Position numbers and translations under genes: made by a program
In this document: positions 1 through 43,576 of the stretch, in pieces
Layout of the letters: each line of letters starts with the position of its first letter
How positions within the stretch are numbered: the stretch's first letter is position 1
Notes under the pieces: model-generated
The model's input: only the letters and a program-made list of their open reading frames with translations
Databases searched by the model: none
What the model was told of the DNA's origin: nothing
Source of the DNA: an uncultured Candidatus Saccharibacteria bacterium
GTDB lineage: Bacteria > Patescibacteriota > Doudnabacteria > UBA920 > O2-02-FULL-48-8
NCBI GenBank assembly: GCA_964405805.1
Contig: CAYOPE010000004.1
Coordinates: 1-43,576, forward strand
Direction: 5' to 3'
DNA: 43,576 nt

Positions 1-408
1 TGCTAACTCTGTGCCAGCAGCAGCGGTAATACAGAGACCTCAAGCGTTATCCGGAATCATTGGGCGTAAAGCGTACCGATAGGTGGTTTTATAAGTTTTG
101 CCTAAAATCCCGAAGCTTAACTTCGGTCTTGGGTAAAATACTGTAAAACTTGAGGGGCAAAGAGGTGCTTGGAACGAACGGTGTAGTAGTGAAATGCGTT
201 GATATCGTTCGGAACACCGAAAGCGAAGGCAGAGCACTGGGTGCCACCTGACACTGCTAGGACGAAAGCGTGGGGAGCGAATGGGATTAGATACCCCAGT
301 AGTCCACGCTGTAAACGATGAATACTAGGCATGCGCGAGTATCGACCCTCGTGCGAGCCGTAGCTAACGCGTTAAGTATTCCGCCTGGGGAGTACGGTCG
401 CAAGACTA

Positions 409-468
<60 letters not shown>

Positions 469-824
469 GTAAGCGAGGAACCTTACCAGGGTTTGACATG
501 TACCTTCAAGCGCACGGAAACGTGTGATCTTCGAGAGTGGTACACAGGTACTGCACGGTTGTCGTCAGCTCGTGTCGTGTTCACTGAAAACCCCTTTTCA
601 AAAAAGTGGTTTTCAGTACTTTCCGCAAAAAGGATGGCGAAGTAAATTCGCCAGCTCAAGGACGGAAAGCTAATTTCGCGACCTCATGGAGTAATCTGTG
701 AGAAAAATCCAACTATATCGGGGAAACCCTATACTTAGGGCAATCCCGAGGGAAGTCCACTGCTTAATTTGATTAAAAAAGGCCGCACCCGCAGGGGCAC
801 GGCCACAGACGTTCGACTCGATCG

Positions 825-956
825 CTACTCGGCGATGAGACGAGGCACTGGCAGCAGACGCAGCCAGAATCCACGTCTCCAGTCGAAGAAGATTCCGATT
901 TTGAACGGACGTTTGGTCGCGTACAGGTGTACGCCATCGAACATGTGTCTCACCAT
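825..956 (-). CDS. Antisense 43-aa basic/hydrophobic mini-ORF inside the 16S intron (MVRHMFDGVHLYATKRPFKIGIFFDWRRGFWLRLLPVPRLIAE)
   Basis: On the minus strand there is a -35 TTGATT (1010-1005), a 17-nt spacer and an extended -10 TGTTATCAT (-10 at 987-982). SD GAAGGAGGG lies 4 nt before the ATG (956). After the stop there is a GC hairpin (804-781) plus a T6 run (780-775). The segment looks GC-rich, like the other cassettes. Confidence 0.35.
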   Translation of the reverse strand: MVRHMFDGVHLYATKRPFKIGIFFDWRRGFWLRLLPVPRLIAE

Positions 957-1120
957 GATGCCCTCCTTCAATGAGCTCATCATGATAACACAAGCAATTA
1001 GAATAATCAAGATTAAGCATGACCCCCTAGAGACTACACGTTGGCTCCCGAGAAATCGGGATGAAGATATAGTCCGACCTGCTAGGTAACTAGCAGAGCA
1101 TAAAAGAAATTTTATGCCAC

Positions 1121-1225
1121 GTAACAATTTTGAATTCTGAATTTAGAATTTTGAATCAAATTCGAATATTAGAATATTTAATATTCAATCGAAATTCAAA
1201 ATTAAAAATTCGAAATTATTGTTAC
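1121..1225. repeat. AT-rich long imperfect hairpin built of GAATT/AATTC units, near the intron 3' end (peripheral extension)
   Basis: GTAACAAT...ATTGTTAC closes a ~105-nt stretch of reiterated TTTGAATT/AATTCAAA motifs. Confidence 0.6.
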
Positions 1226-1539
1226 GAAGTAACAAATTGGAGATGTTCCCTTAAGTGGGAGAACGAGCGCAACCCCCGTAGTATGTTGATTTTCATACTA
1301 GACTGCCGGCGTTTAAGCTGGAGGAAGGTGGGGATGACGTCAAATCAGCGTGGTCTTTACGCCCTGGGCGACACACGTGCTACAATGCATAGGAACAATG
1401 GGACGCAACATCGCAAGATCGAGCAAATCCTCTCAAAAACTATGCTCAGTTCGGATTGGGGGCTGCAACTCGCCCCCATGAAGCTGGAATCGCTAGTAAC
1501 CGTGAATCAGCCTCGTCACGGTGAATACGTTCTCGGGTT

Positions 1540-1570
<31 letters not shown>

Positions 1571-1758
1571 GGTTAATACCCAAAACTTTCGCAAGAGAGC
1601 TAAGGTAAGAATCATGACTGGGGTGAAGTCGTAACAAGGCATCGGTAGCGGAAGCTGTCGATGGATCACCTCCTTTCTAAGGAGAAAATCTCTAAGGTTT
1701 AACTTAGAGACAATTGTCGATACGTGAAATTTATTCCCAATAAATTGTTTGCAAACTA

Positions 1759-1794
1759 AAACCGGCGGCCCTATTTTTAGGTGCGCCGGTTTTA
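1759..1794 (+). terminator. Hairpin plus U-run about 80 nt after the 16S 3' end
   Basis: ACCGGCGGCCCTA-TTTT-TAGGTGCGCCGGT followed by TTTT. It could alternatively be a processing stem. Confidence 0.5.
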
Positions 1795-1798
1795 AATT

Positions 1799-2467
1799 AT
1801 GTTAATCATTCCTGGTATGGATAAAAAAATTTCTGAACACAAAATTCGCGAGAAAATAGTCGTAGAGTTTTTAACTGATGTAGCAAACGAGGCAAATATA
1901 GTTTTTTATAGAAATGAAAGTGAAAGCTATATAGTCCCATTGAGGATACAACTGATAATTTCTTTCAGCCTTTTAGATTTATTTGCAAATTATTGGTATG
2001 AATATAAAGGGGAAACTGGAACGCAAAGTGGAAGAATGACAAGTTGGTATGATAAATATTGCAGAACATCAGAAAATGAAGTATATGCTTCAGATGACCA
2101 ATGGAAAGATTTAAGTTCTTCCCGATTGTCTGAGTTTCGTAATGCTCTAGTTCATTTTTTTGGTCTTGGAGAAGTAAAACCGAACGATATTTATCTTGCA
2201 CTTGTCTCTAATGATTTGCCTAAGATAGAGATAGAAAGTATGCGAACTAAATTCACGAATGGCGGTCATCCGACTATAATTGTCAAACCAATCGAGTTTC
2301 ATAGCCTCATTAAGAAGGGTGCGATATTGATGCTAGAAGAATGGGCTAATGTTATTAATCAATCGAAAAATAGCCAGACGATAACTTTGCAGTATATAAC
2401 TGCTATTGAAAGGGTATTTAATAAAATCCAAAAAGAAGGGGCAGTCCAAGTACTTAAGAAAAAATAG
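1799..2467 (+). CDS. Hypothetical protein with a HEPN-like Rx4H motif
   Basis: 222-aa AT-rich ORF. SEFRNALVHFFG contains R-N-x3-H, which matches the Rx4-6H HEPN RNase signature. No other family was recognised. Confidence 0.6.
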   Translation: MLIIPGMDKKISEHKIREKIVVEFLTDVANEANIVFYRNESESYIVPLRIQLIISFSLLDLFANYWYEYKGETGTQSGRMTSWYDKYCRTSENEVYASDDQWKDLSSSRLSEFRNALVHFFGLGEVKPNDIYLALVSNDLPKIEIESMRTKFTNGGHPTIIVKPIEFHSLIKKGAILMLEEWANVINQSKNSQTITLQYITAIERVFNKIQKEGAVQVLKKK

Positions 2468-2504
2468 TTTTGCACTTTTATTACTCACGGTATATAGTTT
2501 GATT

Positions 2505-2999
2505 ATGAAATTTTGGGAGAAAGTTAAAAGTTTAAGACTTCAGGATTGGGCAAACCTGATTATAATAATCGGTTTGCCATTAATGGTTTTCACTCTGTAC
2601 GAAAATAGTCTTTCTCAAACTGCAAATTTTGTGCTGGAATTTAACAAAGAACTAAGAAACAACCAGCCCTCCTTTTCTAAATTGATTTATGCAATTGATT
2701 ATAAAAGGCCATTGCTAAGTCCCAAGGGAGATTTTACTACAGAAGATTTAGATAATTTTTTAGTAACTTGGGAAATATTAAATTCGATTTATTCTAATAC
2801 TCATTTCGGTAGGTATATGATCTATGACGCATTTTCATATGATGTTGAAAATGCGTATTGTTATCCTGAAATTCGGGAATATATTAAATCCGCTAAACAG
2901 GATGCTAAAGACCCAGAGGTATATCGTGGATTTGAAGACTTAGCAGAGCATTTTATCAAAATAGATCGAACTGATTGTGCTAAAATCAATGGTGATTAA
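2505..2999 (+). CDS. Hypothetical protein with one N-terminal TM helix
   Basis: ATG 2505 was chosen because it avoids overlap with the upstream gene. The hydrophobic ANLIIIIGLPLMVFTLY segment is followed by a soluble domain. Directly follows the HEPN-like gene on the same strand. Confidence 0.6.
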   Translation: MKFWEKVKSLRLQDWANLIIIIGLPLMVFTLYENSLSQTANFVLEFNKELRNNQPSFSKLIYAIDYKRPLLSPKGDFTTEDLDNFLVTWEILNSIYSNTHFGRYMIYDAFSYDVENAYCYPEIREYIKSAKQDAKDPEVYRGFEDLAEHFIKIDRTDCAKINGD

Positions 3000-3011
3000 G
3001 CAGATAAATTT

Positions 3012-3602
3012 ATGAATCCAGAAATAACAGGAGCTGATACTCGCGACCAAAATCCTATTGAAATTGTGGAGCTTGGTCCAGATAACTGGGAAGTCCTACG
3101 TGATTTGAAGCTTAGGACTCTAGATCAGGAACCGATAGCTATGGAAGATCCTGAACCAGGAAGAAAGCGGATGCTCGAAAGAACTGAAGAAGAATGGAGA
3201 GCTATCATGTCAGGGGAGGTGGTCGGAAAAAAGCCATATGCGAAACGGTACAATAATTTTTTCGCGAAAGATTTAGTAAGCGGAAAGTATGTAGGATTAG
3301 TTCAGGCTGTCGTGTCAGAAGGTCAGTGGGAATATACAAGGCATGCACTTGTGCAAAATATGTTTGTCGATAATGAAGGACACAGAGGGCAGGGCACAGG
3401 CAAGAAATTACTCGGAGCGCTCATCGATGAGATGAAGGCTAGACGTGACATTAAATTTATTGAGCTCAATGTGGTTCTGACACAAGAACCGGCAATCAAT
3501 CTGTACAAAAGTTTCGGTTTCAAACAGATTCGAGATATTTTTAAAGTGAAAAGAGGCGACCAAGAATATGATGAGATGGAAATGAGATTAGAGCTTGAAT
3601 GA
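3012..3602 (+). CDS. GNAT-family N-acetyltransferase
   Basis: Acetyl-CoA motif A HRGQGTGKKLLGALIDEM, and the C-terminal INLYKSFGFK typical of GNAT. Confidence 0.85.
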   Translation: MNPEITGADTRDQNPIEIVELGPDNWEVLRDLKLRTLDQEPIAMEDPEPGRKRMLERTEEEWRAIMSGEVVGKKPYAKRYNNFFAKDLVSGKYVGLVQAVVSEGQWEYTRHALVQNMFVDNEGHRGQGTGKKLLGALIDEMKARRDIKFIELNVVLTQEPAINLYKSFGFKQIRDIFKVKRGDQEYDEMEMRLELE

Positions 3603-3608
3603 TAAAAT

Positions 3609-3629
3609 CCCGCCGAGAGGCGGTTTTTT
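3609..3629 (+). terminator. Intrinsic terminator (CCGCC-GAGA-GGCGG plus T6)
   Basis: 5-bp GC stem, tetraloop and T-run directly after the GNAT stop. Confidence 0.7.
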
Positions 3630-3643
3630 GTTTATTCGATTCG

Positions 3644-3652
3644 TGCTAGAAT
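3644..3652 (+). promoter_or_regulatory. Extended -10 promoter (TGCTAGAAT) of GC-rich cassette A
   Basis: TGnTAGAAT. It is followed by leader hairpin AAACCGC-GTAA-GCGGTTT (3669-3687) and SD AGGAGG. Confidence 0.5.
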
Positions 3653-3705
3653 AATTGAAACAAACATCAAACCGCGTAAGCGGTTTTCTTCGTAGGAGGA
3701 GAGCC

Positions 3706-4080
3706 ATGCTCGTGGCGCTTGTTATCGCAGGACTGTTTGTGGGCGCCGTCATCTACGGCAACTTGATGTACTCACGCGGGGCACGAGTCGAAGGACTCAG
3801 GCAGTCCATCGCGCTCCTCGCTTCCACCGTGGAGCTTTACAACGAAACTCTTCGTAGCTGGATTGCATACGCTGCAACCGAGCGAATTGAGGGCACACCT
3901 CTCCGGATCGAAATGCAGTGGAACGAGCAGATGGACTGGCTACGGAGCATGACTATCGTCATCAGAGATGGGTTCAAAGATCTCCGATACGAAGTCGTGC
4001 TCAAGGATCAGATTGCCAGGTCGCCTGGCGGCACGTTCACGATTGTCGGTGCTTTGGATTTCCAACCGAAATTCGACTAG
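3706..4080 (+). CDS. GC-rich cassette A: hypothetical membrane-anchored protein (124 aa)
   Basis: SD AGGAGG lies 5 nt before ATG 3706. N-terminal TM segment MLVALVIAGLFVGAVIYGNL. Composition looks GC-richer than the flanks. Confidence 0.65.
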   Translation: MLVALVIAGLFVGAVIYGNLMYSRGARVEGLRQSIALLASTVELYNETLRSWIAYAATERIEGTPLRIEMQWNEQMDWLRSMTIVIRDGFKDLRYEVVLKDQIARSPGGTFTIVGALDFQPKFD

Positions 4081-4089
4081 TGCAATCGG

Positions 4090-4136
4090 CAGGTCGTGGG
4101 GCATTCGCTGATGCTCCTGACCTGTCGTTTTTGTTT
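4090..4136 (+). terminator. Conserved cassette 3' hairpin, copy 1
   Basis: CAGGTCGTGGGGCA...CTCCTGACCTG plus TCGTTTTTGTTT. Related to copies at 5707 and 6261. Confidence 0.75.
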
Positions 4137-4137
4137 C

Positions 4138-4146
4138 TGATATAAT
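4138..4146 (+). promoter_or_regulatory. Extended -10 promoter (TGATATAAT) of uppP; leaderless geometry
   Basis: TATAAT is followed by 6 nt (CAATAC) and then ATG 4153. No SD is possible. Confidence 0.55.
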
Positions 4147-4152
4147 CAATAC

Positions 4153-5013
4153 ATGATTACATATTTTCAAGCTGCGATTCTAGGTTTGCTTCAGGGTGCC
4201 TCTGAGCTGTTTCCTATCTCGAGTCTCGGGCACAGTGTGATTTTGCCAAGATTAGTAGGCTGGAACATTCACCAGAACGATGCTTTTTTTCTGACTTTCC
4301 TAGTCGGCACGCATTTGGCCACAGCAGTAGTGCTGTTTTTCTTTTTCTTCAGAGACTGGGTTAGGATTGCTAGAGGAATTTTCGGCTCGATTGCGAAAAG
4401 ACAAATCAGCTCCACAGATCCGTATGCCAGATTGGGTTGGCTTTTAGTTGTGAGCACGATTCCTGCTGGGATTGTGGGTTTGCTGTTAAAAGAAAAAATT
4501 GCGAATCTATTTGCTTCACCAGTTTTAGCTGCGATATTTCTAGCAGTGAATGGACTATTGCTTTATGGCTCGGAAGTTTTGCGCAGGAAAGCCCATGAAA
4601 ATAACGATGAGCAAACTTCAGACCAGCGTCTAGCCAAATTATCATGGATACAAGCTGTGAAAGTCGGACTCATGCAAGTTTTGGCACTCATCCCAGGGCT
4701 CTCGCGCTCTGGCGCGACCATGGCAGGTGGACTTCTGGTCGGACTGTCCCACGAAGACAGCTTGCGTTTCAGTTTTCTTCTAGCAACCCCGATCATCGGG
4801 GCTGCGGCCGTACTTGAGTTGCCAGAATTGTTTGTCGCCTCAAATCGTGGTTTAGTAGGTCCGACTATTTTCGGCGCAGTCTGTGCTGCGGTGACTGCAT
4901 ATCTGGCGGTCAAATTTCTGATAAAATTTTTTCACACAAACAAACTAACCCCGTTTGCGATTTATTGTCTCGCTGCCGGAGTTATCTCTACACTGGTTTT
5001 ATATTTTAGGTAG
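4153..5013 (+). CDS. uppP: Undecaprenyl-diphosphate phosphatase (BacA/UppP)
   Basis: The N-terminal LLQGASELFPISSLGH signature, polytopic membrane profile and length (286 aa) are typical of UppP. Confidence 0.9.
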   Translation: MITYFQAAILGLLQGASELFPISSLGHSVILPRLVGWNIHQNDAFFLTFLVGTHLATAVVLFFFFFRDWVRIARGIFGSIAKRQISSTDPYARLGWLLVVSTIPAGIVGLLLKEKIANLFASPVLAAIFLAVNGLLLYGSEVLRRKAHENNDEQTSDQRLAKLSWIQAVKVGLMQVLALIPGLSRSGATMAGGLLVGLSHEDSLRFSFLLATPIIGAAAVLELPELFVASNRGLVGPTIFGAVCAAVTAYLAVKFLIKFFHTNKLTPFAIYCLAAGVISTLVLYFR

Positions 5014-5236
5014 TAGGCTTTGGGCCAGTCTGAAACCAAGCGTACACAAACAGCGCTATGGCTACCACAAACGATGCAATGCCGTGTTTGATATGAACGT
5101 GGTCAGAGCCAGAGAGGTAGCCTGGGTAGTAGTGCGGCAGACTGCCAGCACCGTGTGTCAGATAGACAATGCCGACGTAAGCGCACGCTAGACCTAAAAT
5201 TACTGCGATCGTGGCGAGAAGTTTATTCATAAGCAA
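5006..5236 (-). CDS. Small membrane protein (2 TM, 76 aa)
   Basis: Two hydrophobic helices flank HYYPGYLSGSDHVHIKHG. A minus-strand extended -10 TGATATAAT lies upstream. Converges on uppP with an 8-nt overlap. Confidence 0.55.
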   Translation of the reverse strand: MLMNKLLATIAVILGLACAYVGIVYLTHGAGSLPHYYPGYLSGSDHVHIKHGIASFVVAIALFVYAWFQTGPKPTT

Positions 5237-5259
5237 AGTTAATTGGTATTATTATATCA

Positions 5260-5268
5260 TGTTATAAT
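5260..5268 (+). promoter_or_regulatory. Extended -10 promoter (TGTTATAAT), back-to-back with the minus-strand promoter of 5006-5236
   Basis: TATAAT is followed by 6 nt (ATATAC) and then ATG 5275. Confidence 0.5.
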
Positions 5269-5274
5269 ATATAC

Positions 5275-5346
5275 ATGTCTGAAAGACGCCATATTTTCAT
5301 AGCTAGTCCTGCAAATATGGTTTTCGCGTATCCCGCCGCCGCGTAG
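5275..5346 (+). CDS. Candidate leaderless 23-codon leader peptide (MSERRHIFIASPANMVFAYPAAA)
   Basis: Same -10 plus 6 nt plus ATG geometry as uppP and PAP2. Its TAG stop lies inside the hairpin at 5333-5350. Confidence 0.3.
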   Translation: MSERRHIFIASPANMVFAYPAAA

Positions 5347-5357
5347 GCGGTTTTTTT
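5333..5357 (+). terminator. Leader hairpin CCGCC-N8-GGCGG plus T7 between the promoter and the SD of cassette B (candidate attenuator)
   Basis: GC stem plus a T7 run, located 18 nt before ATG 5375 and immediately before SD AAGGAGGG. Confidence 0.5.
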
Positions 5358-5374
5358 GTCCCAAGGAGGGAAGG

Positions 5375-5695
5375 ATGCTGCTTCATCTTGACTTGGATGC
5401 GGAAGCAGATGAGAAGTCTGCAACTGCTTCGGATGTCGAGGCTGCGAACCTCGAAGCGTCAGCAAGACTACTAGCCAGCGTGCGTCGGATCTGCTCTCTC
5501 CATCCTCGTGAAGAGCAGGAACTCAGAAATACTGGAGAGTGCATCGTCCGGCACTTCAGCCCAGTCTATTCTGTGAGCGAGGGCGATGCCCTCATCGCTC
5601 AGACCGAAGGGTTGGATGAAATACCCGTGAAGGTAGTCGAGATCATCCAGATCAAAAACAGGCGGAACTTGCGCATACAACTAGTTCCGGTCTGA
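5375..5695 (+). CDS. GC-rich cassette B: hypothetical acidic protein (106 aa)
   Basis: SD AAGGAGGG. Followed by conserved hairpin copy 2. No family recognised. Confidence 0.55.
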   Translation: MLLHLDLDAEADEKSATASDVEAANLEASARLLASVRRICSLHPREEQELRNTGECIVRHFSPVYSVSEGDALIAQTEGLDEIPVKVVEIIQIKNRRNLRIQLVPV

Positions 5696-5706
5696 TTTGA
5701 TCGCGG

Positions 5707-5752
5707 CAGGTCGTGGGGCACTCAGAGCGCTCCCGACCTGTCGTTTTTGTTT
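5707..5752 (+). terminator. Conserved cassette 3' hairpin, copy 2
   Basis: CAGGTCGTGGGGCACTCAGAGCGCTCCCGACCTG plus TCGTTTTTGTTT. Confidence 0.8.
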
Positions 5753-5764
5753 GCCCAACTAGGA

Positions 5765-5793
5765 TTGACGAGCTTGGTTTTTTATGATAAAGT
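5765..5793 (+). promoter_or_regulatory. Sigma70-like promoter of cassette C (TTGACG-17-TAAAGT)
   Basis: The hexamers and the 17-nt spacer were read directly from the sequence. Confidence 0.45.
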
Positions 5794-5820
5794 TTTTAGT
5801 CATCCAAGGAGGAGACACGC

Positions 5821-6240
5821 ATGATCACGAGCACAGACACGATCGCCGAAATGAACGAGCTGTTTGTAGGCAGGAAGGTTCGGATCAGCCACGAAGGTAA
5901 TCCGCGTCTCGAGGATGGCGAGGGCATCTGCAAGCAGTTCCACGTCACCGAGTCCGGTGTCGACATCGAGCTGATAGACGGCCGTCGGTGGGGATTCGTT
6001 CCCGAAAATCTGACGCCTCTGTGGACCGAGGGCCCGGTCGGGGGCTTCATCGCAGGCCGGCGCAAGATCGAACTCGTCGATACGGGTAAGTCGAGAATCG
6101 AGGACCTCGAGGAAGCGACCAGAAGGCTTCACGGGCTCCTGACCGACCCGCATCCGGGCCTGAGCACGTGGCAGGAAGCCCTGCACCGCGCCGGTCAGGA
6201 GCTGTACGATCGGCTGAAGGCCTACGTGCCGAATCCGTAG
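5821..6240 (+). CDS. GC-rich cassette C: hypothetical protein (139 aa)
   Basis: SD AAGGAGGAG lies 7 nt upstream. Followed by conserved hairpin copy 3. The longer antisense ORF 5800-6414 lacks these signals. Confidence 0.6.
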   Translation: MITSTDTIAEMNELFVGRKVRISHEGNPRLEDGEGICKQFHVTESGVDIELIDGRRWGFVPENLTPLWTEGPVGGFIAGRRKIELVDTGKSRIEDLEEATRRLHGLLTDPHPGLSTWQEALHRAGQELYDRLKAYVPNP

Positions 6241-6260
6241 CCTGATTGCTCTAAAGATGA

Positions 6261-6306
6261 CAGGTCGTGGGGCACTCAGAGCGCTCCCGACCTGTCGTTT
6301 TGTTTT
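6261..6306 (+). terminator. Conserved cassette 3' hairpin, copy 3
   Basis: The 34-nt hairpin is identical to copy 2 (identity continues 8 nt into the T-tract). The T-tract reads TCGTTTTGTTTTG. Confidence 0.8.
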
Positions 6307-6345
6307 GACCGCCCATCCCGATTCGTGTATTGTTTTGTAGATCCC

Positions 6346-6386
6346 GGGCCGACTGCCTACGCGCAGTCGGCCCTTGTTGTTTTTTT
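6346..6386 (+). terminator. Second, unrelated strong hairpin plus T-run with no gene in front of it
   Basis: GGGCCGACTGC-CTACGC-GCAGTCGGCCC plus TTGTTGTTTTTTT, 40 nt after copy 3. Confidence 0.6.
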
Positions 6387-6462
6387 GAGGTAAAAATGAA
6401 TCAAGGGTTTCCACGCTTTCACGTATGGAAACCCTTTTGGTATCATGGTCGATGATGTCGAG

Positions 6463-6879
6463 CTAGGCTTTAGTTTTTTTCTTTTTGAGGACTTCAGGCA
6501 TTGGCAGCCGCTCGGGAATCGGAAACTCTGGCAGCGGCCTAATCAATGTGGCGATCCAGGCCACCCCTTCTTCTCCGCCCGTCTGATCGCGGTCCGGAGT
6601 GTGCTTGTATCCCTGATCAGTCAGCCATAGGAGAACCTGCTCGCCGACTTTTTTCGCTTCTGCGCTGAGGTTGTCGACAGTACTGCAGTACTCGCAGACG
6701 ATGGAGCGATCCGTGCGATCTTGATCTCCACGAACGCGGAGAGCGATGTCGACGTTGTTCCAGACCCGGAAGATCGAGACCTCGAGTAACTGTTCCCAGG
6801 TCCAGATGCCGGTTCGATATTTCTCTAAATCCCTGGTCCAGGCCTTTGCTTCCAGCTGGCGCTTCTTACTCAGGCCCAT
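6463..6879 (-). CDS. GC-rich cassette D: hypothetical protein (138 aa)
   Basis: Minus-strand SD AAGGAGGAA before the ATG, and an extended -10 TGATACTAT upstream. Hairpin 6403-6436 lies downstream. Confidence 0.6.
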   Translation of the reverse strand: MGLSKKRQLEAKAWTRDLEKYRTGIWTWEQLLEVSIFRVWNNVDIALRVRGDQDRTDRSIVCEYCSTVDNLSAEAKKVGEQVLLWLTDQGYKHTPDRDQTGGEEGVAWIATLIRPLPEFPIPERLPMPEVLKKKKTKA

Positions 6880-6974
6880 CGATTCCTCCTTATCCGAACA
6901 GCACGATAAAGCATAGTATCATTAAACATTAAAAAAATCAACCACTGGCAGACGTTTTTGTTTGCGTTTTATTG

Positions 6975-6983
6975 TGCTAAAAT
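6975..6983 (+). promoter_or_regulatory. Extended -10 promoter (TGCTAAAAT) of the PAP2 gene; leaderless geometry
   Basis: TAAAAT is followed by 6 nt (TTGAAT) and then ATG 6990. Confidence 0.5.
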
Positions 6984-6989
6984 TTGAAT

Positions 6990-7655
6990 ATGAAATTCGT
7001 TCAAGGATTATTTTACAAATTCTGGCAGAATTTTCTGGCTTGTTTTTCAGGAGTCAATCTGCTTTGGCATGCCTTAGCGATTGCATTAACTTATGTGATT
7101 GTGACGAGCGGCTTTGATTGGAAATATCACCAGCTGCTCGGACATGGCCTGATTTTTAATTTATTTTTTCCAGCAGCCATCTTCGGATTTTTGGTACCAG
7201 TGGTCGTGCCTGCTGTGCTGCTTATAAAAGGCCAGAGGAATCCTAAAATTTTAAACACTGCTTTTGCGCTGATCCAAGGCGAGTTTCTCGGCTGGCTGAT
7301 TTCTGCTTGCTACAAAGCTGTCACTGGGCGTGTGCATCCAGAATTGTTTGTTTCGCAAACCGCAGATATCAGCCGCGTGTTTCACTTTGGGTTTATGCGC
7401 GGCGGGATTTTCTGGGGCTGGCCATCTTCGCATACAGCAGTGGCGTTTGCCGGATCCTTCGTCATCTTAGCTCTATATCGTGAGTCGAGACTTATGAAAA
7501 TTTTGGCAGTCCTATACGCCATCTATATTGGCTTAGGCGTTTCAATCAGTATCCACTGGTTTTCTGACTTCGTAGCAGGCGCGATCATGGGCACAATAAT
7601 CGGTATCACAGTGGGAAAAAGTTTTAAAAAGAGACTTGAAAGTTTGAATTCATGA
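6990..7655 (+). CDS. PAP2-family (phosphatidic acid / undecaprenyl-PP type) membrane phosphatase
   Basis: Motifs KAVTGRVHP, WPSSH and SIHWFSDFVAG fit the PAP2 pattern KxxxxxxRP / PSGH / SRxxxxxHxxxD. Multiple TM helices. Confidence 0.85.
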   Translation: MKFVQGLFYKFWQNFLACFSGVNLLWHALAIALTYVIVTSGFDWKYHQLLGHGLIFNLFFPAAIFGFLVPVVVPAVLLIKGQRNPKILNTAFALIQGEFLGWLISACYKAVTGRVHPELFVSQTADISRVFHFGFMRGGIFWGWPSSHTAVAFAGSFVILALYRESRLMKILAVLYAIYIGLGVSISIHWFSDFVAGAIMGTIIGITVGKSFKKRLESLNS

Positions 7656-8260
7656 ACCCCTGGCTTGAAATTTTTATAATATTTATTTTGCCAATACTAC
7701 TTTGGTATTTTGGTCTCGTTTCTATAAAATATCGATTTAGAGTTTTTGTGTTAATGAATATCGCTACGGTAATGATTGTATGGAAAGAACACTGGAGCTT
7801 AAGACAGTTTGGACTTCGAATTGATAATTTTTATGCTTCCACCGTTCCGTATATTTTGTTTACAATTATAGGGTTTCTCTTTTTATTTTTTCTTGCCAAG
7901 CTGCACAAAAGAGACATAGTTGACGAGCGGAAGACGAGCAACCATTTTATTTATTGGTTTATCATTCTCAGTTTTTCCCAAGAATTTTTATACAGAGCTT
8001 TTTTGATGCCTCGATTATTGGGATTGTTTTCTCCTGTGCTGGCAATAATAGTTAATACTTTTCTGTTTGGTATTTTACATATTATTTATCCCGAGTTAAA
8101 AAAGAATTTATTTATAATAGTGTTGGCTGGATTTGCCTTCGCGACCGTGTATTACTATTATCCAAACTTGATTCTAATAAGCATTTCTCACTCGATTTTA
8201 AATTACGTCGCAGTCATGTATGGCTATTTCAGTTTTTATAAAATAAAACAAACAATATGA
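7652..8260 (+). CDS. CPBP (CAAX protease/Abi) intramembrane metalloprotease
   Basis: SQEFLYRAF (EExxxR-like), FGILH (FxxxH) and SHSILN (HxxxN) lie within a polytopic membrane protein. Confidence 0.8.
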   Translation: MNPWLEIFIIFILPILLWYFGLVSIKYRFRVFVLMNIATVMIVWKEHWSLRQFGLRIDNFYASTVPYILFTIIGFLFLFFLAKLHKRDIVDERKTSNHFIYWFIILSFSQEFLYRAFLMPRLLGLFSPVLAIIVNTFLFGILHIIYPELKKNLFIIVLAGFAFATVYYYYPNLILISISHSILNYVAVMYGYFSFYKIKQTI

Positions 8261-8385
8261 TTGCTAGTAAGCGCTGAAGTTTTTTGGTATACTTCTCGCA
8301 ACACAAACATTAAACCGCTGAACTCACCCTCTGTCCCGAGAAGTCGGGACATCTCTCCCGCAAACGGGAGAGAAAAAATAGAAAG

Positions 8386-8985
8386 ATGACAGAGGCGGCT
8401 TTCTTTGTAGGGGGAATGATGAACATGAAGAGAACTTCGAATCAGGATCACGCTCTGAACTTGATCCGCCGGATTTGCGCTCTGGAGACCTCGGCGCATG
8501 AAGACTCGATCGTGTTTCAGGTCAGGGACGTGGGCGCCGGAATGGGCAGTCCTGGGAACGCTGTGAAGCAAGGGGTTTTGGCGGCGCTGGTGGTCATGGG
8601 TTATATTCGGATCATTCAGAAGCCTCACTCCACGCTGAATATCTATGGCGCGACAAGAGAGTCTCTCCAACGTCTCGGGCAAGATATGCGGCTGTCGCAG
8701 TGGAATCAGCTCGGACTTCGTCCGTATACTTACATCGTGCACGCGCAGGTGCGGCTGTCAGAGAACGATTCGGTCCGCAAGTTCGCACGTGAGTGGAACT
8801 GCTGGACAGAAGTCCGATCAGCTGACCTGATTACGGTGAAAGTCGACGGCTTCGATACCTACTTCTTCGTGAACAGTCGGATGATCGGGGATGGTCCTCC
8901 GATTCATCTGTGCTGCGGTCTGCAGATCATCAAGCCGGATCTGATGGACCATTTCGACATCGACTGTCACTGGAAAGACGAGTAG
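8386..8985 (+). CDS. GC-rich cassette E: hypothetical protein, possible N-terminal winged-helix domain (start uncertain: 8386, 8416 or 8425)
   Basis: Extended -10 TGGTATACT (8285-8293). Two leader hairpins (8333-8350, 8353-8372). A hairpin plus T-run follows the stop. The antisense ORF 8236-8742 lacks such signals. Confidence 0.55.
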   Translation: MTEAAFFVGGMMNMKRTSNQDHALNLIRRICALETSAHEDSIVFQVRDVGAGMGSPGNAVKQGVLAALVVMGYIRIIQKPHSTLNIYGATRESLQRLGQDMRLSQWNQLGLRPYTYIVHAQVRLSENDSVRKFAREWNCWTEVRSADLITVKVDGFDTYFFVNSRMIGDGPPIHLCCGLQIIKPDLMDHFDIDCHWKDE

Positions 8986-9086
8986 ATCATCGACATATGG
9001 CTGCGCTGGTGAACCTTTTCGGGTTTGCCAGCGTTGTTTTTTGTTCAGAAATTTGCTATAATATATTTGTTTTGTAGATAAACCTG

Positions 9087-9827
9087 ATGAAATCCAAATC
9101 AAAAAAACCAAAAACCTTTTTGGGCATGCGGCTGCATCCGGGGTGGACCGTGAAAAAAGGCAGCCGATTGGCTACCAAGCTTGTTAGTGCTACAGGAATT
9201 CCAGAAGCCTACTCTGAAACCACAGCGTGGTTTGCAGAAAGATTGATTTTGGCCGCAGTCTGCATCGCCACAGCTTCTTTTGCGTCAGGCGTTTTGTTTA
9301 CAGTTTACTTGTCAGAGCCGATCGGAAATAGTCAGGCCTATGATTATCTGGCCAGCAGAGCCGCAGTGGCCAAAGAGCAGTTTATAGACTTTGCTTCACC
9401 AATTTTTGAAAAGCTGCTTGCTGATAACTACGAAGACAAAATTAAAAAAGCTGAGCTCGACAAGCGTAAGCAGCAGATCAAAGAGTACTTGCTAGGCAAG
9501 CAGTCGCCATTCGCGCGTGATGATGACGCGCTAGCAGCACTTGCGCAATCGAAAAACATGAAGCTGATTCTAGCGATTTCGTTTGTAGAGAGCAATTTCG
9601 GCAAGCACTGCTTCTACTACAACTGCAGCGGCATCGGCGGGCCGAACCTTCGACGTTACGAAAGCTATGCTGAGTGGGTCACGGATTTTGATAATCTTTT
9701 AGAAAATCGTTATAAAGGTTTGCCACCAGAAAAGTTTCTCGGTCTGTATGTGCAGCCGGGTAGTCCCAACTGGCTTTATGGAGTGCGACAAATTTTAAAC
9801 GAGTTCAAAAAACAGGGGATCGGCTAA
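9087..9827 (+). CDS. Membrane-anchored protein, possible muramidase/glucosaminidase-like C-terminal domain
   Basis: Promoter TGCTATAAT at 9054. TM helix LILAAVCIATASFASGVLFTVYL. AISFVESNFGK weakly resembles the catalytic-Glu motif of cell-wall glycosidases. Confidence 0.6.
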   Translation: MKSKSKKPKTFLGMRLHPGWTVKKGSRLATKLVSATGIPEAYSETTAWFAERLILAAVCIATASFASGVLFTVYLSEPIGNSQAYDYLASRAAVAKEQFIDFASPIFEKLLADNYEDKIKKAELDKRKQQIKEYLLGKQSPFARDDDALAALAQSKNMKLILAISFVESNFGKHCFYYNCSGIGGPNLRRYESYAEWVTDFDNLLENRYKGLPPEKFLGLYVQPGSPNWLYGVRQILNEFKKQGIG

Positions 9828-9899
9828 CTATTGAAAAATTTCTGAAAATTTGCTATAATATATATAGTTAATTTTTTGGAGGGGGAAACAAATATAAAT

Positions 9900-10016
9900 A
9901 TGGCAGATCAAATGCCAGGTTCAATGCCGATGCCTGAAGGTAAGATGTGTGCCGCATGTGGACACATGCATGGTAAGCCAGATGGTACGTGCGATTGTGG
10001 TTGCACTGTAAAATAG
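9900..10016 (+). CDS. 38-aa Met/Cys/His-rich mini-protein (MADQMPGSMPMPEGKMCAACGHMHGKPDGTCDCGCTVK)
   Basis: Absent from the ORF track because it is shorter than 60 aa. Promoter TGCTATAAT (9850), SD GGAGGGGG, and a strong terminator directly after the stop. Confidence 0.6.
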   Translation: MADQMPGSMPMPEGKMCAACGHMHGKPDGTCDCGCTVK

Positions 10017-10025
10017 TTTTTGAAA

Positions 10026-10049
10026 GCCCGCCTTATAGGCGGGTTTTTT
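10026..10049 (+). terminator. Intrinsic terminator CCCGCC-TTATA-GGCGGG plus T6
   Basis: Read directly from the sequence. Confidence 0.8.
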
Positions 10050-10096
10050 GTTTGACAAAGTTATATGGTATAATATAGACAAAATTAATACGTTAT

Positions 10097-10402
10097 ATGG
10101 CAACAAACAACAAAGAACAAAATGGGCATATGCACGATGGATGCGATTGTGACTACCATCACGACTATCATCGGCACTTTGCGATGCGCTGGGTGCTAGG
10201 GATTGTGATTCTCCTTTTAGTTTTCTGGTTGGGCATGAAGATCGGGGAACTGAAGGAAGTGGTGGAGAGCGGGTTTGGTTACGGGGGATTTCATAATATG
10301 ATGTACAAAGGCTATCCGGGGGCGGGCATGATGGAGTATTGGCAAACCGCAGTGCCTGGGTCTACAGGTTCGACAACCCCGAAAACCTCGACTAAAAAGT
10401 AA
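10097..10402 (+). CDS. His/Cys-rich N-terminus plus single TM plus Met-rich exported tail protein
   Basis: Promoter TGGTATAAT (10065). The N-terminal NGHMHDGCDCDYHHDYHRH shares GHMH...CDC with the upstream mini-protein. TM segment WVLGIVILLLVFWLGM. Confidence 0.65.
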   Translation: MATNNKEQNGHMHDGCDCDYHHDYHRHFAMRWVLGIVILLLVFWLGMKIGELKEVVESGFGYGGFHNMMYKGYPGAGMMEYWQTAVPGSTGSTTPKTSTKK

Positions 10403-10475
10403 AAAGCTTGCCTTTTTATTGGTTGTGTGATATAATTATATTAACTGTTAATAACTTAATATTAAGAAACAAAAT

Positions 10476-10907
10476 ATGCAAAATAAGAATCGAAAAGGTT
10501 TCACCCTCATCGAACTTTTGGTGGTCATAGCCATCATTGGTATTTTGGCAGCCGTGGTATTAGTATCCCTAAACTCAGCCCGCCAGAAGTCTAGAGATGC
10601 TAGAAGACTTGCTGATGTCAGACAAGTCATGACAGCATTAGAACTCTACTATAACGATAACAATGGTTATCCCACAGCCACCTCAGGAGCCCCAACCACT
10701 ACAGATGGTTCTCCTGCCTGGTCAACCTACCTAGCCACCTGGCCCACTGTCCCTACCCCTGCAGATGGCACCTGTGGCAATGCTAATGCCTACACCTATG
10801 CTCAAACCTCTTCTGGAGCTTCCTACACCCTAGCCTTCTGTCTAGGAGCAGTCACTGGAGGCTACACAGCTGGTAGTCATACAGCTTCTCCATCAGGGAT
10901 ACAGTAA
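10476..10907 (+). CDS. Type IV (major-type) pilin, stand-alone copy
   Basis: Prepilin signal MQNKNRKG|[18 protein letters not shown] with Glu at +5. Has its own promoter TGATATAAT (10427) and its own terminator. Confidence 0.9.
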   Translation: MQNKNRKGFTLIELLVVIAIIGILAAVVLVSLNSARQKSRDARRLADVRQVMTALELYYNDNNGYPTATSGAPTTTDGSPAWSTYLATWPTVPTPADGTCGNANAYTYAQTSSGASYTLAFCLGAVTGGYTAGSHTASPSGIQ

Positions 10908-10912
10908 ACTAG
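10497..10912 (+). repeat. 416-bp perfect direct repeat, copy 1 (pilin body)
   Basis: Identical by base-by-base reading to 19200-19615. Identity starts at GGTTTCACCC and ends 5 nt after the stop. Confidence 0.9.
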
Positions 10913-10918
10913 ATTTTC

Positions 10919-10950
10919 AAAACCCGTCCTATTATCAGGACGGGTTTTTT
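10919..10950 (+). terminator. Intrinsic terminator AAAACCCGTCC-loop-GGACGGGTTTTTT
   Basis: Read directly from the sequence. Confidence 0.85.
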
Positions 10951-11022
10951 GATGCTTAATTTGACTTGATTTAAGAATAATTGGTATAATTAGATCAATC
11001 TTTCAATTTAGTTTGAAACAAA

Positions 11023-11466
11023 ATGAAAAAACTAATCAAAAATAAGGGTTTTACCTTGATTGAATTACTGGTGGTCATCTCGATTATCGGTATTTTGGCT
11101 TCCACTGTGTTGGTATCTCTAAACGGCGCGCGCCAAAAAGCCAGAGATGCTCGCAGAATTGCAGACATTAGACAAATTCAGACAGCTCTTGAGCTTTTTT
11201 ATAACGATAATAATAAGTACCCACTGCCGACCTCTGCGTCTACAGGCGGGCCTACCTCCACTGATGGCAATCCTAACTGGTCAACTTATGTGGCTATTTG
11301 GCCAGCTGCCCCTCTTCCGCCAGATGGCACTTGTGGCAGTTCGAACACATATACTTACAACCAAGAACTCAATGGCAACAGCTATACTTTATCCTTCTGT
11401 TTAGGTGCAGTTACAGGGGGGTATGCTGCGGGTTTCCACGTTGCCAGCCCCAGCGGTATCCAATAA
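11023..11466 (+). CDS. Type IV pilin paralog
   Basis: MKKLIKNKG|[18 protein letters not shown]. Shares [21 protein letters not shown] and the C-terminal ASPSGIQ with the other pilins. Confidence 0.9.
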
Positions 11467-11546
11467 TAGACCCTTAGTTAAATAGCCTGTTGGTTTACAA
11501 ATTTACCAAAATTTGATAAATTAAGTAGGCTATTTTTTATTGTTTA

Positions 11547-11624
11547 AGGGCGACTAGCTCAGGTGGTTAGAGCGCGTCACTGATAATGACGAGGTCGATG
11601 GTTCGAGTCCATCGTCGCCCACCA
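11547..11624 (+). tRNA. tRNA-Ile (anticodon GAU), CCA encoded
   Basis: The cloverleaf folds by hand: GGGCGAC/GTCGCCC acceptor stem, anticodon loop CTGATAA, T-loop TTCGAGT. Confidence 0.95.
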
Positions 11625-11630
11625 GAAATT

Positions 11631-11882
11631 ATGCATATTTTTAGCGGGCTAATTGGCGTAGCCGTAGGCTTCGTCTTAATTAAATACTCAGTGCCCTTGA
11701 CTGACATGTTTGGAAAAGTAGAATGGGCTGAAAGAAACTTGCGTGGGGGATTAGCCGGCACTTATTCACTATACAAAATAGTGGGAGTGATATTTATCAT
11801 CTTGTCGCTGCTCTATATGTTTGGCTTGATTGGCATAGTACTAGGACCTCTCAGTAACGTATTTGGCGGCGTTAAGCAATAA
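11631..11882 (+). CDS. 83-aa two-TM membrane protein that exactly fills the tRNA-Ile/tRNA-Ala spacer
   Basis: ATG 11631 lies 6 nt after the CCA of tRNA-Ile. The stop TAA (11880-11882) abuts G1 of tRNA-Ala (11883). Two clear hydrophobic helices. Confidence 0.6.
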   Translation: MHIFSGLIGVAVGFVLIKYSVPLTDMFGKVEWAERNLRGGLAGTYSLYKIVGVIFIILSLLYMFGLIGIVLGPLSNVFGGVKQ

Positions 11883-11956
11883 GGGCCTTTAGCATAATGG
11901 TAGTGCGCTCGGTTTGCATCCGAGATGTGGGAGTTCGATTCTCCCAAGGTCCACCA
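11883..11956 (+). tRNA. tRNA-Ala (anticodon UGC), CCA encoded
   Basis: GGGCCTT/AAGGTCC acceptor stem with the G3:U70 alanine identity pair. Anticodon loop TTTGCAT, T-loop TTCGATT. Confidence 0.95.
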
Positions 11957-12069
11957 AAAAGACTTTTTAAGATTGAAAGTTCTTTTTTGTTTGGATTTGA
12001 CGATAAAGTTAATTTTCATTATAATTTAGGAGCAATTGAGGATATCCTCAGTCCAAATCGCGAAACAAA

Positions 12070-13101
12070 ATGCTATTTTCTAAACCAAAAAGTCACCTTG
12101 GCGTGGATATCGGGTCTTCCAATATAAAAATTGTTCAATTGCGGGCAGAAGACAACAAATTTGTCCTCGAAACTTACGGTCTTGTGAATGTTTCTTACCA
12201 AATTAATAAGGACAATACAGCTTCAATCGCCCAGACAGCAGGACTTTTAAAAGAATTGATGGCTCGTGCGAAAACCACGACCAATAAAGTCGCAGCGTCT
12301 TTGCCCAACAGTTCGGTTTTTACTTCAGTCATCGAGATGCCGAAAATTCCAGAGAACGAACTGAAGTCAGCCGTCGAGTTTGAAGCCAAAAAATACATTC
12401 CATTACCGCTTGATGAGGTCGCTTTATCCTGGAGTGTGATTGAAGACAAGCGCAAACCCAGTACCACAGAAACGAAGATTAAAGTTTTACTCACAGCAGT
12501 CCCGACCGGCGTTATTGATAATTATGTGAAGGTATTTCAGATGGCAGAGCTTGAGCCGGAAGCTTTGGAAATAGAGTCTTTATCATTGATTCGCTCTTTA
12601 GTCGGGGAGGATCTAAATTCAATCCTCCTCATCGATATAGGTGCTAAAAATACTACAGTTAATCTGGTCGCCGCCGGGTACTTAAGAGTTACGAAAAATT
12701 TAAATGTTGGTGGTGATACGATCACTGCCAGTATCGCACAGAGTTTGTCCGTAAATTTTGCCCGAGCGGAGCAGTTTAAGAAAGATTTTGGTCTAAATAA
12801 TTCTAGTCAACAAATTCCTCAAGTTATGCGACCGATCCTAGATATCATAAAAAACGAGGCTCAACAGCTAATGAATTTGTTTGAGAGTCGAGGAGAAAAA
12901 ATCGACAAAGTATTGCTTTCAGGAGGCGGCTCGAAGCTCCCGTATCTAAAAGAATACTTTTCAGTCTTAGGAAAACCTGTACAGTTGGCCAATCCTTGGG
13001 GCCAGGTTATCTATGCTCAGAACCTCAAGCCAATTGTAGAGCCTTTGGGTCTAAATTTAGCAGTCGCTACGGGACTTGCCATGCGGCACTTCTCTCATTA
13101 A
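12070..13101 (+). CDS. pilM: Type IV pilus assembly ATPase-like protein PilM
   Basis: The actin-like N-terminus LGVDIGSSNIKIVQL, the length and its position before pilN/pilO. Confidence 0.9.
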   Translation: MLFSKPKSHLGVDIGSSNIKIVQLRAEDNKFVLETYGLVNVSYQINKDNTASIAQTAGLLKELMARAKTTTNKVAASLPNSSVFTSVIEMPKIPENELKSAVEFEAKKYIPLPLDEVALSWSVIEDKRKPSTTETKIKVLLTAVPTGVIDNYVKVFQMAELEPEALEIESLSLIRSLVGEDLNSILLIDIGAKNTTVNLVAAGYLRVTKNLNVGGDTITASIAQSLSVNFARAEQFKKDFGLNNSSQQIPQVMRPILDIIKNEAQQLMNLFESRGEKIDKVLLSGGGSKLPYLKEYFSVLGKPVQLANPWGQVIYAQNLKPIVEPLGLNLAVATGLAMRHFSH

Positions 13102-13110
13102 ACCAAAAAT

Positions 13111-13668
13111 GTGCAAGAAATAAACCTACTTCAAAATCGAGTTAAAGACACTAGCCATGTTTGGGAGCGACAGAGTAAGTTAATTCTGACTTTTTTGTCG
13201 ATTTTGTTAATTATTATCATCGGAGTCACAGCTATTTTGTTTCTACTCAATCGTTCACTAGCTAGTAAGACAGCAGTAGTGACAGAAGATAATCTTTCTC
13301 TTCAAAAACAATTATTGAGTCAGCAGAAAGATGTTGAGAATGGTAAGGCTTTTCAAGCACAGCTCGCGAACTTACGAGTTTTACTAAATAATCATATTTA
13401 TATCTCACCATTTCTAGACGAGCTTTCGAAATCAACTTATCAGAGAGCGCAGTACACTGGTTTGGATGTCACGACAGATGGCCAGGTTCATTTAGAAGGA
13501 ATAGTTTCGAACTACATTGATTTAGGAAAATTGCTTTTAGGACTATCGACTTCGTCGAAATTTAAAAACGTCAAACTTTTATCAGTCCAGCCATCATCCG
13601 GCAAAGACAATGCTTACACTTTTGCTTTGGAGATGAGTGCGACATCTGATATTTTCACGAAAAAATAA
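13111..13668 (+). CDS. pilN: PilN-like pilus assembly protein (GTG start)
   Basis: N-terminal INLLQ motif plus a single TM plus a coiled region. Synteny after pilM. Confidence 0.8.
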   Translation: MQEINLLQNRVKDTSHVWERQSKLILTFLSILLIIIIGVTAILFLLNRSLASKTAVVTEDNLSLQKQLLSQQKDVENGKAFQAQLANLRVLLNNHIYISPFLDELSKSTYQRAQYTGLDVTTDGQVHLEGIVSNYIDLGKLLLGLSTSSKFKNVKLLSVQPSSGKDNAYTFALEMSATSDIFTKK

Positions 13669-13670
13669 TC

Positions 13671-14231
13671 ATGCCCCAAACATCATTTAGATCATTTGCC
13701 ACTACAGCGACCATTCTCATCATAGCCTTGTTATGGGCAGCTTATTTTGTCACTGTACCGCAGTGGCATAAGTATCAGGATTCAAAGCAAGCTCAGCTCA
13801 CAGCCGAAAGTGACAATGGTAACTTGAAGTTAGCTCTGTCTTCTCTGCAAGGCTTTATCGATTCATATCACCAGCAAACGAAAAATGTATCAACTGTCAA
13901 TGCTTCACTACCAGCAAAGTCTGAAGACATGGCGAATTTTACCGCTAGTATTGGAGGGTTGGCTCAGGCTAGCGGAGTTGTACTTTCTGACTTTTCGATT
14001 GAAGGAGATAGCAATGTTTTAAGTCGATTCAAAAAAACACCTTTGGAAAATTCCATTCAACCAGTAGCAATTACTTTTACAGCCTCGGGAAGTTATCCGT
14101 CGTTTAAGGATTTCATCCTCCGGCTAGAAAATCATCAGCGCTTGGTTGACATTAACCACATTACCTTGCGACAAGATGAGAACGGACAGATTCAATACCA
14201 AGTCAGCCTTAAGACCTATTATCAAAAATAA
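13671..14231 (+). CDS. pilO: PilO-like pilus assembly protein
   Basis: Single TM followed by coiled-coil and ferredoxin-like segments. Called mainly from synteny. Confidence 0.7.
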   Translation: MPQTSFRSFATTATILIIALLWAAYFVTVPQWHKYQDSKQAQLTAESDNGNLKLALSSLQGFIDSYHQQTKNVSTVNASLPAKSEDMANFTASIGGLAQASGVVLSDFSIEGDSNVLSRFKKTPLENSIQPVAITFTASGSYPSFKDFILRLENHQRLVDINHITLRQDENGQIQYQVSLKTYYQK

Positions 14232-14233
14232 AT

Positions 14234-14575
14234 ATGGATCCAAGTAGTCGAAAAAAAATCTACATTTTAGCGGGCATAATTGGTGTAATTGTGATTATAA
14301 TTGTTTGGATAGTGATGAGAGGAAAAAGCTCTTCTTCGAATTCGGTTCAGCCCCAGACTACAACTGAAACCGACAATTCTTCTCAAGTCTCAAACACACC
14401 GATCAGAAAGTCATCAGATGATGGGAGCTTCCCACCACCTGCAGTGTTTCCGTTATCAAAAACTTTAGATTTGCAGGTTTTGAATTCTACTGGATTCCAA
14501 ACTTTAAAGCCTTATGACACGATCAAGACCAATCCTTCTGACTTTGGTCGCGACAATCCTTTTAACCGATATTAA
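14234..14575 (+). CDS. Small TM-anchored Ser/Thr-rich protein in the PilP position
   Basis: TM segment ILAGIIGVIVIIIVWIVM plus a low-complexity linker. Called from synteny only. Confidence 0.6.
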   Translation: MDPSSRKKIYILAGIIGVIVIIIVWIVMRGKSSSSNSVQPQTTTETDNSSQVSNTPIRKSSDDGSFPPPAVFPLSKTLDLQVLNSTGFQTLKPYDTIKTNPSDFGRDNPFNRY

Positions 14576-14577
14576 AT

Positions 14578-16344
14578 ATGGCAAAAACTGAGGCTAGTGG
14601 TACCCAATCTAAAACCGTTAGTCTAGAAAACTTTTTAGTCGAAAAGGGATACGTTAGTAAAGAGAATTTGGCCAAGGCCAGAGTAGAATCCAGTACTGCT
14701 CATCGCAACCTCTTCGACTACTTAGTCAACGAACACTACATTACGGACGAAGATCTCACAACTGCGCGAGGACTTTTTTTTAATGTCCCTTATGTAGACC
14801 TTCGAACGAAAACTATTCCGAAAGAAATTTTAGAAATGGCTTCGAAGGAAACTATTTCAAATTATAAATTTGTTCCCTTTGAATTAACCGACGATGTTTT
14901 GAAAGTGGCGATGACTGATCCGACTGATTTGTCCGCTCTGGAAGCGCTAGAGTTTTTGTCACAAAAGAAAAAATATCGAATCGAGCTTTATATCACTTCG
15001 TTTACTAGTTTCCAGTCTGTGTTTCGAAAGACTGCTGAAATCACCACTGAAGTTTCTCAAGCCTTGAGCGAAGTGGCAGAAAGTGAAAAAGCCCAAGAAT
15101 TAAAATATCAAGAAAAGCCGCAAGAAATCCAGCAACCGCGTTTGGTGGACGAAGCACCGATTTCGAAAATCGTAGATGTTATTATCCGACATGCGATCGA
15201 AGCGAGAGCGTCTGACATCCATATCGAACCTTCAGAAGAAGACTTGCATGTTCGCTATCGAATTGATGGCGTACTCCACAGCTCACTGATCCTTCCGCGA
15301 TCAGTCCATTCGGCGATAGTTTCGAGAATAAAAATTTTATCGAATTTGAAAATTGACGAACAACGCTTGCCACAAGACGGCAGATTTCATATCAACTTGG
15401 AAGGCAAGCCCATCGACTTTCGTGTTTCGACCTTTCCCACGGTAGTCGGTGAAAAAGTCGTCTTGCGTATTTTGGATAAATCTACAGGTGCCCCAAGCTT
15501 AGAAGAATTGGGCTTAAGTGGTAGACGTTTAGCAATTGTCAAAGAAGCGATTAGTAAGCCTCATGGAATGTTTTTAATGACTGGGCCTACAGGTAGTGGT
15601 AAATCCACAACTCTTTATGCAGTCTTGAGCATTCTTAACCAGCCAGGCGTAAACATCGTCACTTTAGAAGATCCGGTGGAATATTTTATTGATGGAATTA
15701 ATCAAGCCCAGATCAGGCCCGAAATTGGACTGACTTTCGCTTCAGGACTTCGATCCATCCTGCGCCAAGACCCAAATGTCATCATGGTTGGAGAAATCCG
15801 TGACAAAGAAACAGCAGAGTTAGCTGTAAATTCGGCTTTGACAGGACACTTAGTTTTTTCAACCCTGCATACAAATAGCGCTCTCGGAGCTATTCCTCGT
15901 CTGGTAGATATGGGAATCGAACCATTTCTCATCACCGCGTCTTTAAATTTACTTGCTGCCCAGCGCTTGGTGCGCAAAATTTGTGATAAATGTAAAACTG
16001 AAATTAAGCCCACAGAAGAAATGCAAAGAGTCGTGACCCAAGATTTAGAAGGGATTGAGAAATCGGAGCTAGAAGGCGTGGATCTTAAAAACTTTAAAGT
16101 GTACGTAGGCCGTGGATGTCCGGTTTGTAATAACACGGGTTACAAGGGCCGAGTTGGGATTTACGAAGCGGTGCTTATCAGCAAAGGCATTCAGAATTTG
16201 ATTAACGATCGTCAATCAGCTGATAAAATTCAGGAATATGCAGTTAAGGAAGAAAAAATGATTCTCATGCGACAAGATGGAATCCTTAAAGCCTTAAAGG
16301 GGTTAACTACTATCGAAGAAGTCATTCGAGTGACCAAGGACTAG
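14578..16344 (+). CDS. pilB: Type IV pilus extension ATPase PilB (GspE family)
   Basis: Walker A GPTGSGKST, tetracysteine CDKC...CPVC, and an N-terminal GspE_N-like domain. Confidence 0.95.
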   Translation: MAKTEASGTQSKTVSLENFLVEKGYVSKENLAKARVESSTAHRNLFDYLVNEHYITDEDLTTARGLFFNVPYVDLRTKTIPKEILEMASKETISNYKFVPFELTDDVLKVAMTDPTDLSALEALEFLSQKKKYRIELYITSFTSFQSVFRKTAEITTEVSQALSEVAESEKAQELKYQEKPQEIQQPRLVDEAPISKIVDVIIRHAIEARASDIHIEPSEEDLHVRYRIDGVLHSSLILPRSVHSAIVSRIKILSNLKIDEQRLPQDGRFHINLEGKPIDFRVSTFPTVVGEKVVLRILDKSTGAPSLEELGLSGRRLAIVKEAISKPHGMFLMTGPTGSGKSTTLYAVLSILNQPGVNIVTLEDPVEYFIDGINQAQIRPEIGLTFASGLRSILRQDPNVIMVGEIRDKETAELAVNSALTGHLVFSTLHTNSALGAIPRLVDMGIEPFLITASLNLLAAQRLVRKICDKCKTEIKPTEEMQRVVTQDLEGIEKSELEGVDLKNFKVYVGRGCPVCNNTGYKGRVGIYEAVLISKGIQNLINDRQSADKIQEYAVKEEKMILMRQDGILKALKGLTTIEEVIRVTKD

Positions 16345-16347
16345 ATT

Positions 16348-16719
16348 ATGTACCAAATTTTATTTGTTCACCAGGACCCGAAGTTACGGCAAATCTATGA
16401 GCCACATCTAGCCTCGCACTTTAGTCTAGATTCAGCCAGTGACGGCATGAGTGCTCTGCGAAAAATAAAAAGGAATTTACCTGACGCAGTGGTTTCCGAC
16501 TATTCTCTCCCAATAATTTCTGGCGTATCACTTTTGAGATTTATTCGAAGTCAGAACGAACTATCGCATCTGCCTTTTATCTTCCTTACAGCATATCCGG
16601 AGATTGATAATGGATTAAACTTAGGGGCAAATGATTGGATTAGTTTGCATGAGGCGACGCCAAGCGTATTAATCGATAGAATTTATAATCAATTAAAACT
16701 AAATCGCTATGTCGGGTAG
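16348..16719 (+). CDS. Stand-alone degenerate receiver (REC) domain protein
   Basis: REC-like layout with acceptor Asp (VVSDYSLP) and Thr (FLTAY). The N-terminal acidic pair (VHQD) is degenerate and the conserved Lys is not evident. Confidence 0.65.
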   Translation: MYQILFVHQDPKLRQIYEPHLASHFSLDSASDGMSALRKIKRNLPDAVVSDYSLPIISGVSLLRFIRSQNELSHLPFIFLTAYPEIDNGLNLGANDWISLHEATPSVLIDRIYNQLKLNRYVG

Positions 16720-16847
16720 TAGAAATTTGATATTTGTTCGCGAAGCGAACAAATTAAAAAAGCACGAAGATTTTAATATGCTATTTTATAAAAAACGCGA
16801 TAAAATAAAAAAATAATTAATTATTAATCAAATTTTCACTACCCGAT

Positions 16848-17927
16848 ATGGTATACAAATCAACAGAGCTTGAAATCAATAGTTTGCTGATGCAGGTTTT
16901 ACAAAGAGGCGCTTCAGACCTTCACTTAACCGCAGGTAAGCCGCCGACTCTTCGCATAGACAGTAAACTCGGTGAAATGGCAGGGTATGAAGTGCTTTCT
17001 GGGAATGCGATCGCGACTATTGTCGATGTTTTACTAGACACGGATCAGCGAAAAAAAGAATTTAAAGAAAACCGCGAAATCGATTTTTCCTTTTCATTTA
17101 AAGACAATGTTCGGTTTCGAGCCAATGCTTATTTCCAAAAAGGATATCCAGCTCTGGCGCTACGCCTGATTCCAAACAAAATCAGAACCGTGGAAGAGTT
17201 AAATCTTCCGAGTCAAATAAAAAGTTTGGTCAATTACAAACAGGGTTTGGTCTTAATGGTTGGTCCTACAGGCCATGGTAAATCGACTACTCTCGCGGCT
17301 TTGATTGACCTCATAAATCACACTCGATATAACAACATCGTCACCATCGAGGACCCGATCGAATTTGTCTATATTCAAGATAAATCTTTGGTCAACCAGC
17401 GCGAAGTCGGATCTGACACGTTATCGTTTGGCAAAGCTTTGCGATCAGTCTTGCGTGAAGATCCGGACGTTGTTCTGGTGGGGGAAATGCGAGATCTGGA
17501 ATCTATTGCTACCACTATCACAGTTGCTGAAACTGGGCATTTGGTATTTGCGACTCTACATACAAACAATGCTGCTCAAACCATAGATCGTATCATCGAT
17601 GTCTTTCCGGCTTATCAGCAAAGTCAGATACGGGCTCAGCTAGCAAACATTTTGGTCAGTGTGGTTTCGCAGCGTTTGCTACCGAAAATTGGCGGCGGTC
17701 GGATCCCGGCAGTAGAAGTCATGATGATGAATCACGCGGTCGCTAACGTCATCCGCCAAGATAAGACTTACGAATTACCAAACATCATTCACACTTCCAC
17801 AGCAGCGGGCATGGTTTCGCTAGACCATAATCTGGCCCAACTAGTCCGTACTAATCAAGTAAAATTAGAGGATGCTATGACTTTCGTGACTGATGATGAT
17901 TTGTTTCAGGGATTACTAAGACGTTAA
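16848..17927 (+). CDS. pilT: Type IV pilus retraction ATPase PilT
   Basis: Walker A GPTGHGKST, EDPIEF, GHLVFATLHT, and an AVANVIRQDK (AIRNLIRE-like) motif. Confidence 0.93.
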   Translation: MVYKSTELEINSLLMQVLQRGASDLHLTAGKPPTLRIDSKLGEMAGYEVLSGNAIATIVDVLLDTDQRKKEFKENREIDFSFSFKDNVRFRANAYFQKGYPALALRLIPNKIRTVEELNLPSQIKSLVNYKQGLVLMVGPTGHGKSTTLAALIDLINHTRYNNIVTIEDPIEFVYIQDKSLVNQREVGSDTLSFGKALRSVLREDPDVVLVGEMRDLESIATTITVAETGHLVFATLHTNNAAQTIDRIIDVFPAYQQSQIRAQLANILVSVVSQRLLPKIGGGRIPAVEVMMMNHAVANVIRQDKTYELPNIIHTSTAAGMVSLDHNLAQLVRTNQVKLEDAMTFVTDDDLFQGLLRR

Positions 17928-17929
17928 AT

Positions 17930-19132
17930 ATGGAATTTGCCTACCAAGCCAGAGATAAAGCTGGAAGCTTGAAGACCGGTACTGTCGAAGCAGCAAACGA
18001 GGCCGGTGCTTTTGATTTGCTACAGCAGCACGGTTTGATAGTGGTTAAAATCTTACCAAGCAACAAAGTTAGTATCCTCGATGGAATTGCAATTTTCGAG
18101 CGAGTCTCACCGAAGGAAATTGTAATTTTTTCTCGTCAATTAGCCACACTCATTGATGCCAAAGTCCCAATCGTTCAAGCTTTAGATATTTTACAAACGC
18201 AGGTTTCGTCAGGAAAATTAAAGAAAGTTTTAGGTGAAGTAGCGCAGCACGTTGAGTCTGGAGATAGTTTGTCTACTGCGATTTCTCGTTACCCTAAAAT
18301 TTTTAGCAATCTTTATATCAACCTAGTCCGATCAGGCGAGTTATCTGGAACTATGGATGAAGCATTAGAGTATCTGGCTAATCAGTTAGAAAAAGATTAC
18401 GATCTTCGATCAAAAATTATCGGTGCTTTAACTTATCCAGCTTTTATTTTATCCTCTTTGATCATCGTCGGCTTTCTGATGTTTATTTATGTTTTACCTC
18501 CTTTGGTTTCTGTCCTTGAGCAATCATCTGTCACCCTTCCCTTTACAACTCAAATACTCATTGGCATTACTAACATCCTTCAGAACTATTGGTGGTTGGT
18601 GCTAGTTTTGTTAGTCGGGGCCGTAGTAGGCGGTCGATTTTATGTGAACACTACTGCCGGTCGATATATCTTTGATAACATTAAAATCAGAACTCCGATC
18701 ATGGGCGGTTTGTATAAAAAAATCTATATGGCTCGTTTTGCACGAAATTTAGGGACACTAATTGTCGGCGGAATTCCGATCGTCAAAGCCCTAGAGTCAG
18801 TAGCTGACATTGTAGGAAACGAAGTTTATAAAGAAATTATTTTAGAAGCTTCCGAACAAGTTCGCAATGGAAAAAGTATTGCTTCAGCTCTGACCGCCAG
18901 ACCTGAATTTCCTGTGGTCGTGGCCCAGATGACACAGATAGGGGAGACGACCGGTCGGCTACAGGAAATTCTAGACAAGCTCGCCAGCTTCTATGAAAAA
19001 GAAGTCGATGGAGTTTTGAAAGCCCTGACGACTTTACTTGAACCAATCATCATGATGCTGCTCGGTTTGGCAGTGGCAGTTATGGTTGCAGGAATTTTAC
19101 TGCCGATATATAATTTAGCCAGTGCTTCATAG
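17930..19132 (+). CDS. pilC: Type IV pilus platform protein PilC (GspF family)
   Basis: Two T2SS-F repeats, three TM segments, 400 aa. Confidence 0.93.
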
Positions 19133-19181
19133 AGATTATGATACAAAAATTAATCACAAAATCTGGGAAGGGGGTGAACTT

Positions 19182-19610
19182 ATGAAAAGAAAAAATTTTG
19201 GTTTCACCCTCATCGAACTTTTGGTGGTCATAGCCATCATTGGTATTTTGGCAGCCGTGGTATTAGTATCCCTAAACTCAGCCCGCCAGAAGTCTAGAGA
19301 TGCTAGAAGACTTGCTGATGTCAGACAAGTCATGACAGCATTAGAACTCTACTATAACGATAACAATGGTTATCCCACAGCCACCTCAGGAGCCCCAACC
19401 ACTACAGATGGTTCTCCTGCCTGGTCAACCTACCTAGCCACCTGGCCCACTGTCCCTACCCCTGCAGATGGCACCTGTGGCAATGCTAATGCCTACACCT
19501 ATGCTCAAACCTCTTCTGGAGCTTCCTACACCCTAGCCTTCTGTCTAGGAGCAGTCACTGGAGGCTACACAGCTGGTAGTCATACAGCTTCTCCATCAGG
19601 GATACAGTAA
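19182..19610 (+). CDS. Type IV pilin, operon copy (mature part identical to 10476-10907)
   Basis: SD-like GGGGGTG before ATG 19182. Signal MKRKNFG|FTLIEL. Confidence 0.9.
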
Positions 19611-19615
19611 ACTAG
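19200..19615 (+). repeat. 416-bp perfect direct repeat, copy 2
   Basis: Identical to 10497-10912. Confidence 0.9.
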
Positions 19616-19657
19616 CACATCCAGCACCATTTATATAAATGGTGCTGGATAAACTTT

Positions 19658-20065
19658 ATGGAAAAAAACGGTTTTGTTAAAGCAGAATTATTGCTATTTT
19701 TTGTAATTTTGTTTTTGATTGGAGTTGCTGTTTTTTTTGCATACATCTTTTCTGCAACTCAAGCCGCTGACAAGCAACGCTTGGCAGATGTGGCCGTTAT
19801 GAAAGATGCTCTAAAAGTTTACTATAATGAAAATGGTTTTTATCCGAACGGCTCAGACACAGAAGATCCTGTGGACATGAATGATTATGTGGATCGTTGG
19901 CCGAAAAGTCCTCCTCTATCAGGCAGCTGCACCAGTCTGAATAATCGATATTTGTATAGTCAGAAATTAAATGGTTCTGATTTTACGTTAGACTTTTGTT
20001 TGGGCCAAAGCACGGACGGCGTTGCTGCTGGCGTGCATACACTAACCACAAGGGGAATTCAATAA
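19658..20065 (+). CDS. Divergent pilin-like protein
   Basis: Degenerate signal MEKNG|FVKAELLL (Glu at +5). Shares LKVYYNENGFYP and the C-terminal FCLG...GIQ with the pilin family. Confidence 0.75.
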   Translation: MEKNGFVKAELLLFFVILFLIGVAVFFAYIFSATQAADKQRLADVAVMKDALKVYYNENGFYPNGSDTEDPVDMNDYVDRWPKSPPLSGSCTSLNNRYLYSQKLNGSDFTLDFCLGQSTDGVAAGVHTLTTRGIQ

Positions 20066-20529
20066 TGCACAAAAAATCGGGATTTAGTTTAATTGAAGTT
20101 CTAGTCGTCATTGGTATAATTGGCCTTTTAGCTACGATTGTGACCGTAGCTACTGGGACTGCTAGAACCAAAGCTCGCGATGCCCGAAGACTTGATGACA
20201 TTCAGCAAGTTAAAACAGGTCTAGATCTTTATTACAATACTGGTGGTGGTTATCCAGCTACTGATGCCTGGAATACAGCTCAGGCCGCAAGTGCAGTCAT
20301 GGCCTGCTCAGGTACGGACACGTTAAGAGTGCCACAGGATCCGATACACGCGACGAACTCGAGTTTTGCATATACTTATACTCAAGGCGGCGATTCTTCT
20401 TCTGGCTGCGGAGGGAATGTTTATACAGATTATAAAATTCAATTCCAGACGGAAGCGAGGACTTCGATAGGAGCTGCCGGTACTTATTATCTTTCTTCAA
20501 AAGGAATTAGTTCTACGGCTCCATTTTAA
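20065..20529 (+). CDS. Type IV pilin paralog
   Basis: MHKKSG|FSLIEVLVVIGIIGLLA, ARDARRLDDIQQ. The TAATG overlaps the upstream stop. Confidence 0.88.
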   Translation: MHKKSGFSLIEVLVVIGIIGLLATIVTVATGTARTKARDARRLDDIQQVKTGLDLYYNTGGGYPATDAWNTAQAASAVMACSGTDTLRVPQDPIHATNSSFAYTYTQGGDSSSGCGGNVYTDYKIQFQTEARTSIGAAGTYYLSSKGISSTAPF

Positions 20530-21276
20530 ATGTTGATTCTATTATTTTTATTCGGGTTGATTATTGGCAGCTTTTTAAATGCTGTCATTTTTCGTTTGCA
20601 CTCAGGAGAGTCTTTTCTGTCAGGCCGCTCTCACTGCATGTCTTGCAAACATGAACTAGCAGCAGAAGATTTGGTGCCTTTGTTTAGTTTTTTATGGTTG
20701 CAGGGAAGATGTCGGTATTGCAAAGTCAAACTTTCCCGGCAGTATCCATTAGTGGAATTTTTAACTGGTTTGTTATTTGTACTGTTTGCGTTTCGTTATT
20801 CGCCATTCACAGCCCACTATTATTTCCAGATAATTTTTGCCAGCATATTCATAGTTGTGGCTGTTTTTGACTACAAACATTATTTGATTTTGGACAAAGT
20901 TGTCTTTCCAGCTCTGATTTTGGCCATCATCTATAACATTTGGCAGCATAATTTTTGGATCGGATTTCTCTCAGGGCTGGGAGTAGCAGGGTTTTTTCTG
21001 GCACAGTATTTGATTTCGAGAGGGAAGTGGATTGGTTTGGGCGACGTGAAGCTGGGTTTGGTTTTAGGGAATGTGGCACTTTGGCCAAACAGCGTCTTGG
21101 TTTTATTTTTAGCATACGTCTTCGGAAGTATCATTGGGATTTTTTTGATCCTAAGCAGAAAAAAGCATCTTGGATCCAAGCTTCCTTTCGGAGTCTTTTT
21201 AAGCCTTTCTGCTATAATAGTGATGTTAGTCGGGAATCCGATTATGCGTTGGTATCTAAATTTGATTGGATTATGA
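20530..21276 (+). CDS. pilD: Prepilin peptidase (A24 family) PilD
   Basis: N-terminal CMSC...CRYC zinc motif, catalytic-Asp context GLGDVKL, polytopic membrane protein. Confidence 0.92.
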   Translation: MLILLFLFGLIIGSFLNAVIFRLHSGESFLSGRSHCMSCKHELAAEDLVPLFSFLWLQGRCRYCKVKLSRQYPLVEFLTGLLFVLFAFRYSPFTAHYYFQIIFASIFIVVAVFDYKHYLILDKVVFPALILAIIYNIWQHNFWIGFLSGLGVAGFFLAQYLISRGKWIGLGDVKLGLVLGNVALWPNSVLVLFLAYVFGSIIGIFLILSRKKHLGSKLPFGVFLSLSAIIVMLVGNPIMRWYLNLIGL

Positions 21277-21280
21277 GAAT

Positions 21281-21823
21281 ATGAGAAATAGTCAAAAAGG
21301 TTTTACTTTAATTGAATTATTAGCAGTCCTGGTAATTACAGTGATGATCACCAGTATTACTGTGGCAAATTTTCGTAATGCCCAAAAGCAAAAGCAAGCA
21401 GCCATCGCTTCTGATTTAATTATAAACGCCCTCAGAACCGCCCAGTCTTCTGCCACATCAGGCAAGGCTACCAATAATTCCAATCCTAACTGTCGGACCC
21501 CGCAGTATTATTTTGTGAATTTTCAGTACCAAACTCAATTTTCATTGTCAGCATTTGATAATTGCAACAATTCCGATTTGGTAGAAACTTATTCATTGCC
21601 AGTTAACATACGAGTTAAAGCTTCGGGCTTGAAAGTGGATGGGGTTGCTGCGAATAACTCTTTAGCTATTTACTTTGCTCCACCGTTTGGACAAGCGACA
21701 GCAAACAAAGACGCAGCAGGTTTAAATTCCTTCACAGCTAGTACTGTTACTGTGGAAACAATTAACGGTTCTGTGAGTAAGACTGTGACGATCGATGGAG
21801 TTGCTGGGAGAATAGGAGAGTAA
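21281..21823 (+). CDS. GspH/FimT-like minor pseudopilin
   Basis: MRNSQKG|FTLIELLAVLVITVMI, followed by a beta-rich C-terminal domain. Confidence 0.8.
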   Translation: MRNSQKGFTLIELLAVLVITVMITSITVANFRNAQKQKQAAIASDLIINALRTAQSSATSGKATNNSNPNCRTPQYYFVNFQYQTQFSLSAFDNCNNSDLVETYSLPVNIRVKASGLKVDGVAANNSLAIYFAPPFGQATANKDAAGLNSFTASTVTVETINGSVSKTVTIDGVAGRIGE

Positions 21824-21825
21824 AT

Positions 21826-22539
21826 ATGAAGAAATTTTTTGAGATGATAAAGAGCTACGCCTGGGTCTCAGCAGTAATTTTAAGTGTTGCTGCTTTAGGC
21901 TTTAGTCTTTATAATTTAAAGCTTACCAAGCATGCTGCCAATAATGATCAGTATTCAGGAAACCAGAATTCAATCGTAACAGTTGATTATGATAAATTTT
22001 CGGCTGAGCCTTTGCTGCGGGATTTACCAGTTTTGGGGGATAGTAGCGCGCCGCTTACTTTATATGAATTTGCAGATTTTCAGTGTCCATACTGCAAACG
22101 ATTTTTTGATAACACCTTAGCTGGTTTGAAGAGTAGATATATGGACAGCGGCAAGCTACGATTAGCTTTTGTAAACTTGCCTCTGAGAGGACAGGAATCT
22201 AGAGATGCTGCTGAAGCTGCTATGTGCGCGAAAGATCAGGGGCAGTTTTGGCCATATCATGATTTGCTTTATAAAAACCAAGCGCCTGAAGAAAATTCTG
22301 GGGCTCTGAATCCGAAAAAATTCAAAAGCTTTGCGCAAACCTTGAACCTTGATATGAAAGTATTTAATGAATGTTTATCTTCACATAAAAATCTGGACGT
22401 TGTTAACGCCCAGCAGGCTTTGGCCGATAAATATGGAGCGGCAGTGACTCCAACCTTTTTCCTTAAAGATCGTATTATCATTGGTGCTCAGCCACTCGAA
22501 ATATTTATAAAAGCAATCGATGAGCAATTGGCGAAATAA
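21826..22539 (+). CDS. Membrane-anchored DsbA-like thiol:disulfide oxidoreductase
   Basis: TM anchor. Thioredoxin active site FQCPYCKRF. The length and the C-terminal TPTFF motif are typical of DsbA. Confidence 0.85.
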   Translation: MKKFFEMIKSYAWVSAVILSVAALGFSLYNLKLTKHAANNDQYSGNQNSIVTVDYDKFSAEPLLRDLPVLGDSSAPLTLYEFADFQCPYCKRFFDNTLAGLKSRYMDSGKLRLAFVNLPLRGQESRDAAEAAMCAKDQGQFWPYHDLLYKNQAPEENSGALNPKKFKSFAQTLNLDMKVFNECLSSHKNLDVVNAQQALADKYGAAVTPTFFLKDRIIIGAQPLEIFIKAIDEQLAK

Positions 22540-23545
22540 CCAGCCATTTAGGATAGTTTTCCTCTTTATCCTTGCTGCATTGGCAGCAATTTTCGTCATA
22601 AGTAAACACAGAAGCCCGCTGCCGACTAAAATAAATGAATCAGTAGAGCATTTTAAACAGCTTGATTATCAGTCGCAACTAGATTTGGTAAAAAAATCCG
22701 CTGAATCCGATCCAGTGGCTACTTGGCAGTTTGTAAAAGACGCATTTTTGATTAACGGTCAACAAGTCGGCAACGCTCACGAGTTTGCTCATTTAGTCGG
22801 CAACGCGATGTATGTCAAATTTGGCCTAGATGGCATTACTAACTGTGACCAAACTTTTGCTTTTGGCTGCTATCATGGAGTTACCGAGAAATTGTTGGTT
22901 GATCAAGGACCATCAGCGATTATAAAAATTCAGAATCGTTGTACTGAAATTTTCCCGCCAAGCAAAAGTCAAAATTTTACAGGTTGCATTCATGGTATGG
23001 GCCATGGACTATTTACTTATGAGCATTTCAGTGTGAGTAAGGCTTTGCAGGATTGCGACGGACTCGATAATCTTTACAAAACCTACTGCTATGACGGGGT
23101 ATTTATGGAGCATTCGACTGAATTGACTAAAGGAGAATTTAATCCCGCTCATCCGTGGCAATTCTGTACATCACTTGATTCGCGTTATCATTACAATTGC
23201 GCTCGCTACCAGTCCCAGATTTTTTTAGGCCAGTTTGGCGGAGATATTTCTACAGTTTCAAAAAATTGCTCAGCTACAACCGATGAAATCTTAGTGTCGA
23301 CTTGTTTTGAGAGTTTGGGCTACTACATTACTCAGCAGAACCTCGGTAAATTATCATCTATCCTCGATGCTTGCAGTAAAATTTCTGGAGAAGGTAAATA
23401 CCATTGTATTATTGGTTCTACTCGGGAAGTGAAGTTCCAAGCTTATCCAAATTGGCAGACAACAACTGTGGCTCTTTGCAATTCTTTACCAGAAACTTGG
23501 AAAAATACTTGTATAAATAATCAGCAACCTATAAGCCCAATGTAA
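22520..23545 (+). CDS. Membrane-anchored Cys-pair repeat protein, paralog 1
   Basis: N-terminal TM. About 7 reiterations of C-x7-14-C followed by a helix. His motifs AHLVGNAMY, CYHG, CIHGMGHGLF, CYDGVFMEH. Confidence 0.75.
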   Translation: MSNWRNNQPFRIVFLFILAALAAIFVISKHRSPLPTKINESVEHFKQLDYQSQLDLVKKSAESDPVATWQFVKDAFLINGQQVGNAHEFAHLVGNAMYVKFGLDGITNCDQTFAFGCYHGVTEKLLVDQGPSAIIKIQNRCTEIFPPSKSQNFTGCIHGMGHGLFTYEHFSVSKALQDCDGLDNLYKTYCYDGVFMEHSTELTKGEFNPAHPWQFCTSLDSRYHYNCARYQSQIFLGQFGGDISTVSKNCSATTDEILVSTCFESLGYYITQQNLGKLSSILDACSKISGEGKYHCIIGSTREVKFQAYPNWQTTTVALCNSLPETWKNTCINNQQPISPM

Positions 23546-24675
23546 TGAAAGATAATTTACAAAAAAATTGGCCAATAGCTTTAGCACTAATTGTTTTGCT
23601 CCTCGCAGTTATAAAATTTGCCAATGATCGAGGATATTTTCAGCATGTAAAAACTGGCGCTCAAACCGAAACTGCACAGACGATTGAAGATTACTGCAAC
23701 AATCCCACAAATGCTGCGAAAGATTTGGGCAAAGAAAGCTGTTTTTCCAAACAATTTAGGCAACTAGCCAAAGACCAAGGCCCAAAAAATGCTTTTTCAG
23801 TTTTACACGAACTTCAGTCGATTGATCCTAGTACTCGCGGCTGCCATTTGATCGCTCATGGCATTGGCTGGGGCACTTTTGAGCACGATCCGAAGGCTTG
23901 GCAGAATGATATCCAGACTATTGAGCCGTCTTGTAATTATGGCGCTCCCCACGGCATCATTGAAGCATACTTGGAGACGCAGCCAGATCACACTTTAACG
24001 AAAACTGTAATTCCGACTTTGTGCGGGCCCACTCCCAGAGCGGATTGCAATCATATTATTGGTCATCTAATCTTGGTTGAAACTCGGGCCGACGTGCCGA
24101 AGGCATTGGACCTATGTGATGTGTTTGACCAAAATCCCACGCAGCTTGATCACTGCTACACTGGAGTTTTTATGGAATATCAGACTGCGCTCAACTTGAT
24201 TGAACACGGATTTGCTCCGCAAAGCTGGCTAAACTGGCCTGCGAGAGTGCCGGAACTTGAAAAAATGTGTCGCAGCTACACTGATCGCAAGGCTAAAGAT
24301 TGCTGGAAAGAAATTGTCCACGCAGCTTTGGTTAAATTTAACAATGACCCGAAAACGATTTTTGATTTTTGTTCGACAGCGCAGGTTTCGGATGGAGCGA
24401 AAGAATGCCGTCGACACGCCATCGGCATCATGGCAGCAGGAAAACAGTTTGATTTACCGAATCTTAAATCTATGTGCGATTTGGCACAGCCAGATGATTC
24501 TGGATTTAAATCGGATTGTTACGTACAGCTAGCCGCCAGCACGCTTTCCACTGTCCCTGATGAGCAAGACCGGGTGAAGCAGTTTTGTGAAAGTTTGGAT
24601 AGCTCGTATCAGTCTATTTGCTTATCTCAGATAACAAGTTATAATAACTATTCTAGGAGCAGCGGCAATGACTAA
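23545..24675 (+). CDS. Membrane-anchored Cys-pair repeat protein, paralog 2
   Basis: Same architecture: CHLIAHGIGWGTF, CNHIIGHL, CYTGVFMEY. Confidence 0.75.
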   Translation: MKDNLQKNWPIALALIVLLLAVIKFANDRGYFQHVKTGAQTETAQTIEDYCNNPTNAAKDLGKESCFSKQFRQLAKDQGPKNAFSVLHELQSIDPSTRGCHLIAHGIGWGTFEHDPKAWQNDIQTIEPSCNYGAPHGIIEAYLETQPDHTLTKTVIPTLCGPTPRADCNHIIGHLILVETRADVPKALDLCDVFDQNPTQLDHCYTGVFMEYQTALNLIEHGFAPQSWLNWPARVPELEKMCRSYTDRKAKDCWKEIVHAALVKFNNDPKTIFDFCSTAQVSDGAKECRRHAIGIMAAGKQFDLPNLKSMCDLAQPDDSGFKSDCYVQLAASTLSTVPDEQDRVKQFCESLDSSYQSICLSQITSYNNYSRSSGND

Positions 24676-25807
24676 TCTCATCAATCAACTTAAGAAAAAT
24701 TACCAGATCGTGGTTATCACGGTGGCTTTGATCTTCGCGGCAGTACTTGTTTTTTACTCTAAGCCTCATCAGTCGAAGCAGAGCACAAATTCTGAACCTG
24801 CTCAAGAAATTACGCAGATAAAAAATACATCCAACCTTTTAGATCAAGTTAAACTTTACAAACAATTGATTGATCGTGTGGGAGCAGCACAAGCTCAAGA
24901 AGATTTGCTACGTTCCGGATTGCCATTTACAGGACAGACTCATTTACTCAATCACACAGTAGGCGAATATTTGTATAAAACTAAAGGGGTGTCGGGTTTG
25001 TCAGAATGCAAAGAATATTTTTTGGCTTCCTGCTATCACGGATTTATTTTGGACGCCATCGCTGATGGTGGAATTCCGCAGGTCGTGAAAGTCATGCAAG
25101 CGTGTAAGCCGCAGGGAGCGGCAGTTTATCCGCAGTGCGCGCATGCAGTGGGCCATGGATTTTTAACCTACATTGATTATAAAAATATCCCGCAGGCGCT
25201 CGGCATGTGTGAGCAGATGCAGCAGCAAATTTCAGATTTTCCTCTGTTTAACTGTGAGGACGGGGTGTTTATGGAAAACATCTGGGGAGTGCATGATGGC
25301 GAGCCTTCGCCAAACCGCTGGGTAAAGGATTCCGATCATTTTTATCCTTGTGATGACAAGCGAATTGAATCCAAATATTTACTGGCCTGCTGGTCCAACC
25401 AGCCGTCACTCGCTTATCAGCAATTTCATGGGGATATAGCTGCGGTCGGAAAACTTTGCGCTACAGTCACCCCAGCAAATTTAGAAGAAATGTGCTTTAA
25501 TGGTTTGTCGCGACAAATTCATCCGATTGCCGCAGGAGATATCGACAAAACTTTTGAACTTTGTGGTCTTCTCGATGGCAAATGGAAAAATTATTGCATT
25601 GTGATTAATGATCAGGCATCGTTTGCCGTGGGGGATCGATCATTGCCGTTTGCGATTTGTAGTCGGATCGATGCGTCTGATAAAGACCGATGCTTCCAAG
25701 GCTTAATCGGAATGATTAGTGTCTATGCTAAAAGCTCAGATGACCGTACTCAGCTGTGTGCTCAGATTGCAGATGAGACTTGGCGCCAAAGATGTTTAGG
25801 CCGATAA
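24668..25807 (+). CDS. Membrane-anchored Cys-pair repeat protein, paralog 3
   Basis: Same architecture: NHTVGEYLY, CYHGF, CAHAVGHGFLTY, CEDGVFMEN. Confidence 0.75.
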   Translation: MTNLINQLKKNYQIVVITVALIFAAVLVFYSKPHQSKQSTNSEPAQEITQIKNTSNLLDQVKLYKQLIDRVGAAQAQEDLLRSGLPFTGQTHLLNHTVGEYLYKTKGVSGLSECKEYFLASCYHGFILDAIADGGIPQVVKVMQACKPQGAAVYPQCAHAVGHGFLTYIDYKNIPQALGMCEQMQQQISDFPLFNCEDGVFMENIWGVHDGEPSPNRWVKDSDHFYPCDDKRIESKYLLACWSNQPSLAYQQFHGDIAAVGKLCATVTPANLEEMCFNGLSRQIHPIAAGDIDKTFELCGLLDGKWKNYCIVINDQASFAVGDRSLPFAICSRIDASDKDRCFQGLIGMISVYAKSSDDRTQLCAQIADETWRQRCLGR

Positions 25808-25810
25808 ACT

Positions 25811-25840
25811 AAAAACCCAAGGATTATTCCTTGGGTTTTT
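25811..25840. terminator. Bidirectional terminator between convergent genes
   Basis: AAAAACCCAAGGA-TTATT-CCTTGGGTTTTT. Confidence 0.85.
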
Positions 25841-25854
25841 CTATAACCTCAAAC

Positions 25855-26346
25855 CTATCTCGTTCCCTGCTTTTCTAAGAGGATGATTGACCAGACTTTG
25901 TTTATGCCATCGCCTTTCATATCACCAACTTTGGTATCTTCTTTATAGTGATAAAGCGGAGTCGTACCATAGGAATACTGATAAGTTCCATCTTTTCTCT
26001 TAATCACGTTTAATCGTTTATACAGATCTCCGGTTAAAGTCTTCAAATCTTTATTGTCATACATAAATGGTGGCCAGTTTTGAGCGCAAGCGTCATAGCA
26101 GCTCGATTGGCCGTTTTTGTCATTGGCTGTAACGTATAGCGTCATACACTTGGAGTCAGTGAGGTAATTTCCAAGCTTCGAAGAAGCTGTCATGATAACT
26201 TCTTTAGTCGCCGAATTTGCACATGGGCTCGCTGTTTGATTATTATTTGTTACTTGAGGGGCAGAACTAGGATGACTGTTTAAAACTAGTATCACTGCGA
26301 TTACTACAGCTATCACCACGATTCCAATAGTGAGATTTTTATTCAT
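25855..26346 (-). CDS. Secreted-repeat protein of the Yx(FWY)xxD-motif lipoprotein family (COG4315-like)
   Basis: N-terminal TM/signal sequence. CYDACAQNWPPF and TPLYHYKEDTKVGDMKGDG match the family signature as I recall it. Confidence 0.75.
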   Translation of the reverse strand: MNKNLTIGIVVIAVVIAVILVLNSHPSSAPQVTNNNQTASPCANSATKEVIMTASSKLGNYLTDSKCMTLYVTANDKNGQSSCYDACAQNWPPFMYDNKDLKTLTGDLYKRLNVIKRKDGTYQYSYGTTPLYHYKEDTKVGDMKGDGINKVWSIILLEKQGTR

Positions 26347-26408
26347 TTTAGTGTTCGTTTCATTTTAAGTTAATTTCCTTTTTTAGATTATACTACATGC
26401 TTCAACTA

Positions 26409-26437
26409 TTGACAAATTGGCTTAAAAGGAGTACAAT
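26409..26437 (+). promoter_or_regulatory. Sigma70 promoter TTGACA-17-TACAAT of cassette F
   Basis: Hexamers read directly. Shares the 13-mer AACTATTGACAAA with the promoter at 30681. Confidence 0.6.
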
Positions 26438-26502
26438 TATACGCTACAGTAAAGGCAAGTACCGGGCAATCACGCCCAAAAAAATCGATGGAGGACACGC
26501 AG

Positions 26503-27558
26503 ATGCGCACGCATGAAATCGTGGCTAGTTTCGCATGCGTTGTCCTCTCGGGCAGCGCTTGCGGCGGCTCGTCCACACCGACCCCGCCGACGCAGCAGCC
26601 CACTCTGAGTATTCGTTCCTCAAACCAGCTGTACTTCGCTGGCGAGAGCTATCGGCTGAACGCGATGTTCCAGCAACCTGGACAAACTGCCCAGGACGTC
26701 ACCGTCCAAGCGACGTGGTCATCATCAGACCCGTCGGTGGCCACAGTCAACGCTGGCATAGTGAATGTCCTGGTGGACGGCAAGACCGCGGACATCACTG
26801 TCAAGTACCAAGACGTCACGTCGAAGGTGACTGTCTCGACCGGCTGGTTTCTGATCAAGGCCGACCCAGGAGTGTCTGCTACTGATCAAGACATCGTCCG
26901 TGATGGGGCAAACGTGGCGATTGACTACTACGCCTCAAAGTTGGGCTGGGTTCCTGAAAAGCAGATTACGATCACGCTGACGACAGCAAGTGGTAGTACT
27001 ACGGCCACTTCTGCTCCTTCAGCGCTGACCGTCTTCGTTACTGGTTCGGAGTGGCTGGTAACTGCAGCTGAGCTCAAGCGGAAGATCATAGGACATGAGC
27101 TCTTTCACGTGTTGCAGTACACCATCGCCTGGCTTGGCAATCACACGATACTTGACGACTGGCTCGTGGAGGGCAGCGCTGAGTACATGGGCTACCGAGC
27201 TGAAGTGATTGATCGCGGGATACAGGGAGCAGATCAGACCCGCGGTTGCCATCAGTTCTCGGTGGACAATTCGTCGACCCTGGTCACGCTGCCGTTGTCG
27301 AAGCTGGAAAACCAAGGCGACTTCCAGGCTGCTGCACACGCGAGCCCAGCCTATAGCCTGGCGTACCTCGCGGCTGAGCGAGCAGCCCAAGACAGAGGTC
27401 TTGGCTCGTTTATCGACTACGGTCGGTCGGCTGCCACGGCATCGCTCGCTGTCTCGTTTCAGAATGGGTTCGGCAAGCCGCTGAGCCAGTTCTACGACGA
27501 GTTCGAGACTTACCGGCGAACATGGGTTCATTCGCCGAACTATACCTGCCTGCACTGA
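26503..27558 (+). CDS. GC-rich cassette F: exported Ig-like (Big_2-type) plus HExxH zinc metalloprotease
   Basis: SD GGAGGA. Lipoprotein-like signal VVLSGSAC. Ig-like segment SSDPSVATVNAGIVNVLVDGKTADITVKY. Zinc site IIGHELFHVLQ plus EGSAEY. Confidence 0.75.
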   Translation: MRTHEIVASFACVVLSGSACGGSSTPTPPTQQPTLSIRSSNQLYFAGESYRLNAMFQQPGQTAQDVTVQATWSSSDPSVATVNAGIVNVLVDGKTADITVKYQDVTSKVTVSTGWFLIKADPGVSATDQDIVRDGANVAIDYYASKLGWVPEKQITITLTTASGSTTATSAPSALTVFVTGSEWLVTAAELKRKIIGHELFHVLQYTIAWLGNHTILDDWLVEGSAEYMGYRAEVIDRGIQGADQTRGCHQFSVDNSSTLVTLPLSKLENQGDFQAAAHASPAYSLAYLAAERAAQDRGLGSFIDYGRSAATASLAVSFQNGFGKPLSQFYDEFETYRRTWVHSPNYTCLH

Positions 27559-27582
27559 GAGGTAGGGTCTGCACGTTTCTCT

Positions 27583-27625
27583 GGGCGCGATGACTGGGAT
27601 TCCCGTCGTCGCGCTCTTTGTTTTT
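27583..27625 (+). terminator. 12-bp stem hairpin plus TTTGTTTTT
   Basis: GGGCGCGATGAC...GTCGTCGCGCTC. Confidence 0.7.
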
Positions 27626-27664
27626 ATCAGAAAAAATGTTATAATAATGCTATAAATTGCTCGA

Positions 27665-28225
27665 ATGCGAAACGAAAATCAAAAGTTTATCATCATAATT
27701 ATCGTAAGTTTATTTTTAGTTATAGGAGTTGTAGCTTCGGTTTACTATTTCTCAGATAAAAATATTCCCCAACCAGAGCAGGAAAACGCTAAGCTAGTTT
27801 CTAAAGCTCCCACTGCCAATCCTAAACCTGATAATTTATCTGAGACTACAGCCAAGCTTTATGTTGCTAATAGCATTACGGTTCCTCCAAAAATAGTTGA
27901 TGCGAAAACAATTGAGAAATCAGTTCTACCGATTGATCTCATAAATCTTATTCCTGCGGATGCTTATTATACGAAGGTAGAAAGTATAAAATTTGCAGAT
28001 AATAAACTAGGATTTAAAATCCTATACCAAATGCCTAGTCTGATTTATCTCAATCAAACTTTTTATGCAGCATTTAGTACGAAAGGTTGGAAAATAGTCA
28101 AAGCCGCTCATACTAGTATAGTCGGTTTGATGTTTATGCAAAAAGATAAATTCGATACTTGGGTCGAAGAATCAGTGGTCGACGAAAAAAATATCAATGT
28201 CATTCTTACGATTGTTTCGAAATAA
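27665..28225 (+). CDS. TM-anchored accessory protein, family P, paralog 1
   Basis: N-terminal TM. The shared block LPxDLxxLI...x-Y-x-x-G-[FY]-x-[IV] also occurs in 28886-29386 and 31600-32151. Confidence 0.7.
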   Translation: MRNENQKFIIIIIVSLFLVIGVVASVYYFSDKNIPQPEQENAKLVSKAPTANPKPDNLSETTAKLYVANSITVPPKIVDAKTIEKSVLPIDLINLIPADAYYTKVESIKFADNKLGFKILYQMPSLIYLNQTFYAAFSTKGWKIVKAAHTSIVGLMFMQKDKFDTWVEESVVDEKNINVILTIVSK

Positions 28226-28889
28226 TTTAAATATTATCAGTTTAGTTATCAGCGTCATAGCTTTGGGTTTAGTTTTGTATCAGTATCAATCAATTCAGCA
28301 CAGCAAACCGGTTGTGGCAAAATCAGAAGCTTTTGACGCAGAAGGAATCGTACAAAAAATAAATCCGCAGGCTCCGATCATGGGGGACGAAACAGCACCA
28401 GTGACTGTGGTCGAGCTAGGGGATTTTCAGTGCCAATTTTGTAAAATGTTTTATGATCGATCTTTTAAAAATTTAATTGAAAAATATTCAGCAGAAGGAA
28501 AAATTAAGTTTGTGTTTGTGGATTATCCGTTTTTAGGCGAAGAATCGAAGCTTGCTGCTGAAGGGGGGATGTGCGCACAAGACCAAAATCAATTTTGGTC
28601 ATACTATAAATATTTATACGAGCATCAAGGACTGAAAAATCAGGGTAATTTTCGAACCAGTCAATTGATGAAATTTGGTTCTAAACTCCCTCTTAACCAA
28701 GATAAATTTTCTGATTGCTTAAAAAAACATATTCACGCGCAAGATGTCGGAAAGATTGTCAATGTAGAAACTAGCTTGGCGATTGGCGGTACTCCCACTT
28801 TTTATATCAATAAAGATAAGTACCGAGGAGCAAAAAGTTTGGCTTACTATAAAGATATCATTGATAAGCTACTGACTTTACATAAATGA
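28197..28889 (+). CDS. Second membrane-anchored DsbA-like oxidoreductase
   Basis: TM anchor and active site FQCQFCKMF. Paralog of 21826-22539. Confidence 0.85.
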   Translation: MSFLRLFRNNLNIISLVISVIALGLVLYQYQSIQHSKPVVAKSEAFDAEGIVQKINPQAPIMGDETAPVTVVELGDFQCQFCKMFYDRSFKNLIEKYSAEGKIKFVFVDYPFLGEESKLAAEGGMCAQDQNQFWSYYKYLYEHQGLKNQGNFRTSQLMKFGSKLPLNQDKFSDCLKKHIHAQDVGKIVNVETSLAIGGTPTFYINKDKYRGAKSLAYYKDIIDKLLTLHK

Positions 28890-29386
28890 AGATTCAGAAT
28901 AAAATAACTCTAACAATACTTTTCATTGCAGTTATTTTTTTAGTGTTTTCTTTTGACCAAAAATCTCAAAATTCTAGAAATCAGCAAGTTAAAGGATCGC
29001 AGTATTCCATCCTCCAGTCAGAAAAAATAAAAATTCCGGAAGCCGAAACAACTACCAAAAGTGCTCTTCCCAAAGACCTTGAGTCGCTAATATTTTCAAA
29101 CCCTCAGAATCTCTCAATAAACCATATCAACTATCAAAATGGATTGACTGGATATCGGGTAAGTATGAATTTAGATTTTCCATTATACTCAGCTTTTAAT
29201 GCTTACTCGAAAATGTATTTTGATGAAAGACATTGGAAAAAAATTAATGCTTTGTTTTCCCCGGATACTGAAAAAATGGGATTCATAGAAATGGAAAATA
29301 AAAATTATCAAGTACAGGTCGAATTGCACCGACTCGACACAGACAATACTGGAATTTTAATTAAGATTATACAGCCACAGTTATGA
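28886..29386 (+). CDS. TM-anchored accessory protein, family P, paralog 2
   Basis: SALPKDLESLIF...INYQNGLTGYRVSM. ATGA overlaps the downstream adhesin gene. Confidence 0.7.
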   Translation: MKIQNKITLTILFIAVIFLVFSFDQKSQNSRNQQVKGSQYSILQSEKIKIPEAETTTKSALPKDLESLIFSNPQNLSINHINYQNGLTGYRVSMNLDFPLYSAFNAYSKMYFDERHWKKINALFSPDTEKMGFIEMENKNYQVQVELHRLDTDNTGILIKIIQPQL

Positions 29387-30672
29387 AAAGCCTTCTTTTG
29401 ATCTTACTAGTGATAACCTTCTGTATATTTTTGCCAGGTATAAACAAGCTCCATGCTGATTACTGTGGTGAACACTTGACTTGTGGGCACAACCTTGATA
29501 TTGATTATTGTGTTGATAATGGACCAACCTGGTGTCCTGGCGGTTGCGTGCCTGCCGGCTCAGTGAGCTGTGATGCCTATGGCCAGTCAGAATTTTGTGG
29601 AGATATTTTTAACTGCAGCAATTATAATATTGAATACTTTTATGAATATGAATACCAATATCCCTATCAATACGAGTATCAGTATGAATACCAGTACCAG
29701 TATCAATACCCTTACCAATATCAGTACCAGTACCCGTATCAATATGAATACCAATACCCAACCCCATATTCTTATCAGTACCAGTATGAATACCAGTATC
29801 AGTACCAATATCAGTATCAGTACCAGACCCCGTATTCTTACCAGTATCAATACCAATACCAATACCAGTATCAGTATCAGTACCAGACCCCAATTATTCC
29901 ACCAACTGCTCCTACACTTAATGCAGTAGACAACACCACTTGCGCTCAGCTTCACCTGACGTGGGTAGATAATTCTTCAAATGAAGACGGCTTTACAGTT
30001 TGGCGCTCCACGACTTCTGGTTCAGGTTTCAGCAATATTTCTGGTAATCTTCCGGCCAATACTACGACTTATACAGACACACCCCCTTCCACTGGTGTTA
30101 CGTATTTTTATATCGTTAAAGCGTTTATAAATTATCCTCCGTTGTCAGAGTCTTCTTCCAACGAGCAGAGTGCCATGAACCTAGCTTGTAGCGCTTCTAT
30201 GGCAAATACCAATATCGTCGCGCTGAAAGTTAACGGTGTTAATTTTACAACCACCACCACTGTGAAGAATGGTGACACCGTCACCTACCAAATCACCCTA
30301 GTCAACTCAGGTCCTTCCAATGCTACCATCAACTACATCTGTGACTTCCCATCATCAAACCTGACAAACTTAAGAAACCTCACTGTCTCAGGCCCTGGTT
30401 CTAGCAATGGGGGAATCACAGCTAACTCACCAACCTGTAACAATTCCTACAAATTCAATGTCTCCGGCAACAAGAATCTAGCCAACAACTGGGTTATTAC
30501 CTTTGATGGTACTGTCTCAACTGCTATCACAGACATCCAGGAAGTCATGAAAGACAGCATCAGAATCAACTTCTCTGATCCTACCAACAAAGACTGGTCT
30601 GGCTCTGCCCCGAACATCCTTATTAACTCTACCAAAGGCAAGACCCCCAACTTCAGAGAGGTCAGTCCATGA
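29383..30672 (+). CDS. Exported adhesin-like protein 1: signal peptide, 10-Cys knot, (Y-x)n tract, FN3, DUF11-like beta-sandwich
   Basis: About 84 residues have Tyr at every second position. FN3 signature LTWVDNSSNEDGFTVWRS...YFYIVKAF. GDTVTYQITLVNSGPSNAT is typical of DUF11-type repeats. Confidence 0.85.
   Translation: MKSLLLILLVITFCIFLPGINKLHADYCGEHLTCGHNLDIDYCVDNGPTWCPGGCVPAGSVSCDAYGQSEFCGDIFNCSNYNIEYFYEYEYQYPYQYEYQYEYQYQYQYPYQYQYQYPYQYEYQYPTPYSYQYQYEYQYQYQYQYQYQTPYSYQYQYQYQYQYQYQYQTPIIPPTAPTLNAVDNTTCAQLHLTWVDNSSNEDGFTVWRSTTSGSGFSNISGNLPANTTTYTDTPPSTGVTYFYIVKAFINYPPLSESSSNEQSAMNLACSASMANTNIVALKVNGVNFTTTTTVKNGDTVTYQITLVNSGPSNATINYICDFPSSNLTNLRNLTVSGPGSSNGGITANSPTCNNSYKFNVSGNKNLANNWVITFDGTVSTAITDIQEVMKDSIRINFSDPTNKDWSGSAPNILINSTKGKTPNFREVSP
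29623..29874 (+). repeat. Degenerate hexanucleotide (TAY-CAR/GAR/CCN) tandem array encoding (YQ/YE/YP)n
   Basis: Codon usage varies between units (TAT/TAC, CAA/CAG), so the repeat is conserved at the protein level rather than being a simple slippage array. Confidence 0.9.
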
Positions 30673-30673
30673 A
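30274..30673 (+). repeat. 400-bp perfect direct repeat, copy 1 (adhesin 3' end)
   Basis: Identical to 32987-33386 by direct reading. Includes the stop and the first nucleotides of a pilin start (ATGAA). Confidence 0.9.
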
Positions 30674-30680
30674 GTAACTA

Positions 30681-30709
30681 TTGACAAAAATTCTTTTTTG
30701 AAGTAAAAT
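30681..30709 (+). promoter_or_regulatory. Sigma70 promoter TTGACA-17-TAAAAT of cassette G
   Basis: Read directly. Inverted repeat ATTCCTA...TAGGAAT (30708-30734) overlaps the -10 and +1 positions. Confidence 0.6.
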
Positions 30710-30758
30710 TCCTAGTTACAATGTAGTTAGGAATTTTGGCTTTTCAAGGAGGAATGCC

Positions 30759-31478
30759 ATGAAGTACATCGCGACGATCGCAGTTGCGTTGTTTCTGGCT
30801 ACCTCCGCGGTGGCCAAAGACAAAGCGCCGACGTATAGTGAAGACGAAATCGCCAAGTACGAAGCAGCGGTTGATGTTGCGGCGATTCGGATTTCACAGG
30901 GAACGGATACTCTGGCAGCGGCGAAGCGAGCCGACGTAGAGGCTGTTGCCGAGAAGTATCGACGCGGTTTCCACCTCGTCGAAGAGACCAACCCGCTTTA
31001 CCGACTGGTCTCAGAGCAGTATGGAAAGCTCGCCGGTTCTCGTCGAGTGCGACTGCATTTGTTTCGCGGTCCGAGCTTGCCTGGAGTCGCGATCGGGGAT
31101 GACGTCTATCTCCACTACGACTCCATACACAAGCTGGCGACCTTCGCTGGCGGTCCGAACCTGATTTTGGCAACTCTGGCTCATGAACTGGGCCATGGGT
31201 CTGCTGACTTTACGCGACTGCTCGTCATTGACGGGCTTGCTCTACCAGCGGACCTGAAAGAAAGTCTGCGGCTGCGACTCGAGATGCGAGCTGACGAGGA
31301 AGCAGCGCGGCTGATGCAGGTATCGAACTTGTCGACTGACGGACTGACACAGAACCTTCGGGCTCTGGACTCAGGCACTGACAACGACGAGGACGGCCGG
31401 CTCAAGCAGCGCATTGCAAACCTCGAGATGTTTGCCAAGATGCCGCGCGTCGCTTCTGGCACACAATACCAACGCTAG
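30759..31478 (+). CDS. GC-rich cassette G: secreted HExxH zinc metalloprotease (M48-like)
   Basis: SD AAGGAGG. Signal peptide MKYIATIAVALFLATSAVA. Zinc site LAHELGHG with downstream EMRADEEA. Confidence 0.75.
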   Translation: MKYIATIAVALFLATSAVAKDKAPTYSEDEIAKYEAAVDVAAIRISQGTDTLAAAKRADVEAVAEKYRRGFHLVEETNPLYRLVSEQYGKLAGSRRVRLHLFRGPSLPGVAIGDDVYLHYDSIHKLATFAGGPNLILATLAHELGHGSADFTRLLVIDGLALPADLKESLRLRLEMRADEEAARLMQVSNLSTDGLTQNLRALDSGTDNDEDGRLKQRIANLEMFAKMPRVASGTQYQR

Positions 31479-31498
31479 CGCACTGGCGTTGGTTCCGA

Positions 31499-31557
31499 GA
31501 CCCGAGAGACTGACAGCTCATTACTGTCTTCACTCGGGTCTTCGCTTTGTCTTTTTT
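31499..31557 (+). terminator. Long hairpin plus T-run
   Basis: GACCCGAG..GACAG-loop-CTGTC..CTCGGGTC followed by TTCGCTTTGTCTTTTTT. Confidence 0.7.
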
Positions 31558-31599
31558 ATAAAATATGGCATAATACAGATAGAATCTTACTTATTTTTC

Positions 31600-32151
31600 A
31601 TGGGAAATCAAAACAAATTTTACTATTTAACTGTGAGTTTAGTAGCTTTGGTTACTTTGCTGGTCATAGGCTTAGTGAGCTACTTTATGGTTTTTAGGAC
31701 TGACTCAAATTCAAAGATTCAGACAAAGCCTAGTGAAAAAACCAACCAAGCTTCAGTGCCTGCTGATTTCGAGAATTTGCTAAATAATTCTAAAATTTAT
31801 GTGCCAGAAGTTAAGCAGAGTCAGGACATAAAAATTTCAGACCTGCCTACTAATTTATCAACCTTGCTTTTAAAGGACGCTCAAACAAGTGTCATAAAAA
31901 AAGTGACATATAATGATTTGAGTCAAGGTTTTCTTATCATTTACACAGTTGGATCTACTGTTGCAAATAGTTTTCAAAGCTTATCTTATCTCGTAGAAAA
32001 ATTACCGTTTAATCCTTATAACGGAGCGGGCACCACGGACAAAGGTATTATCGAAGCCGGAGACAATGCGTATCATTATCAAATTTTACTAAAAGCCATG
32101 GCTGATAAGAGCGAAATTAAGATAACAGCCATCAAATACTTAAGTGACTAG
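31600..32151 (+). CDS. TM-anchored accessory protein, family P, paralog 3
   Basis: ATG 31600 follows promoter TGGCATAAT (31565). SDLPTNLSTLLL...VTYNDLSQGFLIIY. Confidence 0.7.
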   Translation: MGNQNKFYYLTVSLVALVTLLVIGLVSYFMVFRTDSNSKIQTKPSEKTNQASVPADFENLLNNSKIYVPEVKQSQDIKISDLPTNLSTLLLKDAQTSVIKKVTYNDLSQGFLIIYTVGSTVANSFQSLSYLVEKLPFNPYNGAGTTDKGIIEAGDNAYHYQILLKAMADKSEIKITAIKYLSD

Positions 32152-33385
32152 ACAAAAGATAAAAATAATTATATTTTTTCTGCTTACCTTAAGCCTCGGT
32201 TTGATTTTAGGTTTAGCCCAAAATAGCAATGCCCAGAGTTGTGCCGGCGGCACTGGTGGTGGCTGTGGTGGCTCTGATGCAGGCTCTTGTATCGGTTCAC
32301 CGCTGTCATGCATTGGCGCTGCTTGCCATGTGGAGTCCCAGCCTGTTAGTTGTTCTGGTAATGGTGATACTTGGCAGTGCCCAAACGATGTCTGCGTGTT
32401 TGATTATGAATATCCTTACCCATACCAGTATCCGTATCCTTATCAGTACGAGTATGAGTATCAATATCCTTATCCCTATCAATACGAGTACCAATACCAA
32501 TACCAGTATCAGTACCAATATCCGTACCAATACGAATACCAATATCAAACCCCGTACTCTTATCAGTATCAGTACCAATACCAATACCAGTATCAGTACG
32601 AGTATGAAACGCCACCTCCACCGCCGCCAAATGCTCCAACGCTGAATAGTGTCGGAAACGCTACTTGTGCCCAGCTGAACCTGAGTTGGACTGACAATTC
32701 GTCAGATGAAAAAGGTTTTACTGTTTGGCGCTCCACTACTTCTGGTTCTGGTTTTAGCCAGATTAATTCAGTCGGTCCAAACATCACAACTTTCGTGGAC
32801 ACGCCTCCGAGTGTGGACACGTCGTATTTCTATGTGGTCAAAGCGTTTAATGATTTTGGTGAAAGCGCTTCAAACGAACAAAGTGCACTTAATCGGAAGT
32901 GTGAAGCCTCCATGGCCAACACCAGAGTTAGATTGATTAAAGTTAATGGTGTGAATTTCTCATCAGTGGATACTATTAAAAATTCCGACACCGTCACCTA
33001 CCAAATCACCCTAGTCAACTCAGGTCCTTCCAATGCTACCATCAACTACATCTGTGACTTCCCATCATCAAACCTGACAAACTTAAGAAACCTCACTGTC
33101 TCAGGCCCTGGTTCTAGCAATGGGGGAATCACAGCTAACTCACCAACCTGTAACAATTCCTACAAATTCAATGTCTCCGGCAACAAGAATCTAGCCAACA
33201 ACTGGGTTATTACCTTTGATGGTACTGTCTCAACTGCTATCACAGACATCCAGGAAGTCATGAAAGACAGCATCAGAATCAACTTCTCTGATCCTACCAA
33301 CAAAGACTGGTCTGGCTCTGCCCCGAACATCCTTATTAACTCTACCAAAGGCAAGACCCCCAACTTCAGAGAGGTCAGTCCATGA
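32144..33385 (+). CDS. Exported adhesin-like protein 2 (GTG start), same architecture as 29383-30672
   Basis: Signal peptide, 10 Cys, a (Y-x)n tract of about 65 residues, poly-Pro, FN3, and a C-terminal domain that is nucleotide-identical to paralog 1. Confidence 0.85.
   Translation: MTRQKIKIIIFFLLTLSLGLILGLAQNSNAQSCAGGTGGGCGGSDAGSCIGSPLSCIGAACHVESQPVSCSGNGDTWQCPNDVCVFDYEYPYPYQYPYPYQYEYEYQYPYPYQYEYQYQYQYQYQYPYQYEYQYQTPYSYQYQYQYQYQYQYEYETPPPPPPNAPTLNSVGNATCAQLNLSWTDNSSDEKGFTVWRSTTSGSGFSQINSVGPNITTFVDTPPSVDTSYFYVVKAFNDFGESASNEQSALNRKCEASMANTRVRLIKVNGVNFSSVDTIKNSDTVTYQITLVNSGPSNATINYICDFPSSNLTNLRNLTVSGPGSSNGGITANSPTCNNSYKFNVSGNKNLANNWVITFDGTVSTAITDIQEVMKDSIRINFSDPTNKDWSGSAPNILINSTKGKTPNFREVSP
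32405..32599 (+). repeat. Hexanucleotide array encoding (YP/YQ/YE)n
   Basis: Same type of array as 29623-29874. Confidence 0.9.
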
Positions 33386-33386
33386 A
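32987..33386 (+). repeat. 400-bp perfect direct repeat, copy 2
   Basis: Identical to 30274-30673. Confidence 0.9.
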
Positions 33387-34008
33387 ACAGCAGAGAGGAC
33401 AAAGCTTAATCGAGACCATTGTCGCAATCTTTATCCTAACCTCATCTTTAATCGGAGGTTTGGGTTTAACTATCTACGCTTTTTCTGGTTCGACCAATTC
33501 ACAAAACGAGTTCCTAGCATCTAACCTGGCTCGCGAAGGGGTAGAAGTCATCCGGACGATCCGCGATTCGAGCTGGCTTTCAGGTGATAAGCAGGGAGGC
33601 GCTGCTGATTTACAAACTTGTGCTGATATTGGTAGTAAGCTCTGTTATCCACAAGCCTACAGTGGCATTAATGCTGGAAATCAGAGAATCGTGTTTGATA
33701 CACTGACCAGTTCTTGGGCGTTAGTCAGTAATCCAGTAAATTATAATTTGTATTTGCAAGCAGATGGTACGTATTCTAGTGTCACGAATGGTGCTTCTGT
33801 CTTTGGGCGCATGATTAACATCAGTTTTAACTCCAACGCTCCGTATACGAATCAAAACTCTAATCAAGAAATGATTGTTAAGTCAGTAGTTGCTTGGCGA
33901 GGGAAAGGATGTACTAGTTTTACTTCTACAGACAATCTGTTAACTCTTTCCACGCCCTGCAAGACAGTGGTCGAAGAGCACATGACTAACTGGAAGGATT
34001 ATAAATGA
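33382..34008 (+). CDS. Minor pilin / pseudopilin
   Basis: MKQQRG|QSLIETIVAIFILTSSL (Glu at +5). ATGA overlaps the adhesin 2 stop. Confidence 0.8.
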   Translation: MKQQRGQSLIETIVAIFILTSSLIGGLGLTIYAFSGSTNSQNEFLASNLAREGVEVIRTIRDSSWLSGDKQGGAADLQTCADIGSKLCYPQAYSGINAGNQRIVFDTLTSSWALVSNPVNYNLYLQADGTYSSVTNGASVFGRMINISFNSNAPYTNQNSNQEMIVKSVVAWRGKGCTSFTSTDNLLTLSTPCKTVVEEHMTNWKDYK

Positions 34009-34565
34009 CACGTATCACGTATCGCGGGTCACGTCTCAAGGGGTTTACCCTGATTGAAGCAGTGGTGGCTACTGCAGTATTTGCTTTTACTATTGTTTCG
34101 ATTTTAGGAGTTTACGTAGCTACTACCAAACTTGATCGGAAAAGCAGAGCGGAAAGAGCAGTTTCCCAAAACGGCCGTTTCATCATGGAGTTTCTAGCCA
34201 AAGAAATCCGCAATGGGACGATAGATTACTCTAGCTACCCGGGCGGTACGGTTTCCACCACTACAGATTTGTTTTTAGAAAATCAAGCCAATGAACTTGA
34301 GCATCTTTTTAAAAGTGGCAATGATATGATTTTAAACAAAGGTTCAAATGTCAACATGAATTCGGCTTCTGTAAAAGTGACGAAGTTGGATTTTTATATC
34401 AAACCAGTGGGAAATCCTTTCACTGTCGCGAAAACTTTTAACGAACAGCCGCACGTCACTGTGATTTTACAGCTGCAATCAAACTATGGAACTCGGACGA
34501 ATGATATAGCTACTCTTAATTTAGAAGATACTTTTGCCGTTCGAATTTATCCAAGTCGAGAATAA
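34005..34565 (+). CDS. Minor pilin / pseudopilin
   Basis: RLKG|FTLIEAVVATAVFAF. Confidence 0.8.
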   Translation: MTRITYRGSRLKGFTLIEAVVATAVFAFTIVSILGVYVATTKLDRKSRAERAVSQNGRFIMEFLAKEIRNGTIDYSSYPGGTVSTTTDLFLENQANELEHLFKSGNDMILNKGSNVNMNSASVKVTKLDFYIKPVGNPFTVAKTFNEQPHVTVILQLQSNYGTRTNDIATLNLEDTFAVRIYPSRE

Positions 34566-34566
34566 C

Positions 34567-35331
34567 ATGAAAAAACAAGCAGGTGTTACGTTGATAATAT
34601 CAATTCTAATAATGTCAGCTGTGGCTCTGGCTAGTGTCGCTGTGGCCGCGTTTGCTCTTTCAGAAATTCGTTCATCCAGAGCAGTCGCGTTAACTGAACC
34701 TGCGATTTCTGCTTCAGAAACAGCCGGGGAGCAAGGATTGTGGGCGATTAAACGCGACGTCTCGCTTACCAATTGTAATTCTGGTCAGACCACAGTTAGC
34801 TTAAGCAATGGGGCAATAGTTAATTCCTGTAAAACTTATTCTAAAGCCACGATTAACCTTAAAGGTGGCGTGCCTTTTGTCTTTTTCTTATACGACCCAA
34901 ATGACCCCAATGGCAATCTCTGCATGAATCAGACTTATGATTCAGGACAGCATAGCGGGTGTGCAGGAGCAGCTATCTATACCAGCATTACGATTGTCCA
35001 CAAGGCTGGAACTTCTGATGTTTCTGTAACCACTCGTGATTTAAATGGTAATGCCTTTGCAGGCTCTGATATTACTGTAACTAGAAATTCTACAGGGACT
35101 GTAACGATTCCAGATCCGATACCGGCCACTCCGCCGACTAATGACGAACGATTAAAAGTAACTCTGTCTTCAAATACTGATACAACTATAGAGTTAAATG
35201 CTTTGCCTTTGGGACTACCAAACTATCCGACTGTGAGCGCAGGTGGCTGTGCAGCAAAAACCGCTCTTTCAGATTGTACTTCAGGAGCGGAGATATTCAA
35301 CCGTAGATTAAATATTACAGTGCCTCAGTAG
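34567..35331 (+). CDS. PilX-like minor pilin / pilus-associated protein
   Basis: MKKQAGVTLIISILIMSAVALASVAV resembles the PilX N-terminal domain (no Glu at +5). Confidence 0.65.
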   Translation: MKKQAGVTLIISILIMSAVALASVAVAAFALSEIRSSRAVALTEPAISASETAGEQGLWAIKRDVSLTNCNSGQTTVSLSNGAIVNSCKTYSKATINLKGGVPFVFFLYDPNDPNGNLCMNQTYDSGQHSGCAGAAIYTSITIVHKAGTSDVSVTTRDLNGNAFAGSDITVTRNSTGTVTIPDPIPATPPTNDERLKVTLSSNTDTTIELNALPLGLPNYPTVSAGGCAAKTALSDCTSGAEIFNRRLNITVPQ

Positions 35332-35333
35332 AC

Positions 35334-35888
35334 CTAAGGCAATTTAATGACTTGACCCGGTGTGATCAAATCAGATTTTTGAAGATTGGGATTAACCGCA
35401 ATTATATCAGCAACCGTGATATTAAATTGCTTGGCGATACTTGAAAGAGTATCGTTTGATTTGATGGTATAAATTTTTCCATCGACTTTACTAGTAGTAG
35501 CTTGAGGAATTTTTAGGATTTGACCAGCATGCACGACAAAAGGTTCTGAAAGATCATTAATCTGCGCAATCGAATCCCACCGGACATTGTATTGTTGGCT
35601 GATATTAAAGAGAGTGTCACCATTCTTAACAGTATACTGGGTAAATTGAGAGTCAGGAGCAGGAGTGGTCTCGGTTGTGGACTCGCCGAGGACTTGTTGT
35701 GTTACGGCTTCAGTTGTTTTATTATTATTTGAGGAAGAGGATGAGTGTGAGGGCCATAAATTGATAGTCAGAAGCACACTTCCAATCAAAAAAAGTACCC
35801 CAGCAGTAGTCAACTTCACGTCCCGTCTAGAAGAGGGAGTGATTTGAGCACGTAACTCGGGTGATAAGTGGGGTTTGATATATTTCAT
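35334..35888 (-). CDS. TM-anchored protein with two LysM peptidoglycan-binding domains
   Basis: YTVKNGDTLFNISQQYNV...GQILKIP and YTIKSNDTLSSIAKQFNI...GQVIKLP. Confidence 0.88.
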   Translation of the reverse strand: MKYIKPHLSPELRAQITPSSRRDVKLTTAGVLFLIGSVLLTINLWPSHSSSSSNNNKTTEAVTQQVLGESTTETTPAPDSQFTQYTVKNGDTLFNISQQYNVRWDSIAQINDLSEPFVVHAGQILKIPQATTSKVDGKIYTIKSNDTLSSIAKQFNITVADIIAVNPNLQKSDLITPGQVIKLP

Positions 35889-35906
35889 CTCTCGATTTTG
35901 GTTTTT

Positions 35907-35934
35907 CCGCCAGAGGCGGATCCGCCTCTGGCGG
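35907..35934. repeat. Perfect 28-bp nested palindrome in the divergent lysM/ligA intergenic region
   Basis: CCGCCAGAGGCGGA|TCCGCCTCTGGCGG. Each half is itself a CCGCC-N3-GGCGG hairpin. Confidence 0.9.
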
Positions 35935-35957
35935 ACTTACTCTCTTATTTGCTTTGA

Positions 35958-37957
<2,000 letters not shown>

Positions 37958-37958
<1 letters not shown>

Positions 37959-39181
37959 TGGAATTTTTGCGAATAAAAAATAGAAGAATCGCTTGGGCTT
38001 TTTTGATTATCGTAATAGTTTTTATTGTTCTCAGTATTCCTTTTAAGGACGGTCGTTCTACATATGCTTACTGGGAACTGATTCGTGACCTGGGTCAGAT
38101 TAGACAAATCGATCAAGGGCGACTAGTCGAGCTGGGTCCTATTTCAAGCTTGGGAGATTTTCATTTCGGACCCATTTATTATTATCTGGCTTTTCCTTTC
38201 GTAAAGATTTTAGATTTTAAACTTTATTCGCTAGCTTTGACTAGCGCTTTTTTTATGCTGCTGTGTGTGATCGGCAGTTTCGTGCTGATTAAAGACTGGT
38301 TTAAAAATGAAATACTAGCGTTCTTAACTTTTGCTAGTATGGCCATCTCCATCATGACTTTTCAGCTGACCAAATACGGTTCTAACCCGAACTTCATCCC
38401 GTTTTTTATTGTTTTATTTTTTTATTCGTTGAGGAAACTCATAGACGAACCGAAAAATTTAATGCAAACGATAATTCTTGCTGTTAGTTTTGCTGTCTTA
38501 ACCCAGCTTCACGCCGTAACCCTTCTTGCTATTCCCATAATTTTAGTTTTGACGTATATTACTACGAATTTGAAAAGAGTACCGATTCGGAGCATCATAG
38601 TTTTTCTCTTCGTCAATTTGGTTTTGTATTATCCATACTTGCACTACGAATTCACTCACCACTTTAGTAATACTCAGGCTCTGATGCATTTATCAAATGG
38701 AGCCAACGGCTCCTGGGAAATGTACTATTCGCATCTGATTCAATTTGTTTCTTTTTTTATTAACCCGATTTTGTCTACACATAGTTTTTTTGATGCTTTA
38801 GATATTGGCGGAACTTGGTTTACTATTTTGGTGGCTGTTGTGTTTGGTCTAGCTCCTATCGTTTGGATTGTAAATAAGCGTCACAGAAAATATTTATTTT
38901 CAGAAATTATTCATGCCGATGCTATAACCAAAAAACTTTTGTGGTTTTGGTTTCTGGTGCCTGCCATAATTTTTATTTTACCCCTGGGTCGCACGTCGAA
39001 TTTTCAGTATTATTATTTTTTTATTCTTTATCCGATAGTTTTTGGACCATTTGCATATGGTCTGATCTGGCTTTTTCGCCAAGGTTTGAACTACACAGTG
39101 ATTTATTGTATTTTAGCCTTTTTGTTACTGCAAGCTTTACAAATATATTTGTATATAAATTTCGTTAGGGGTTTGGTCTGA
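37958..39181 (+). CDS. Polytopic membrane protein, GT-C (ArnT/PMT-like) glycosyltransferase-like
   Basis: About 11 hydrophobic segments, Phe/Tyr-rich, with the typical size. No catalytic motif was verified. Confidence 0.6.
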
Positions 39182-39264
39182 TTTGTAATTTAGAATCTTT
39201 CGTGTTACCATGCCTATAATTTGAGCGAATTAATCGCTCACTTGAGTCTCCGAAGGAGGAACTC

Positions 39265-40002
39265 ATGAAGGTTCAGGCAGTTGGCAGTTTCGCAGATCCA
39301 ATCGACCTGATTCGATCGCAGGACCAGAAATGGCAGCGTATGCGTGAAGCCATGGATTGGCTAACGAAGAGCCGATCGGTCCTCGAAGGTGGTCACTTCA
39401 GGTTTGGCACAGACGAGAAAGAACAACACGGACGTATCTACGTAAACGCCCGTCGGTTGTTCAACATGGCATTCGCGAGCAAGTGGTTGATTACGGCGTT
39501 GGCGGATGTCCTACCCACGGAGGTCCGTGAGCAAACGGAGATCGTAGCCGGTCCGACCACATGCGGCATCATCATCGCGCGTGATCTGGCGGATCACCTG
39601 TCGTCGAAACTCAAAGAAGGCCAACCGGATGTCGAAGCCATCTTTTTCGGTCGCGATTGGAACGACATCTATACAATTCACGAGTCCGATGCCGACCGAT
39701 TGCTTGTGTGGGAACCTGTTGATCCAAACAAGCCTGATGGAGAGCAGAAAGTCGTGCGTGGTCGCCGCGTTCTTTTAGTCGATGACGTTCGACACCGTGG
39801 GGTGACGTTTGAAGCTTGCTTCCAGCTGATCAAACGGGCTGGAGGCGAAGTCATCGCCACCGCTCAGCTCATCGATCGCGGCATGGCTACACTGCCGATT
39901 CCAGTCCCGAACTACTTCGTCGGCCAGGTCGATCGTGATCGGTTGTACAAACCGAAGGACTGCCCGATGTGTCGAGTCGGTGAGCCCATCACGAAGTTCT
40001 GA
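39265..40002 (+). CDS. GC-rich island: type I phosphoribosyltransferase (OPRT-like)
   Basis: SD GAAGGAGG. PRPP loop RVLLVDDVRHRGVTF. EGGHFRFG near the N-terminus. C-terminal CPMCRVGEP. Confidence 0.75.
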   Translation: MKVQAVGSFADPIDLIRSQDQKWQRMREAMDWLTKSRSVLEGGHFRFGTDEKEQHGRIYVNARRLFNMAFASKWLITALADVLPTEVREQTEIVAGPTTCGIIIARDLADHLSSKLKEGQPDVEAIFFGRDWNDIYTIHESDADRLLVWEPVDPNKPDGEQKVVRGRRVLLVDDVRHRGVTFEACFQLIKRAGGEVIATAQLIDRGMATLPIPVPNYFVGQVDRDRLYKPKDCPMCRVGEPITKF

Positions 40003-40012
40003 AGGAGGGCGT

Positions 40013-40237
40013 ATGAGTCTGCTGTTGCTTTTCGTCTTCCTCGTGGTGCTTGGCGTGATCTTTGTGTGCAGCGTGTTCTTTCCGATCCGTCTACTGCTTC
40101 TGCTATGTGCAATCTGGACGATCGTGCTTCTGATCATGGCCACCACCTTTACCACCGTCATCATCGGAGTCGCGCCTCTGATCGCTGTTCTGGTGGGTCA
40201 CGCGGTCGGTCAGATCCGGGTTAACACGAGCTTCTGA
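40013..40237 (+). CDS. GC-rich island: 74-aa two/three-TM membrane protein
   Basis: SD GAAGGAGGG 4 nt (CGT A) before ATG 40013. Almost entirely hydrophobic. Confidence 0.55.
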   Translation: MSLLLLFVFLVVLGVIFVCSVFFPIRLLLLLCAIWTIVLLIMATTFTTVIIGVAPLIAVLVGHAVGQIRVNTSF

Positions 40238-40247
40238 GGAGAGCGTC

Positions 40248-40433
40248 ATGGACATTAAACTTCATTGGTGCAACTTCGCACTCGCGCTCTGGGCGTGCAC
40301 GCCGAGAGGTGGCGAGTGGCTCCGGAAAAGATTCGGAACCACGAACGTCACGGTCCACTGCTCGTATGAGCCGATCATGCGAGAGCTGGCTCAGACTGGT
40401 CTGGCCATCGGCGGCGACGTCCCTGTGGTGTAG
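40248..40433 (+). CDS. GC-rich island: 61-aa hypothetical protein
   Basis: SD GAGGAGAG. A terminator follows the stop. Confidence 0.5.
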   Translation: MDIKLHWCNFALALWACTPRGGEWLRKRFGTTNVTVHCSYEPIMRELAQTGLAIGGDVPVV

Positions 40434-40443
40434 TTCTCAGCCC

Positions 40444-40493
40444 GCCTGCCTCGAACTTCGCTTTACTGCGGATCGAGGCGGGCGTGTTTTTTT
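40444..40493 (+). terminator. Long hairpin terminator, sibling of 41658-41708
   Basis: GCCTGCCTCGA...TCGAGGCGGGC plus GTGTTTTTTT. Confidence 0.75.
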
Positions 40494-40553
40494 AACCCAA
40501 GCTCTTCTTCGGCTTGTATTTGACTTTAAGCGAAACTATTCATTAAACTAATA

Positions 40554-40570
40554 TGTTGGTTCAACCAACA
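40554..40570. promoter_or_regulatory. Perfect 8-1-8 palindrome TGTTGGTT-C-AACCAACA abutting the SD of the triple-HTH gene (candidate operator)
   Basis: Read directly. It ends 1 nt before GGAGGA. Confidence 0.45.
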
Positions 40571-40581
40571 GGAGGATCGAG

Positions 40582-41169
40582 ATGGGCACACACCCCGCTC
40601 ATTATCTGTTCAGCTTGCTGGCTAAAAGAATGAGACTGAGCTTGGCGCCTTTCTATTTGTGGGAGAAAAAAGGCCTTCTTCCTGTCCACGTCGTGAACGG
40701 AGATAAGGTCGTGAAGGCCTCGATTGCGCGGCCGCTTATCCAGGTATGGCGCACGACATGTACTCGAGCAGAGTTTGCGAGACTGACAGGCTGGAACAAA
40801 AATTCGATCGGTTATCTCATAAATCGCAGATTGATCCACGCAAGAAAGGTTCACGGTCGTTGGCGTCCTTGTCGCAGCTCTATACCTGTCGCACGCCGCC
40901 TGGCTAGTCAGCACATGCGACAAGTCAAACGGATGAGTCAAGGAAACTTCTTCGTTCAGTTGGCGGGTAGACCGCAGGAGCTCCAAGGCCAGACGCAGAA
41001 TTTGTCAGTGACGGCTCAGTACCTCGGAGTAGGCACTAGCATGGTTCATGTCTGGATTTCTGAAGGAAAGCTTAAAGTGACTTACTACAGAGGGCGTCTC
41101 GTGGTGTTTACAAGTTCGATCAAAAGTCTTCGTAAGAGATTTTTGGTTGAATTTAAGAACGACTACTAA
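40582..41169 (+). CDS. GC-rich island: protein with three excisionase/MerR-type (HTH_17-like) units
   Basis: Unit 3, LSVTAQYLGVGTSMVHVWISEGKLKVTYYRGRLVVF, is a textbook Xis/AlpA-type HTH. Two weaker units lie upstream. Confidence 0.65.
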   Translation: MGTHPAHYLFSLLAKRMRLSLAPFYLWEKKGLLPVHVVNGDKVVKASIARPLIQVWRTTCTRAEFARLTGWNKNSIGYLINRRLIHARKVHGRWRPCRSSIPVARRLASQHMRQVKRMSQGNFFVQLAGRPQELQGQTQNLSVTAQYLGVGTSMVHVWISEGKLKVTYYRGRLVVFTSSIKSLRKRFLVEFKNDY

Positions 41170-41178
41170 GGGGGCGTT

Positions 41179-41649
41179 GTGGCAAATACCAAGCCGGGCG
41201 GCACGCTCGGCAAAATGTCCGCCAAGAAGAGGCGACAGGTTCAGTCCAAAGGTGGGCAGGCGTCGCATGAAAAAGGAGTGGCTCCCGAATTCAGCGCGGG
41301 TCGTCAAGGCTCTGGCCGCAAGGCAGCACTCAGGAGCTGGGAGCTGTGCCCGAAGCGTGATCTACCACCACTATCAAGCGACCGGGCGCGCGAGCTTGCT
41401 TTCAGTCGCTGGAAGGAAGCGTATCAGCACCTGCTTTTGCCCGTGACGACACCTCAGCTACTCATACCAATCGCCGAGTGCGCGCAGTTGCTGCGGGTGA
41501 ACAAGATTACTTTCAGGCGATGGCGGAGGCTCGGACTGTTTCGCGGGGAAGTGACCAAGGGGCAAAAGAAATACTTGCCCTACGAACGACTGGAGATGGG
41601 GCGAAGAGCCGTGGTCCGTTTTTACAAGATCAAACCGGCTTCGGTCTAG
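41179..41649 (+). CDS. GC-rich island: KGG-motif N-terminus plus HTH_17-like C-terminus (GTG start)
   Basis: SD AAGGGGG. SKGGQASHEKG resembles the stress-protein KGG repeat. IPIAECAQLLRVNKITFRRWRRLGLF is HTH-like. Confidence 0.55.
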   Translation: MANTKPGGTLGKMSAKKRRQVQSKGGQASHEKGVAPEFSAGRQGSGRKAALRSWELCPKRDLPPLSSDRARELAFSRWKEAYQHLLLPVTTPQLLIPIAECAQLLRVNKITFRRWRRLGLFRGEVTKGQKKYLPYERLEMGRRAVVRFYKIKPASV

Positions 41650-41657
41650 TCGGTCTG

Positions 41658-41708
41658 CCTCGCCTTGACCTTCGCTATAAAGCGAGTCGAGGCGGGGCGT
41701 GATTTTTT
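41658..41708 (+). terminator. Long hairpin terminator, sibling of 40444-40493
   Basis: CCTCGCCTTGAC-CTTCGCT-ATAA-AGCGAG-GTCGAGGCGGGG plus CGTGATTTTTT. Confidence 0.75.
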
Positions 41709-41733
41709 CCACAAAATATCCTCATTTAGGGGG

Positions 41734-41762
41734 TTGACAGGGGAGTATAAAAAAGTTATAAT
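41734..41762 (+). promoter_or_regulatory. Perfect consensus sigma70 promoter TTGACA-17-TATAAT
   Basis: Read directly. It is the only full-consensus promoter I found in the window, about 520 nt upstream of the 23S. Confidence 0.75.
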
Positions 41763-41893
41763 TGATTCAAGATAGTCAAAAACAAAAGCGAATTAACCAA
41801 AATAAGGCTTAAACTATGGTTTACACAGGACATTTTGTTTCAACGAAAGGCGGTTCAATGAACTAGCGCGCATTTTTGTGTGCTGGATTCAAA

Positions 41894-41916
41894 GGCCCGC
41901 CGAAAGGCGGTTTTTT
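41894..41916 (+). terminator. CCGCC-GAAA-GGCGG plus T6 hairpin about 150 nt downstream of the consensus promoter
   Basis: Same hairpin family as 3609 and 5333. Confidence 0.6.
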
Positions 41917-41954
41917 AATCGCCCTAATGCTAGTTCTCTAAATGGGCGATTTAC

Positions 41955-42031
41955 TACGAAATACGAATCGGTACGAATATACGAAAAGGACTAACCCAGT
42001 TCGTACTTTCGTAAAAATTCGTAAGTTCGTA
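41955..42031. repeat. Array of 4x TACGAA followed by 4x TTCGTA with mirrored spacing (long hairpin or protein-binding array)
   Basis: TACGAA at 41955, 41962, 41972 and 41980. TTCGTA at 42000, 42008, 42018 and 42026. Spacings are 7/10/8 versus 8/10/8. Confidence 0.8.
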
Positions 42032-42285
42032 GAAAGCCGTAATAGATACGGCTCACTACTTCCCCGCGTCGGTTGCTTTAACCAGGGTCTGAAAGTGAGT
42101 AGTGAGCTGTGCAAGTTACGGCTAGCACTTTGACAACTAACCGGCATCTTAGAAGAGAAAAACGAAAAGAGAAAAATGCAAAACAATTGTTTTGATCTCT
42201 TCTCTTTAATTTTTACTCTTCAAAAAGTCCTCGTGCATGTAACACGGGGCATTCTAGTAATCACTGATTGCTAGTCAAATAAATG

Positions 42286-43576
<1,291 letters not shown>

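Follow-up and report, generated by a model that had tools for sequence, protein, structure and literature searches.

In the 16S rRNA gene of an uncultured Candidatus Saccharibacteria bacterium (GCA_964405805.1, CAYOPE010000004.1:1-43576), a group I intron appears to carry a small passenger gene on the opposite strand. The sequence evidence somewhat favours reading segment 758-1019 of the window, i.e. of the whole stretch of 43,576 nucleotides that was analysed, as an autonomous and insulated antisense mini-gene that resembles a phage moron and sits in the permissive P6 loop of the intron. That this unit is at present expressed and useful is held with lower confidence than that it is a genuine gene unit. 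The initial annotation had described an antisense cassette at 775-1010, complete from promoter to terminator; all of its minus-strand elements stand where they had been placed, and the sequence signals bear out a predicted, self-contained expression unit within the 16S intron.

The window opens inside its bacterial 16S rRNA gene, which Rfam (RF00177) places at 1-1676 on the plus strand. Inside this gene, a match to RF00028 over 665-1096 (52.2 bits, threshold 50) marks a predicted self-splicing group I intron of 661 nt at 579-1239 of the same strand. The 5' exon ends with U578 and the last intron base is G1239; the ligated exons would read GUGUCGU joined to GAGAUGUU, and the insertion site lies between the conserved blocks GTCGTCAGCTCGTG and AACGAGCGCAACCC. 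The core features of the class can all be recognized: the helices P3-P9 are present, the 5' splice site is marked by a U.G pair, and the last base is a G. They were assigned by reading the sequence by hand, supported by folding and by an orthologous intron (L031, see below). On the plus strand, the IGS GCGAC (678-682) pairs with exon GUCGU (574-578), which places U578.G678 at the splice site. It is followed by P3 (709-713/1040-1044), P4 (718-723/745-749), P5 (727-731/736-740), the base of P6 (GGG AA GUC at 750-757, paired with GAC CCC[C] at 1021-1027), P7 (1031-1036/1070-1075), P8 (1046-1051/1056-1061) and P9 (1079-1085/1090-1096). A fold of the whole intron (z = -11.2) reproduced the hand-assigned helices. 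The cmscan alignment wrongly places the extra sequence of this intron in P8, while the hand reading assigns it to the terminal loop of P6 because its flanks, GGGAAGUC...UGACCCC, are common to about 100 related introns; they are also identical in L031. The host intron carries no endonuclease gene. Searching both strands of 540-1280 against Rfam at E values of up to 1 returned nothing except the intron and two sub-threshold matches, P11 and MIR7807, which were disregarded with scores far below their gathering scores. Blastn against phages gave a sole match of 34 nt in the conserved J8/7-P7-P9 core of the intron, to K1E-like phages, and blastn against plasmids gave none.

A close relative does not have the 262-nt segment that occupies the P6 terminal loop (758-1019). 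The intron L031, which stems from another metagenome, is orthologous and occupies the same 16S site. It is 83-92% identical to the window's intron, including the AT-rich P9 arm (20% GC), with 16S exons of 85-93% identity. Between GGGAAGUC and UGACCCC, L031 has only a 12-nt hairpin, GUCC-GCAA-GGAC, with flanks of 83-97% identity, and 758-1019 hence represents a discrete insertion or deletion difference. An intron homologue without the insert, whose existence the initial annotation had proposed to check, is thereby provided. The P8 of L031 in turn has about 110 extra nt compared with the window's intron. The insert is not an assembly artefact, as a Logan assembly made independently from the same reads (L143) spans both insert junctions and agrees with the window at 100% identity over 454-1349.

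How readily P6 takes up additional sequence becomes apparent from its relatives. A P7-P3' pattern that is specific to this lineage of introns was used to scan metagenome contigs and gave 120 loci. Among the approximately 105 P6 segments that were measured, about 45 comprise 14-59 nt, about 50 comprise roughly 600-650 nt, with a LAGLIDADG ORF of 190-214 aa on the sense strand, and few are of intermediate length, while the total range accommodated reaches from 14 to about 3000 nt. These size classes with their LAGLIDADG genes identify P6 as the cargo bay of these introns, and they agree with those of Tsurumaki et al. 2024 on CPR rRNA insertions (PMC11270868). Signals of a cassette are missing from the other arms of intermediate length, which are either AT-rich hairpins or, as in L058 and L121, endonuclease genes in decay.

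The insert is bordered by an inverted repeat, the left arm of which (GCTTAATTTGATTA, 761-775) pairs with the right arm (TAATCAAGATTAAGC, 1004-1018) in both folds of the sense RNA. The resulting closing stem of 15 bp, with arms of 14-15 nt and one indel, is predicted to shut the insert off from the ribozyme core, and the -35 hexamer of the putative antisense promoter lies within its right arm. Such terminal inverted repeats are also expected of a MITE, as is a target-site duplication, of which reading the sequence at 757/758 and 1019/1020 revealed none. A second copy of the repeat arms or of the terminator hairpin was not found within the window, and neither were further copies of the insert in the 43.6-kb window, in 142 fetched loci or in the proteins called from public contigs, where the genome is represented by one contig. 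The insert is strongly structured on both strands (z = -6.7 for plus, -5.8 for minus) and folds in the sense RNA as a separate, closed multi-hairpin domain. The asymmetry of G.U pairs is mixed (4 vs 8) and singles out no strand: G.U versus C.A points to the minus strand for the terminator hairpin and to the plus strand for a hairpin at 914-939. Neither strand of the insert matches an Rfam family. Its composition had been described as GC-rich and unlike the rest of the intron. With 50% GC (55% in the ORF), the insert does exceed the P9 arm (20-23%), but it lies little above the intron core (45-48%) and not above the 16S exons (49-57%). What distinguishes it instead of bulk GC is a codon-position GC pattern and a GGAGG-type Shine-Dalgarno (SD) sequence that are common to the GC-rich genes of the window.

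Read on the minus strand, the insert presents the elements of a bacterial gene in their proper order. A putative promoter with 9/12 consensus matches and a 17-nt spacer combines a -35 hexamer TTGATT (1005-1010) with an extended -10 element TGnTATCAT (982-990), in which a TG precedes the second hexamer; transcription from it would start at about 975. The SD sequence GAAGGAGGG (961-969) ends 4 nt before the ATG at 956-954, which opens a predicted ORF of 43 codons (956-828) that is closed by a TAG (827-825) and thus extends over 825-956. The hairpin of a terminator-like element (775-804) begins 20 nt after the stop; it consists of GGCCGTGCCCCTGCGGGTGCGGCC (804-781), with 8 G-C pairs among its 10, and T6 follows at 780-775. 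On the minus strand, the stem of this hairpin has no mismatch and includes two G.U pairs, which turn into two C.A mismatches on the plus strand; in a terminator scan every terminator-like site within 500-1400 fell on the minus strand. A single ORF is accordingly flanked by a putative promoter and terminator of its own, as recognized by consensus scans, which is the arrangement expected of a moron. The source annotation gives another ORF here, on the minus strand at 670-1020 with 116 aa; a search with it found only itself, i.e. it is a singleton.

The arrangement exceeds chance. In 20,000 dinucleotide shuffles of 745-1032, an SD sequence, an ATG and an ORF of at least 30 codons occurred together in 1.1%; the addition of a promoter left one shuffle, the addition of a terminator none, and all three together were likewise found in none. 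Four complete cassettes with ORFs of 30-60 codons were reported by this detector in 889 kb of actual sequence from related loci.

Coding character was assessed by two independent features, SD class and codon use, both of which point to a coding ORF as far as can be judged from the sequence. In the window, a GGAGG occurs in the 21 nt upstream of 8/10 ORFs with a GC content of at least 0.50 and of 0/36 below 0.50; with a GC content of 0.55 and a GGAGG, the mini-ORF falls into the GC-rich class. Its GC content at the three codon positions (0.57/0.39/0.66) follows the pattern of the same genes. A codon log-odds model trained on the window's GC-rich genes assigned +10.1 bits to the frame defined by the SD sequence, compared with -15 and -10 for the other minus frames and 0, -1 and -19 for the plus frames. 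Windows from true genes averaged 6.8 +/- 4.9 bits in leave-one-out scoring, and among stop-free windows a score of at least 10.1 was attained by 1.7% of those lying off frame and by 0.5% of those taken from 19 kb of rRNA and intron sequence. The 57 codons that precede the ATG in frame score -6.7, which agrees with a start at 956. The kinship with the other GC-rich, strong-SD genes of the window that had been suspected at the outset is thus borne out by SD type and codon use. Length, in contrast, is uninformative: a stop-free stretch of 43 codons is not significant by itself, given that two other frames run through the insert for 86-88 codons without a stop.

The strongest new evidence for the cassette is its recurrence in two further introns. 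L124, a 2.3-kb metagenome contig, contains a related intron at the same 16S site that is 72-80% identical in the aligned segments. Its P6 loop holds an antisense promoter (TTGACA-17-TGnGATCAT, 10/12 matches), the SD sequence TAAGGAGG, an ATG and an ORF of 90 codons ending in TAA. A terminator-like element follows, composed of GGCGCGTCGCTAGGCGCGCC as an 8-bp GC hairpin and a T-run, and a 20-bp inverted repeat closes the whole cassette. The GC content of this insert is 43%, and its cargo is an acidic, soluble protein of 90 aa. L047 is a different group I intron, located in a 23S gene, and was recovered from three metagenomes, as it is identical to L082 and L142. Here, too, the P6 loop contains an antisense promoter (TTGACT-17-TGnTATATT, 10/12 matches) and an SD sequence (AAGGAGG), now followed by a 41-codon ORF, a 14-bp hairpin with T-run and a closing stem of 21 bp. 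About 23 residues of the encoded 41-aa peptide form a hydrophobic span, with a Kyte-Doolittle mean of 2.07 over the best 19 residues, and the same intron harbors a sense LAGLIDADG gene beyond P9. No homology was detected among the three cassettes of the window, L124 and L047 except for the signals themselves. A relaxed scan of 933 kb found eight unique small complete cassettes, three of which lie antisense in intron P6 loops that amount to about 3 kb in all. With different cargos at P6 in the window, L124 and L047, foreign signals and presence or absence among relatives, the unit displays the traits by which morons are recognized. Small genes thus seem to have used rRNA introns as carriers more than once, in the form of antisense mini-genes.

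The predicted product, MVRHMFDGVHLYATKRPFKIGIFFDWRRGFWLRLLPVPRLIAE, is a basic peptide (pI 11.4) rich in aromatic residues (5 F, 2 W, 1 Y). The initial annotation had likened it to type I toxins or membrane-active peptides. This likeness was not sustained: with a best 19-residue Kyte-Doolittle mean of 0.54 and D and R residues throughout, the 43-aa sequence has no hydrophobic span that could form a transmembrane helix, and it belongs to no known toxin or other family. Pfam, NCBIfam, PHROGs and PADLOC returned no match to the peptide, a word-indexed search of 5.8 billion protein clusters gave no homologue, and HMMER against 1.84 billion representatives yielded no credible one; its matches to a BTB/BACK protein and to a repeat protein were taken as eukaryotic and had no support from BLASTP. 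Scans of genome and metagenome contigs with peptide patterns found none either. A viral-contig match with 47% identity over 32 aa lies antisense inside an 856-aa tail-fibre-like ORF and was ascribed to chance. The comparison with other rRNA introns by tblastn, which had been suggested along with the toxin idea, was negative across the 142 loci, as were blastn and tblastx with the insert. The GC-rich neighboring gene of 139 aa (5821-6240) is an ORFan too. Missing homologues are for this reason weak counter-evidence. A single-sequence AlphaFold2 model, computed with no alignment, consists of short strands with a pLDDT of 66 and is not informative. No motif or domain of the LAGLIDADG, GIY-YIG, HNH or His-Cys endonucleases was found in the insert with Pfam and NCBIfam.

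Among the competing explanations, the one that survives best, albeit as an unlikely one, holds that a real unit was captured in P6, for instance when an endonuclease gene was repaired or lost, and is now dead cargo that is silent or encodes a functionless peptide. The orphan status of the peptide and the lack of a second copy or variant of the insert are in line with it, and so is the tolerance of P6 for anything from 14 to about 3000 nt, where the decayed endonuclease genes of L058 and L121 demonstrate that junk persists. Against this view, all five signals, the start codon, the stop codon and the codon bias are intact here. Two other introns contain intact cassettes of the same design, and the 90-codon ORF of L124 in an insert of 43% GC is unlikely to be open by chance (an estimate rather than a computed value). 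The consistent antisense orientation and the insulation by a terminator moreover look selected.

It is improbable that 758-1019 is no gene at all and instead forms a structured RNA arm, i.e. an extension of P6, with coincidental signals on the opposite strand. The closed multi-hairpin domain with its plus-strand z of -6.7 is what such an arm would look like. In GC content it does not differ from the rRNA exons, the -35 hexamer and the T-run lie in or beside the AT-rich closing stem, and the two other open frames and the peptide without homologue would likewise be accounted for. A mere RNA arm, however, would leave unexplained why the full set of signals appears in 0/20,000 shuffles and why the codon bias of the GC-rich class is confined to the SD-defined frame, at a score that 0.5% of the rRNA and intron windows attain. 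The orthologous intron L031 also manages without the arm, for which Rfam has no family on either strand, and three non-homologous inserts share the antisense layout while other intermediate P6 arms do not have it.

Still less probable is a logic akin to type I toxin-antitoxin systems, in which the intron or pre-rRNA together with head-on interference would neutralize the mRNA, so that peptide would be made only when rRNA synthesis collapses. The geometry does guarantee full complementarity and head-on transcription, and the 41-aa peptide of L047 with its hydrophobic span is toxin-like. Yet the peptide of the window has no membrane span (0.54) and the cargo of L124 is acidic and soluble, which speaks against a common type of toxin, and no toxin or defence family was matched. 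Addiction would not arise either, because "antitoxin" and "toxin" are the same DNA and would be lost together. A degenerate remnant of a homing-endonuclease gene, finally, would suit P6 as the LAGLIDADG gene site of this intron family but is very improbable, as the LAGLIDADG genes of the family are on the sense strand, tblastn of 54 LAGLIDADG ORFs against the intron gave a best E value of 0.07 in any frame, and four frames of the insert contain no Pfam match.

The favored reading, a moron-like antisense mini-gene, can be cast into the following scenario. A discrete piece of DNA may have been inserted into the P6 terminal loop, which in relatives houses a sense LAGLIDADG gene. The unit would face away from the rRNA and comprise a sigma-70-type promoter with extended -10 element, a GGAGG, a 43-codon ORF and an intrinsic terminator. 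In the pre-rRNA, folding suggests that the inverted repeat would zip the insert into a side arm, with P6 and the ribozyme core still able to form. The sense transcript would contain the terminator as an A-run followed by a hairpin, which should be harmless to rRNA synthesis. A terminator in sense orientation, in contrast, would cut rRNA synthesis, and this may be why antisense orientation survives. From about 975, an antisense RNA of roughly 200 nt with an accessible SD sequence could be produced, and the polymerase would probably halt at 775-780, ahead of the ribozyme core and the 16S exon. Translation would then afford the basic, aromatic 43-aa peptide. A stem formed by 985-979 and 960-954 would bury the AUG in read-through RNA, while the presumed start site bisects this stem. 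Head-on rRNA transcription and the complementary intron RNA may depress expression as long as rRNA synthesis is high. As a counterpoint, an mRNA that is complementary to the most abundant precursor RNA of the cell and made head-on to it may hardly accumulate. Altogether, the unit would act in the manner of a phage moron, namely as a small accessory gene that brings its own control signals and has landed at a permissive position within a mobile element. A further-reaching idea, speculative and rather unlikely, is that mobile CPR rRNA introns serve as vehicles for insulated antisense P6 cassettes as a class of cargo that had escaped recognition; head-on interference and pairing with the excised intron would make their expression inverse to rRNA synthesis, and their peptides would act as reporters or effectors of growth arrest.

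If the preferred reading is true, the P6 loop would be a general landing pad for small accessory genes, where orientation is filtered such that rRNA synthesis escapes termination, and rRNA introns could spread cargo unrelated to their own mobility. A promoter would then fire head-on against a gene that presumably exceeds all others of a minimal cell in transcription, and this would make the locus a naturally occurring model in which to study transcriptional interference and antisense control. The layout of the cassette is in addition a searchable signature for small proteins that are missed by standard annotation. About half of the CPR 16S genes have insertions (PMC11270868).

Several known systems share individual features with the cassette. 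ORFs situated in loops of group I introns are an established phenomenon, but as far as is known, the passengers are essentially of a single kind, homing endonucleases, which in bacteria lie on the sense strand. In CPR, rRNA group I introns have LAGLIDADG genes in their peripheral loops (PMC11270868). They concern the same intron family, the same host genes and the same P6 loop, and again a coding insert is looped out of the ribozyme. These genes encode recognisable endonucleases of 190-214 aa, are sense-oriented and fill the loop, whereas the cassette of the window encodes 43 aa in antisense orientation, has a putative promoter and terminator of its own and contains no endonuclease motif. Tsurumaki et al. 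2024 do not mention antisense genes (PMC11270868).

An antisense gene in an rRNA intron had been regarded as undescribed. This is too broad: in open-access papers no precedent was found for bacteria or for cargos other than endonucleases, but eukaryotes provide one. In nuclear rDNA group I introns of the latter, antisense genes for His-Cys-box homing endonucleases are known at position L2066 (PMC9548176). They are similarly located on the opposite strand of an rRNA group I intron and need their own expression signals. These eukaryotic genes are of Pol II type, contain spliceosomal introns and encode a mobility enzyme; the cassette of the window, in a bacterial host, instead combines predicted sigma-70, SD and intrinsic terminator signals with a non-endonuclease cargo. 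No report of a bacterial rRNA intron carrying an antisense, non-endonuclease mini-gene with its own sigma-70 promoter and terminator was found in the open-access literature.

Other ORF-bearing inserts of rRNA genes are the intervening sequences of 23S rRNA, such as the Coxiella IVS with S23p (PMC4990558). This selfish element of an rRNA gene is also closed by a stem and contains an ORF of doubtful expression. It resides, however, in an rRNA helix and is excised by RNase III without ligation, while the insert of the window is nested in a predicted self-splicing intron. Type I toxin-antitoxin loci likewise feature a small ORF, a strong SD sequence and a fully complementary RNA from the other strand. 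The peptide of the window differs from their toxins in having neither hydrophobic helix nor family, and the complementary RNA is an intron and not a dedicated small RNA.

The closest parallel in terms of organization may be the morons of phages, a concept of Juhala and Hendrix that is applied here as in PMC2920897. Morons are small extra genes with their own promoter and terminator and of foreign composition and signals; they are present in one relative and absent from another, and they occur at hotspots with varied cargos, all of which the candidate unit would share. Unlike morons, which are found between prophage genes, it lies in the loop of a ribozyme, is antisense and is closed by an inverted repeat. 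With respect to this location between phage genes, the comparison is one of working principle, not of membership.

Finally, the endonuclease genes in the td, nrdB and sunY introns of phage T4 have internal promoters, and a hairpin covers their SD sequence and AUG in read-through RNA but not in the RNA that starts at the internal promoter. They are sense-oriented endonuclease genes and differ in this respect from the cassette of the window, with which they would have in common a promoter of their own inside the intron and a stem, 985-979/960-954, that would act in the same manner.

The 43-codon ORF of the first antisense cassette lies under a publicly annotated ORF of 116 aa (670–1020, minus strand) that covers the ribozyme core of the 16S group I intron as well as its P6 insert. 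Because the codon score of this longer frame is negative (−8.5 bits) and no SD precedes it, its annotation as a gene is almost certainly an error, one that hides the 43-codon ORF.

Two further antisense cassettes were found in P6 loops of group I introns. The second, on the metagenome contig L124 (249–576, minus strand), occupies an intron whose insertion site in 16S is that of the window's intron. Its predicted signals comprise a consensus −35, an extended −10, TAAGGAGG and a terminator, and its ORF encodes an acidic ORFan product of 90 aa, which had no Pfam match and only a best PDB match of E = 0.024. The third resides in a 23S intron (locus L047, 11153–11379, minus strand; identical in L082 and L142) that also retains a sense LAGLIDADG gene (11510–12175). 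The predicted product of its ORF, 41 aa long, includes a hydrophobic stretch of about 23 residues and is type I toxin-like in composition.

The P1 loop extension of the window's intron (579–677), an unusually large segment of ~100 nt that runs with two hairpins from the 5' splice site to the internal guide sequence, is kept in the orthologous intron of L031 and missing from L124. The P9 extension (1100–1232) forms a near-perfect long hairpin of roughly 130 nt with 20–23% GC, which is 92% conserved in L031, though it resembles simple AT-rich repeats. The L031 intron, which is without the P6 insert, instead has ~110 additional nt in P8 (1750–1875, minus strand), in which no gene-like signals were seen when the sequence was read by eye. 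The peripheral loops of this intron turn over fast. The 16S gene of L031 carries two more large insertions at other sites.

In the window, 16S (1–1676) and 23S (42286–43576) are unlinked, being on the same strand with 40 kb and some 45 protein genes between them, while tRNA-Ile and tRNA-Ala (11548–11956) follow ~10 kb downstream of 16S. Since 1054 model positions are matched across 1291 nt in the 5' part of the 23S gene, it may contain an insertion as well. Repeated segments pair 10497–10796 with 19200–19499, 30259–30558 with 32972–33271, and 29589–29922 with 32389–32638; two long direct repeats lie within ORFs, one a 300-nt pair with 100% identity and the other with 98%, and two paralogous genes harbor arrays of 6/12/18-nt periodic repeats.

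A consensus promoter block, AACTATTGACA followed after 17 nt by TACAAT or TAAAAT, recurs at 26404–26438 and 30676–30710, both times upstream of a GC-rich gene (n = 2), which indicates that the genome uses canonical sigma-70 promoters. A ~50-nt hairpin with a T-run (CAGGTCGTGGGGCACTCAGAGCGCTCCCGACCTGTCGTTTTTGTTT) is present in three copies of 85–96% identity (4087–4136, 5704–5756 and 6258–6310), each downstream of a GC-rich cassette gene. The three copies may represent a terminator module common to these genes, or else a site of recombination; by eye, the hairpin bears no likeness to an integron attC core.

GC-rich islands were located at 3640–4140, 5330–6930, 8250–9050, 26400–27600, 30750–31500 and 39250–41700, with a GC content of 50–63% versus roughly 32–46% in the surrounding genome. 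Most of their genes have a GGAGG SD, as opposed to none of the 36 AT-rich ORFs of the window. Given these differences in GC and SD use, two distinct gene classes are present on the contig. Seven of ten island genes gave no Pfam match, and the 139-aa product of one (5821–6240) had no homologue in 5.8 billion clusters. Several island genes are equipped with promoter-like sites and terminator hairpins of their own, and the islands look like foreign ORFan cassettes or like morons, the small accessory genes of phage genomes that come with their own promoter and terminator.

Follow-up and report, generated by a model that had tools for sequence, protein, structure and literature searches.

The GC-rich segments scattered through the window (the whole 43,576-nucleotide stretch of DNA analysed) are probably horizontally acquired gene islets; their source would be one or several donor pools of moderate GC content (roughly 55-65%) that use Shine-Dalgarno (SD) sites. 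The initial annotation had proposed repeated acquisition of foreign cassettes, and this was supported by a separate codon-usage class, by the SD sites, by the orphan or very patchy distribution of the cassettes, by the GC-rich contigs that carry relatives of cassette G and by comparison with a related contig (L087). None of the cassettes could be traced to a donor sequence, so foreign origin rests on composition, signals and distribution and not on phylogeny; the foreign origin of each cassette, the type of donor and the route of insertion are inferred.

Composition of the window

The window is cellular DNA: the contig carries LigA, UppP, a type IV pilus cluster and a split rRNA operon. A phage identity was rejected on the presence of these genes and the absence of phage genes. 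GC content in sliding windows ranged from 0.30 to 0.63. The GC-rich class comprised 12 ORFs in five patches (GC 0.50-0.62); the segments are read as eight single-gene units and one five-gene patch (island I). GC3 was 0.55-0.78 for these ORFs, compared with 0.26-0.58 (mean 0.39) for the 41 backbone genes (Mann-Whitney p = 2e-7). The RSCU values of three island groups correlated among themselves (r 0.61-0.73) but not with the backbone (r -0.48 to +0.09), and the dinucleotide signature distance delta* was 69-115 within the cassette class versus 113-212 to the backbone. GARP/FYMINK amino-acid content also differed, with GARP at 0.27-0.29 in the cassettes and 0.16-0.21 in the backbone. The cassettes form a coherent class in composition and codon usage, distinct from the backbone. 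The annotated difference in composition was thus confirmed. One listed segment, 825-956, had been taken for a gene cassette but falls within a group I intron (665..1096, + strand; Rfam RF00028, 52 bits) of the 16S rRNA gene (RF00177 SSU, 893 bits), and the intron is outside the cassette class.

Shine-Dalgarno sites

A strong SD was defined as an SD:anti-SD duplex of -7 kcal/mol or stronger. Such sites preceded 11 of the 12 GC-rich ORFs and 3 of the 41 backbone genes (Fisher p = 5e-8), which agrees with the earlier observation that the cassettes use AGGAGG-type sites and that many backbone genes have weak sites or none. That every cassette has a canonical site held directly for 11 ORFs; cassette F qualifies only from a corrected start at 8425, which brings the AGGAGG-type count to 12/12 cassette ORFs. 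Only 8% of GC-matched internal 20-mers from the same ORFs reached -7 kcal/mol, so GC content does not account for the strong SD. The anti-SD CCTCC is present at the 16S 3' end. CPR-labelled or low-GC loci with the same UppP (L002, L003, L030 and L075) were also SD-poor in a crude scan.

Baez et al. 2019 reportedly described SD-poor initiation with A-rich leaders in Bacteroidota, and the backbone genes here are alike in mostly having no SD and in leaders that are A/T-rich and depleted in G. Some Parcubacteria have lost the anti-SD (PMC9297842), whereas the genome of the window keeps CCUCC in its 16S rRNA; it differs from both systems in hosting a minority class of strongly SD-led genes. No description of an SD versus no-SD dichotomy between imported and native genes was found in the literature searched.

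Cassettes A to D and their shared hairpins

Cassette A (3644..4136, + strand; GC 0.55, GC3 0.66) encodes a 124-aa protein with an N-terminal TM helix (ORF 3706-4080). Its signals are an extended -10 element TGCTAGAAT at 3644-3652, a 5'-UTR hairpin at 3669-3686, the SD AGGAGG (-10.2 kcal/mol) and terminator copy 1 at 4087-4136 (hairpin -28.1 kcal/mol), which also provides the UppP promoter with its -35 element. The product was a singleton cluster with no family match, its only hit, to MsbA, scoring 18 bits against a cut-off of 867.

Cassette B (5260..5752, + strand; GC 0.53, GC3 0.57) starts with TGTTATAAT at 5260-5268, followed by a leaderless 23-codon mini-ORF (5275-5346, + strand) whose stop lies within a terminator-like hairpin at 5333-5358. 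Its main ORF (5375-5695, 106 aa) has the SD AAGGAGGG (-11.7 kcal/mol) and ends in terminator copy 2 (5704-5752); the product was likewise a singleton cluster with no family match. Cassette C (5765..6306, + strand; GC 0.62, GC3 0.78) has the promoter TTGACG-17-TAAAGT at 5765-5793, the SD AAGGAGGAG (-11.2 kcal/mol), an ORF of 139 aa (5821-6240) and terminator copy 3 at 6258-6306. Its product is an absolute orphan, with only the self match among 5.8 billion proteins, and its predicted structure (AF2, pLDDT 70) had no fold match in the PDB.

Cassette D lies on the minus strand (6395..6941; GC 0.55, GC3 0.66), with the promoter TTGATT-17-TACTAT at 6941-6913, the SD AAGGAGGA at 6891-6884 (-11.1 kcal/mol), an ORF of 138 aa (6879-6463) and a terminator at about 6440-6395. 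Three relatives with 41-43% identity were found among 1.84 billion representatives, and 26 invariant columns indicate that the family is real but rare. Between the terminator of C and the end of D stands a further terminator hairpin (6346..6385, + strand; 11-bp stem with 9 GC pairs) that has no ORF of its own and may be the scar of a lost cassette. The idea that each cassette sits in its own intergenic slot needs amending, as B, C and D make up one contiguous 1.6-kb patch.

The terminators of A, B and C are three near-identical 50-nt hairpins placed directly after the stops of unrelated ORFs, and the C+D block lies between two exact copies of a 13-nt repeat, CGTTTTTGTTTGC. The earlier statement that flanking direct repeats were missing was therefore not quite right. 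One 50-nt terminator on three unrelated ORFs is unexplained by simple independent transfers. In recurring after the stops of unrelated genes, this GC-rich palindrome resembles REP/BIME-type or uptake-sequence-pair terminators; it differs in that its three copies in the window are all local and that it had no match in the public collections searched (JGI metagenome contigs and IMG/VR).

Such repeats could point to a lineage-specific exchangeable pool, in which CPR genomes would swap cassettes via terminator hairpins or tails in an integron-like manner, with a recognisable integrase absent from the window. The hairpin common to three ORFs and the bracketing 13-nt repeat fit this reading, as do a tail motif, (C/G)GTTTTTGTTT, that delimits every module in 3.6-7.0 kb, the codon usage common to the three island groups and the different positions of D-family cassettes in the window, L087 and L088. 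The cassette in L088 is D-like, with a promoter, the SD AAGGAGGA and a terminator having the same stem base ACAGGTCG...CCTGTC and then a T-run; this was the sole match in 88 loci, but has a chance expectation of roughly 2-5%. Any intrinsic terminator should have a T-rich tail, D-family cassettes had flanks that could not be aligned, and the local confinement of the hairpin also argues against exchange through it. Integron cassettes are similar in forming arrays of small, mostly orphan single-ORF units that end in a hairpin-forming repeat. However, IntI was not found, attC features including R/L boxes were absent, the stem-loop of about 34 nt is a Rho-independent terminator, and the cassettes of the window have their own promoters, with D inverted. 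We consider a pool of this kind quite unlikely.

Cassettes F, G and H and island I

Cassette F (8261..9046, + strand; GC 0.54, GC3 0.68) has an ORF from 8386 or 8425 to 8985 (199 or 186 aa), the SD GGGGGA (-9.3 kcal/mol) for the start at 8425, and a terminator at 9003-9046; it had no family match. Cassette G (26404..27628, + strand; GC 0.58, GC3 0.67) consists of the promoter TTGACA-17-TACAAT, the SD TGGAGGA, an ORF of 351 aa (26503-27558) and a terminator. The product has a lipoprotein signal, a Big_2 domain and a HELFH...EGSAEY metallopeptidase-like domain, and its relatives (30-47% identity) were on contigs of uniformly 56-65% GC. Cassette H (30676..31560, + strand; GC 0.57, GC3 0.62) is flanked by the tandem paralogues h429 and h413. 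It has the promoter TTGACA-17-TAAAAT, a 5' UTR palindrome, the SD AAGGAGGA (-11.2 kcal/mol), an ORF at 30759-31478 and a terminator, and encodes a 239-aa protein with a signal peptide and a HELGH motif.

Island I (39212..41710, + strand) contains five ORFs in two transcription units, and all five have an SD (-8.6 to -12.9 kcal/mol). The first unit comprises I1 (39265-40002, PRT domain), I2 (40013-40237, TM) and I2b (40248-40433), and the second I3 (40582-41169) and I4 (41179-41649, excisionase-type HTH). The terminators that close them (40448-40482 and 41662-41696) are 80% identical.

Every GC-rich patch had a sigma-70-like promoter and an intrinsic terminator, and the host-style promoter and GC hairpin were present on each unit as first described. 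The promoter motif AACTATTGACAAA also occurs upstream of the backbone gene hyp101, and the terminator tail TTTTTGTTT also 3' of GNAT and tRNA-Ala. Signals that look host-style imply either that the cassettes were domesticated once inserted or that the donor used similar ones. The view that most products are orphans held up: A, B, C, D and F had no credible match in Pfam, PHROG, NCBIfam or PADLOC, and all focal proteins tested were singletons at 90% identity.

Could the cassettes be debris of mobile elements, that is, cargo or "morons" left by integrative elements, plasmids or phages of the lineage or its host after the vehicle decayed? Juhala/Hendrix 2000 are said to have described phage morons as one ORF with its own sigma-70 promoter and intrinsic terminator and a deviant base composition. 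The cassettes match this definition, being promoter-ORF-terminator units between two resident genes and unlike their neighbours in composition, but they stand on a cellular chromosome. Many of the products are small orphans, terminators repeated within patches hint at the arrival of each patch in one piece, and the products of island I include two excisionase/MerR-type HTH_17 proteins and a PRT-domain protein with a weak ShosT match, below membership. On the other hand, housekeeping genes lie all around the cassettes and no integrase, transposase, recombinase, capsid, terminase or portal gene was found in the 43.6 kb, in line with the initial annotation as regards integrase and transposase. 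All 12 proteins were without a tblastn match in 50,697 phage and 72,556 plasmid records, the D and G families had no relatives in IMG/VR, and PHROG matches were marginal. A phage donor, as once suggested, thus has the two HTH proteins in its favour and these searches against it. We regard mobile-element debris as somewhat unlikely, and continue to prefer gene islets from SD-using donors.

Assembly integrity and cassette turnover

Mis-assembly of GC-rich pieces from another organism had been named in the initial annotation as a finding that would refute acquisition. The source is a metagenome-assembled genome, and the short Logan contigs of the run suggest low coverage. These contigs, from an independent assembler, matched the window at 100% identity over 1540-5736, 25753-28233 and 30274-31803, cassette junctions included. 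JGI and ENA assemblies of other samples show the mosaic as well. Functionally, the junctions leave no seam, as where A completes the UppP promoter, and about a dozen joins, each exactly at a promoter or terminator, would be implausible. Because a second assembly reproduces the junctions that it spans and a related metagenome contig has the same mosaic, chimerism is very unlikely, and we give it next to no weight.

The related contig L087, from another metagenome, contains an orthologue of the backbone gene hyp246 (64.5% aa identity, GC 0.44). Its neighbours there are a D-like gene, itself GC-rich, and a second stretch of high GC (0.55), in which the motif GGAGGA precedes a minus-strand ATG. 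Nucleotide homology to the window stops at position 9050, the meeting point of the F terminator and the hyp246 promoter. Different GC-rich cassettes thus stand beside an orthologous backbone gene, and this one short sister contig shows cassette turnover at one site. Turnover is fast relative to the backbone, because the gene itself is conserved between the two genomes while the cassettes next to it are not. The D copy in L087 has 40% identity, no closer than copies from unrelated contigs, and the D family has a GC3 of 0.61-0.66 in every contig that carries it, the sister genome included.

This constant composition is what would be expected if the GC-rich, SD-led genes were native and kept their composition and SD through selection for a distinct expression regime, or through GC-biased gene conversion among frequently recombining accessory genes. 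Host-like promoters and terminator tails, and an anti-SD kept though native genes hardly use it, are also in keeping with a native origin. However, the shift extends to amino-acid content, biased gene conversion does not create SD sites, and the cassettes are orphans without conserved position. The D copies are also more diverged than the flanking orthologues, and the UppP-tm74 module shows that imported genes ameliorate here. We give a native origin only a slim chance.

Proposed acquisition and expression of the islets

For horizontally acquired islets, we propose insertion into intergenic gaps of an AT-rich chromosome whose native genes would initiate SD-free, from A-rich or leaderless 5' ends. 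This small chromosome probably belongs to an ultra-small soil bacterium of the CPR/Patescibacteria. Each islet would act as an independent transcription unit driven by a sigma-70-type promoter within AT-rich DNA, the resident 16S rRNA, whose CCUCC tail is intact, would pair with its SD, and its strong intrinsic terminator would insulate the next gene. DNA may have been taken up and then joined at the T-rich tails of terminators through illegitimate or microhomology recombination, after which selection would keep intergenic insertions only. Older imports, UppP-tm74 among them, have drifted towards host composition and no longer have their SD.

Patescibacteria are already known to carry genomic islands and genes transferred one by one, and pili and competence have been proposed for uptake (PMC12455944, mSystems 2025). 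The islets of the window are similar to these in being accessory genes of atypical composition in small CPR genomes, with products that are often membrane or secreted. They differ in that most are one-gene units under a promoter and terminator of their own, in being GC-richer and not AT-richer than the genome, and in the almost perfect SD versus no-SD dichotomy.

The UppP-tm74 module

UppP (4153-5013, + strand; BacA Pfam match) and the small membrane protein tm74 (5006-5230/5236, - strand) form a module spanning 4153..5236. UppP showed 60-70% identity to UppP of about 80 Thermoleophilia/Gaiellales/Solirubrobacterales loci with 67-74% GC, and tm74 homologues adjoin UppP in 80 fetched loci. In the window both genes have a GC3 of 0.44-0.53, no SD and backbone-like codon usage. 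The initial annotation had wrongly counted them as AT-rich backbone; judged from these comparisons, they are an older, ameliorated imported two-gene module, shared with Thermoleophilia and outside the GC-rich class. The suggestion of a GC-rich host as donor gains only indirect support, from this older block. The GC-rich islets would be a clean case of recently imported genes, though not an unprecedented one. UppP-tm74 provides a precedent for old HGT at this locus.

Composition and codon usage of the GC-rich patches

GC content averaged 43.5% over the window and ranged from 0.30 to 0.63 in windows of 300-400 nt. The GC-rich patches contained 12 ORFs, nearly all led by Shine-Dalgarno (SD) sites and here called cassettes: A (3706-4080), B (5375-5695), C (5821-6240), D (6463-6879, minus strand), F (8386/8425-8985), G (26503-27558), H (30759-31478) and the five genes I1, I2, I2b, I3 and I4 of island I (within 39265-41649). 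Their GC content was 0.50-0.62 and their GC3 0.55-0.78 (mean 0.66), compared with a GC3 of 0.26-0.58 (mean 0.39) in the 41 resident backbone genes scored (Mann-Whitney p = 2e-7). RSCU was correlated between three island groups (r 0.61-0.73) and among backbone groups (r 0.68-0.80), but not between island and backbone groups (r -0.48 to +0.09). The dinucleotide signature (delta*) split the cassettes from the backbone likewise, and GARP amino-acid content was 0.27-0.29 in cassettes versus 0.16-0.21 in the backbone. The difference that the initial annotation had noticed by eye is thus real in both sliding-window GC and codon usage, and the cassettes show the deviation from the resident genome that marks a genomic islet.

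GC was lowest at codon position 2 in 11/11 cassette ORFs checked (I2b left out), and the D and G families had conserved columns across distant relatives; the cassette ORFs are therefore real genes. The alternative that the patches are hidden structural RNAs held solely for 825-956, a segment first listed as a gene island, which Rfam placed within the group I intron of the 16S gene. Over 3400-9200, Rfam returned nothing, even at E = 1.

A third compositional class consisted of very AT-rich genes (1799-2999, 7652-8260, 27665-29386, 31600-32151 and 37958-39181), mostly without family matches, with GC of 0.32-0.36, GC3 of 0.26-0.37 and FYMINK content of 0.38. The backbone is thus not uniform either, and some of its AT-rich genes may be imports as well.

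Translation and transcription signals

The most striking feature of the cassettes was their translation signal. An SD:anti-SD duplex of -7 kcal/mol or lower preceded 11/12 cassette ORFs and 3/41 backbone genes (Fisher p = 5e-8), which agrees with the initial description of AGGAGG-type sites in cassettes and weak or absent sites in the backbone. The usual cassette SD was AAGGAGGA; for F, a start at 8425 gave the SD GGGGGA (-9.3 kcal/mol) and the length of the 186-aa NCBI product. As a control, only 8% of internal 20-mers of cassette ORFs reached -7 kcal/mol, so the contrast is not a side-effect of GC content. Leaders of backbone starts were A/T-rich and G-poor, and some starts lay directly 3' of a -10 box, as in the UppP gene (TGATATAAT-N7-ATG). 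SD-poor initiation is known in Bacteroidota. The anti-SD has been lost in some Parcubacteria (PMC9297842), whereas the 16S 3' end of the window retains CCTCC. In the literature searched, imported CPR genes were nowhere described as set apart by an SD versus no-SD dichotomy; such a dichotomy is an expected outcome of recent transfer from SD-using donors.

The promoters and GC-hairpin terminators initially claimed were also found. G and H had promoters of the TTGACA-N17 type (11/12 matches), and the terminators of A, B and C folded at -28 to -30 kcal/mol, giving the moron-type arrangement of a single deviant ORF between its own promoter and intrinsic terminator. A motif upstream of the promoter, AACTATTGACAAA, was common to G and H and, allowing one mismatch, also preceded the backbone gene hyp101, so that the expression signals resemble those of the host.

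Palindromes were present in the 5'-UTRs of H (AATTCCTA-N13-TAGGAATT, 30712-30740), I1 (GAGCGAttaaTCGCTC, 39236-39251) and I3 (TGTTGGTTcAACCAACA, 40554-40570), and may be operators or mRNA-stabilising hairpins. The 5275-5358 region contained a leaderless mini-ORF of 23 codons (MSERRHIFIASPANMVFAYPAAA) starting 6 nt past TGTTATAAT, with its stop codon in the loop of a hairpin that resembles a terminator and has a T7 run, immediately 5' of the SD of B. Possible interpretations are a leader-peptide attenuator and the remnant of a disrupted gene.

Chromosomal context and integrity of the junctions

The window carried the 3' two-thirds of a 16S rRNA gene (1-1676; Rfam, 893 bits) with a 432-nt group I intron (665-1096; RF00028, 52 bits), tRNA-Ile(GAT) at 11548 and tRNA-Ala(UGC) at 11883 (pair within 11548-11956), and the beginning of a 23S rRNA gene (42286-43576), with its own perfect TTGACA-17-TATAAT promoter at 41734-41762. 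Between the rRNAs lay ordinary cellular genes (GNAT, UppP/BacA, PAP2, CAAX protease), a complete type IV pilus cluster (PilM, N, O, B, T, C, a prepilin peptidase and several pilins), DsbA-like thioredoxins, a LysM protein and an NAD-dependent DNA ligase (LigA). A phage genome is ruled out by the 16S/23S rRNA, the tRNAs, the pilus cluster and LigA. Megablast of the window against a phage collection matched rRNA only, the 16S reaching no more than about 83% identity to the 16S sequences in that collection. Domain searches of ORFs of at least 90 aa detected no integrase, transposase or phage structural gene, and for the first two this agrees with the initial reading.

The closest UppP sequences came from a 'Ca. 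Doudnabacteria' MAG and another low-GC MAG, with 'Ca. Saccharimonadales' MAGs also among the matches. These nearest UppP sequences and the divergent, intron-bearing 16S, together with the type IV pilus cluster and the DsbA and LysM proteins, point indirectly to a probable Patescibacteria/CPR origin of the window.

Mis-assembly of the GC-rich pieces from another organism would have explained the mosaic. Independent Logan contigs (run SRR12313479) matched the window at 100% identity in three stretches, 1540-5736, 25753-28233 and 30274-31803, and so crossed the AT/GC junctions of A, G and H and the 5' junction of B. The mosaic also recurred in other samples, on a related JGI metagenome contig (L087) and on an ENA contig (L088), where a D-family cassette had a TTGATT-N17-TATAAA promoter, a AAGGAGGA SD, a hairpin terminator and an AT-rich upstream flank. 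An assembly artefact is very unlikely.

The rRNA operon was split, with 40.6 kb from 16S to 23S on one strand, filled by protein genes including the whole pilus cluster; the tRNA pair lay 9.9 kb past the 16S and 30 kb ahead of the 23S. The 432-nt 16S intron is apparently not long enough for a homing endonuclease, and AT-rich 7/14-nt tandem repeats followed 3' of it at 1126-1218. Upstream of the 23S, TACGAA/TTCGTA motifs formed an inverted array (arms 41962-41985 and 42000-42023; region 41947-42123), accompanied by further long inverted repeats (42035-42060/42098-42123; 42149-42224). These arrays may be processing stems or regulator sites.

Two pilin genes had a 300-nt stretch in common (10497-10796 and 19200-19499) that was 100% identical. 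In a genome otherwise poor in paralogues, this suggests that duplication or gene conversion took place recently. The tandem paralogues h429 (29383-30672) and h413 (32144-33385), with cassette H between them, had 100% identical 400-nt 3' ends (30274-30673 = 32987-33386) and long periodic repeats of 6/12/18 nt (TACCAG/TATCAA; 29641-29891 and 32405-32605). One Logan contig (L083) started at the left edge of this 3' repeat.

Cassette products and their relatives

Most products were orphans, as first proposed. C matched only itself among 5.8 billion proteins, and D had only three relatives (41-43% identity) in an exhaustive HMMER scan of 1.84 billion representatives. At 90% identity, A, B, D, F, G, H, I1, I3, I4 and tm74, the small membrane protein encoded next to UppP, had no relative outside this genome and the Logan assembly of its run. 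None of A, B, C, D and F gave a credible match in Pfam, PHROGs, NCBIfam or PADLOC; the sole hit linked A with MsbA at 18 bits, where the cut-off is 867. The cassettes showed no similarity to one another and so are not mutual paralogues. A tblastn search with all 12 proteins (concatenated) against plasmids and phages gave no match, and IMG/VR held no relatives of the D and G families.

The expectation that several products are exported or membrane proteins was borne out, including two HExxH proteins. G is predicted to be a lipoprotein carrying a Big_2 domain plus an HExxH...EGSAEY domain that is uncharacterised, and H a secreted HELGH protein. Because several products are exported or membrane proteins, these, including the two HExxH proteins, are candidate host-interaction factors. 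I1 has a predicted phosphoribosyltransferase domain, and I3 and I4 have predicted excisionase-type HTH domains. An identity of I1 with ShosT (Shosta) was rejected, as the match was limited to the PRPP loop (residues 161-202, 26.7 bits), and no ShosA-like partner was present. The AF2 model of C had a pLDDT of 70 and no fold match in Foldseek, that of H was of poor quality, and PDB sequence searches with G, H and the G-family profile found nothing.

Cassette turnover on a sister contig

On the sister contig L087, the orthologue of the backbone gene hyp246 (9087-9827 in the window; 64.5% aa identity) had GC of 0.44 and no SD. On one side of it lay a GC-rich D-family gene (GC 0.56), and on the other a stretch of GC 0.55 with GGAGGA five bases ahead of a minus-strand ATG, read by eye as an SD-led ORF running off the contig end. 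Nucleotide homology with the window ended at 9050, past the terminator of F (9003-9046) and ahead of the hyp246 promoter; beyond this point the window has F, and L087 a D-like gene in opposite orientation. The L087 D copy was 40% identical to window D, no closer than copies on unrelated contigs, which argues for turnover or independent acquisition and against vertical descent. The distribution was thus patchy, as in genomic islets, with singletons and orphans in the window and, at this one sister locus, a hyp246 orthologue whose flanking cassettes differ from those of the window on either side. Among D-family cassettes, promoters and terminators were not alignable, with the TTGATT -35 hexamer alone in common.

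The first ~12 codons and the SD were absent from the L087 D-family gene (1356-1784), and the sole nearby ATG (1364) was out of frame, 10 nt past a TTGATT-17-TAATAT promoter. The gene appears to be decaying, frameshifted or turning leaderless.

Borders of the cassettes and possible routes of insertion

The unrelated cassettes A, B and C ended in the same hairpin, CAGGTCGTGGGGCA(Y)...GCTCC(Y)GACCTGTCGTTTTTGTTT, identical through the stem-loop in B and C, and the two terminators of island I were 80% identical to each other. The tail motif TTTTTGTTT closed the GNAT, A and B units and recurred ahead of PAP2. A 13-nt exact repeat, CGTTTTTGTTTGC, lay on both sides of the C+D block, and a terminator without an ORF between C and D. 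The initial statement that flanking direct repeats were lacking needs qualifying in view of this 13-nt repeat and the shared A/B/C hairpins. Nor does each cassette have an intergenic slot of its own, as B, C and D form one contiguous patch. The border repeats could reflect the arrival of each patch in one piece from a donor whose terminator was REP-like, and they also fit recombination at terminator tails. The A/B/C hairpin, or a relaxed version of it, was absent from JGI metagenome contigs and IMG/VR; one L088 terminator had the same stem base, with a chance expectation of roughly 2-5%.

Of the mobility genes associated with genomic islets, the window had no integrase or transposase, only the two excisionase-type HTH proteins of island I, and neither of its two tRNAs was next to a cassette. 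Foreign DNA may have been taken up through the window's own type IV pilus and inserted by illegitimate or microhomology events; in a compact genome, the survivors would be intergenic insertions that brought or gained a promoter and terminator. Pili and competence have been proposed as an uptake route for Patescibacteria (PMC12455944).

UppP-tm74, an apparent older import

Between A and B lay UppP (4153-5013, plus strand) and tm74 (5006-5230/5236, minus strand). UppP was 60-70% identical to UppP of about 80 Thermoleophilia/Gaiellales/Solirubrobacterales genomes with GC of 67-74%, and tm74 homologues (about 50% identity) adjoined UppP in 80 loci, nearly all of those three lineages. A few CPR MAGs likewise shared UppP and tm74. 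The two genes are therefore a linked module moved between Actinomycetota and CPR, and not native AT-rich backbone as first assumed. The window copy is already ameliorated: its GC3 was 0.44-0.53, its codon usage resembled that of the backbone, the SD was absent and the promoter was leaderless. The inter-phylum transfer is an old one. With fresh cassettes next to it, the region therefore holds imports of different ages.

UppP yielded no close sister genomes among GTDB representatives, where only UppP and tm74 were in common. The GC-rich Saccharimonadales loci (L030, L075) were rejected as SD-rich donors, being SD-poor too in a crude scan. As to cassette donors, C had no relatives, D had three, and those of G (30-47% identity) lay on contigs of uniformly 56-65% GC; G itself has 58% GC, which is what a family native to moderately GC-rich organisms would show. 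UppP-tm74 alone had a clear partner lineage, Thermoleophilia. The module links this lineage to GC-rich soil Actinomycetota and would be compatible with an episymbiont-host relationship. The contig of the closest G relative (L084) encoded DruA (PF14236) and a DUF87/HerA-like ATPase within 4143-6952, therefore a defence-island-like neighbourhood.

Comparison with known systems and implications

Phage morons are single ORFs with their own promoter and terminator. The cassettes have this unit architecture, but their context is chromosomal: the flanks are rRNA, type IV pilus genes, UppP, PAP2, LigA and DsbA-like genes, and a moron in a (pro)phage was rejected. An integron cassette array was likewise rejected. 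An integron array adjoins attI and the gene for the tyrosine recombinase IntI, but no ORF of at least 90 aa in the window had a recombinase domain, and the stem-loop of about 34 nt followed by a T-run differs from attC in having no GTTRRRY core. Integron cassettes are promoterless and co-oriented, whereas these have their own promoters and D is inverted.

CPR/Patescibacteria have tiny genomes, in which innovation is thought to come mainly by gene exchange. In Patescibacteria, both genomic islands and genes transferred singly are on record, amounting to as much as 13% of genome length (PMC12455944). Horizontal acquisition of the cassettes is supported, and the repeated foreign acquisition put forward initially finds support in the composition class, the SD dichotomy, the patchy distribution and the turnover on L087. 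The pattern is genuine, with robust statistics, and does not constitute a new kind of system. A far more speculative reading, to which we give little credence, is that the GC-rich SD-led units are a lineage-wide pool of exchangeable cassettes among soil CPR, kept distinct by continual re-import (the source being a GC-rich host, for instance Thermoleophilia, or a GC-rich mobile element that has escaped recognition), inserted at terminator hairpins or T-tails, with the anti-SD retained mainly for translating this accessory class. If true, host-interaction genes would have an orthogonal expression channel of their own in an otherwise SD-independent proteome.

Horizontal acquisition is seen here in an unusually clean case, the imports being marked twice, by composition and by a translation signal unused by resident genes. 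Imports of different ages stand side by side, fresh cassettes with SD and high GC3 versus UppP-tm74, leaderless and without SD. In lineages poor in SD sites, the SD mark could be a simple means of detecting recent HGT across whole genomes, and the UppP-tm74 link to Thermoleophilia may offer a testable hint at the host of a soil episymbiont.

Follow-up and report, generated by a model that had tools for sequence, protein, structure and literature searches.

A conserved small membrane-protein gene fitted between tRNA-Ile and tRNA-Ala genes, a candidate tRNA-mRNA-tRNA unit of Patescibacteria

The window, by which we mean the whole 43,576-nt stretch of DNA that was analysed (43.6 kb), contains only two tRNA genes, and these enclose a single protein gene on their own strand; the remaining ~38 genes have ordinary junctions. 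The features of the locus are as follows.

11494-11522, + strand: promoter-like site, -35 TTTACA, 17-nt spacer, -10 TAAATT preceded by TG (consensus scan)
11548-11624, + strand: tRNA-Ile(GAT), 77 nt, with gene-encoded CCA (ARAGORN; Rfam RF00005, 69 bits)
11625-11630, + strand: A/U-rich spacer GAAATT, 6 nt, between the tRNA-Ile CCA and the ATG (sequence)
11631-11882, + strand: 83-codon ORF, ATG to TAA, gene for a membrane protein with two transmembrane (TM) segments (sequence, homologues, selection)
11883-11956, + strand: tRNA-Ala(TGC), 74 nt, G3:U70, with gene-encoded CCA (ARAGORN; Rfam, 68.3 bits)
11997-12025, + strand: promoter-like site TTGACG, 17-nt spacer, TATAAT, for the downstream genes pilM-pilN-pilO-pilB (scan)

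The junctions read ...GTCGCCCACCA / GAAATT / ATG CAT ... AAG CAA TAA / GGGCCTTTAGC. The ATG at 11631 thus lies 6 nt past the CCA of tRNA-Ile, and the TAA (11880-11882) abuts G1 of tRNA-Ala with a gap of 0 nt; a preliminary description of this DNA had given the same geometry, which the sequence, ARAGORN and Rfam reproduce exactly. The 6-nt spacer has no Shine-Dalgarno (SD) motif and is too short for a promoter. Spacers at other same-strand loci share its A-then-T character (AAAAAT, AAAATT, AAAAATT, GAAAAAAATT, GAAAATTTTT), and the tRNA-Ile is 100% identical to that of nine other distinct loci.

The ORF is a true, conserved gene whose product is a small membrane protein with two helices. By chance, 83 codons would stay open in ~0.6% of cases per frame (stop-codon frequency ~0.059 at the local base composition), and a chance ORF is excluded because the ORF is conserved in homologues under purifying selection. 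The 43 homologues, at 43-76% identity, are all ~80-88 aa long and share a common start. Purifying selection is strong (median pN 0.23 vs pS 0.78), identity per codon position is 0.66/0.85/0.39, amino acids are 56-76% conserved against saturated synonymous sites, and frame, length, start and stop are intact in 25/25 other distinct loci. Hydrophobic segments span residues 3-21 (Kyte-Doolittle 1.96) and 50-72 (up to 2.87), and the AlphaFold2 model has helices at 3-27, 43-63 and 67-75 (mean pLDDT 80.5); hydropathy and model together support two TM helices. The earlier view that this is a two-TM protein and no chance ORF is thus borne out by hydropathy, AlphaFold2, homologues and pN/pS alike.

A profile seeded by the window protein matches at least 438 clusters at 50% identity across Patescibacteria. 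The traits of this family are a length of ~76-90 aa, TM1, a loop FG.V.WAE..L.GG..GTY, TM2 with ..LS.LYMFG, and an FGG end, and the window protein has every invariant or nearly invariant column of the family alignment. The family, as defined in the present analysis, has no existing name: it is widespread in the candidate phyla radiation yet unnamed. The best Pfam matches of the window protein reached 12 bits, against cut-offs of 23-25 (SecG, DUF3784, DUF202, DUF5362 and others), an NCBIfam search gave no match, and across 86 family members no Pfam family was matched by more than two. Neither a profile search by sequence nor a Foldseek search by fold gave a significant match in the PDB. Synteny with pilM/N/O/B is kept within Doudnabacteria and lost in Kerfeldbacteria, in the genome of L029 (a distant locus described below) and in Magasanikbacteria, and a general link to the type IV pilus was rejected on account of that loss.

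The position of the gene against tRNA-Ala recurs widely. Among 26 distinct loci, the window included, the 5' end of tRNA-Ala(TGC) lies ≤10 nt past the stop codon in 15 and ≤200 nt past it in 23; three of the loci (the window, L018 and L020) have no gap at all (0 nt). On the other side, a same-strand tRNA ends 6-19 nt ahead of the ATG in 10/26 loci (Ile, or Val in distant relatives), with tRNA-Ile/ORF gaps in independent assemblies of 6 nt (L019), 7 nt (L025) and 10 nt (L004 and L013). A check run for conservation of the ORF beside the same tRNA pair, a test suggested in the preliminary description, found it intact in 22 further distinct loci at 39-76% identity. Other candidate phyla keep the linkage even where protein identity has dropped to 35-45%: the order is tRNA-Val / ORF / 3 nt / tRNA-Ala in L028 (Kerfeldbacteria) and tRNA-Val / 13 nt / ORF / 6 nt / tRNA-Ala in L029 (a 1.18-Mb contig). 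At least 8 of the 17 distant family members with N-terminally extended gene calls have N-termini translated from the T-arm or CCA end of a tRNA ('MTRPQVRVLDRPP' and 'GSSPV' among them), so that a tRNA lies just upstream in those members too.

Other relatives have the gene in looser settings: (i) tRNA-Ile is inverted in 12 distinct loci. (ii) At five loci (L002 and L021-L024) a putative tRNA-Ala promoter, TTGACC-17-TAAACT, begins at the stop codon. (iii) At L008, L009 and L020, where tRNA-Ile is inverted, a candidate ORF promoter, TTTACC-17-TAAACT, has a -10 box that ends 6-8 nt before the ATG. (iv) L027 (Magasanikbacteria) has no tRNA near the ORF. The protein would appear, from relatives with an inverted tRNA-Ile, promoters of its own or no tRNA, to have no need of tRNA punctuation; and because separate ORF and tRNA-Ala promoters and inverted tRNA-Ile genes occur, comparison of the loci indicates a linkage that is ancient, not obligatory. 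The ORF-to-tRNA-Ala junction is the ancient conserved part, with the identity and orientation of the upstream tRNA varying among relatives.

The promoter-like site at 11494-11522 has a predicted start near 11529, ~19 nt ahead of tRNA-Ile. The block GGTTTACAAA..N..AATTTGGTAGATTA is kept 12-25 nt upstream of tRNA-Ile(+) in L004, L013, L001 and L017, and a promoter-like site upstream of tRNA-Ile is common to five independent loci; we infer that 11494-11522 acts as a promoter. On its 3' side the tRNA-ORF-tRNA unit is bounded by the site at 11997-12025. A search for an intrinsic terminator 3' of tRNA-Ala gave none, and 11548-11956 contains no terminator-like site. As in known mixed operons, protein gene and tRNAs share a strand, and neither a promoter nor a terminator separates them. 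There is indeed no room for a separate promoter or terminator, as had been proposed from the sequence, the gaps being 6 and 0 nt, and no promoter is conserved inside the ORF. For the tight loci, co-transcription of the ORF with tRNA-Ala is, as far as sequence can tell, close to a logical necessity. Since tRNA-Ala has neither room for a promoter nor a conserved internal one, pre-tRNA-Ala would carry the ORF RNA as its 5' leader, and the 3' end of that RNA, at 11882, would therefore have to come from RNase P. Maturation of the 5' end is universally required of a tRNA made with such a leader. Searches of RNA runs returned just 2-3 tRNA words shared with the locus (share 0.04-0.07); no run contains L013, and a query with the window junction matched nothing. 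Folding of the whole tRNA-ORF-tRNA precursor gave z = -0.88, which is uninformative.

The window genes in general start without an SD. No SD-like motif lies in the 25 nt upstream of the ORF start (anti-SD duplex energy +0.2 kcal/mol), and ~31 of the 39 window genes likewise have none, with an SD-like motif in only ~8/39 and an intact anti-SD in the 16S rRNA. The preliminary description had noted the lack of room for an SD, which at such frequencies is nothing special to this gene. Its near-leaderless reading of the mRNA fits: the -10 boxes 6-8 nt from the ATG at L008, L009 and L020 imply a leaderless mRNA for the same gene in these relatives. In the window the mRNA 5' end would likewise fall within a few nucleotides of the AUG, through 3' processing of tRNA-Ile.

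Taken as a whole, the account we prefer, to which we assign a probability of roughly 0.55, is of a genuine ORF carried on a single tRNA-ORF-tRNA precursor, with both mRNA ends cut by tRNA-processing enzymes and translation started independently of an SD. Transcription would begin at the conserved putative promoter, ~25 nt ahead of tRNA-Ile, and take in both tRNAs and the ORF as one precursor. A cut by RNase P at G1 (11883) would leave an RNA ending in ...UAA-3'OH with no 3' UTR, and 3' maturation of tRNA-Ile, by RNase Z or by an RNase E/Y-type cut in the A/U spacer followed by exonucleolytic trimming, would leave an mRNA leader of ≤6 nt; the 43,576-nt window itself encodes no RNase gene. Initiation would be SD-independent like that of most genes here, probably of a leaderless or short-leader type. 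Synthesis of the membrane protein would likely be coupled to strong, growth-linked transcription of the tRNA operon, and a kinetic race between ribosomes and tRNA processing could limit protein output. Two points weigh against this account: while terminating at the TAA a ribosome would sit over the first 12-15 nt of tRNA-Ala, and ribosome rescue may act in part on an mRNA that ends at its own stop codon.

The arrangement is an extreme form of a kind already known from Escherichia coli and mitochondria. In the thrU-tyrU-glyT-thrT-tufB operon of E. coli, upstream tRNA genes share the promoter of tufB and tRNA 3' processing frees the mRNA; the spacer from tRNA to ORF is about a hundred nucleotides, with a normal ribosome-binding site, and no tRNA is known to follow the ORF. 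The window is alike in having a tRNA gene upstream of a protein gene under a putative common promoter; it differs in its 6-nt spacer and absent SD, which would give a nearly leaderless mRNA, and in having a tRNA downstream as well. The likeness to leaderless bacterial mRNAs lies in the missing SD and in the relatives' -10 boxes close to the ATG, whereas the 5' end in the window would be a processed one (5'-monophosphate) in place of an initiated one (5'-triphosphate). At E. coli secG-leuU, RNase P separates the secG mRNA from tRNA-Leu across a 14-nt spacer (Mohanty and Kushner 2008, PMC2241853). There too a gene for a small two-TM protein is followed by a same-strand tRNA with no promoter between, and RNase P splits the single transcript where the tRNA begins, which sets the mRNA 3' end, as demonstrated in E. 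coli and as would happen here. The window differs in its 0-nt spacer, which would leave the stop codon as the last part of the mRNA, and in its upstream tRNA; E. coli has none there, and secG has an ordinary 5' UTR and a promoter of its own. Nor are the proteins related: a SecG identity was considered for the sake of the parallel and rejected, as the window protein has no match to the SecG HMM of Pfam.

Mitochondrial tRNA punctuation, in which tRNA-flanked mRNAs receive their ends from RNase P and a tRNA 3' endonuclease (review PMC3790967; for plant t-elements see PMC1920247), was the parallel first drawn for this locus, and it holds in part. Same-strand tRNAs flank the mRNA on both sides, with gaps of 6 and 0 nt, and the mRNA would be essentially without UTRs and start by a leaderless-type mechanism. 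On the other hand, the window has one cassette where mitochondria have genome-wide punctuation, it points to no genome-length precursor, the cuts would fall to RNase P and a 3' endonuclease of bacterial type, and the TAA, like the stops of all relatives, is complete and needs no polyadenylation, which in mitochondria often has to finish a truncated stop codon. With secG-leuU as a closer, bacterial precedent, mitochondria are not the nearest parallel; together with the SD argument this is the part of the preliminary description that was overstated or found no support, its geometry, real gene, co-transcription and leaderless fit having done so. In the literature on bacterial tRNA-punctuated mRNA, on leaderless mRNAs generated by processing and on nested tRNA genes, we found no description of the arrangement. 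The surprise is moderate, because RNase P-processed mixed tRNA-mRNA operons are established in E. coli.

The same co-transcript could instead be translated as a nascent or unprocessed precursor, with the RNase P cut at 11883 ending the life of the mRNA. Ribosomes would then load at the A/U-rich start region of an RNA to which one or both tRNAs are still joined, and the tight packing would serve low, brief expression or reflect plain genome compaction. The E. coli precedent lends itself to this: after RNase P separates it from leuU, the secG mRNA decays rapidly, with a half-life of <30 s and no stable mature mRNA, and only ~20% of secG 3' ends retain the spacer (PMC2241853), so that the processed RNA may not be the translated species here. 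Moreover, an RNA end of UAA-3'OH has no protective 3' structure, and since most genes here have SD-less internal starts, internal initiation without an SD is available. Against these points, the folded acceptor stem of tRNA-Ile would lie 6 nt from the AUG, inside the 30S footprint, and should hinder initiation. In relatives with an ORF promoter of their own the gene would be leaderless, suggesting that it works with a free 5' end close to its AUG, and the 0-10 nt spacing to tRNA-Ala is held across phyla, beyond what compaction alone would give. We regard translation of the uncut precursor as unlikely, though as a real contender.

Alternatively, the three genes might be transcribed separately, from promoters hidden in their neighbours, with no need of a tRNA-mRNA-tRNA precursor. 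Two candidates present themselves: for the ORF, a GATAAT that falls in the anticodon loop of tRNA-Ile, and for tRNA-Ala, TTGACT-16-TAGAAT at 11697-11724 (ORF +66). The latter scores 10/12 and is the single promoter-like match inside the window ORF, and several relatives clearly have individual promoters for ORF and tRNA-Ala. However, the consensus scan called five promoter-like sites where 4.0 are expected by chance, and conserved codons (L-T-D...V-E-W) account for the intragenic site. This site was found again only in L022, which has its own tRNA-Ala promoter, and is absent from the other tight loci (L018, L019, L020, L025, L013 and L003). Third-codon-position identity at the 3' end of the ORF (0.27-0.36) equals that of the loose loci, with no added synonymous constraint. 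An internal tRNA-Ala promoter was rejected on these last two grounds; even a start at 11730 would leave the distal ORF in the pre-tRNA-Ala leader. The GATAAT was rejected as well, as it has no -35 at the proper spacing and was not called by the scan. Separate transcription is accordingly improbable.

The tight tRNA-Ile/ORF junction might also be an artefact of assembly, two genomes having been joined inside the tRNA or a nested duplicate collapsed. In the only public run with the locus (5-8x depth, contigs), no contig spans 11626-11671, and one contig matches 11400-11610 (with 3 T-stem mismatches) and then continues into ~1.7 kb of unrelated sequence; the tRNA-Ile is 100% identical among many Doudnabacteria, and nested or duplicated copies of it could mislead an assembler. 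The right-hand contig, however, stops at 11672 as a dead end at 5-8x depth, away from the tRNA repeat, and that contig (11672-12100) matches the TAA/G1 junction exactly. The order promoter, tRNA-Ile, 6-10 nt, ORF, 0-10 nt, tRNA-Ala also occurs in the independent L004, L013, L019 and L025, and a chimera would alter the upstream flank, neither the CCA-6 nt-ATG nor the TAA/G1 junction. We consider an artefact quite improbable. That the ORF is a relic, carried as pre-tRNA-Ala leader and not expressed as protein, is hardly credible despite a geometry awkward for initiation and termination alike, given the saturated synonymous sites beside conserved amino acids, the frame, length, start and stop kept at every other locus, and the hundreds of clusters in the family.

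Extending the processed-precursor account from the window to much of the Patescibacteria is more tentative, and we put it forward as a possibility with the odds against it. The mRNA would have no existence apart from the translated 5' leader of pre-tRNA-Ala, in many cases with another tRNA ahead of it; RNase P would be dedicated to forming its 3' end, at the stop codon or ≤10 nt from it, a tRNA 3' endonuclease would give it a leaderless-type 5' end, and protein output would hinge on whether ribosomes outrun tRNA maturation. Bacteria would then have a deeply conserved equivalent of the tRNA punctuation seen in mitochondria, and cross-talk might exist between tRNA-Ala supply and synthesis of the protein. 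If the processing is real, the locus is to our knowledge the most compact bacterial tRNA-mRNA-tRNA unit, and a conserved natural example of an mRNA that ends with its own stop codon and owes its 5' end to tRNA 3' maturation. Three questions would then become testable: whether bacterial ribosomes are able to initiate on a processed, 5'-monophosphate, near-leaderless mRNA; in what way termination competes with ribosome rescue if the stop codon has nothing after it; and how translation and RNase P compete for one RNA.

We finally note some peculiarities of the tRNA genes and gene calls. Some relatives carry nested or duplicated tRNA-Ile copies; no group I intron or other Rfam family was found in the tRNA interruptions of relatives. 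The ORF list of the window gives a longer, 98-aa form that starts at an ATG inside the tRNA-Ile anticodon loop, and the window's own gene call, of 94 aa, is extended into the upstream tRNA. Gene callers push the ORF into the upstream tRNA in other genomes as well, and many annotated family members start with a 'VRV..RPP'-type sequence.

The window's 43,576 nt hold two tRNA genes (ARAGORN), both on the plus strand, which enclose the ORF. The cassette and its flanking promoter-like sites are as follows.

11494-11522: candidate promoter upstream of tRNA-Ile, TTTACA-17-TAAATT with an upstream TG
11548-11624, plus strand: tRNA-Ile(GAT) (ARAGORN; Rfam, 69 bits), CCA encoded
11631-11882, plus strand: ORF of 83 codons
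11883-11956, plus strand: tRNA-Ala(TGC) (ARAGORN; Rfam, 68 bits)
11997-12025: strong promoter-like site preceding pilM

The sequence runs ...GTCGCCCACCA GAAATT ATGCAT...AAGCAATAA GGGCCTTTAGC, i.e. the encoded CCA of tRNA-Ile is followed after 6 nt by the ATG at 11631, and the TAA at 11880-11882 abuts G1 of tRNA-Ala with 0 nt between. ARAGORN, Rfam and the sequence itself agree exactly with the cassette coordinates of the preliminary description. Both tRNAs are clean single genes, not nested.

Judged from its alignments, the ORF is a genuine gene. Searching 5.8 billion proteins returned 43 homologues (43-76% identity), nearly all of 80-88 aa and aligning at their first residue, and the family profile matched at least 438 clusters (E <= 0.001) among 1.84 billion cluster representatives. 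By source name the members belong to Doudnabacteria, Veblenbacteria, Magasanikbacteria, Komeilibacteria, Uhrbacteria and Kerfeldbacteria (Patescibacteria/CPR); the nearest proteins and loci come from Candidatus Doudnabacteria, and the sole public run with the locus is a rock metagenome. Codon alignments covering 22 distinct loci give a median of 0.23 for nonsynonymous difference, synonymous sites saturated at 0.78, a median dN/dS of 0.12 where dS is finite, and identities of 0.66/0.85/0.39 by codon position. Hydropathy finds two membrane-spanning segments (residues 3-21 and 50-72), and the AlphaFold2 model is a helical hairpin (mean pLDDT 80.5) whose strongly conserved loop, FG.V.WAE..L.GG..GTY, contains a short helix. 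Two transmembrane helices had earlier been held to argue against a chance ORF; the homologues and the low dN/dS bear this out. The protein has no match in Pfam, NCBIfam, PDB sequences or PDB folds, and the literature searched does not describe the family. The product is probably a small integral membrane protein, an accessory subunit that is constitutively made.

The homologue alignment places the true start at the ATG at 11631. A mechanical ORF list gives a 98-aa version whose ATG lies within the anticodon loop of the tRNA, and the database call on the window contig (family protein P0001) has 94 aa. Among distant family representatives, at least 8 of 17 N-terminally extended calls read through a tRNA T-arm and CCA end. 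Calls extended upstream into the tRNA occur in the window (11586-11882 and 11598-11882) and in P0001, P0013, P0031, P0069, P0079, P0100, P0102 and P0114; the false N-termini include MTRSMVRVHRRPPEI, a translated T-arm plus CCA. Judging by these cases, annotation of the family makes this error repeatedly.

Genomes, metagenomes and assemblies supplied 31 related loci, of which 25 are distinct; their tRNAs were mapped by ARAGORN, Rfam and BLAST, and the window brings the distinct loci to 26. The tRNA-Ala(TGC) 5' end lies at most 10 nt past the ORF stop in 15 of these, here called tight, and at most 200 nt past it in 23. The gaps in the tight loci are listed here.

0 nt: window, L018, L020
3 nt: L001, L028
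4 nt: L025
6 nt: L029
7 nt: L008, L019
8-10 nt: L004, L009, L017, L003, L013, L016

On the other side, ten loci have a same-strand tRNA whose 3' end is 6-19 nt short of the ATG, and the spacers are of the A-then-T kind (GAAATT, AAAAAT, AAAATT, AAAAATT, GAAAAAAATT, GAAAATTTTT). The ORF-to-tRNA-Ala junction is kept far outside Doudnabacteria; a Kerfeldbacteria locus reads tRNA-Val / ORF / 3 nt / tRNA-Ala, and a 1.18-Mb contig reads rplS / tRNA-Leu / tRNA-Val / 13 nt / ORF / 6 nt / tRNA-Ala. On phylogenetic grounds the junction is an ancient feature, because, in a neighbour-joining protein tree, the outgroups show the tight state and it recurs at scattered places across the family. The ORF, whose conservation between the two tRNAs was proposed earlier as a check, is intact beside the pair in 22 further distinct loci; in 12 distinct loci tRNA-Ile is on the opposite strand. 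The ORF has its own conserved promoter there, TTTACC-17-TAAACT, ending only 6-8 nt before the ATG in L008, L009 and L020, which implies a leaderless ORF mRNA in these three. A second promoter, TTGACC-17-TAAACT, starts at the stop codon in L002 and L021-L024 and serves tRNA-Ala, and one Magasanikbacteria member has no tRNA near the ORF. By this comparison the tight tRNA/ORF/tRNA arrangement is not obligatory.

For the window, the best promoter candidate for the cassette is the block at 11494-11522, conserved, with unchanged spacing to tRNA-Ile, in L004, L013, L001 and L017; the 6-nt gap between tRNA-Ile and the ATG leaves no place for an ORF promoter. A promoter is needed for tRNA-Ala as well. 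Since the tight loci have none conserved inside the ORF and no room for one after it, RNA polymerase must cross the ORF to transcribe tRNA-Ala, after which the window shows no intrinsic terminator. The ORF RNA would be the 5' leader of pre-tRNA-Ala; RNase P would cut at 11882/11883, as the universal mechanism of tRNA 5' maturation predicts, and 3' maturation of tRNA-Ile would leave an mRNA with a leader of at most 6 nt, in agreement with relatives in which this gene has a leaderless design. The reading we favour, at a probability of roughly 55%, is a tRNA-Ile/mRNA/tRNA-Ala precursor whose tRNA maturation yields a near-leaderless mRNA that lacks a 3' UTR and is translated without a Shine-Dalgarno (SD) sequence. 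Under this reading and under its main rival (below) alike, a ribosome terminating at the TAA would cover the first 12-15 nt of tRNA-Ala, so translation and RNase P would compete on each molecule. On a processed mRNA nothing would follow the stop codon, and ribosome-rescue systems may there contend with release factors.

The preliminary description noted a lack of room for an SD before the ORF. The SD is indeed absent, but this is unremarkable: the window 16S has a normal anti-SD CACCUCCUUU at its 3' end, yet SD-like motifs accompany no more than about 8 of the window's 39 gene starts, so an SD-less start is the rule in this genome and not a peculiarity. Most window gene starts are preceded by A/T-rich sequence, e.g. 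AAAT or AAAAT, and the genes that do carry an SD are grouped at 30759-41179.

The main rival, possible if rather unlikely, is that the same co-transcript is used by ribosomes as a nascent precursor, the RNase P cut ending the life of the mRNA. Such is the course in the closest experimentally studied case, E. coli secG-leuU, where the gene encodes a small membrane protein, the RNase P cut falls 14 nt beyond its stop codon, and the freed secG mRNA decays in <30 s (PMC2241853). The window cassette would work like such bacterial mixed tRNA-mRNA operons (secG-leuU, thrU-tufB). The mitochondrial tRNA punctuation invoked earlier as an analogy is matched in compaction, but the window arrangement is not genome-wide and the ORF stop codon is complete, so we do not class the cassette with it. 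No bacterial mRNA bounded by tRNAs on both sides at 0-6 nt was found in the literature searched.

Hidden independent promoters are improbable. A promoter-like match does lie inside the window ORF (11697-11724); its sole recurrence is in L022, where tRNA-Ala has a promoter of its own, and it follows from conserved codons. The promoter scan found 5 sites overall against 4.0 expected by chance, and third-codon-position identity at the ORF 3' end (0.27-0.36) is at background, as in the loose loci, where the gap is larger.

We give very little weight to an assembly artefact at the window's tRNA-Ile. One contig of X1, the sole public run with the locus, is identical to the window over 11672-12100 and stops dead at 11672. 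No X1 contig covers 11626-11671, and another shares 11400-11610, with the upstream flank and two-thirds of tRNA-Ile, but has three T-stem mismatches before ~1.7 kb of unrelated sequence. A second strain could explain this, as could a join of the window contig inside the highly conserved tRNA-Ile. The TAA|G1 junction is unaffected, and the CCA-6 nt-ATG type of junction recurs in L019, L025, L004 and L013; claims specific to the window, namely the identity of the upstream promoter and the order 16S...Ile...Ala...23S, are weakened. The most improbable reading, that the ORF is a non-translated relic, faces the codon alignments.

Several relatives have nested, 'Russian doll' versions of the tRNA-Ile and tRNA-Ala genes that adjoin the ORF, as follows.

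L003, 5738-5991: nested tRNA
L006, 784-1040, minus strand: nested tRNA
L001, 6253-6513: nested tRNA
L002, 6298-6540: nested tRNA
L009, 3262-3560: nested tRNA
L018, 1-124: nested tRNA
L008, L014, L021-L023, L025: partial copies

(i) The outer tRNA-Ile (L003, L006) is split inside the anticodon at 35|36, CACTGA|CCCGCCTGCC ... GGCGGGCAGG|TAATGACG, by ~145-180 nt holding a complete second tRNA-Ile. (ii) The outer tRNA-Ala (L001, L002, L009) is split at 37/38, TTTGCA|CCCCGCACTAA ... TTAGTGCGGGG CAGG|TCCGAC, around a complete second tRNA-Ala. Inserts overall are ~110-230 nt, and their ends pair (CCCGCCTGCC../..GGCGGGCAGG for Ile, CCCCGCACTAA../..TTAGTGCGGGG for Ala); for the L003 unit the predicted fold places one cloverleaf inside another (z = -6.4). 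Functional tRNA-Ile elsewhere matches the outer halves at 100% identity, yet in some outer copies the D- or T-loop holds additional GC-rich palindromic hairpins. It is the outer copies that the ORF abuts. Neither Rfam families nor the literature searched gave an account of them; a tRNA-carrying miniature mobile element targeting anticodon loops, an unknown kind of tRNA intron, and decaying duplicates are all possible.

The tRNA-Ala(TGC) position behind the ORF is filled by either of two quite different types, with an unusual D-arm GCATAATGGTAGTGC versus a canonical one GCTCATTTGGTAGAGC (window, L018, L008 and others compared with L019, L020, L016, L005 and L004). L004 has a degraded copy of one type and then a typical GGGGATATAGCTCAG tRNA-Ala. 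These sequences suggest that the tRNA was repeatedly replaced at a fixed site. Where the ORF-to-tRNA-Ala gap is 138-168 nt, a ~70-nt conserved element, GGAGCRGCRTG.AGACCGRAGC...CGGACGCGTAGWGTCT...GACG, lies directly upstream of tRNA-Ala (L010 3320-3390, identical in L026; L023 3350-3420), with no Rfam match at the gathering threshold.

Partial 16S (1-1676) and 23S (42286-43576) rRNA genes lie on the same strand 40 kb apart, with the tRNA pair (11548-11956) between them in canonical spacer order; the layout looks like a stretched-out rRNA operon, with ~10 kb and ~30 kb of plus-strand protein genes interposed (cell-envelope genes, a complete type IV pilus cluster, ligA). Nearly all genes in between are on the plus strand: GNAT, UppP/BacA, PAP2, CAAX protease and two pilin-like genes upstream of the cassette, and pilM, pilN, pilO, pilB, a pilT-like ATPase, pilC, prepilin peptidase and later ligA downstream. 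The 16S/tRNA order is not conserved, as the 16S gene of L003 is 5.4 kb downstream on the opposite strand. The window 16S contains a group I intron match (665-1096; 52.2 bits, gathering score 50), and its 1676 nt cover no more than 1039 positions of the model, which requires another ~200 nt of insertion; ORFs lie within it at 670-1020 (minus strand, no Pfam match) and 1130-1576 (plus strand). Two small ORFs upstream of the pilin genes, 9876-10016 and 10097-10402 (the latter without a Pfam match), encode Cys/His-rich peptides, e.g. ..CAACGHMHGKPDGTCDCGC.. and ..HMHDGCDCDYHHDYHRH.., then a TM segment, and may bind metal.

Follow-up and report, generated by a model that had tools for sequence, protein, structure and literature searches.

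A variable island of putative adhesins in the type IV pilus locus of a Patescibacteria genome, with a candidate route to pilus-tip display

How bacteria of the CPR/Patescibacteria recognize and attach to their host cells is a largely unexplained question, and the locus described here bears on it. Among CPR bacteria, type IV pili have been implicated experimentally in Saccharibacteria only, and the adhesin candidate there is fused to a pilin (PMC11623550). The window (the whole stretch of DNA analysed, 43,576 nucleotides) comes from an uncultivated ultrasmall CPR/Patescibacteria bacterium, and in it adhesin cassettes lie between type IV pilus machinery genes and three pilin-like genes. Are the products of these cassettes carried by the pilus, and if so, how would they be folded and mounted?

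On one flank of the module are two pilA genes, pilMNO, pilB, pilT, pilC, pilD, further pilins and the oxidoreductase gene DsbA1; on the other are the three pilin-like genes. The region is best explained as a variable "adhesin island" within a 25-kb type IV pilus super-locus of a CPR/Patescibacteria genome. All ORFs of the original prediction are present in the order and at the positions it gave, on the forward strand. P1 (27665..28225), a membrane protein gene without Cys codons, is followed by DsbA2 (28197..28889) rather than by an adhesin. Two paired cassettes stand beside DsbA2: P2 (28886..29386) with adhesin 1 (29383..30672; 429 aa), and P3 (31600..32151) with adhesin 2 (32144..33385; 413 aa, GTG start). 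Then come pil1 (33382..34008), pil2 (34005..34565) and pil3 (34567..35331; 254 aa). Read from the sequence, start and stop codons overlap as ATGA at DsbA2/P2, P2/adhesin 1, adhesin 2/pil1 and pil1/pil2; the end of P1 reaches 29 nt into DsbA2, and pil2 and pil3 are 1 nt apart. The couplings that had been predicted for P2/adhesin 1 and adhesin 2/pil1 are of this ATGA kind, but P3 and adhesin 2 share 8 nt (GTGACTAG) and not the GTGA that had been proposed.

Between adhesin 1 and P3 sits high-GC cassette 2 (30681..31560), a stand-alone unit with a TTGACA-17-TAAAAT promoter, an AGGAGG sequence, a secreted 239-aa ORF (30759-31478) and a terminator hairpin. Because it interrupts the region here, the genes are best explained as two operons, P1-DsbA2-P2-adh1 and P3-adh2-pil1-pil2-pil3. 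Its ORF had been called a protease ("protease G"): the HExxH motif is there, as HELGH, but it is the sole protease hint, and the family search returned zero matches. High-GC cassette 1 (26409..27625) flanks the module and is probably not part of it. It too stands alone, with a TTGACA-17-TACAAT promoter (11 of 12 positions match), a 356-aa ORF (26488-27558) and a hairpin followed by a T-run; its GC is 0.58 and its GC3 0.68, versus 0.27–0.47 in adjoining genes. The ORF has a lipoprotein signal, an HExxH motif and weak matches to Big_2 and flagellinolysin.

The two adhesins, which we name putatively from their domain architecture, have a common layout: signal peptide, Cys-dense head, Tyr-dipeptide repeats, FN3 domain, Ig-like sandwich and disordered tail. 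They are rich in Cys, as had been claimed (13 in adhesin 1, 12 in adhesin 2), and in Tyr (51 and 38), and their YQ/YE/YP repeats form 6-nt-period arrays at the DNA level, at ~29640-29890 (residues ~80-170) in adhesin 1 and ~32405-32605 in adhesin 2. Nine Cys of adhesin 1 fall within residues 28-78; the Cys-dense head of adhesin 2 is unlike this one, and the two heads give no alignment. In an AlphaFold model of adhesin 2 (residues 164-413) the FN3 domain has a pLDDT of ~90, the second sandwich mostly 73–87, and the last 20 residues are below 50. Foldseek matches the model to tandem FN3/Ig proteins (tandem FN3 structures, E = 5e-5; 3n1f_C, TM 0.80). The fold of adhesin 1 was assigned from this model of the C-terminal part of adhesin 2, to which it is 82% identical, and both proteins are predicted to contain a fibronectin type III domain. 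Pfam does not report fn3 for the window adhesins; homologues found with the FN3 region carry PF00041. The only Pfam hit on either adhesin is a sub-threshold DUF11 (PF01345; 19.1 and 17.2 bits versus a cut-off of 24.6). This, together with the FN3 and Ig-like model, led us to reject membership of the PilY1/PilC family. TIGR01451 likewise scores 23.0 versus 24, and a JGI homologue bears the name of that family.

The 3' ends of the two adhesin genes are nearly the same sequence. A block of ~410 nt spanning the Ig-like domain and tail (copy A, 30265..30675; copy B, 32978..33388) has a single mismatch near its start, within the 60 columns preceding 30333; from there all columns are identical past the stop codon and 2 nt beyond it, until identity stops at CCATGAA. 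The last 137 aa are identical, and both tails end in TPNFREVSP. Such near-identity points to gene conversion. The module had been described as duplicated, but no recent tandem duplication produced it: P2 and P3 share just 24% identity, and the heads cannot be aligned. Identical C-termini alongside divergent heads and P proteins would fit a C-terminal partner common to both adhesins and a separate partner for either head. We considered and rejected a diversity-generating retroelement target, as the 410-nt repeat has one mismatch and no adenine-specific pattern; no reverse transcriptase was found among the window ORFs scanned, all of them at least 100 aa long.

Across loci the FN3-Ig-tail region is 33–56% identical, and the F, E and terminal P of the tail, PxFxEVxP-COOH, are invariant. 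A scan of 3117 ORFs, from 1.4 Mb of DNA, turned up the pattern in no further real ORF. Sortase and other C-terminal sorting signals (LPXTG, PEP-CTERM, GlyGly-CTERM and similar) were rejected, since all family members end in F-x-E-V-[AS]-P with nothing beyond it.

The P proteins represent a previously undescribed family of ~180-aa single-pass membrane proteins. Pairwise BLASTP among P1, P2 and P3 gives E-values of 6e-9, 6e-8 and 1e-5 at 20–26% identity, so that, judged by sequence, they are true but old paralogs. The motif block on which the original prediction had based this kinship is evident in an alignment of 50 members, where conservation is at least 90% at the Pro of LP and complete at the Gly of G[FY]. 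A profile of P1–P3 found 324 full-length relatives or clusters among 1.84 billion representatives. There are zero Pfam or PDB sequence matches to the family, and none of the 50 members matches related Pfam families, including DUF1795. The AlphaFold model of P1 (pLDDT 93.9) has a confident TM helix (residues 4-32), a linker and an alpha/beta domain (58-185). At fold level the ectodomain best resembles Mog1/PsbP-like alpha/beta sandwich proteins (DcrB/DUF1795, TiME, the PknH sensor domain, Eag/SciW), with Foldseek probabilities of 0.82–0.98 but weak scores (E = 0.07–0.4, TM 0.30–0.44); DcrB 6e8a has probability 0.98, yet E = 0.078 and TM 0.37/0.44, and TiME, 3lyd, PknH and SciW are comparable. 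Several of these are envelope proteins, and Eag/SciW are dedicated chaperones of secreted effectors. P proteins differ from them in the N-terminal TM anchor, in their own LPxxL...G[YF] motifs and in the absence of sequence similarity. DsbA2 is a membrane-anchored DsbA-like thiol-disulfide oxidoreductase, with Thioredoxin_4 (E = 3.5e-27) and DSBA (E = 3.9e-7) matches, a CQFC active site and an N-terminal TM segment. DsbA1 (E = 6e-33 in the family search) is coupled to three TM proteins with 14–16 Cys apiece.

The claim that three minor pilins follow holds best for the first two. pil1, which is PilV-like, has a class III signal, RG|QSLIE, and is the only one of the three above the Pfam cut-off (N_methyl 21.7 bits versus 21.2); TIGR02523 PilV matches at E = 1.6e-5, under its own cut-off. 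pil2 has KG|FTLIE, scores 20.9 bits, slightly short of the same N_methyl cut-off, and has weak matches to ComGE, ComGF, GspI and GspJ. pil3 has a hydrophobic pilin-like N-terminus, AG|VTLII, but lacks Glu5 and has zero Pfam, NCBIfam or PDB matches; we infer that it may be a GspK/PilX-type cap subunit.

Do these genes keep company elsewhere? Loci on other contigs (L-numbers) were compared with the window. Of 12 informative P-gene contexts, 8 have P directly 5' of a secreted protein dense in Cys (window P2 and P3, L024, L084, L086, L098, L102 and L104), and in P–adhesin pairs, those of Doudnabacteria included, stop and start codons usually overlap or nearly abut. In a 1.24-Mb control set, P HMM matches are found exclusively upstream of Doudnabacteria adhesins. 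P adjoins DsbA in 6 of 12 contexts (window P1 and P2, L084, L097, L101 and probably L100). FN3-Ig-tail adhesins stand directly 5' of pil1-pil2-pil3 orthologues in 4 of ~13 copies (window adhesin 2, L092-094, L095 and L096); their heads are unrelated, and the pilin orthologues are 50–64% identical. For pil1 the figure is 56–64% in L092, L095 and L096; pil2 orthologues are in L093 and L096, and an N-terminus orthologous to that of pil3 follows pil2 in L093. L094 with L092/L093 reproduces the layout of this pilus locus with another adhesin in the slot. These four cases come from moderately related genomes, so common ancestry accounts for part of the synteny. The remaining 9 of ~13 copies are away from pilins (adhesin 1, L002, two in L024, two in L085, L086, L087 and L088-91), and in L087 and L089 the adhesin precedes the same LysM gene with no pilins in between. 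The co-occurrence that the original prediction called for is found for P with cargo and for a minority of adhesins with pilins, and the link of P to DsbA recurs as well. Since all three links recur in other loci, its proposals that the module is wired to DsbA, that P is a dedicated helper and that the adhesins are tied to minor pilins are supported at the level of conserved neighbourhoods.

On our tentative reading, to which we would give somewhat less than an even chance, maturation of the head would fall to P and DsbA, and the C-terminal module would dock on the minor-pilin complex for display at the pilus tip. Each adhesin would be exported by Sec. DsbA would then oxidise the Cys-dense head, assisted by the cognate membrane-anchored P, whose outward-facing alpha/beta domain might be a head-specific holdase or maturation factor. 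The FN3-Ig module, with its flexible invariant tail, would dock on a pil1-pil2-pil3 priming complex, and the adhesin would pass the wall at the pilus tip, with the Tyr-rich repeat as stalk and the variable head as binding end. Head maturation by P and DsbA is suggested by the frequency with which P precedes Cys-dense cargo and adjoins DsbA, by the similar association of DsbA1 with Cys-rich TM proteins, and by the confidently modelled fold of P, with its weak likeness to DcrB, TiME, the PknH sensor domain and the chaperone SciW/Eag. Tip display is suggested by the position of the module inside a pilus locus, with adhesin 2 joined to the minor-pilin operon by ATGA overlaps; by the same C-terminal family preceding pil1–3 orthologues elsewhere under unrelated heads, as expected of a conserved dock with a variable head; by an invariant, predicted disordered tail (pLDDT <50) after two folded sandwiches; and by the precedents of TcpF/CofJ (PMC9565799, PMC6048534) and PilY1 (as cited in PMC11623550). 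Counting against it are the many adhesin copies away from pilins, the pilin-free LysM neighbourhoods, the weak Foldseek matches of P, the sub-cut-off DUF11 scores and the want of family support for pil3.

A further observation counts against tip display: among P-linked cargoes with a known C-terminus, the tail is present in 5 of 5. One of these, the L098 cargo, has a different, PKD-type C-terminal domain and yet ends in PNWKEVLPH. This fits equally well with P as the receptor of the tail, and a serious, if somewhat doubtful, rival is that the adhesins are anchored by P at the cell surface independently of pili, the outward domain of P binding the invariant tail. The Tyr-rich stalk would then span the wall or S-layer and expose the head, much as Gram-positive surface adhesins combine head, stalk and anchor, and proximity to pilus genes would reflect common regulation or a variable region. 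Of the two gene links, that from P to adhesin runs deeper and is seen more often, Doudnabacteria included; most adhesin copies are away from pilin genes; and what is best conserved in either family is a short motif, LPxxL...G[YF] for P and PxFxEVxP for its cargo. However, P2 and P3 are highly divergent although their would-be targets are identical, tail-bearing adhesins occur without an upstream P in L085B, L088 and L094, and the orphan P genes that neighbour DsbA but lack an adhesin (window P1, L097, L101) would seem to indicate folding rather than anchoring. The translational coupling of adhesin 2 to low-abundance minor pilins also speaks for the pilus.

It is improbable that pil1–3 instead form the short pseudopilus tip of a type II-related secretion system, which would push the Sec-exported adhesins through the wall with the tail as secretion signal, the proteins being released or re-bound to the surface rather than stably tip-mounted. 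The operon does fuse adhesin 2 with three GspI/J/K-type pilins (pil2 has the weak GspI, GspJ, ComGE and ComGF matches, and pil3 lacks Glu5 like a GspK-type cap subunit), the tail is disordered in the model, and TcpF takes this very route out of the cell by means of a terminal "T4bP secretion signal" (PMC9565799, PMC10120004). PilT and several PilA-type major pilins in the locus nevertheless indicate a true retractile pilus system, and a modular build of head, stalk and dock suggests that the protein is tethered and not free. Least credible is adjacency without common function, in which a recombination hot spot between the Lipoprotein_15 gene and the minor pilins gathers surface-protein genes and foreign high-GC cassettes: that segment differs greatly from one related locus to another, with IS-like genes, genes for small four-helix bundles and stand-alone high-GC cassettes in it, and about 10 of the 50 window ORFs are single-gene high-GC islands, but specific gene pairs recur in distant loci, start/stop overlaps persist despite the inserted cassettes, and P HMM matches are absent from the control loci save directly upstream of the Doudnabacteria adhesins.

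If tip display holds, the locus points to a modular arrangement different from the pilin fusion of Saccharibacteria: a conserved dock and tail under freely varying heads, with a P helper and a paired DsbA. One may speculate further, though we think it somewhat doubtful, that PxFxEVxP-COOH is an unrecognised type IV pilus docking or secretion signal that loads interchangeable Cys/Tyr-rich heads onto a pil1–3 tip, and that P and DsbA are a dedicated extracytoplasmic oxidative-folding chaperone system, together a "plug-in adhesin" pathway setting host range in episymbiotic monoderm-like CPR bacteria. The locus and its relatives in other genomes yield a testable model for folding sticky proteins and mounting them on pili. 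The P proteins, a putative helper family described in no database, and the FN3-Ig-tail adhesins could also be markers of host-interaction loci in metagenomes.

Among known systems, MSCRAMM-type Gram-positive adhesins have a similar plan of signal peptide, head, low-complexity repeat stalk, beta-sandwiches and short conserved C-terminal motif. The window adhesins, however, have no LPXTG, hydrophobic segment or basic tail, ending instead in EVSP, and their repeats are Tyr dipeptides, not Ser-Asp. PilY1/PilC, a tip-associated adhesin of type IVa pili (fimU-pilVWXY1E operon), is likewise a large Sec-exported non-pilin protein whose gene lies in a core minor-pilin operon; its C-terminal part is conserved, and the N-terminal part, which does the binding, varies. 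A place for it in the minor-pilin priming complex has been proposed in Myxococcus work cited in PMC11623550, and PilY1 and minor pilins are described, as cited there, as jointly priming pilus polymerization. The window adhesins differ in having no beta-propeller, vWA or PilC domain (PF05567) in a Pfam scan, their C-terminus being FN3, Ig-like sandwich and disordered tail; their gene is upstream of the pilins, P and DsbA accompany it, and the organism is a monoderm-like CPR bacterium.

In TcpF and CofJ, secreted proteins of type IVb pili, a flexible terminal peptide docks on a tip minor pilin (PMC9565799, PMC6048534). The TcpF-TcpB and CofJ-CofB pairs resemble the arrangement here in that the secreted protein is operon-encoded and Sec-exported, with a flexible terminal peptide as the proposed docking or secretion signal (PMC9565799, PMC6048534, PMC10120004); the adhesin tail is comparably short, invariant and predicted to be disordered. 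The TcpF/CofJ signal lies at the N-terminus, and its target is a homotrimer of one large minor pilin, whereas the adhesin motif lies at the very C-terminus and would face three different small minor pilins. With no homology of sequence or fold, the likeness would be one of analogy. Also comparable are PilX1 and PilX2 of Saccharibacteria, CPR minor pilins that bear accessory domains, lectin-like or beta-propeller, and are proposed tip adhesins (PMC11623550). PMC11623550 describes neither a P-like partner nor a Cys/Tyr-rich architecture for them. The proposal there, as here, is that CPR type IV pili bind hosts by way of a component at the tip, whose gene stands with those of PilV/W-type minor pilins; but in PilX1 and PilX2 the binding domain is fused to the pilin-like protein, whereas in this locus it would belong to a separate Sec-secreted protein with a helper of its own.

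Three gene linkages are conserved around the candidate adhesins: DsbA with P, the family of ~180-aa single-pass membrane paralogs P1, P2 and P3 (starting at 27665, 28886 and 31600); P with Cys-dense secreted cargo, the protein encoded after it; and cargo carrying the C-terminal FN3-Ig-tail module with the operon of the pilin-like genes pil1, pil2 and pil3 (33382-34008, 34005-34565 and 34567-35331). In the window they belong to a 25-kb type IV pilus super-locus enclosed by the two rRNA genes. Its order is two PilA-type pilins (10476, 11023), PilM, PilN, PilO, PilB, a response regulator, PilT, PilC, three further pilins with PilD, DsbA1, a trio of paralogous TM proteins (14-16 Cys each), and a Lipoprotein_15 gene on the minus strand; then follow the P/adhesin/pil1-3 region, a LysM gene (minus strand) and ligA. 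The window is bounded by a partial 16S rRNA (1-1676, with a group I intron at 665-1096) and, 40.6 kb away in the same orientation, by the 5' part of a 23S rRNA (42286-43576); they form an unlinked rRNA "operon" around the whole pilus super-locus; tRNA-Ile(GAT) and tRNA-Ala(TGC) lie at 11548-11956, ~10 kb downstream of the 16S. Together with the small size of the genes and the relatives described below, this layout points to a CPR/Patescibacteria genome. At 21826-25807, the first of the tandem Cys-rich paralogs overlaps DsbA1; all three are N-terminally anchored proteins (341, 376 and 379 aa) with no Pfam match, and their family is also triplicated beside the adhesin in L086, a related locus on another contig. 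DsbA1 with this trio gives a second case of coupling between DsbA and Cys-rich cargo. Lipoprotein_15 (PF03640), on the opposite strand, is the conserved left neighbor of the DsbA/P/adhesin segment in four loci (window 25855-26346(-), L084 172-675(-), L094 4707-5198(-) and L097 2-322(-)).

The ORFs, gene order and coordinates of the original prediction were all borne out on the sequence, as was start/stop coupling, with ATGA overlaps at DsbA2/P2 (DsbA2, 28197-28889), P2/adh1, adh2/pil1 and pil1/pil2. The overlap proposed at P3/adh2 is real, but spans 8 nt (GTGACTAG) and not 4; pil2 and pil3 are spaced by 1 nt. Stop-codon recoding as the cause of the ATGA junctions was ruled out, as the long genes of the window show no interruption under code 11. 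Two stand-alone high-GC transcription units (26409-27625 and 30681-31560), each with an 11/12 sigma-70 promoter match and a hairpin plus T-run, split the region, so that the native genes form two operons, P1-DsbA2-P2-adh1 and P3-adh2-pil1-pil2-pil3. Neither pil1-3 nor the two HExxH ORFs had a useful match among PDB sequences.

Both candidate adhesins, adh1 (29383-30672) and adh2 (32144-33385), consist of a Sec-type signal peptide, a Cys head, Tyr-dipeptide repeats and a C-terminal 250 residues, the last 82% identical between them. The heads, with 8-9 Cys within ~50 residues, do not align with each other; the YQ/YE/YP repeats cover 90-100 residues and are encoded by imperfect 6-nt-period DNA arrays. 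The nucleotide identity of the two genes is 50-75% up to ~30265 (adh1) and 32978 (adh2) and almost complete from there on, with one mismatch near the block start and identity ending 2 nt past the stop codon. Such a pattern reflects an old duplication overlaid by a recent gene-conversion tract, and not a recent tandem copy. Through the tract, the opening bases of the pilin start (CCATGAA) come to lie behind adh1 (30673-30683), and a vestigial mini-ORF, ATG-AAG-TAA, follows adh1 at the site matching the pil1 start behind adh2. This carry-over suggests that the donor was the copy fused to pil1. The genes are not a diversity-generating (DGR) target, since the repeat has a single mismatch in place of adenine-specific differences and the scanned window ORFs include no reverse transcriptase. 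In a moderate AlphaFold model of adh2 residues 164-413, made with four sequences, the FN3 domain has pLDDT ~90, a second beta-sandwich mostly 73-87 and the final 20 residues <50; Foldseek returned tandem FN3/Ig structures, and Pfam DUF11 and TIGR01451 scores for the adhesins fall just under their cut-offs. The tail peptide is KGKTPNFREVSP. The exact adh1 and adh2 sequences were not found in a collection of 15 billion proteins that does hold same-contig neighbors; these repeat-rich genes were probably called differently, or not at all, by the depositor.

A word-indexed search with the adhesins found two full-length relatives, one of the same architecture, YQ repeats included (P0004), and one whose N-terminal part differs and gives only a faint PA14 match (P0005). 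Scanning metagenomes with the Ig-tail region gave 12 loci, and scanning genome contigs with the adhesin C-terminus gave one full-length relative, L024 from a Doudnabacteria MAG, amid generic FN3 matches. Across 12 sequences the C-terminal module is 33%-56% identical to adh2 (the window pair share 83%), and all 12 proteins end in P-x-F-x-E-[VI]-x-P, in which F, E and the final P never vary. With nothing after the motif, the adhesins are not sortase-type substrates. Among 3117 ORFs (1.4 Mb), the tail pattern matched only adhesin-family proteins, one spurious 101-aa ORF and L098, a locus reached independently, through P. Family heads vary widely: some are Cys-dense and are followed by YQ, GYYQ, YGTQ or EYP/SYP repeats, and others belong to Cys-poor proteins of 957 and 1040 aa that lack Tyr repeats. 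The FN3-Ig-tail family is undescribed. L024 carries the P-adhesin module twice (276-1001; 699-3178 / 8178-10747), around IS-like and toxin-antitoxin-like genes; its 725-aa adhesin has ~250 residues of GYYQ/GYYE repeats, and the adhesin copies differ solely at the penultimate residue (...EEIAP versus ...EEISP). The first L024 copy of P has an in-frame TAA between the TM part and the domain.

Co-occurrence of adhesins with minor pilins, a further expectation, holds for adh2, for L092/L093/L094 (one genome), for L095 and for L096, but not for the other copies. In those loci pil1 orthologs (56%-64% identical), pil2 orthologs (50%-55%) and pil3 come directly after the adhesin, with a gap of ~380 nt in L092/L093/L094, 8 nt in L096 and a small four-helix-bundle gene before pil1 in L095; L094 also keeps the upstream synteny of the window (pilins, PilD, pilin, and Lipoprotein_15 on the minus strand). 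Pilins are not downstream of adh1, L002, L024 (both copies), L085 (both copies), L086, L087 or L088-91. Small four-helix-bundle genes of the "ELIVWQK..." type lie beside adhesins in L088/L089 (6352-6753, 17749-18102) and L095 (999-1370); we take these to be of the kind present in 23S rRNA intervening sequences.

High-GC islands of one gene each adjoin adhesin genes in several independent CPR contigs, with GC3 of 0.53-0.84 against 0.27-0.47 in neighboring window genes. Besides the two window units, they lie at L001 1-600 and 1896-2251, L084 1470-2060, L085 1700-2400, L086 1195-2050, L088 3800-6400 and L094 3823-4621. Each is self-contained, with a near-consensus promoter (TTGACA-17-TAnAAT), a consensus AGGAGG in most, in several a palindrome, GTTAC(G)...(C)GTAAC, where the leader begins, an ORF whose product has a lipoprotein or secretion signal, and a hairpin plus T-run where the contig includes downstream sequence. 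The encoded proteins share signal peptides alone, which speaks against a single family. The islands look like phage "morons", or like foreign genes captured behind a shared native promoter and operator. Specificity to adhesin loci is weakened by the ~10 such islands scattered across the window, others being at 3655-4080, 5375-5695, 5800-6414(-), 6463-6879(-), 8386-8985, 10097-10402, 39265-40002 and 41179-41649. Since ~10 of 50 window ORFs have GC3 of 0.57-0.68 among core genes at 0.27-0.47, the genome appears mosaic.

The proposed paralogy of P1, P2 and P3 was confirmed (pairwise E = 6e-9, 6e-8 and 1e-5), yet they are only 20%-26% identical. A profile of the three matched 324 of 1.84 billion representative proteins at E <= 1e-3; the best 150 are 121-225 aa long, and in nearly all the match spans most of the length. 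Only this exhaustive HMMER search recovered the family, word-indexed searches with P alignments giving almost only self matches. In a 50-member alignment the Gly in G[YF] never varies and the Pro in LPxxL is conserved at 90% or more; none of these members matched a relevant Pfam family, and the profile found nothing among PDB sequences beyond TM-helix noise. The AlphaFold model (pLDDT 93.9) has a TM helix (4-32), a low-confidence linker and a compact alpha/beta domain. Foldseek relates it weakly to DcrB, TiME, the PknH sensor domain, 3lyd and the SciW/Eag chaperone (probability up to 0.98, E = 0.07-0.4, TM <= 0.44), proteins that we read as Mog1/PsbP-like sandwiches. A PepSY-like or protease-inhibitor identity was rejected (P2 E = 0.032, not significant and unreproduced in the other 49 members), as was FliL, whose matches are confined to the TM helix. 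The P family is undescribed. P proteins contain no Cys and are therefore not redox partners of DsbA.

As had been anticipated, P accompanies Cys-rich cargo: full-length P precedes a secreted Cys-containing, mostly Cys-dense protein at window P2 and P3, L024, L084 and L098 (both by ATGA overlap), L086 (across an intervening high-GC cassette), L102 (whose contig holds just 48 residues of the downstream protein) and L103/L104. The L098 cargo is PKD-type and ends PNWKEVLPH. P adjoins DsbA at window P1 and P2, L084, L097, L101 and probably L100. In 1.24 Mb of control loci, picked solely by FN3 similarity, the P profile matched only the two ORFs that immediately precede the L024 adhesins. The adhesins of L085B, L088 and L094 have other small TM proteins upstream instead of a bona fide P; such proteins in L085, L088 and L094 were rejected as P, since their match to the P profile is confined to the TM segment and the hhalign probability was low.

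We tentatively favor a model in which the candidate adhesins dock at the pilus tip through putative protein contacts: P and DsbA would mature the adhesin head, and the C-terminal module and tail would dock on the minor-pilin complex. Docking is favored because adh2 is joined to the minor-pilin operon by translational coupling, because four moderately diverged genomes retain the slot upstream of pil1 with swapped heads, and because the adh1 and adh2 C-termini were homogenized while P partners and heads diverged, a pattern that fits one shared C-terminal partner and private head partners. The main rival, that P is a membrane anchor binding the tail so that the adhesin is displayed on the cell body, draws on a P-adhesin link that is stronger and more widespread, and on a tail present on all five of the five P-linked cargoes with known ends; we consider it possible, if somewhat doubtful. 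Orphan P genes have DsbA, not an adhesin, as their neighbor, which favors the role of P and DsbA in head maturation. Release of the adhesin through a type II-like secretion route seems improbable, and adjacency of P, DsbA, adhesins and pilins with no shared function more improbable still.

Tip docking is also favored by precedent, as TcpF and CofJ engage tip minor pilins by a short, invariant, disordered terminal peptide (PMC9565799, PMC6048534); their motif is N-terminal, whereas that of the window adhesins is C-terminal. A full-text literature search found no paper linking CPR, DsbA and pilins, or CPR pili and tyrosine-rich proteins. The working proposed here is similar to that of PilY1/PilC, PilY1 being cited in PMC11623550 as a type IVa non-pilin protein that joins minor pilins, but the window adhesins have neither a beta-propeller nor a vWA domain. 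In Saccharibacteria the candidate tip adhesins are pilin fusions (PMC11623550), whereas those of the window are non-pilin proteins. The window encodes a candidate for a non-pilin, pilus-associated adhesin, and what is new is its accessory family, P, and its candidate docking signal, the tail.

Follow-up and report, generated by a model that had tools for sequence, protein, structure and literature searches.

Alternating-tyrosine tracts in two exported proteins of a Doudnabacteria-related type IV pilus locus: candidate stalks of putative surface adhesins

Two genes inside a type IV pilus (T4P) locus of a Patescibacteria (CPR) bacterium related to Ca. Doudnabacteria encode proteins, here called YQ proteins A and B, in which a small Cys-rich head is joined to an Ig-like base through a long tract with tyrosine at nearly every second position. 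Our preferred reading, to which we give slightly better than even odds (roughly 55%), is that the tract is a length-variable extended stalk carrying the knob of an adhesin that is associated with the pilus or at least anchored at the surface. The anatomy of the proteins, the rarity of the tract, its modular recurrence, its interchange with Pro-rich linkers, its length polymorphism and the synteny of the genes are established here, using the 43,576-nucleotide stretch of DNA analysed as a whole (the window) and homologous loci.

Anatomy of YQ proteins A and B

29383..30672, + strand: YQ protein A (ORF A), 429 aa, ATG start; signal peptide aa 1-25, 8-Cys head 26-84, tract 85-168, FN3 ~172-268, DUF11-like Ig ~274-416, tail ending TPNFREVSP
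29635..29886, + strand: alternating-tyrosine tract of A, aa 85-168, 84 aa
30637..30669, + strand: extreme C-terminal peptide of A (…KGKTPNFREVSP), outside the predicted fold
32144..33385, + strand: YQ protein B (ORF B), 413 aa, GTG start overlapping the preceding ORF; signal peptide aa 1-30, 8-Cys head 31-87, tract 88-155, PPPPPP, FN3, DUF11-like Ig, same tail as A
32405..32608, + strand: alternating-tyrosine tract of B, aa 88-155, 68 aa, with PPPPPP directly after

Both ORFs are present and intact as an earlier note on this DNA had described, and the Sec-type signal peptides read from both sequences agree with its view that the proteins are exported. The tracts it reported are real, with limits that shift from ~81-164 to 85-168 in A and from ~88-152 to 88-155 in B. 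By residue count, the in-phase positions are 40 Tyr and 2 Thr in ORF A and 33 Tyr and 1 Thr in ORF B, and the period-2 register is exact and unbroken along both tracts. Out of phase, tract A carries Q27, E6, P6, S2 and F1 and tract B Q18, P8, E7 and S1, so that Pro takes 14-24% of these positions; Pro-free runs in tract A reach 20 residues. Two TPYS marks in tract A and one in tract B put T-P in place of Y-Q while keeping the register. Since Tyr makes up only ~4% of the window's remaining genes, the pattern cannot be chance. The proposal that the periodicity is selected at the protein level is largely right, the register being perfect and the DNA repeat imperfect: the 6-nt period is matched at merely 62-71%, and there is a single 60-nt duplication, 90% matched. 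The claimed alternation of synonymous codons is weak (runs test, P=0.04 in A, not significant in B), and "mixed" describes them better, TAC/TAT being 20/20 in tract A and 16/17 in tract B, as against 29% TAC in other genes.

The mature head has 8 Cys in both proteins, rather than forming the 10-Cys knot first proposed, and belongs to no recognisable family. After the tract, the FN3 and DUF11-like domains are supported by the AF2 model and by a PDB profile search, which gave a match to an Fn3-like protein (E=6e-8), with DUF11 scores slightly under the curated cut-offs (19.1 bits versus 24.6 for the Pfam DUF11 profile, 23 versus 24 for the NCBIfam profile TIGR01451). In the AF2 model of A, the fold of the base is predicted with confidence (pLDDT >90, aa ~170-418), the tail past aa 418 is flexible (pLDDT about 55), and aa 13-168, head and tract included, have no secondary structure at pLDDT ~30, a result resting on a 9-sequence alignment, where low pLDDT in a low-complexity region is no proof of disorder. 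The heads of A and B diverge most, indels fall inside the tract in the pairwise alignment, and the last ~130 residues are identical; indeed, the last 390 nt are 100% identical, which could in part be an assembly problem. A foreign-looking high-GC gene lies between the two ORFs.

The density of N-x-S/T sequons in the C-terminal domains, which had prompted a suggestion of glycosylation, is real (12 per ~260 aa, about 3 per 100 aa, versus 0-2.2 in other proteins) but is accounted for by their N/S/T-rich composition: shuffled sequences gave 8 +/- 2.4 sequons, and 12 was reached in 5-12% of shuffles. With sequons not above composition, and the label "GT-C-like" for the protein at 37958 unsupported because that protein has no Pfam match, the glycosylation hint is without support.

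Residues E426, V427 and P429 of A are invariant in the family, whose extreme C-terminal peptide occurs in all 12 members examined; in A and B its form is P-x-F-x-E-V-x-P. An end of the type F/Y-x-E-V/F/I is found in 12 of the 13 non-pilin tract proteins, and the only one to lack it (L008) has a C-terminal transmembrane helix in its place. This peptide, common to nearly all non-pilin tract proteins, was absent from the earlier note.

Rarity and modular recurrence of the tract

In line with the earlier note, the tract belongs to no described domain: no Pfam, NCBIfam or PDB sequence match covers it, and the literature on (YQ)n tracts yielded only synthetic QYQYQYQ peptides. The motif YQYQYQTPY occurs in 3 of 185,579 species genomes, all CPR, and in 13 metagenome loci, with none among viral contigs, and the architecture recurs on independent contigs from several studies. 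In every one of these loci the tract is flanked by folded modules, the proteins being either secreted ones or pilins; most often a signal peptide comes first, then a small Cys-rich head, the tract, Ig-like domains and a conserved extreme C-terminal peptide (P-x-F/Y-x-E-V/F/I). In L004-L006, L009-L011, L015 and others it joins a Cys-rich head to Ig-like or InlB-B-repeat domains. In P0024/L003 and L002 it connects a pilin domain with a C-terminal domain rich in Cys or Gly, which places it inside minor pilins of Zambryskibacteria (L003) and Saccharibacteria (L002).

Other low-complexity sequences can take its place. L020 and L021, 57% identical in the base, carry polyproline of up to about 20 residues at the tract position, an L001 homologue carries (DPYS)n and P0001 (GTPSY)n, while P0002-P0009 and L023-L025 have no tract, yet the same base and operon position. 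L004 and L005 show 0 mismatches over 2,388 nt and differ solely by a 24-nt (YQ)4 indel, which, together with the indels between A and B, indicates that tract length can vary freely. A stalk in general terms, as raised in the earlier note, agrees with this modular context. A beta-solenoid or other defined fold is not supported: AF2 gives pLDDT ~30 and no secondary structure, and the lengths of the units from one TP mark to the next are irregular across homologues.

The type IV pilus locus and its neighbours

12070..21823, + strand: T4P machinery, PilM, PilN, PilO, PilB, response regulator, PilT, PilC, three pilins, PilD (prepilin peptidase), GspH/FimU-like pilin (Pfam, prepilin motifs)
21826..22539, + strand: DsbA-like thiol-disulfide oxidoreductase, copy 1 (Thioredoxin_4, DSBA matches)
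22520..25807, + strand: Cys1-3, three membrane-anchored Cys/His-rich paralogues, neighbours of YQ genes elsewhere too
25855..26346, - strand: Lipoprotein_15-repeat secreted protein (Pfam match)
28197..28889, + strand: DsbA-like oxidoreductase, copy 2, upstream of YQ cassette A (Thioredoxin_4, DSBA matches)
28886..29386, + strand: small N-terminally anchored protein, 4-nt overlap with ORF A (ATGA)
31600..32151, + strand: small N-terminally anchored protein, start MGNQNKF, overlapping the GTG start of ORF B
33382..34008, + strand: minor pilin pp1, GspI-like (N_methyl match, Glu5, ends NWKDYK)
34005..34565, + strand: minor pilin pp2, GspJ-like operon position (N_methyl match)
34567..35331, + strand: minor pilin pp3, PilX/GspK-like, no Glu5, 60-residue N-terminal helix plus beta-sandwich (AF2)

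The window contains a complete T4P locus (Pfam matches) with A and B within it. This setting, like the presence of the tract within true pilins of other CPR lineages, was missed in the earlier note. Three minor-pilin genes follow ORF B, whose stop shares 4 nt with the start of the first of them, pp1; pp1 synteny extends to L001 and L023-L026. Two homologues of pp3 are named "PilX" by JGI; a Foldseek search with the pp3 model gave no significant match and no relation to GspK or PilX. A module of FN3, DUF11-like domain and ...FREVAP end stands beside pp1-pp2-pp3-LysM-LigA in four divergent genomes (the window, L023, L024 and L025), with a different N-terminal payload in each. In L026 the FREVAP-module protein is absent and the pp2 position is taken by a 673-aa pilin with extra domains. 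Most metagenome tract loci (L004-L006, L007-L011, L013-L019) have no pilus genes within the available flanks, so neither the tract nor, probably, the tail is confined to pilus loci.

The two DsbA-like genes fit the disulfide-rich exported heads. Cys1-3, which have no Pfam, NCBIfam or PDB match, share the invariant motifs H-x3-H, HG, C-x-H-x2-G-H and GVFME and adjoin YQ genes in L004/5, L011 and L015; the Lipoprotein_15 protein, with tblastn matches in L001, L004/5, L011 and L015, recurs with Cys1-3 and YQ genes. The small protein at 28886 is a weak paralogue of those at 27665 and 31600.

A proposed stalked adhesin and competing readings

A and B are paralogous, Sec-exported, non-pilin surface proteins encoded within the T4P locus. 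In the arrangement that we favour, the tract would be a low-complexity, length-variable spacer holding the head off the base, spanning about 21-29 nm if fully extended. The small 8-Cys head would be the variable, presumably ligand-binding part, and the FN3 and DUF11-like Ig base with the C-terminal peptide the attachment module. Its putative attachment site is the pilus tip complex, as suggested by the conserved position of this module next to the operon of GspI/J/K-like minor pilins; it may instead be held at the cell surface by some other partner. We infer the extended conformation, the adhesin function and the docking to the pilus tip. A plain spacer role does not explain why Tyr and Gln in particular are kept in tracts across three CPR classes.

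The closest parallel in form is the SD-repeat stalk of staphylococcal Clf/Sdr proteins, in which alternating Ser-Asp dipeptides of variable length and with mixed synonymous codons separate the ligand-binding region of a surface protein from its attachment end. The YQ tract likewise consists of strict, long alternating dipeptides, variable in length and mixed in codons, between head and attachment end. It differs in chemistry (Tyr-Gln/Glu/Pro versus Ser-Asp), and A and B, from a CPR bacterium and a T4P locus, have an Ig-like base and a short C-terminal peptide instead of an LPXTG sortase signal or wall anchor. Pro-rich rigid linkers, such as polyproline, the (Glu-Pro)/(Lys-Pro) repeats of TonB and the Pro-Thr linkers of glycoside hydrolases, are extended interdomain spacers. 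The tract resembles them as a low-complexity spacer with frequent out-of-phase Pro, and close homologues have polyproline at the same position, whereas Tyr at every second residue and long Pro-free stretches (up to 20 residues) set it apart.

PilC, PilY1 and MshQ are reported to dock via their last ~10 residues, a C-terminal strand in PilC/PilY1, to a PilK-type minor pilin (PMC12918778). Like them, A and B are non-pilin, Sec-exported proteins encoded beside GspI/J/K-type minor-pilin genes, with a variable N-terminal part, a conserved C-terminal part and a short extreme C-terminal peptide (PMC12918778). However, A and B have FN3 and DUF11-like Ig domains in place of the beta-propeller of PilC/PilY1 and resemble these proteins in neither sequence nor fold; the gene precedes an I-like minor pilin rather than following a K-like one; and the AF2 model of pp3, which already has its own C-terminal strand, appears complete by itself, a point against tip docking. 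The Pam pilins of CPR, which assemble into polymers through donation of an interdomain linker strand and come from a chaperone-usher-like operon (bioRxiv 10.64898/2026.03.03.709456), share with A and B CPR specificity, Sec export, Ig-like domains, paired cysteines and a host-contact role (putative for A and B). No such operon and no similarity to Pam pili were detected here, and no tyrosine tract is mentioned in the parts of that preprint consulted.

We think it rather unlikely that the tract instead acts as a tyrosine ladder, in which Pro-free (Y-Q/E)n segments from several molecules, or intramolecular hairpins, would zip into an amyloid-like or beta-ribbon rod, yielding a stiff spike that resists proteases or a glue that holds pili or cells together. 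Strict period 2 is a classical amphipathic beta-strand signature, and tract A has the Pro-free runs for it. The synthetic peptide Ac-QYQYQYQ-NH2 (QY7) and related Tyr-X heptapeptides form stable amyloid fibrils (PMC10510724); these prion-inspired designs of 7 residues, amyloid in vitro, have the identical alternating Gln-Tyr motif, with no natural protein counterpart described in either report (PMC10510724, PMC8483438). Furthermore, alternating tyrosines (YxYxY) in the descending strand of the beta-ribbon stalk of bovine ultralong CDR H3 are proposed to help support a small disulfide-bonded knob (PMC7232318), a protruding arrangement that A and B resemble by analogy only, as the bovine stalk is a short two-stranded ribbon in an antibody loop and the YQ tract a 68-84-residue single pass between terminal domains. 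Against such a rod stand the out-of-phase Pro and the T-P marks that break runs, the irregular unit lengths, the lack of strands in the AF2 prediction, and homologues with polyproline or xPYS repeats incapable of beta-sheets. Together, the Pro-rich replacement in close homologues, Pro at up to a quarter of out-of-phase positions and the lack of any recognisable oxidase, amyloid-export or nucleator gene in the window weaken the amyloid and dityrosine readings alike.

The aromatic strips of carbohydrate-binding modules and Tyr-rich marine adhesives are models for a tract that is itself sticky, its Tyr/Thr hydroxyl-aromatic strip binding host wall glycans or hydrophobic surfaces, with the head accessory. 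This would account for the acceptance of only Tyr or Thr in phase and for a composition, beyond length, that is kept in proteins from Doudnabacteria-like bacteria, Saccharibacteria and Zambryskibacteria. It also suits tract proteins that belong to the surface or the pili of known episymbiont lineages; we nevertheless doubt it, since tract-less members retain base and operon position and close homologues have polyproline instead. Still less probable is a tract that serves as substrate for Tyr modification (dityrosine/DOPA cross-linking, Tyr/Thr O-glycosylation or metal coordination), with Cys1-3 as candidate enzymes. Every in-phase residue does carry a hydroxyl, QY7 fibrils bind Cu, Zn, Ni and Co via Tyr (PMC10510724), and Cys1-3 and the Lipoprotein_15 gene adjoin tract genes in the window, L004/5, L011 and L015. 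But this co-occurrence could be synteny inherited among related genomes, an enzymatic role of Cys1-3 is guesswork because they belong to no known family, no peroxidase, laccase, tyrosinase or glycosyltransferase domain was detected in the window, and sequons do not exceed composition. That the tract is a microsatellite-like expansion within a gene in decay, or the result of a chimeric assembly, is largely refuted and most improbable: the shared 390 nt, the foreign-looking gene between A and B and the hypervariable tract length are set against ORFs intact from signal peptide through conserved C-terminus, operon-like overlaps with neighbouring genes, a perfect protein register over an imperfect DNA repeat, and the same architecture on independent contigs.

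Saccharibacteria attach to their hosts by means of type IV pili (PMC9894109). As putative stalked adhesins encoded inside a T4P gene cluster, A and B are plausible candidates for the proteins with which these ultra-small CPR cells hold on to their hosts.

Two paralogues with an alternating-tyrosine tract

The two YQ proteins, which carry the alternating-tyrosine tract, are encoded as follows.

29383-30672: ORF A, 429 aa, intact
29635-29886: alternating tract of ORF A, aa 85-168
32144-33385: ORF B, 413 aa, intact
32405-32608: alternating tract of ORF B, aa 88-155

The products are 72% identical overall, and each begins with a Sec-type signal peptide of the ordinary kind, directly followed by a head of 57-59 residues with 8 cysteines. 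The alternating tracts described in the earlier note are real: in both ORFs the period-2 register runs without any break, the in-phase positions being held by 40 Tyr and 2 Thr in ORF A and by 33 Tyr and 1 Thr in ORF B, and the out-of-phase positions by Gln, Glu, Pro, Ser and a single Phe. The "TPYS" marks represent a T-P dipeptide in place of Y-Q, which leaves the register unshifted. In the tract DNA, a hexanucleotide period is matched to only 62-71%, with one 60-nt duplication (90% matched), and both Tyr codons are used about equally, compared with 29% TAC elsewhere in the window. The poor DNA period and the even codon use argue that the periodicity is a property of the protein, as had been claimed, although the strict alternation of synonymous codons advanced alongside that claim is weak.

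The tract is followed by an FN3 domain and then a DUF11-like Ig domain, which form the base, and by a flexible C-terminal peptide (final ~11 residues in the AF2 model). Structure prediction, proposed earlier as a check, yields a folded base (pLDDT >90 for both domains) and no structure for the head and tract. The irregular spacing of the TP marks, together with the lack of predicted structure, speaks against the beta-solenoid that had been considered. The suggested link to glycosylation finds no support either, as N-x-S/T sequons are frequent but not beyond what the N/S/T-rich composition leads one to expect, and the protein at 37958, previously taken as glycosyltransferase-like, has no Pfam match.

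FN3 identity is well supported: the family profile matches the "Fn3-like protein" of PDB 3mpc (E=6e-8), the best Foldseek matches are tandem FN3 structures, and many FN3 proteins were also matched in a protein database search. The second domain scores below the curated cut-offs for DUF11 (PF01345, 19.1 and 17.2 bits against 24.6; TIGR01451, 23 and 17.8 against 24); its fold is compatible, Ig domains of Cna and of sortase pilins being among the Foldseek matches. The final ~390 nt of the two genes (30283-30672 and 32996-33385) are 100% identical, with identity stopping at the stop codon, unlike the heads, which are highly divergent. This pattern points to gene conversion that keeps base and tail (the conserved extreme C-terminal peptide) in common, or to an effect of assembly.

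ORF A and ORF B lie outside the pilin, PilY1, sortase-anchored and known amyloid families, since the defining features of these families were looked for and not found. Type IV pilins and pseudopilins have a prepilin leader ending in Gly, then F/M-T-L-I-E and a hydrophobic helix (Pfam N_methyl, TIGR02532); the two proteins have no N_methyl match and ordinary Sec signal peptides in its place. The prepilin motif is present in the P0024/L003 and L002 proteins, which share the tract. In common with the PilY1/PilC family, ORF B is located with GspI/J/K-type minor-pilin genes. There is no match to Neisseria_PilC, the Pfam family of the C-terminal beta-propeller, and AF2 gives FN3 plus an Ig-like sandwich. 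PilY1/PilC proteins also have an extreme C-terminal strand of ~10 residues that complements the PilK-type minor pilin; the conserved, flexible C-terminal peptide of ORF A and ORF B (by sequence and AF2) would be the candidate for such a role. Sortase-anchored MSCRAMM or SD-repeat adhesins end in LPXTG, a hydrophobic segment and a charged tail; ORF A and ORF B lack a hydrophobic segment and end in ...TPNFREVSP. Functional amyloid systems (curli, Fap, TasA) have dedicated genes beside the fibre subunit and imperfect ~20-residue strand-loop-strand repeats, while the scanned window ORFs include no nucleator, chaperone or export genes of these systems, and the tract units are irregular in length. 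Finally, Pam pilins, the donor-strand-exchange pilins of CPR, are two-domain proteins with a donated linker strand, encoded in a pam operon whose other genes resemble those for chaperones and ushers; no such gene lies in the window, and PDB sequence and fold matches are to generic FN3 and Ig only, so that neither speaks for Pam membership.

The tract and its position in relatives

The tract has no match in Pfam, NCBIfam or PDB, in agreement with the earlier note, which recognised no described domain in it, and a full-text literature search for the motif returned synthetic QYQYQYQ peptides only. Among 185,579 species-representative genomes, the YQYQYQTPY DNA pattern is confined to three from CPR, one each of Doudnabacteria, Saccharibacteria and Zambryskibacteria. 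It also appears in 13 metagenome loci, several of them from Hainich (Hain-H14) samples; viral contigs searched with it gave zero matches. Queried with only the tract, phmmer matched 23 of 1.84 billion representatives at E<=1e-3, a count that is not the family size, since the HMMER composition correction probably hides further members. Nearly all are unrelated aromatic-X low complexity (F-D/E, Y-P-Y-S and W-Q repeats), P0023 being the sole true YQ protein among them. A profile search with the aligned DUF11-like domain and tail returned only two short fragments, missed the known members and is therefore uninformative. Other alternating-tyrosine low-complexity tracts (Y-P/S/N/D/E and similar) occur in unrelated proteins of the 1.84-billion-protein library (P0032, P0034, P0036), so that the general pattern is not unique, and it is the Y-Q/TPY type that is CPR-restricted.

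In all translated loci the tract joins folded modules of exported proteins, a context that fits the stalk idea of the earlier note. Typically, these proteins start with a signal peptide and a small Cys-rich head; the tract comes next, and Ig-like or InlB-B-repeat domains then lead to a short conserved end. This end is present in 12 of the 13 non-pilin tract proteins (the other has a C-terminal membrane helix) and takes the forms FNYLEF, FNYQEF, VFNEF, NFQEF, TFKEIPPG and KFKEVPPG; in the family of ORF A and ORF B it reads (T/V)P-x-F-(R/Q/K/I)-E-V-(A/S/V)-P. In Zambryskibacteria (L003/P0024) and Saccharibacteria (L002), the tract sits within true pilins of a minor-pilin cluster, where it connects the pilin domain to a C-terminal domain rich in Cys or Gly. 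The contigs L004 (10081-12468) and L005 (5069-7480), which come from different samples, are free of mismatches across 2,388 nt; their sole difference is a 24-nt indel, which lengthens the tract of a 795/803-aa protein by (YQ)4. L004 carries three tandem genes ending in VF(N/H)EF.

Family members may have other sequences at the tract position: polyproline runs of up to ~20 residues in L020/L021, (DPYS)n in the Doudnabacteria homologue of L001, (GTPSY)n in P0001 and, in more distant members, other domains and no tract. For the L020 (9272-10867) and L021 (3524-5119, 6345-7997) homologues the gene caller picked an internal Met as the start; their complete ORFs begin with a signal peptide and Cys-rich head, and their polyproline runs, ahead of FN3, are interleaved with repeated C-x-D-x-N-A-x-N-Y-G-G-x-L-P-C mini-loops.

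Genomic setting and the minor-pilin cluster

The closest named relatives of the window genes are from Ca. Doudnabacteria, which places the genome in CPR/Patescibacteria. The neighbourhood of ORF A and ORF B includes the following features.

12070-21823: complete type IV pilus apparatus (PilMNO, PilB, PilT, PilC, PilD, several pilins)
22520-25807, + strand: Cys1-3, three membrane-anchored Cys/His-rich paralogues with 14-16 Cys and invariant H-x3-H, H-G, C-x-H-x2-G-H and G-V-F-M-E motifs
25855-26346, - strand: Lipoprotein_15 gene
27665-28225, 28886-29386, 31600-32151: weakly related small proteins (24-27% identity) with one N-terminal membrane helix
26488-27558, 30759-31478, 39265-41649: high-GC islands (50-59% GC against a background of ~41-43%)
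33382-35331: pp1, pp2 and pp3, minor-pilin genes

Downstream of the pilus apparatus, the order is a DsbA-like gene, Cys1-3, Lipoprotein_15, a second DsbA-like gene and two YQ cassettes, each consisting of a small membrane-anchored protein gene and a YQ protein gene; LysM and LigA genes follow pp1-pp3. Two of the three small anchored genes overlap the start of the next YQ gene, which suggests translational coupling. Cys1-3 have no match in Pfam, NCBIfam or PDB, and their conserved motifs may form an extracytoplasmic metal site. Together with Lipoprotein_15, they recur beside tyrosine-tract genes in L004/L005, L011 and L015. The island at 26488-27558 encodes a Big_2 protein with a HELFH motif, and L001 has a Big_2 gene of 60.5% GC in a comparable position. 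The island at 30759-31478, exactly between the two YQ cassettes, encodes a HELGH motif and has no Pfam match; it is preceded by a near-consensus sigma-70-like site (30681-30709), the sole strong site in a promoter/terminator scan in which consensus matches were otherwise at background level.

The rRNA genes of the window are unlinked. The 16S gene (1-1676) is truncated at the 5' end and interrupted by a group I intron at 665-1096. Downstream of it, tRNA-Ile and tRNA-Ala (11548-11956) follow after 10 kb and the start of the 23S gene (42286-43576) after 40 kb, with the whole type IV pilus locus in between. Upstream of the pilus locus is an Rce1-like/CPBP intramembrane protease gene (7652-8260), near BacA (4153-5013) and PAP2 (6984-7655) genes.

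ORF B overlaps pp1 by 4 nt. pp1 has Glu5 and pp3 is without it; two pp3 homologues bear the JGI name PilX. The module of FN3, DUF11-like domain and ...FREVAP end adjoins pp1-pp2-pp3-LysM-LigA in the window and in L023, L024 and L025, loci among which pp3 is only ~40% identical and the N-terminal payload of the module differs in each. In L026 the module is absent, and a 673-aa pilin with extra domains occupies the pp2 position. Enlarged minor pilins with Big_7 and Gly-rich C-terminal domains (L026 5966-7984, 673 aa; L002 4417-6012, 531 aa) fill the place of the separate tail-bearing protein of other genomes.

PilC, PilY1 and MshQ are reported to dock through strand complementation between their final ~10 residues and a K-type pilin (PMC12918778), and like them the module of ORF A and ORF B is a non-pilin protein encoded with GspI/J/K-type minor pilins. 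By this analogy, the base is most plausibly attached to the pilus tip complex via its C-terminal peptide. We infer rather than observe such docking, since the AF2 monomer model of pp3 (a pilin-like helix and beta-sandwich) has its own C-terminal strand inside the fold and no significant Foldseek match in PDB, including to GspK/PilX, an outcome neither for nor against docking. PDB sequence searches with pp1, pp2, pp3 and Cys3 gave zero matches. Most metagenomic tract loci have no pilus gene within the available flanks, so that the tract, and probably the tail, is not restricted to pilus loci.

A proposed stalk and its alternatives

ORF A and ORF B are best read as proteins whose tract forms an extended stalk of variable length. 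Fully stretched, it would span ~21-29 nm, and it would display the small disulfide-rich head on the conserved Ig-like base, itself held by the C-terminal peptide. The proteins would be modular surface or pilus adhesins with a dipeptide-repeat stalk that is rare and restricted to CPR. The analysis bears out the stalk of the earlier note, and not a defined amyloid, solenoid, dityrosine or glycosylation role. Staphylococcal adhesins carry SD-repeat stalks, and Pro-rich sequences act as rigid linkers; these would be among the closest functional analogues, as would the bovine antibody knob, presented on a stalk with alternating tyrosines (PMC7232318).

Cross-beta zippering of the tract is less likely, even though amyloid formation and metal binding are known from synthetic QY7 peptides (PMC10510724). 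A tract that is itself the sticky element is also less likely, as is modification of its tyrosines, perhaps involving the neighbouring His/Cys-rich proteins, whose genes recur beside tract genes. A bolder proposal, which we consider improbable, is that the tract is a natural tyrosine-ladder material, in which Pro-free (Y-Q/E)n segments of neighbouring molecules, for example several adhesins at one pilus tip or on facing cells, would interlock as a cross-beta rod with an unbroken row of phenol groups along its surface. Such a rod could be rigid and possibly metal-binding or redox-active, and its maturation could perhaps involve the His/Cys-rich membrane proteins. If true, the synthetic QY amyloids would gain a first counterpart in nature, with which episymbiotic CPR bacteria lock onto their hosts. 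Given the behaviour of its synthetic analogues, the physical state of the tract is of interest for protein materials and for understanding the construction of low-complexity stalks.

To our knowledge, how the ultra-small CPR/Patescibacteria recognise and hold their hosts is largely uncharacterised, and the receptor-binding component is undefined for most lineages. Type IV pili have been implicated in host attachment of Saccharibacteria (PMC9894109). With the stalk reading, the locus offers concrete candidates for host attachment: a base-plus-tail module in a minor-pilin operon with interchangeable N-terminal payloads, the payload in the window being a variable disulfide knob carried by a long stalk striped with tyrosines. 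Two elements of this proposal lend themselves to direct tests: whether the C-terminal peptide docks to the minor pilins, and whether the heads bind.
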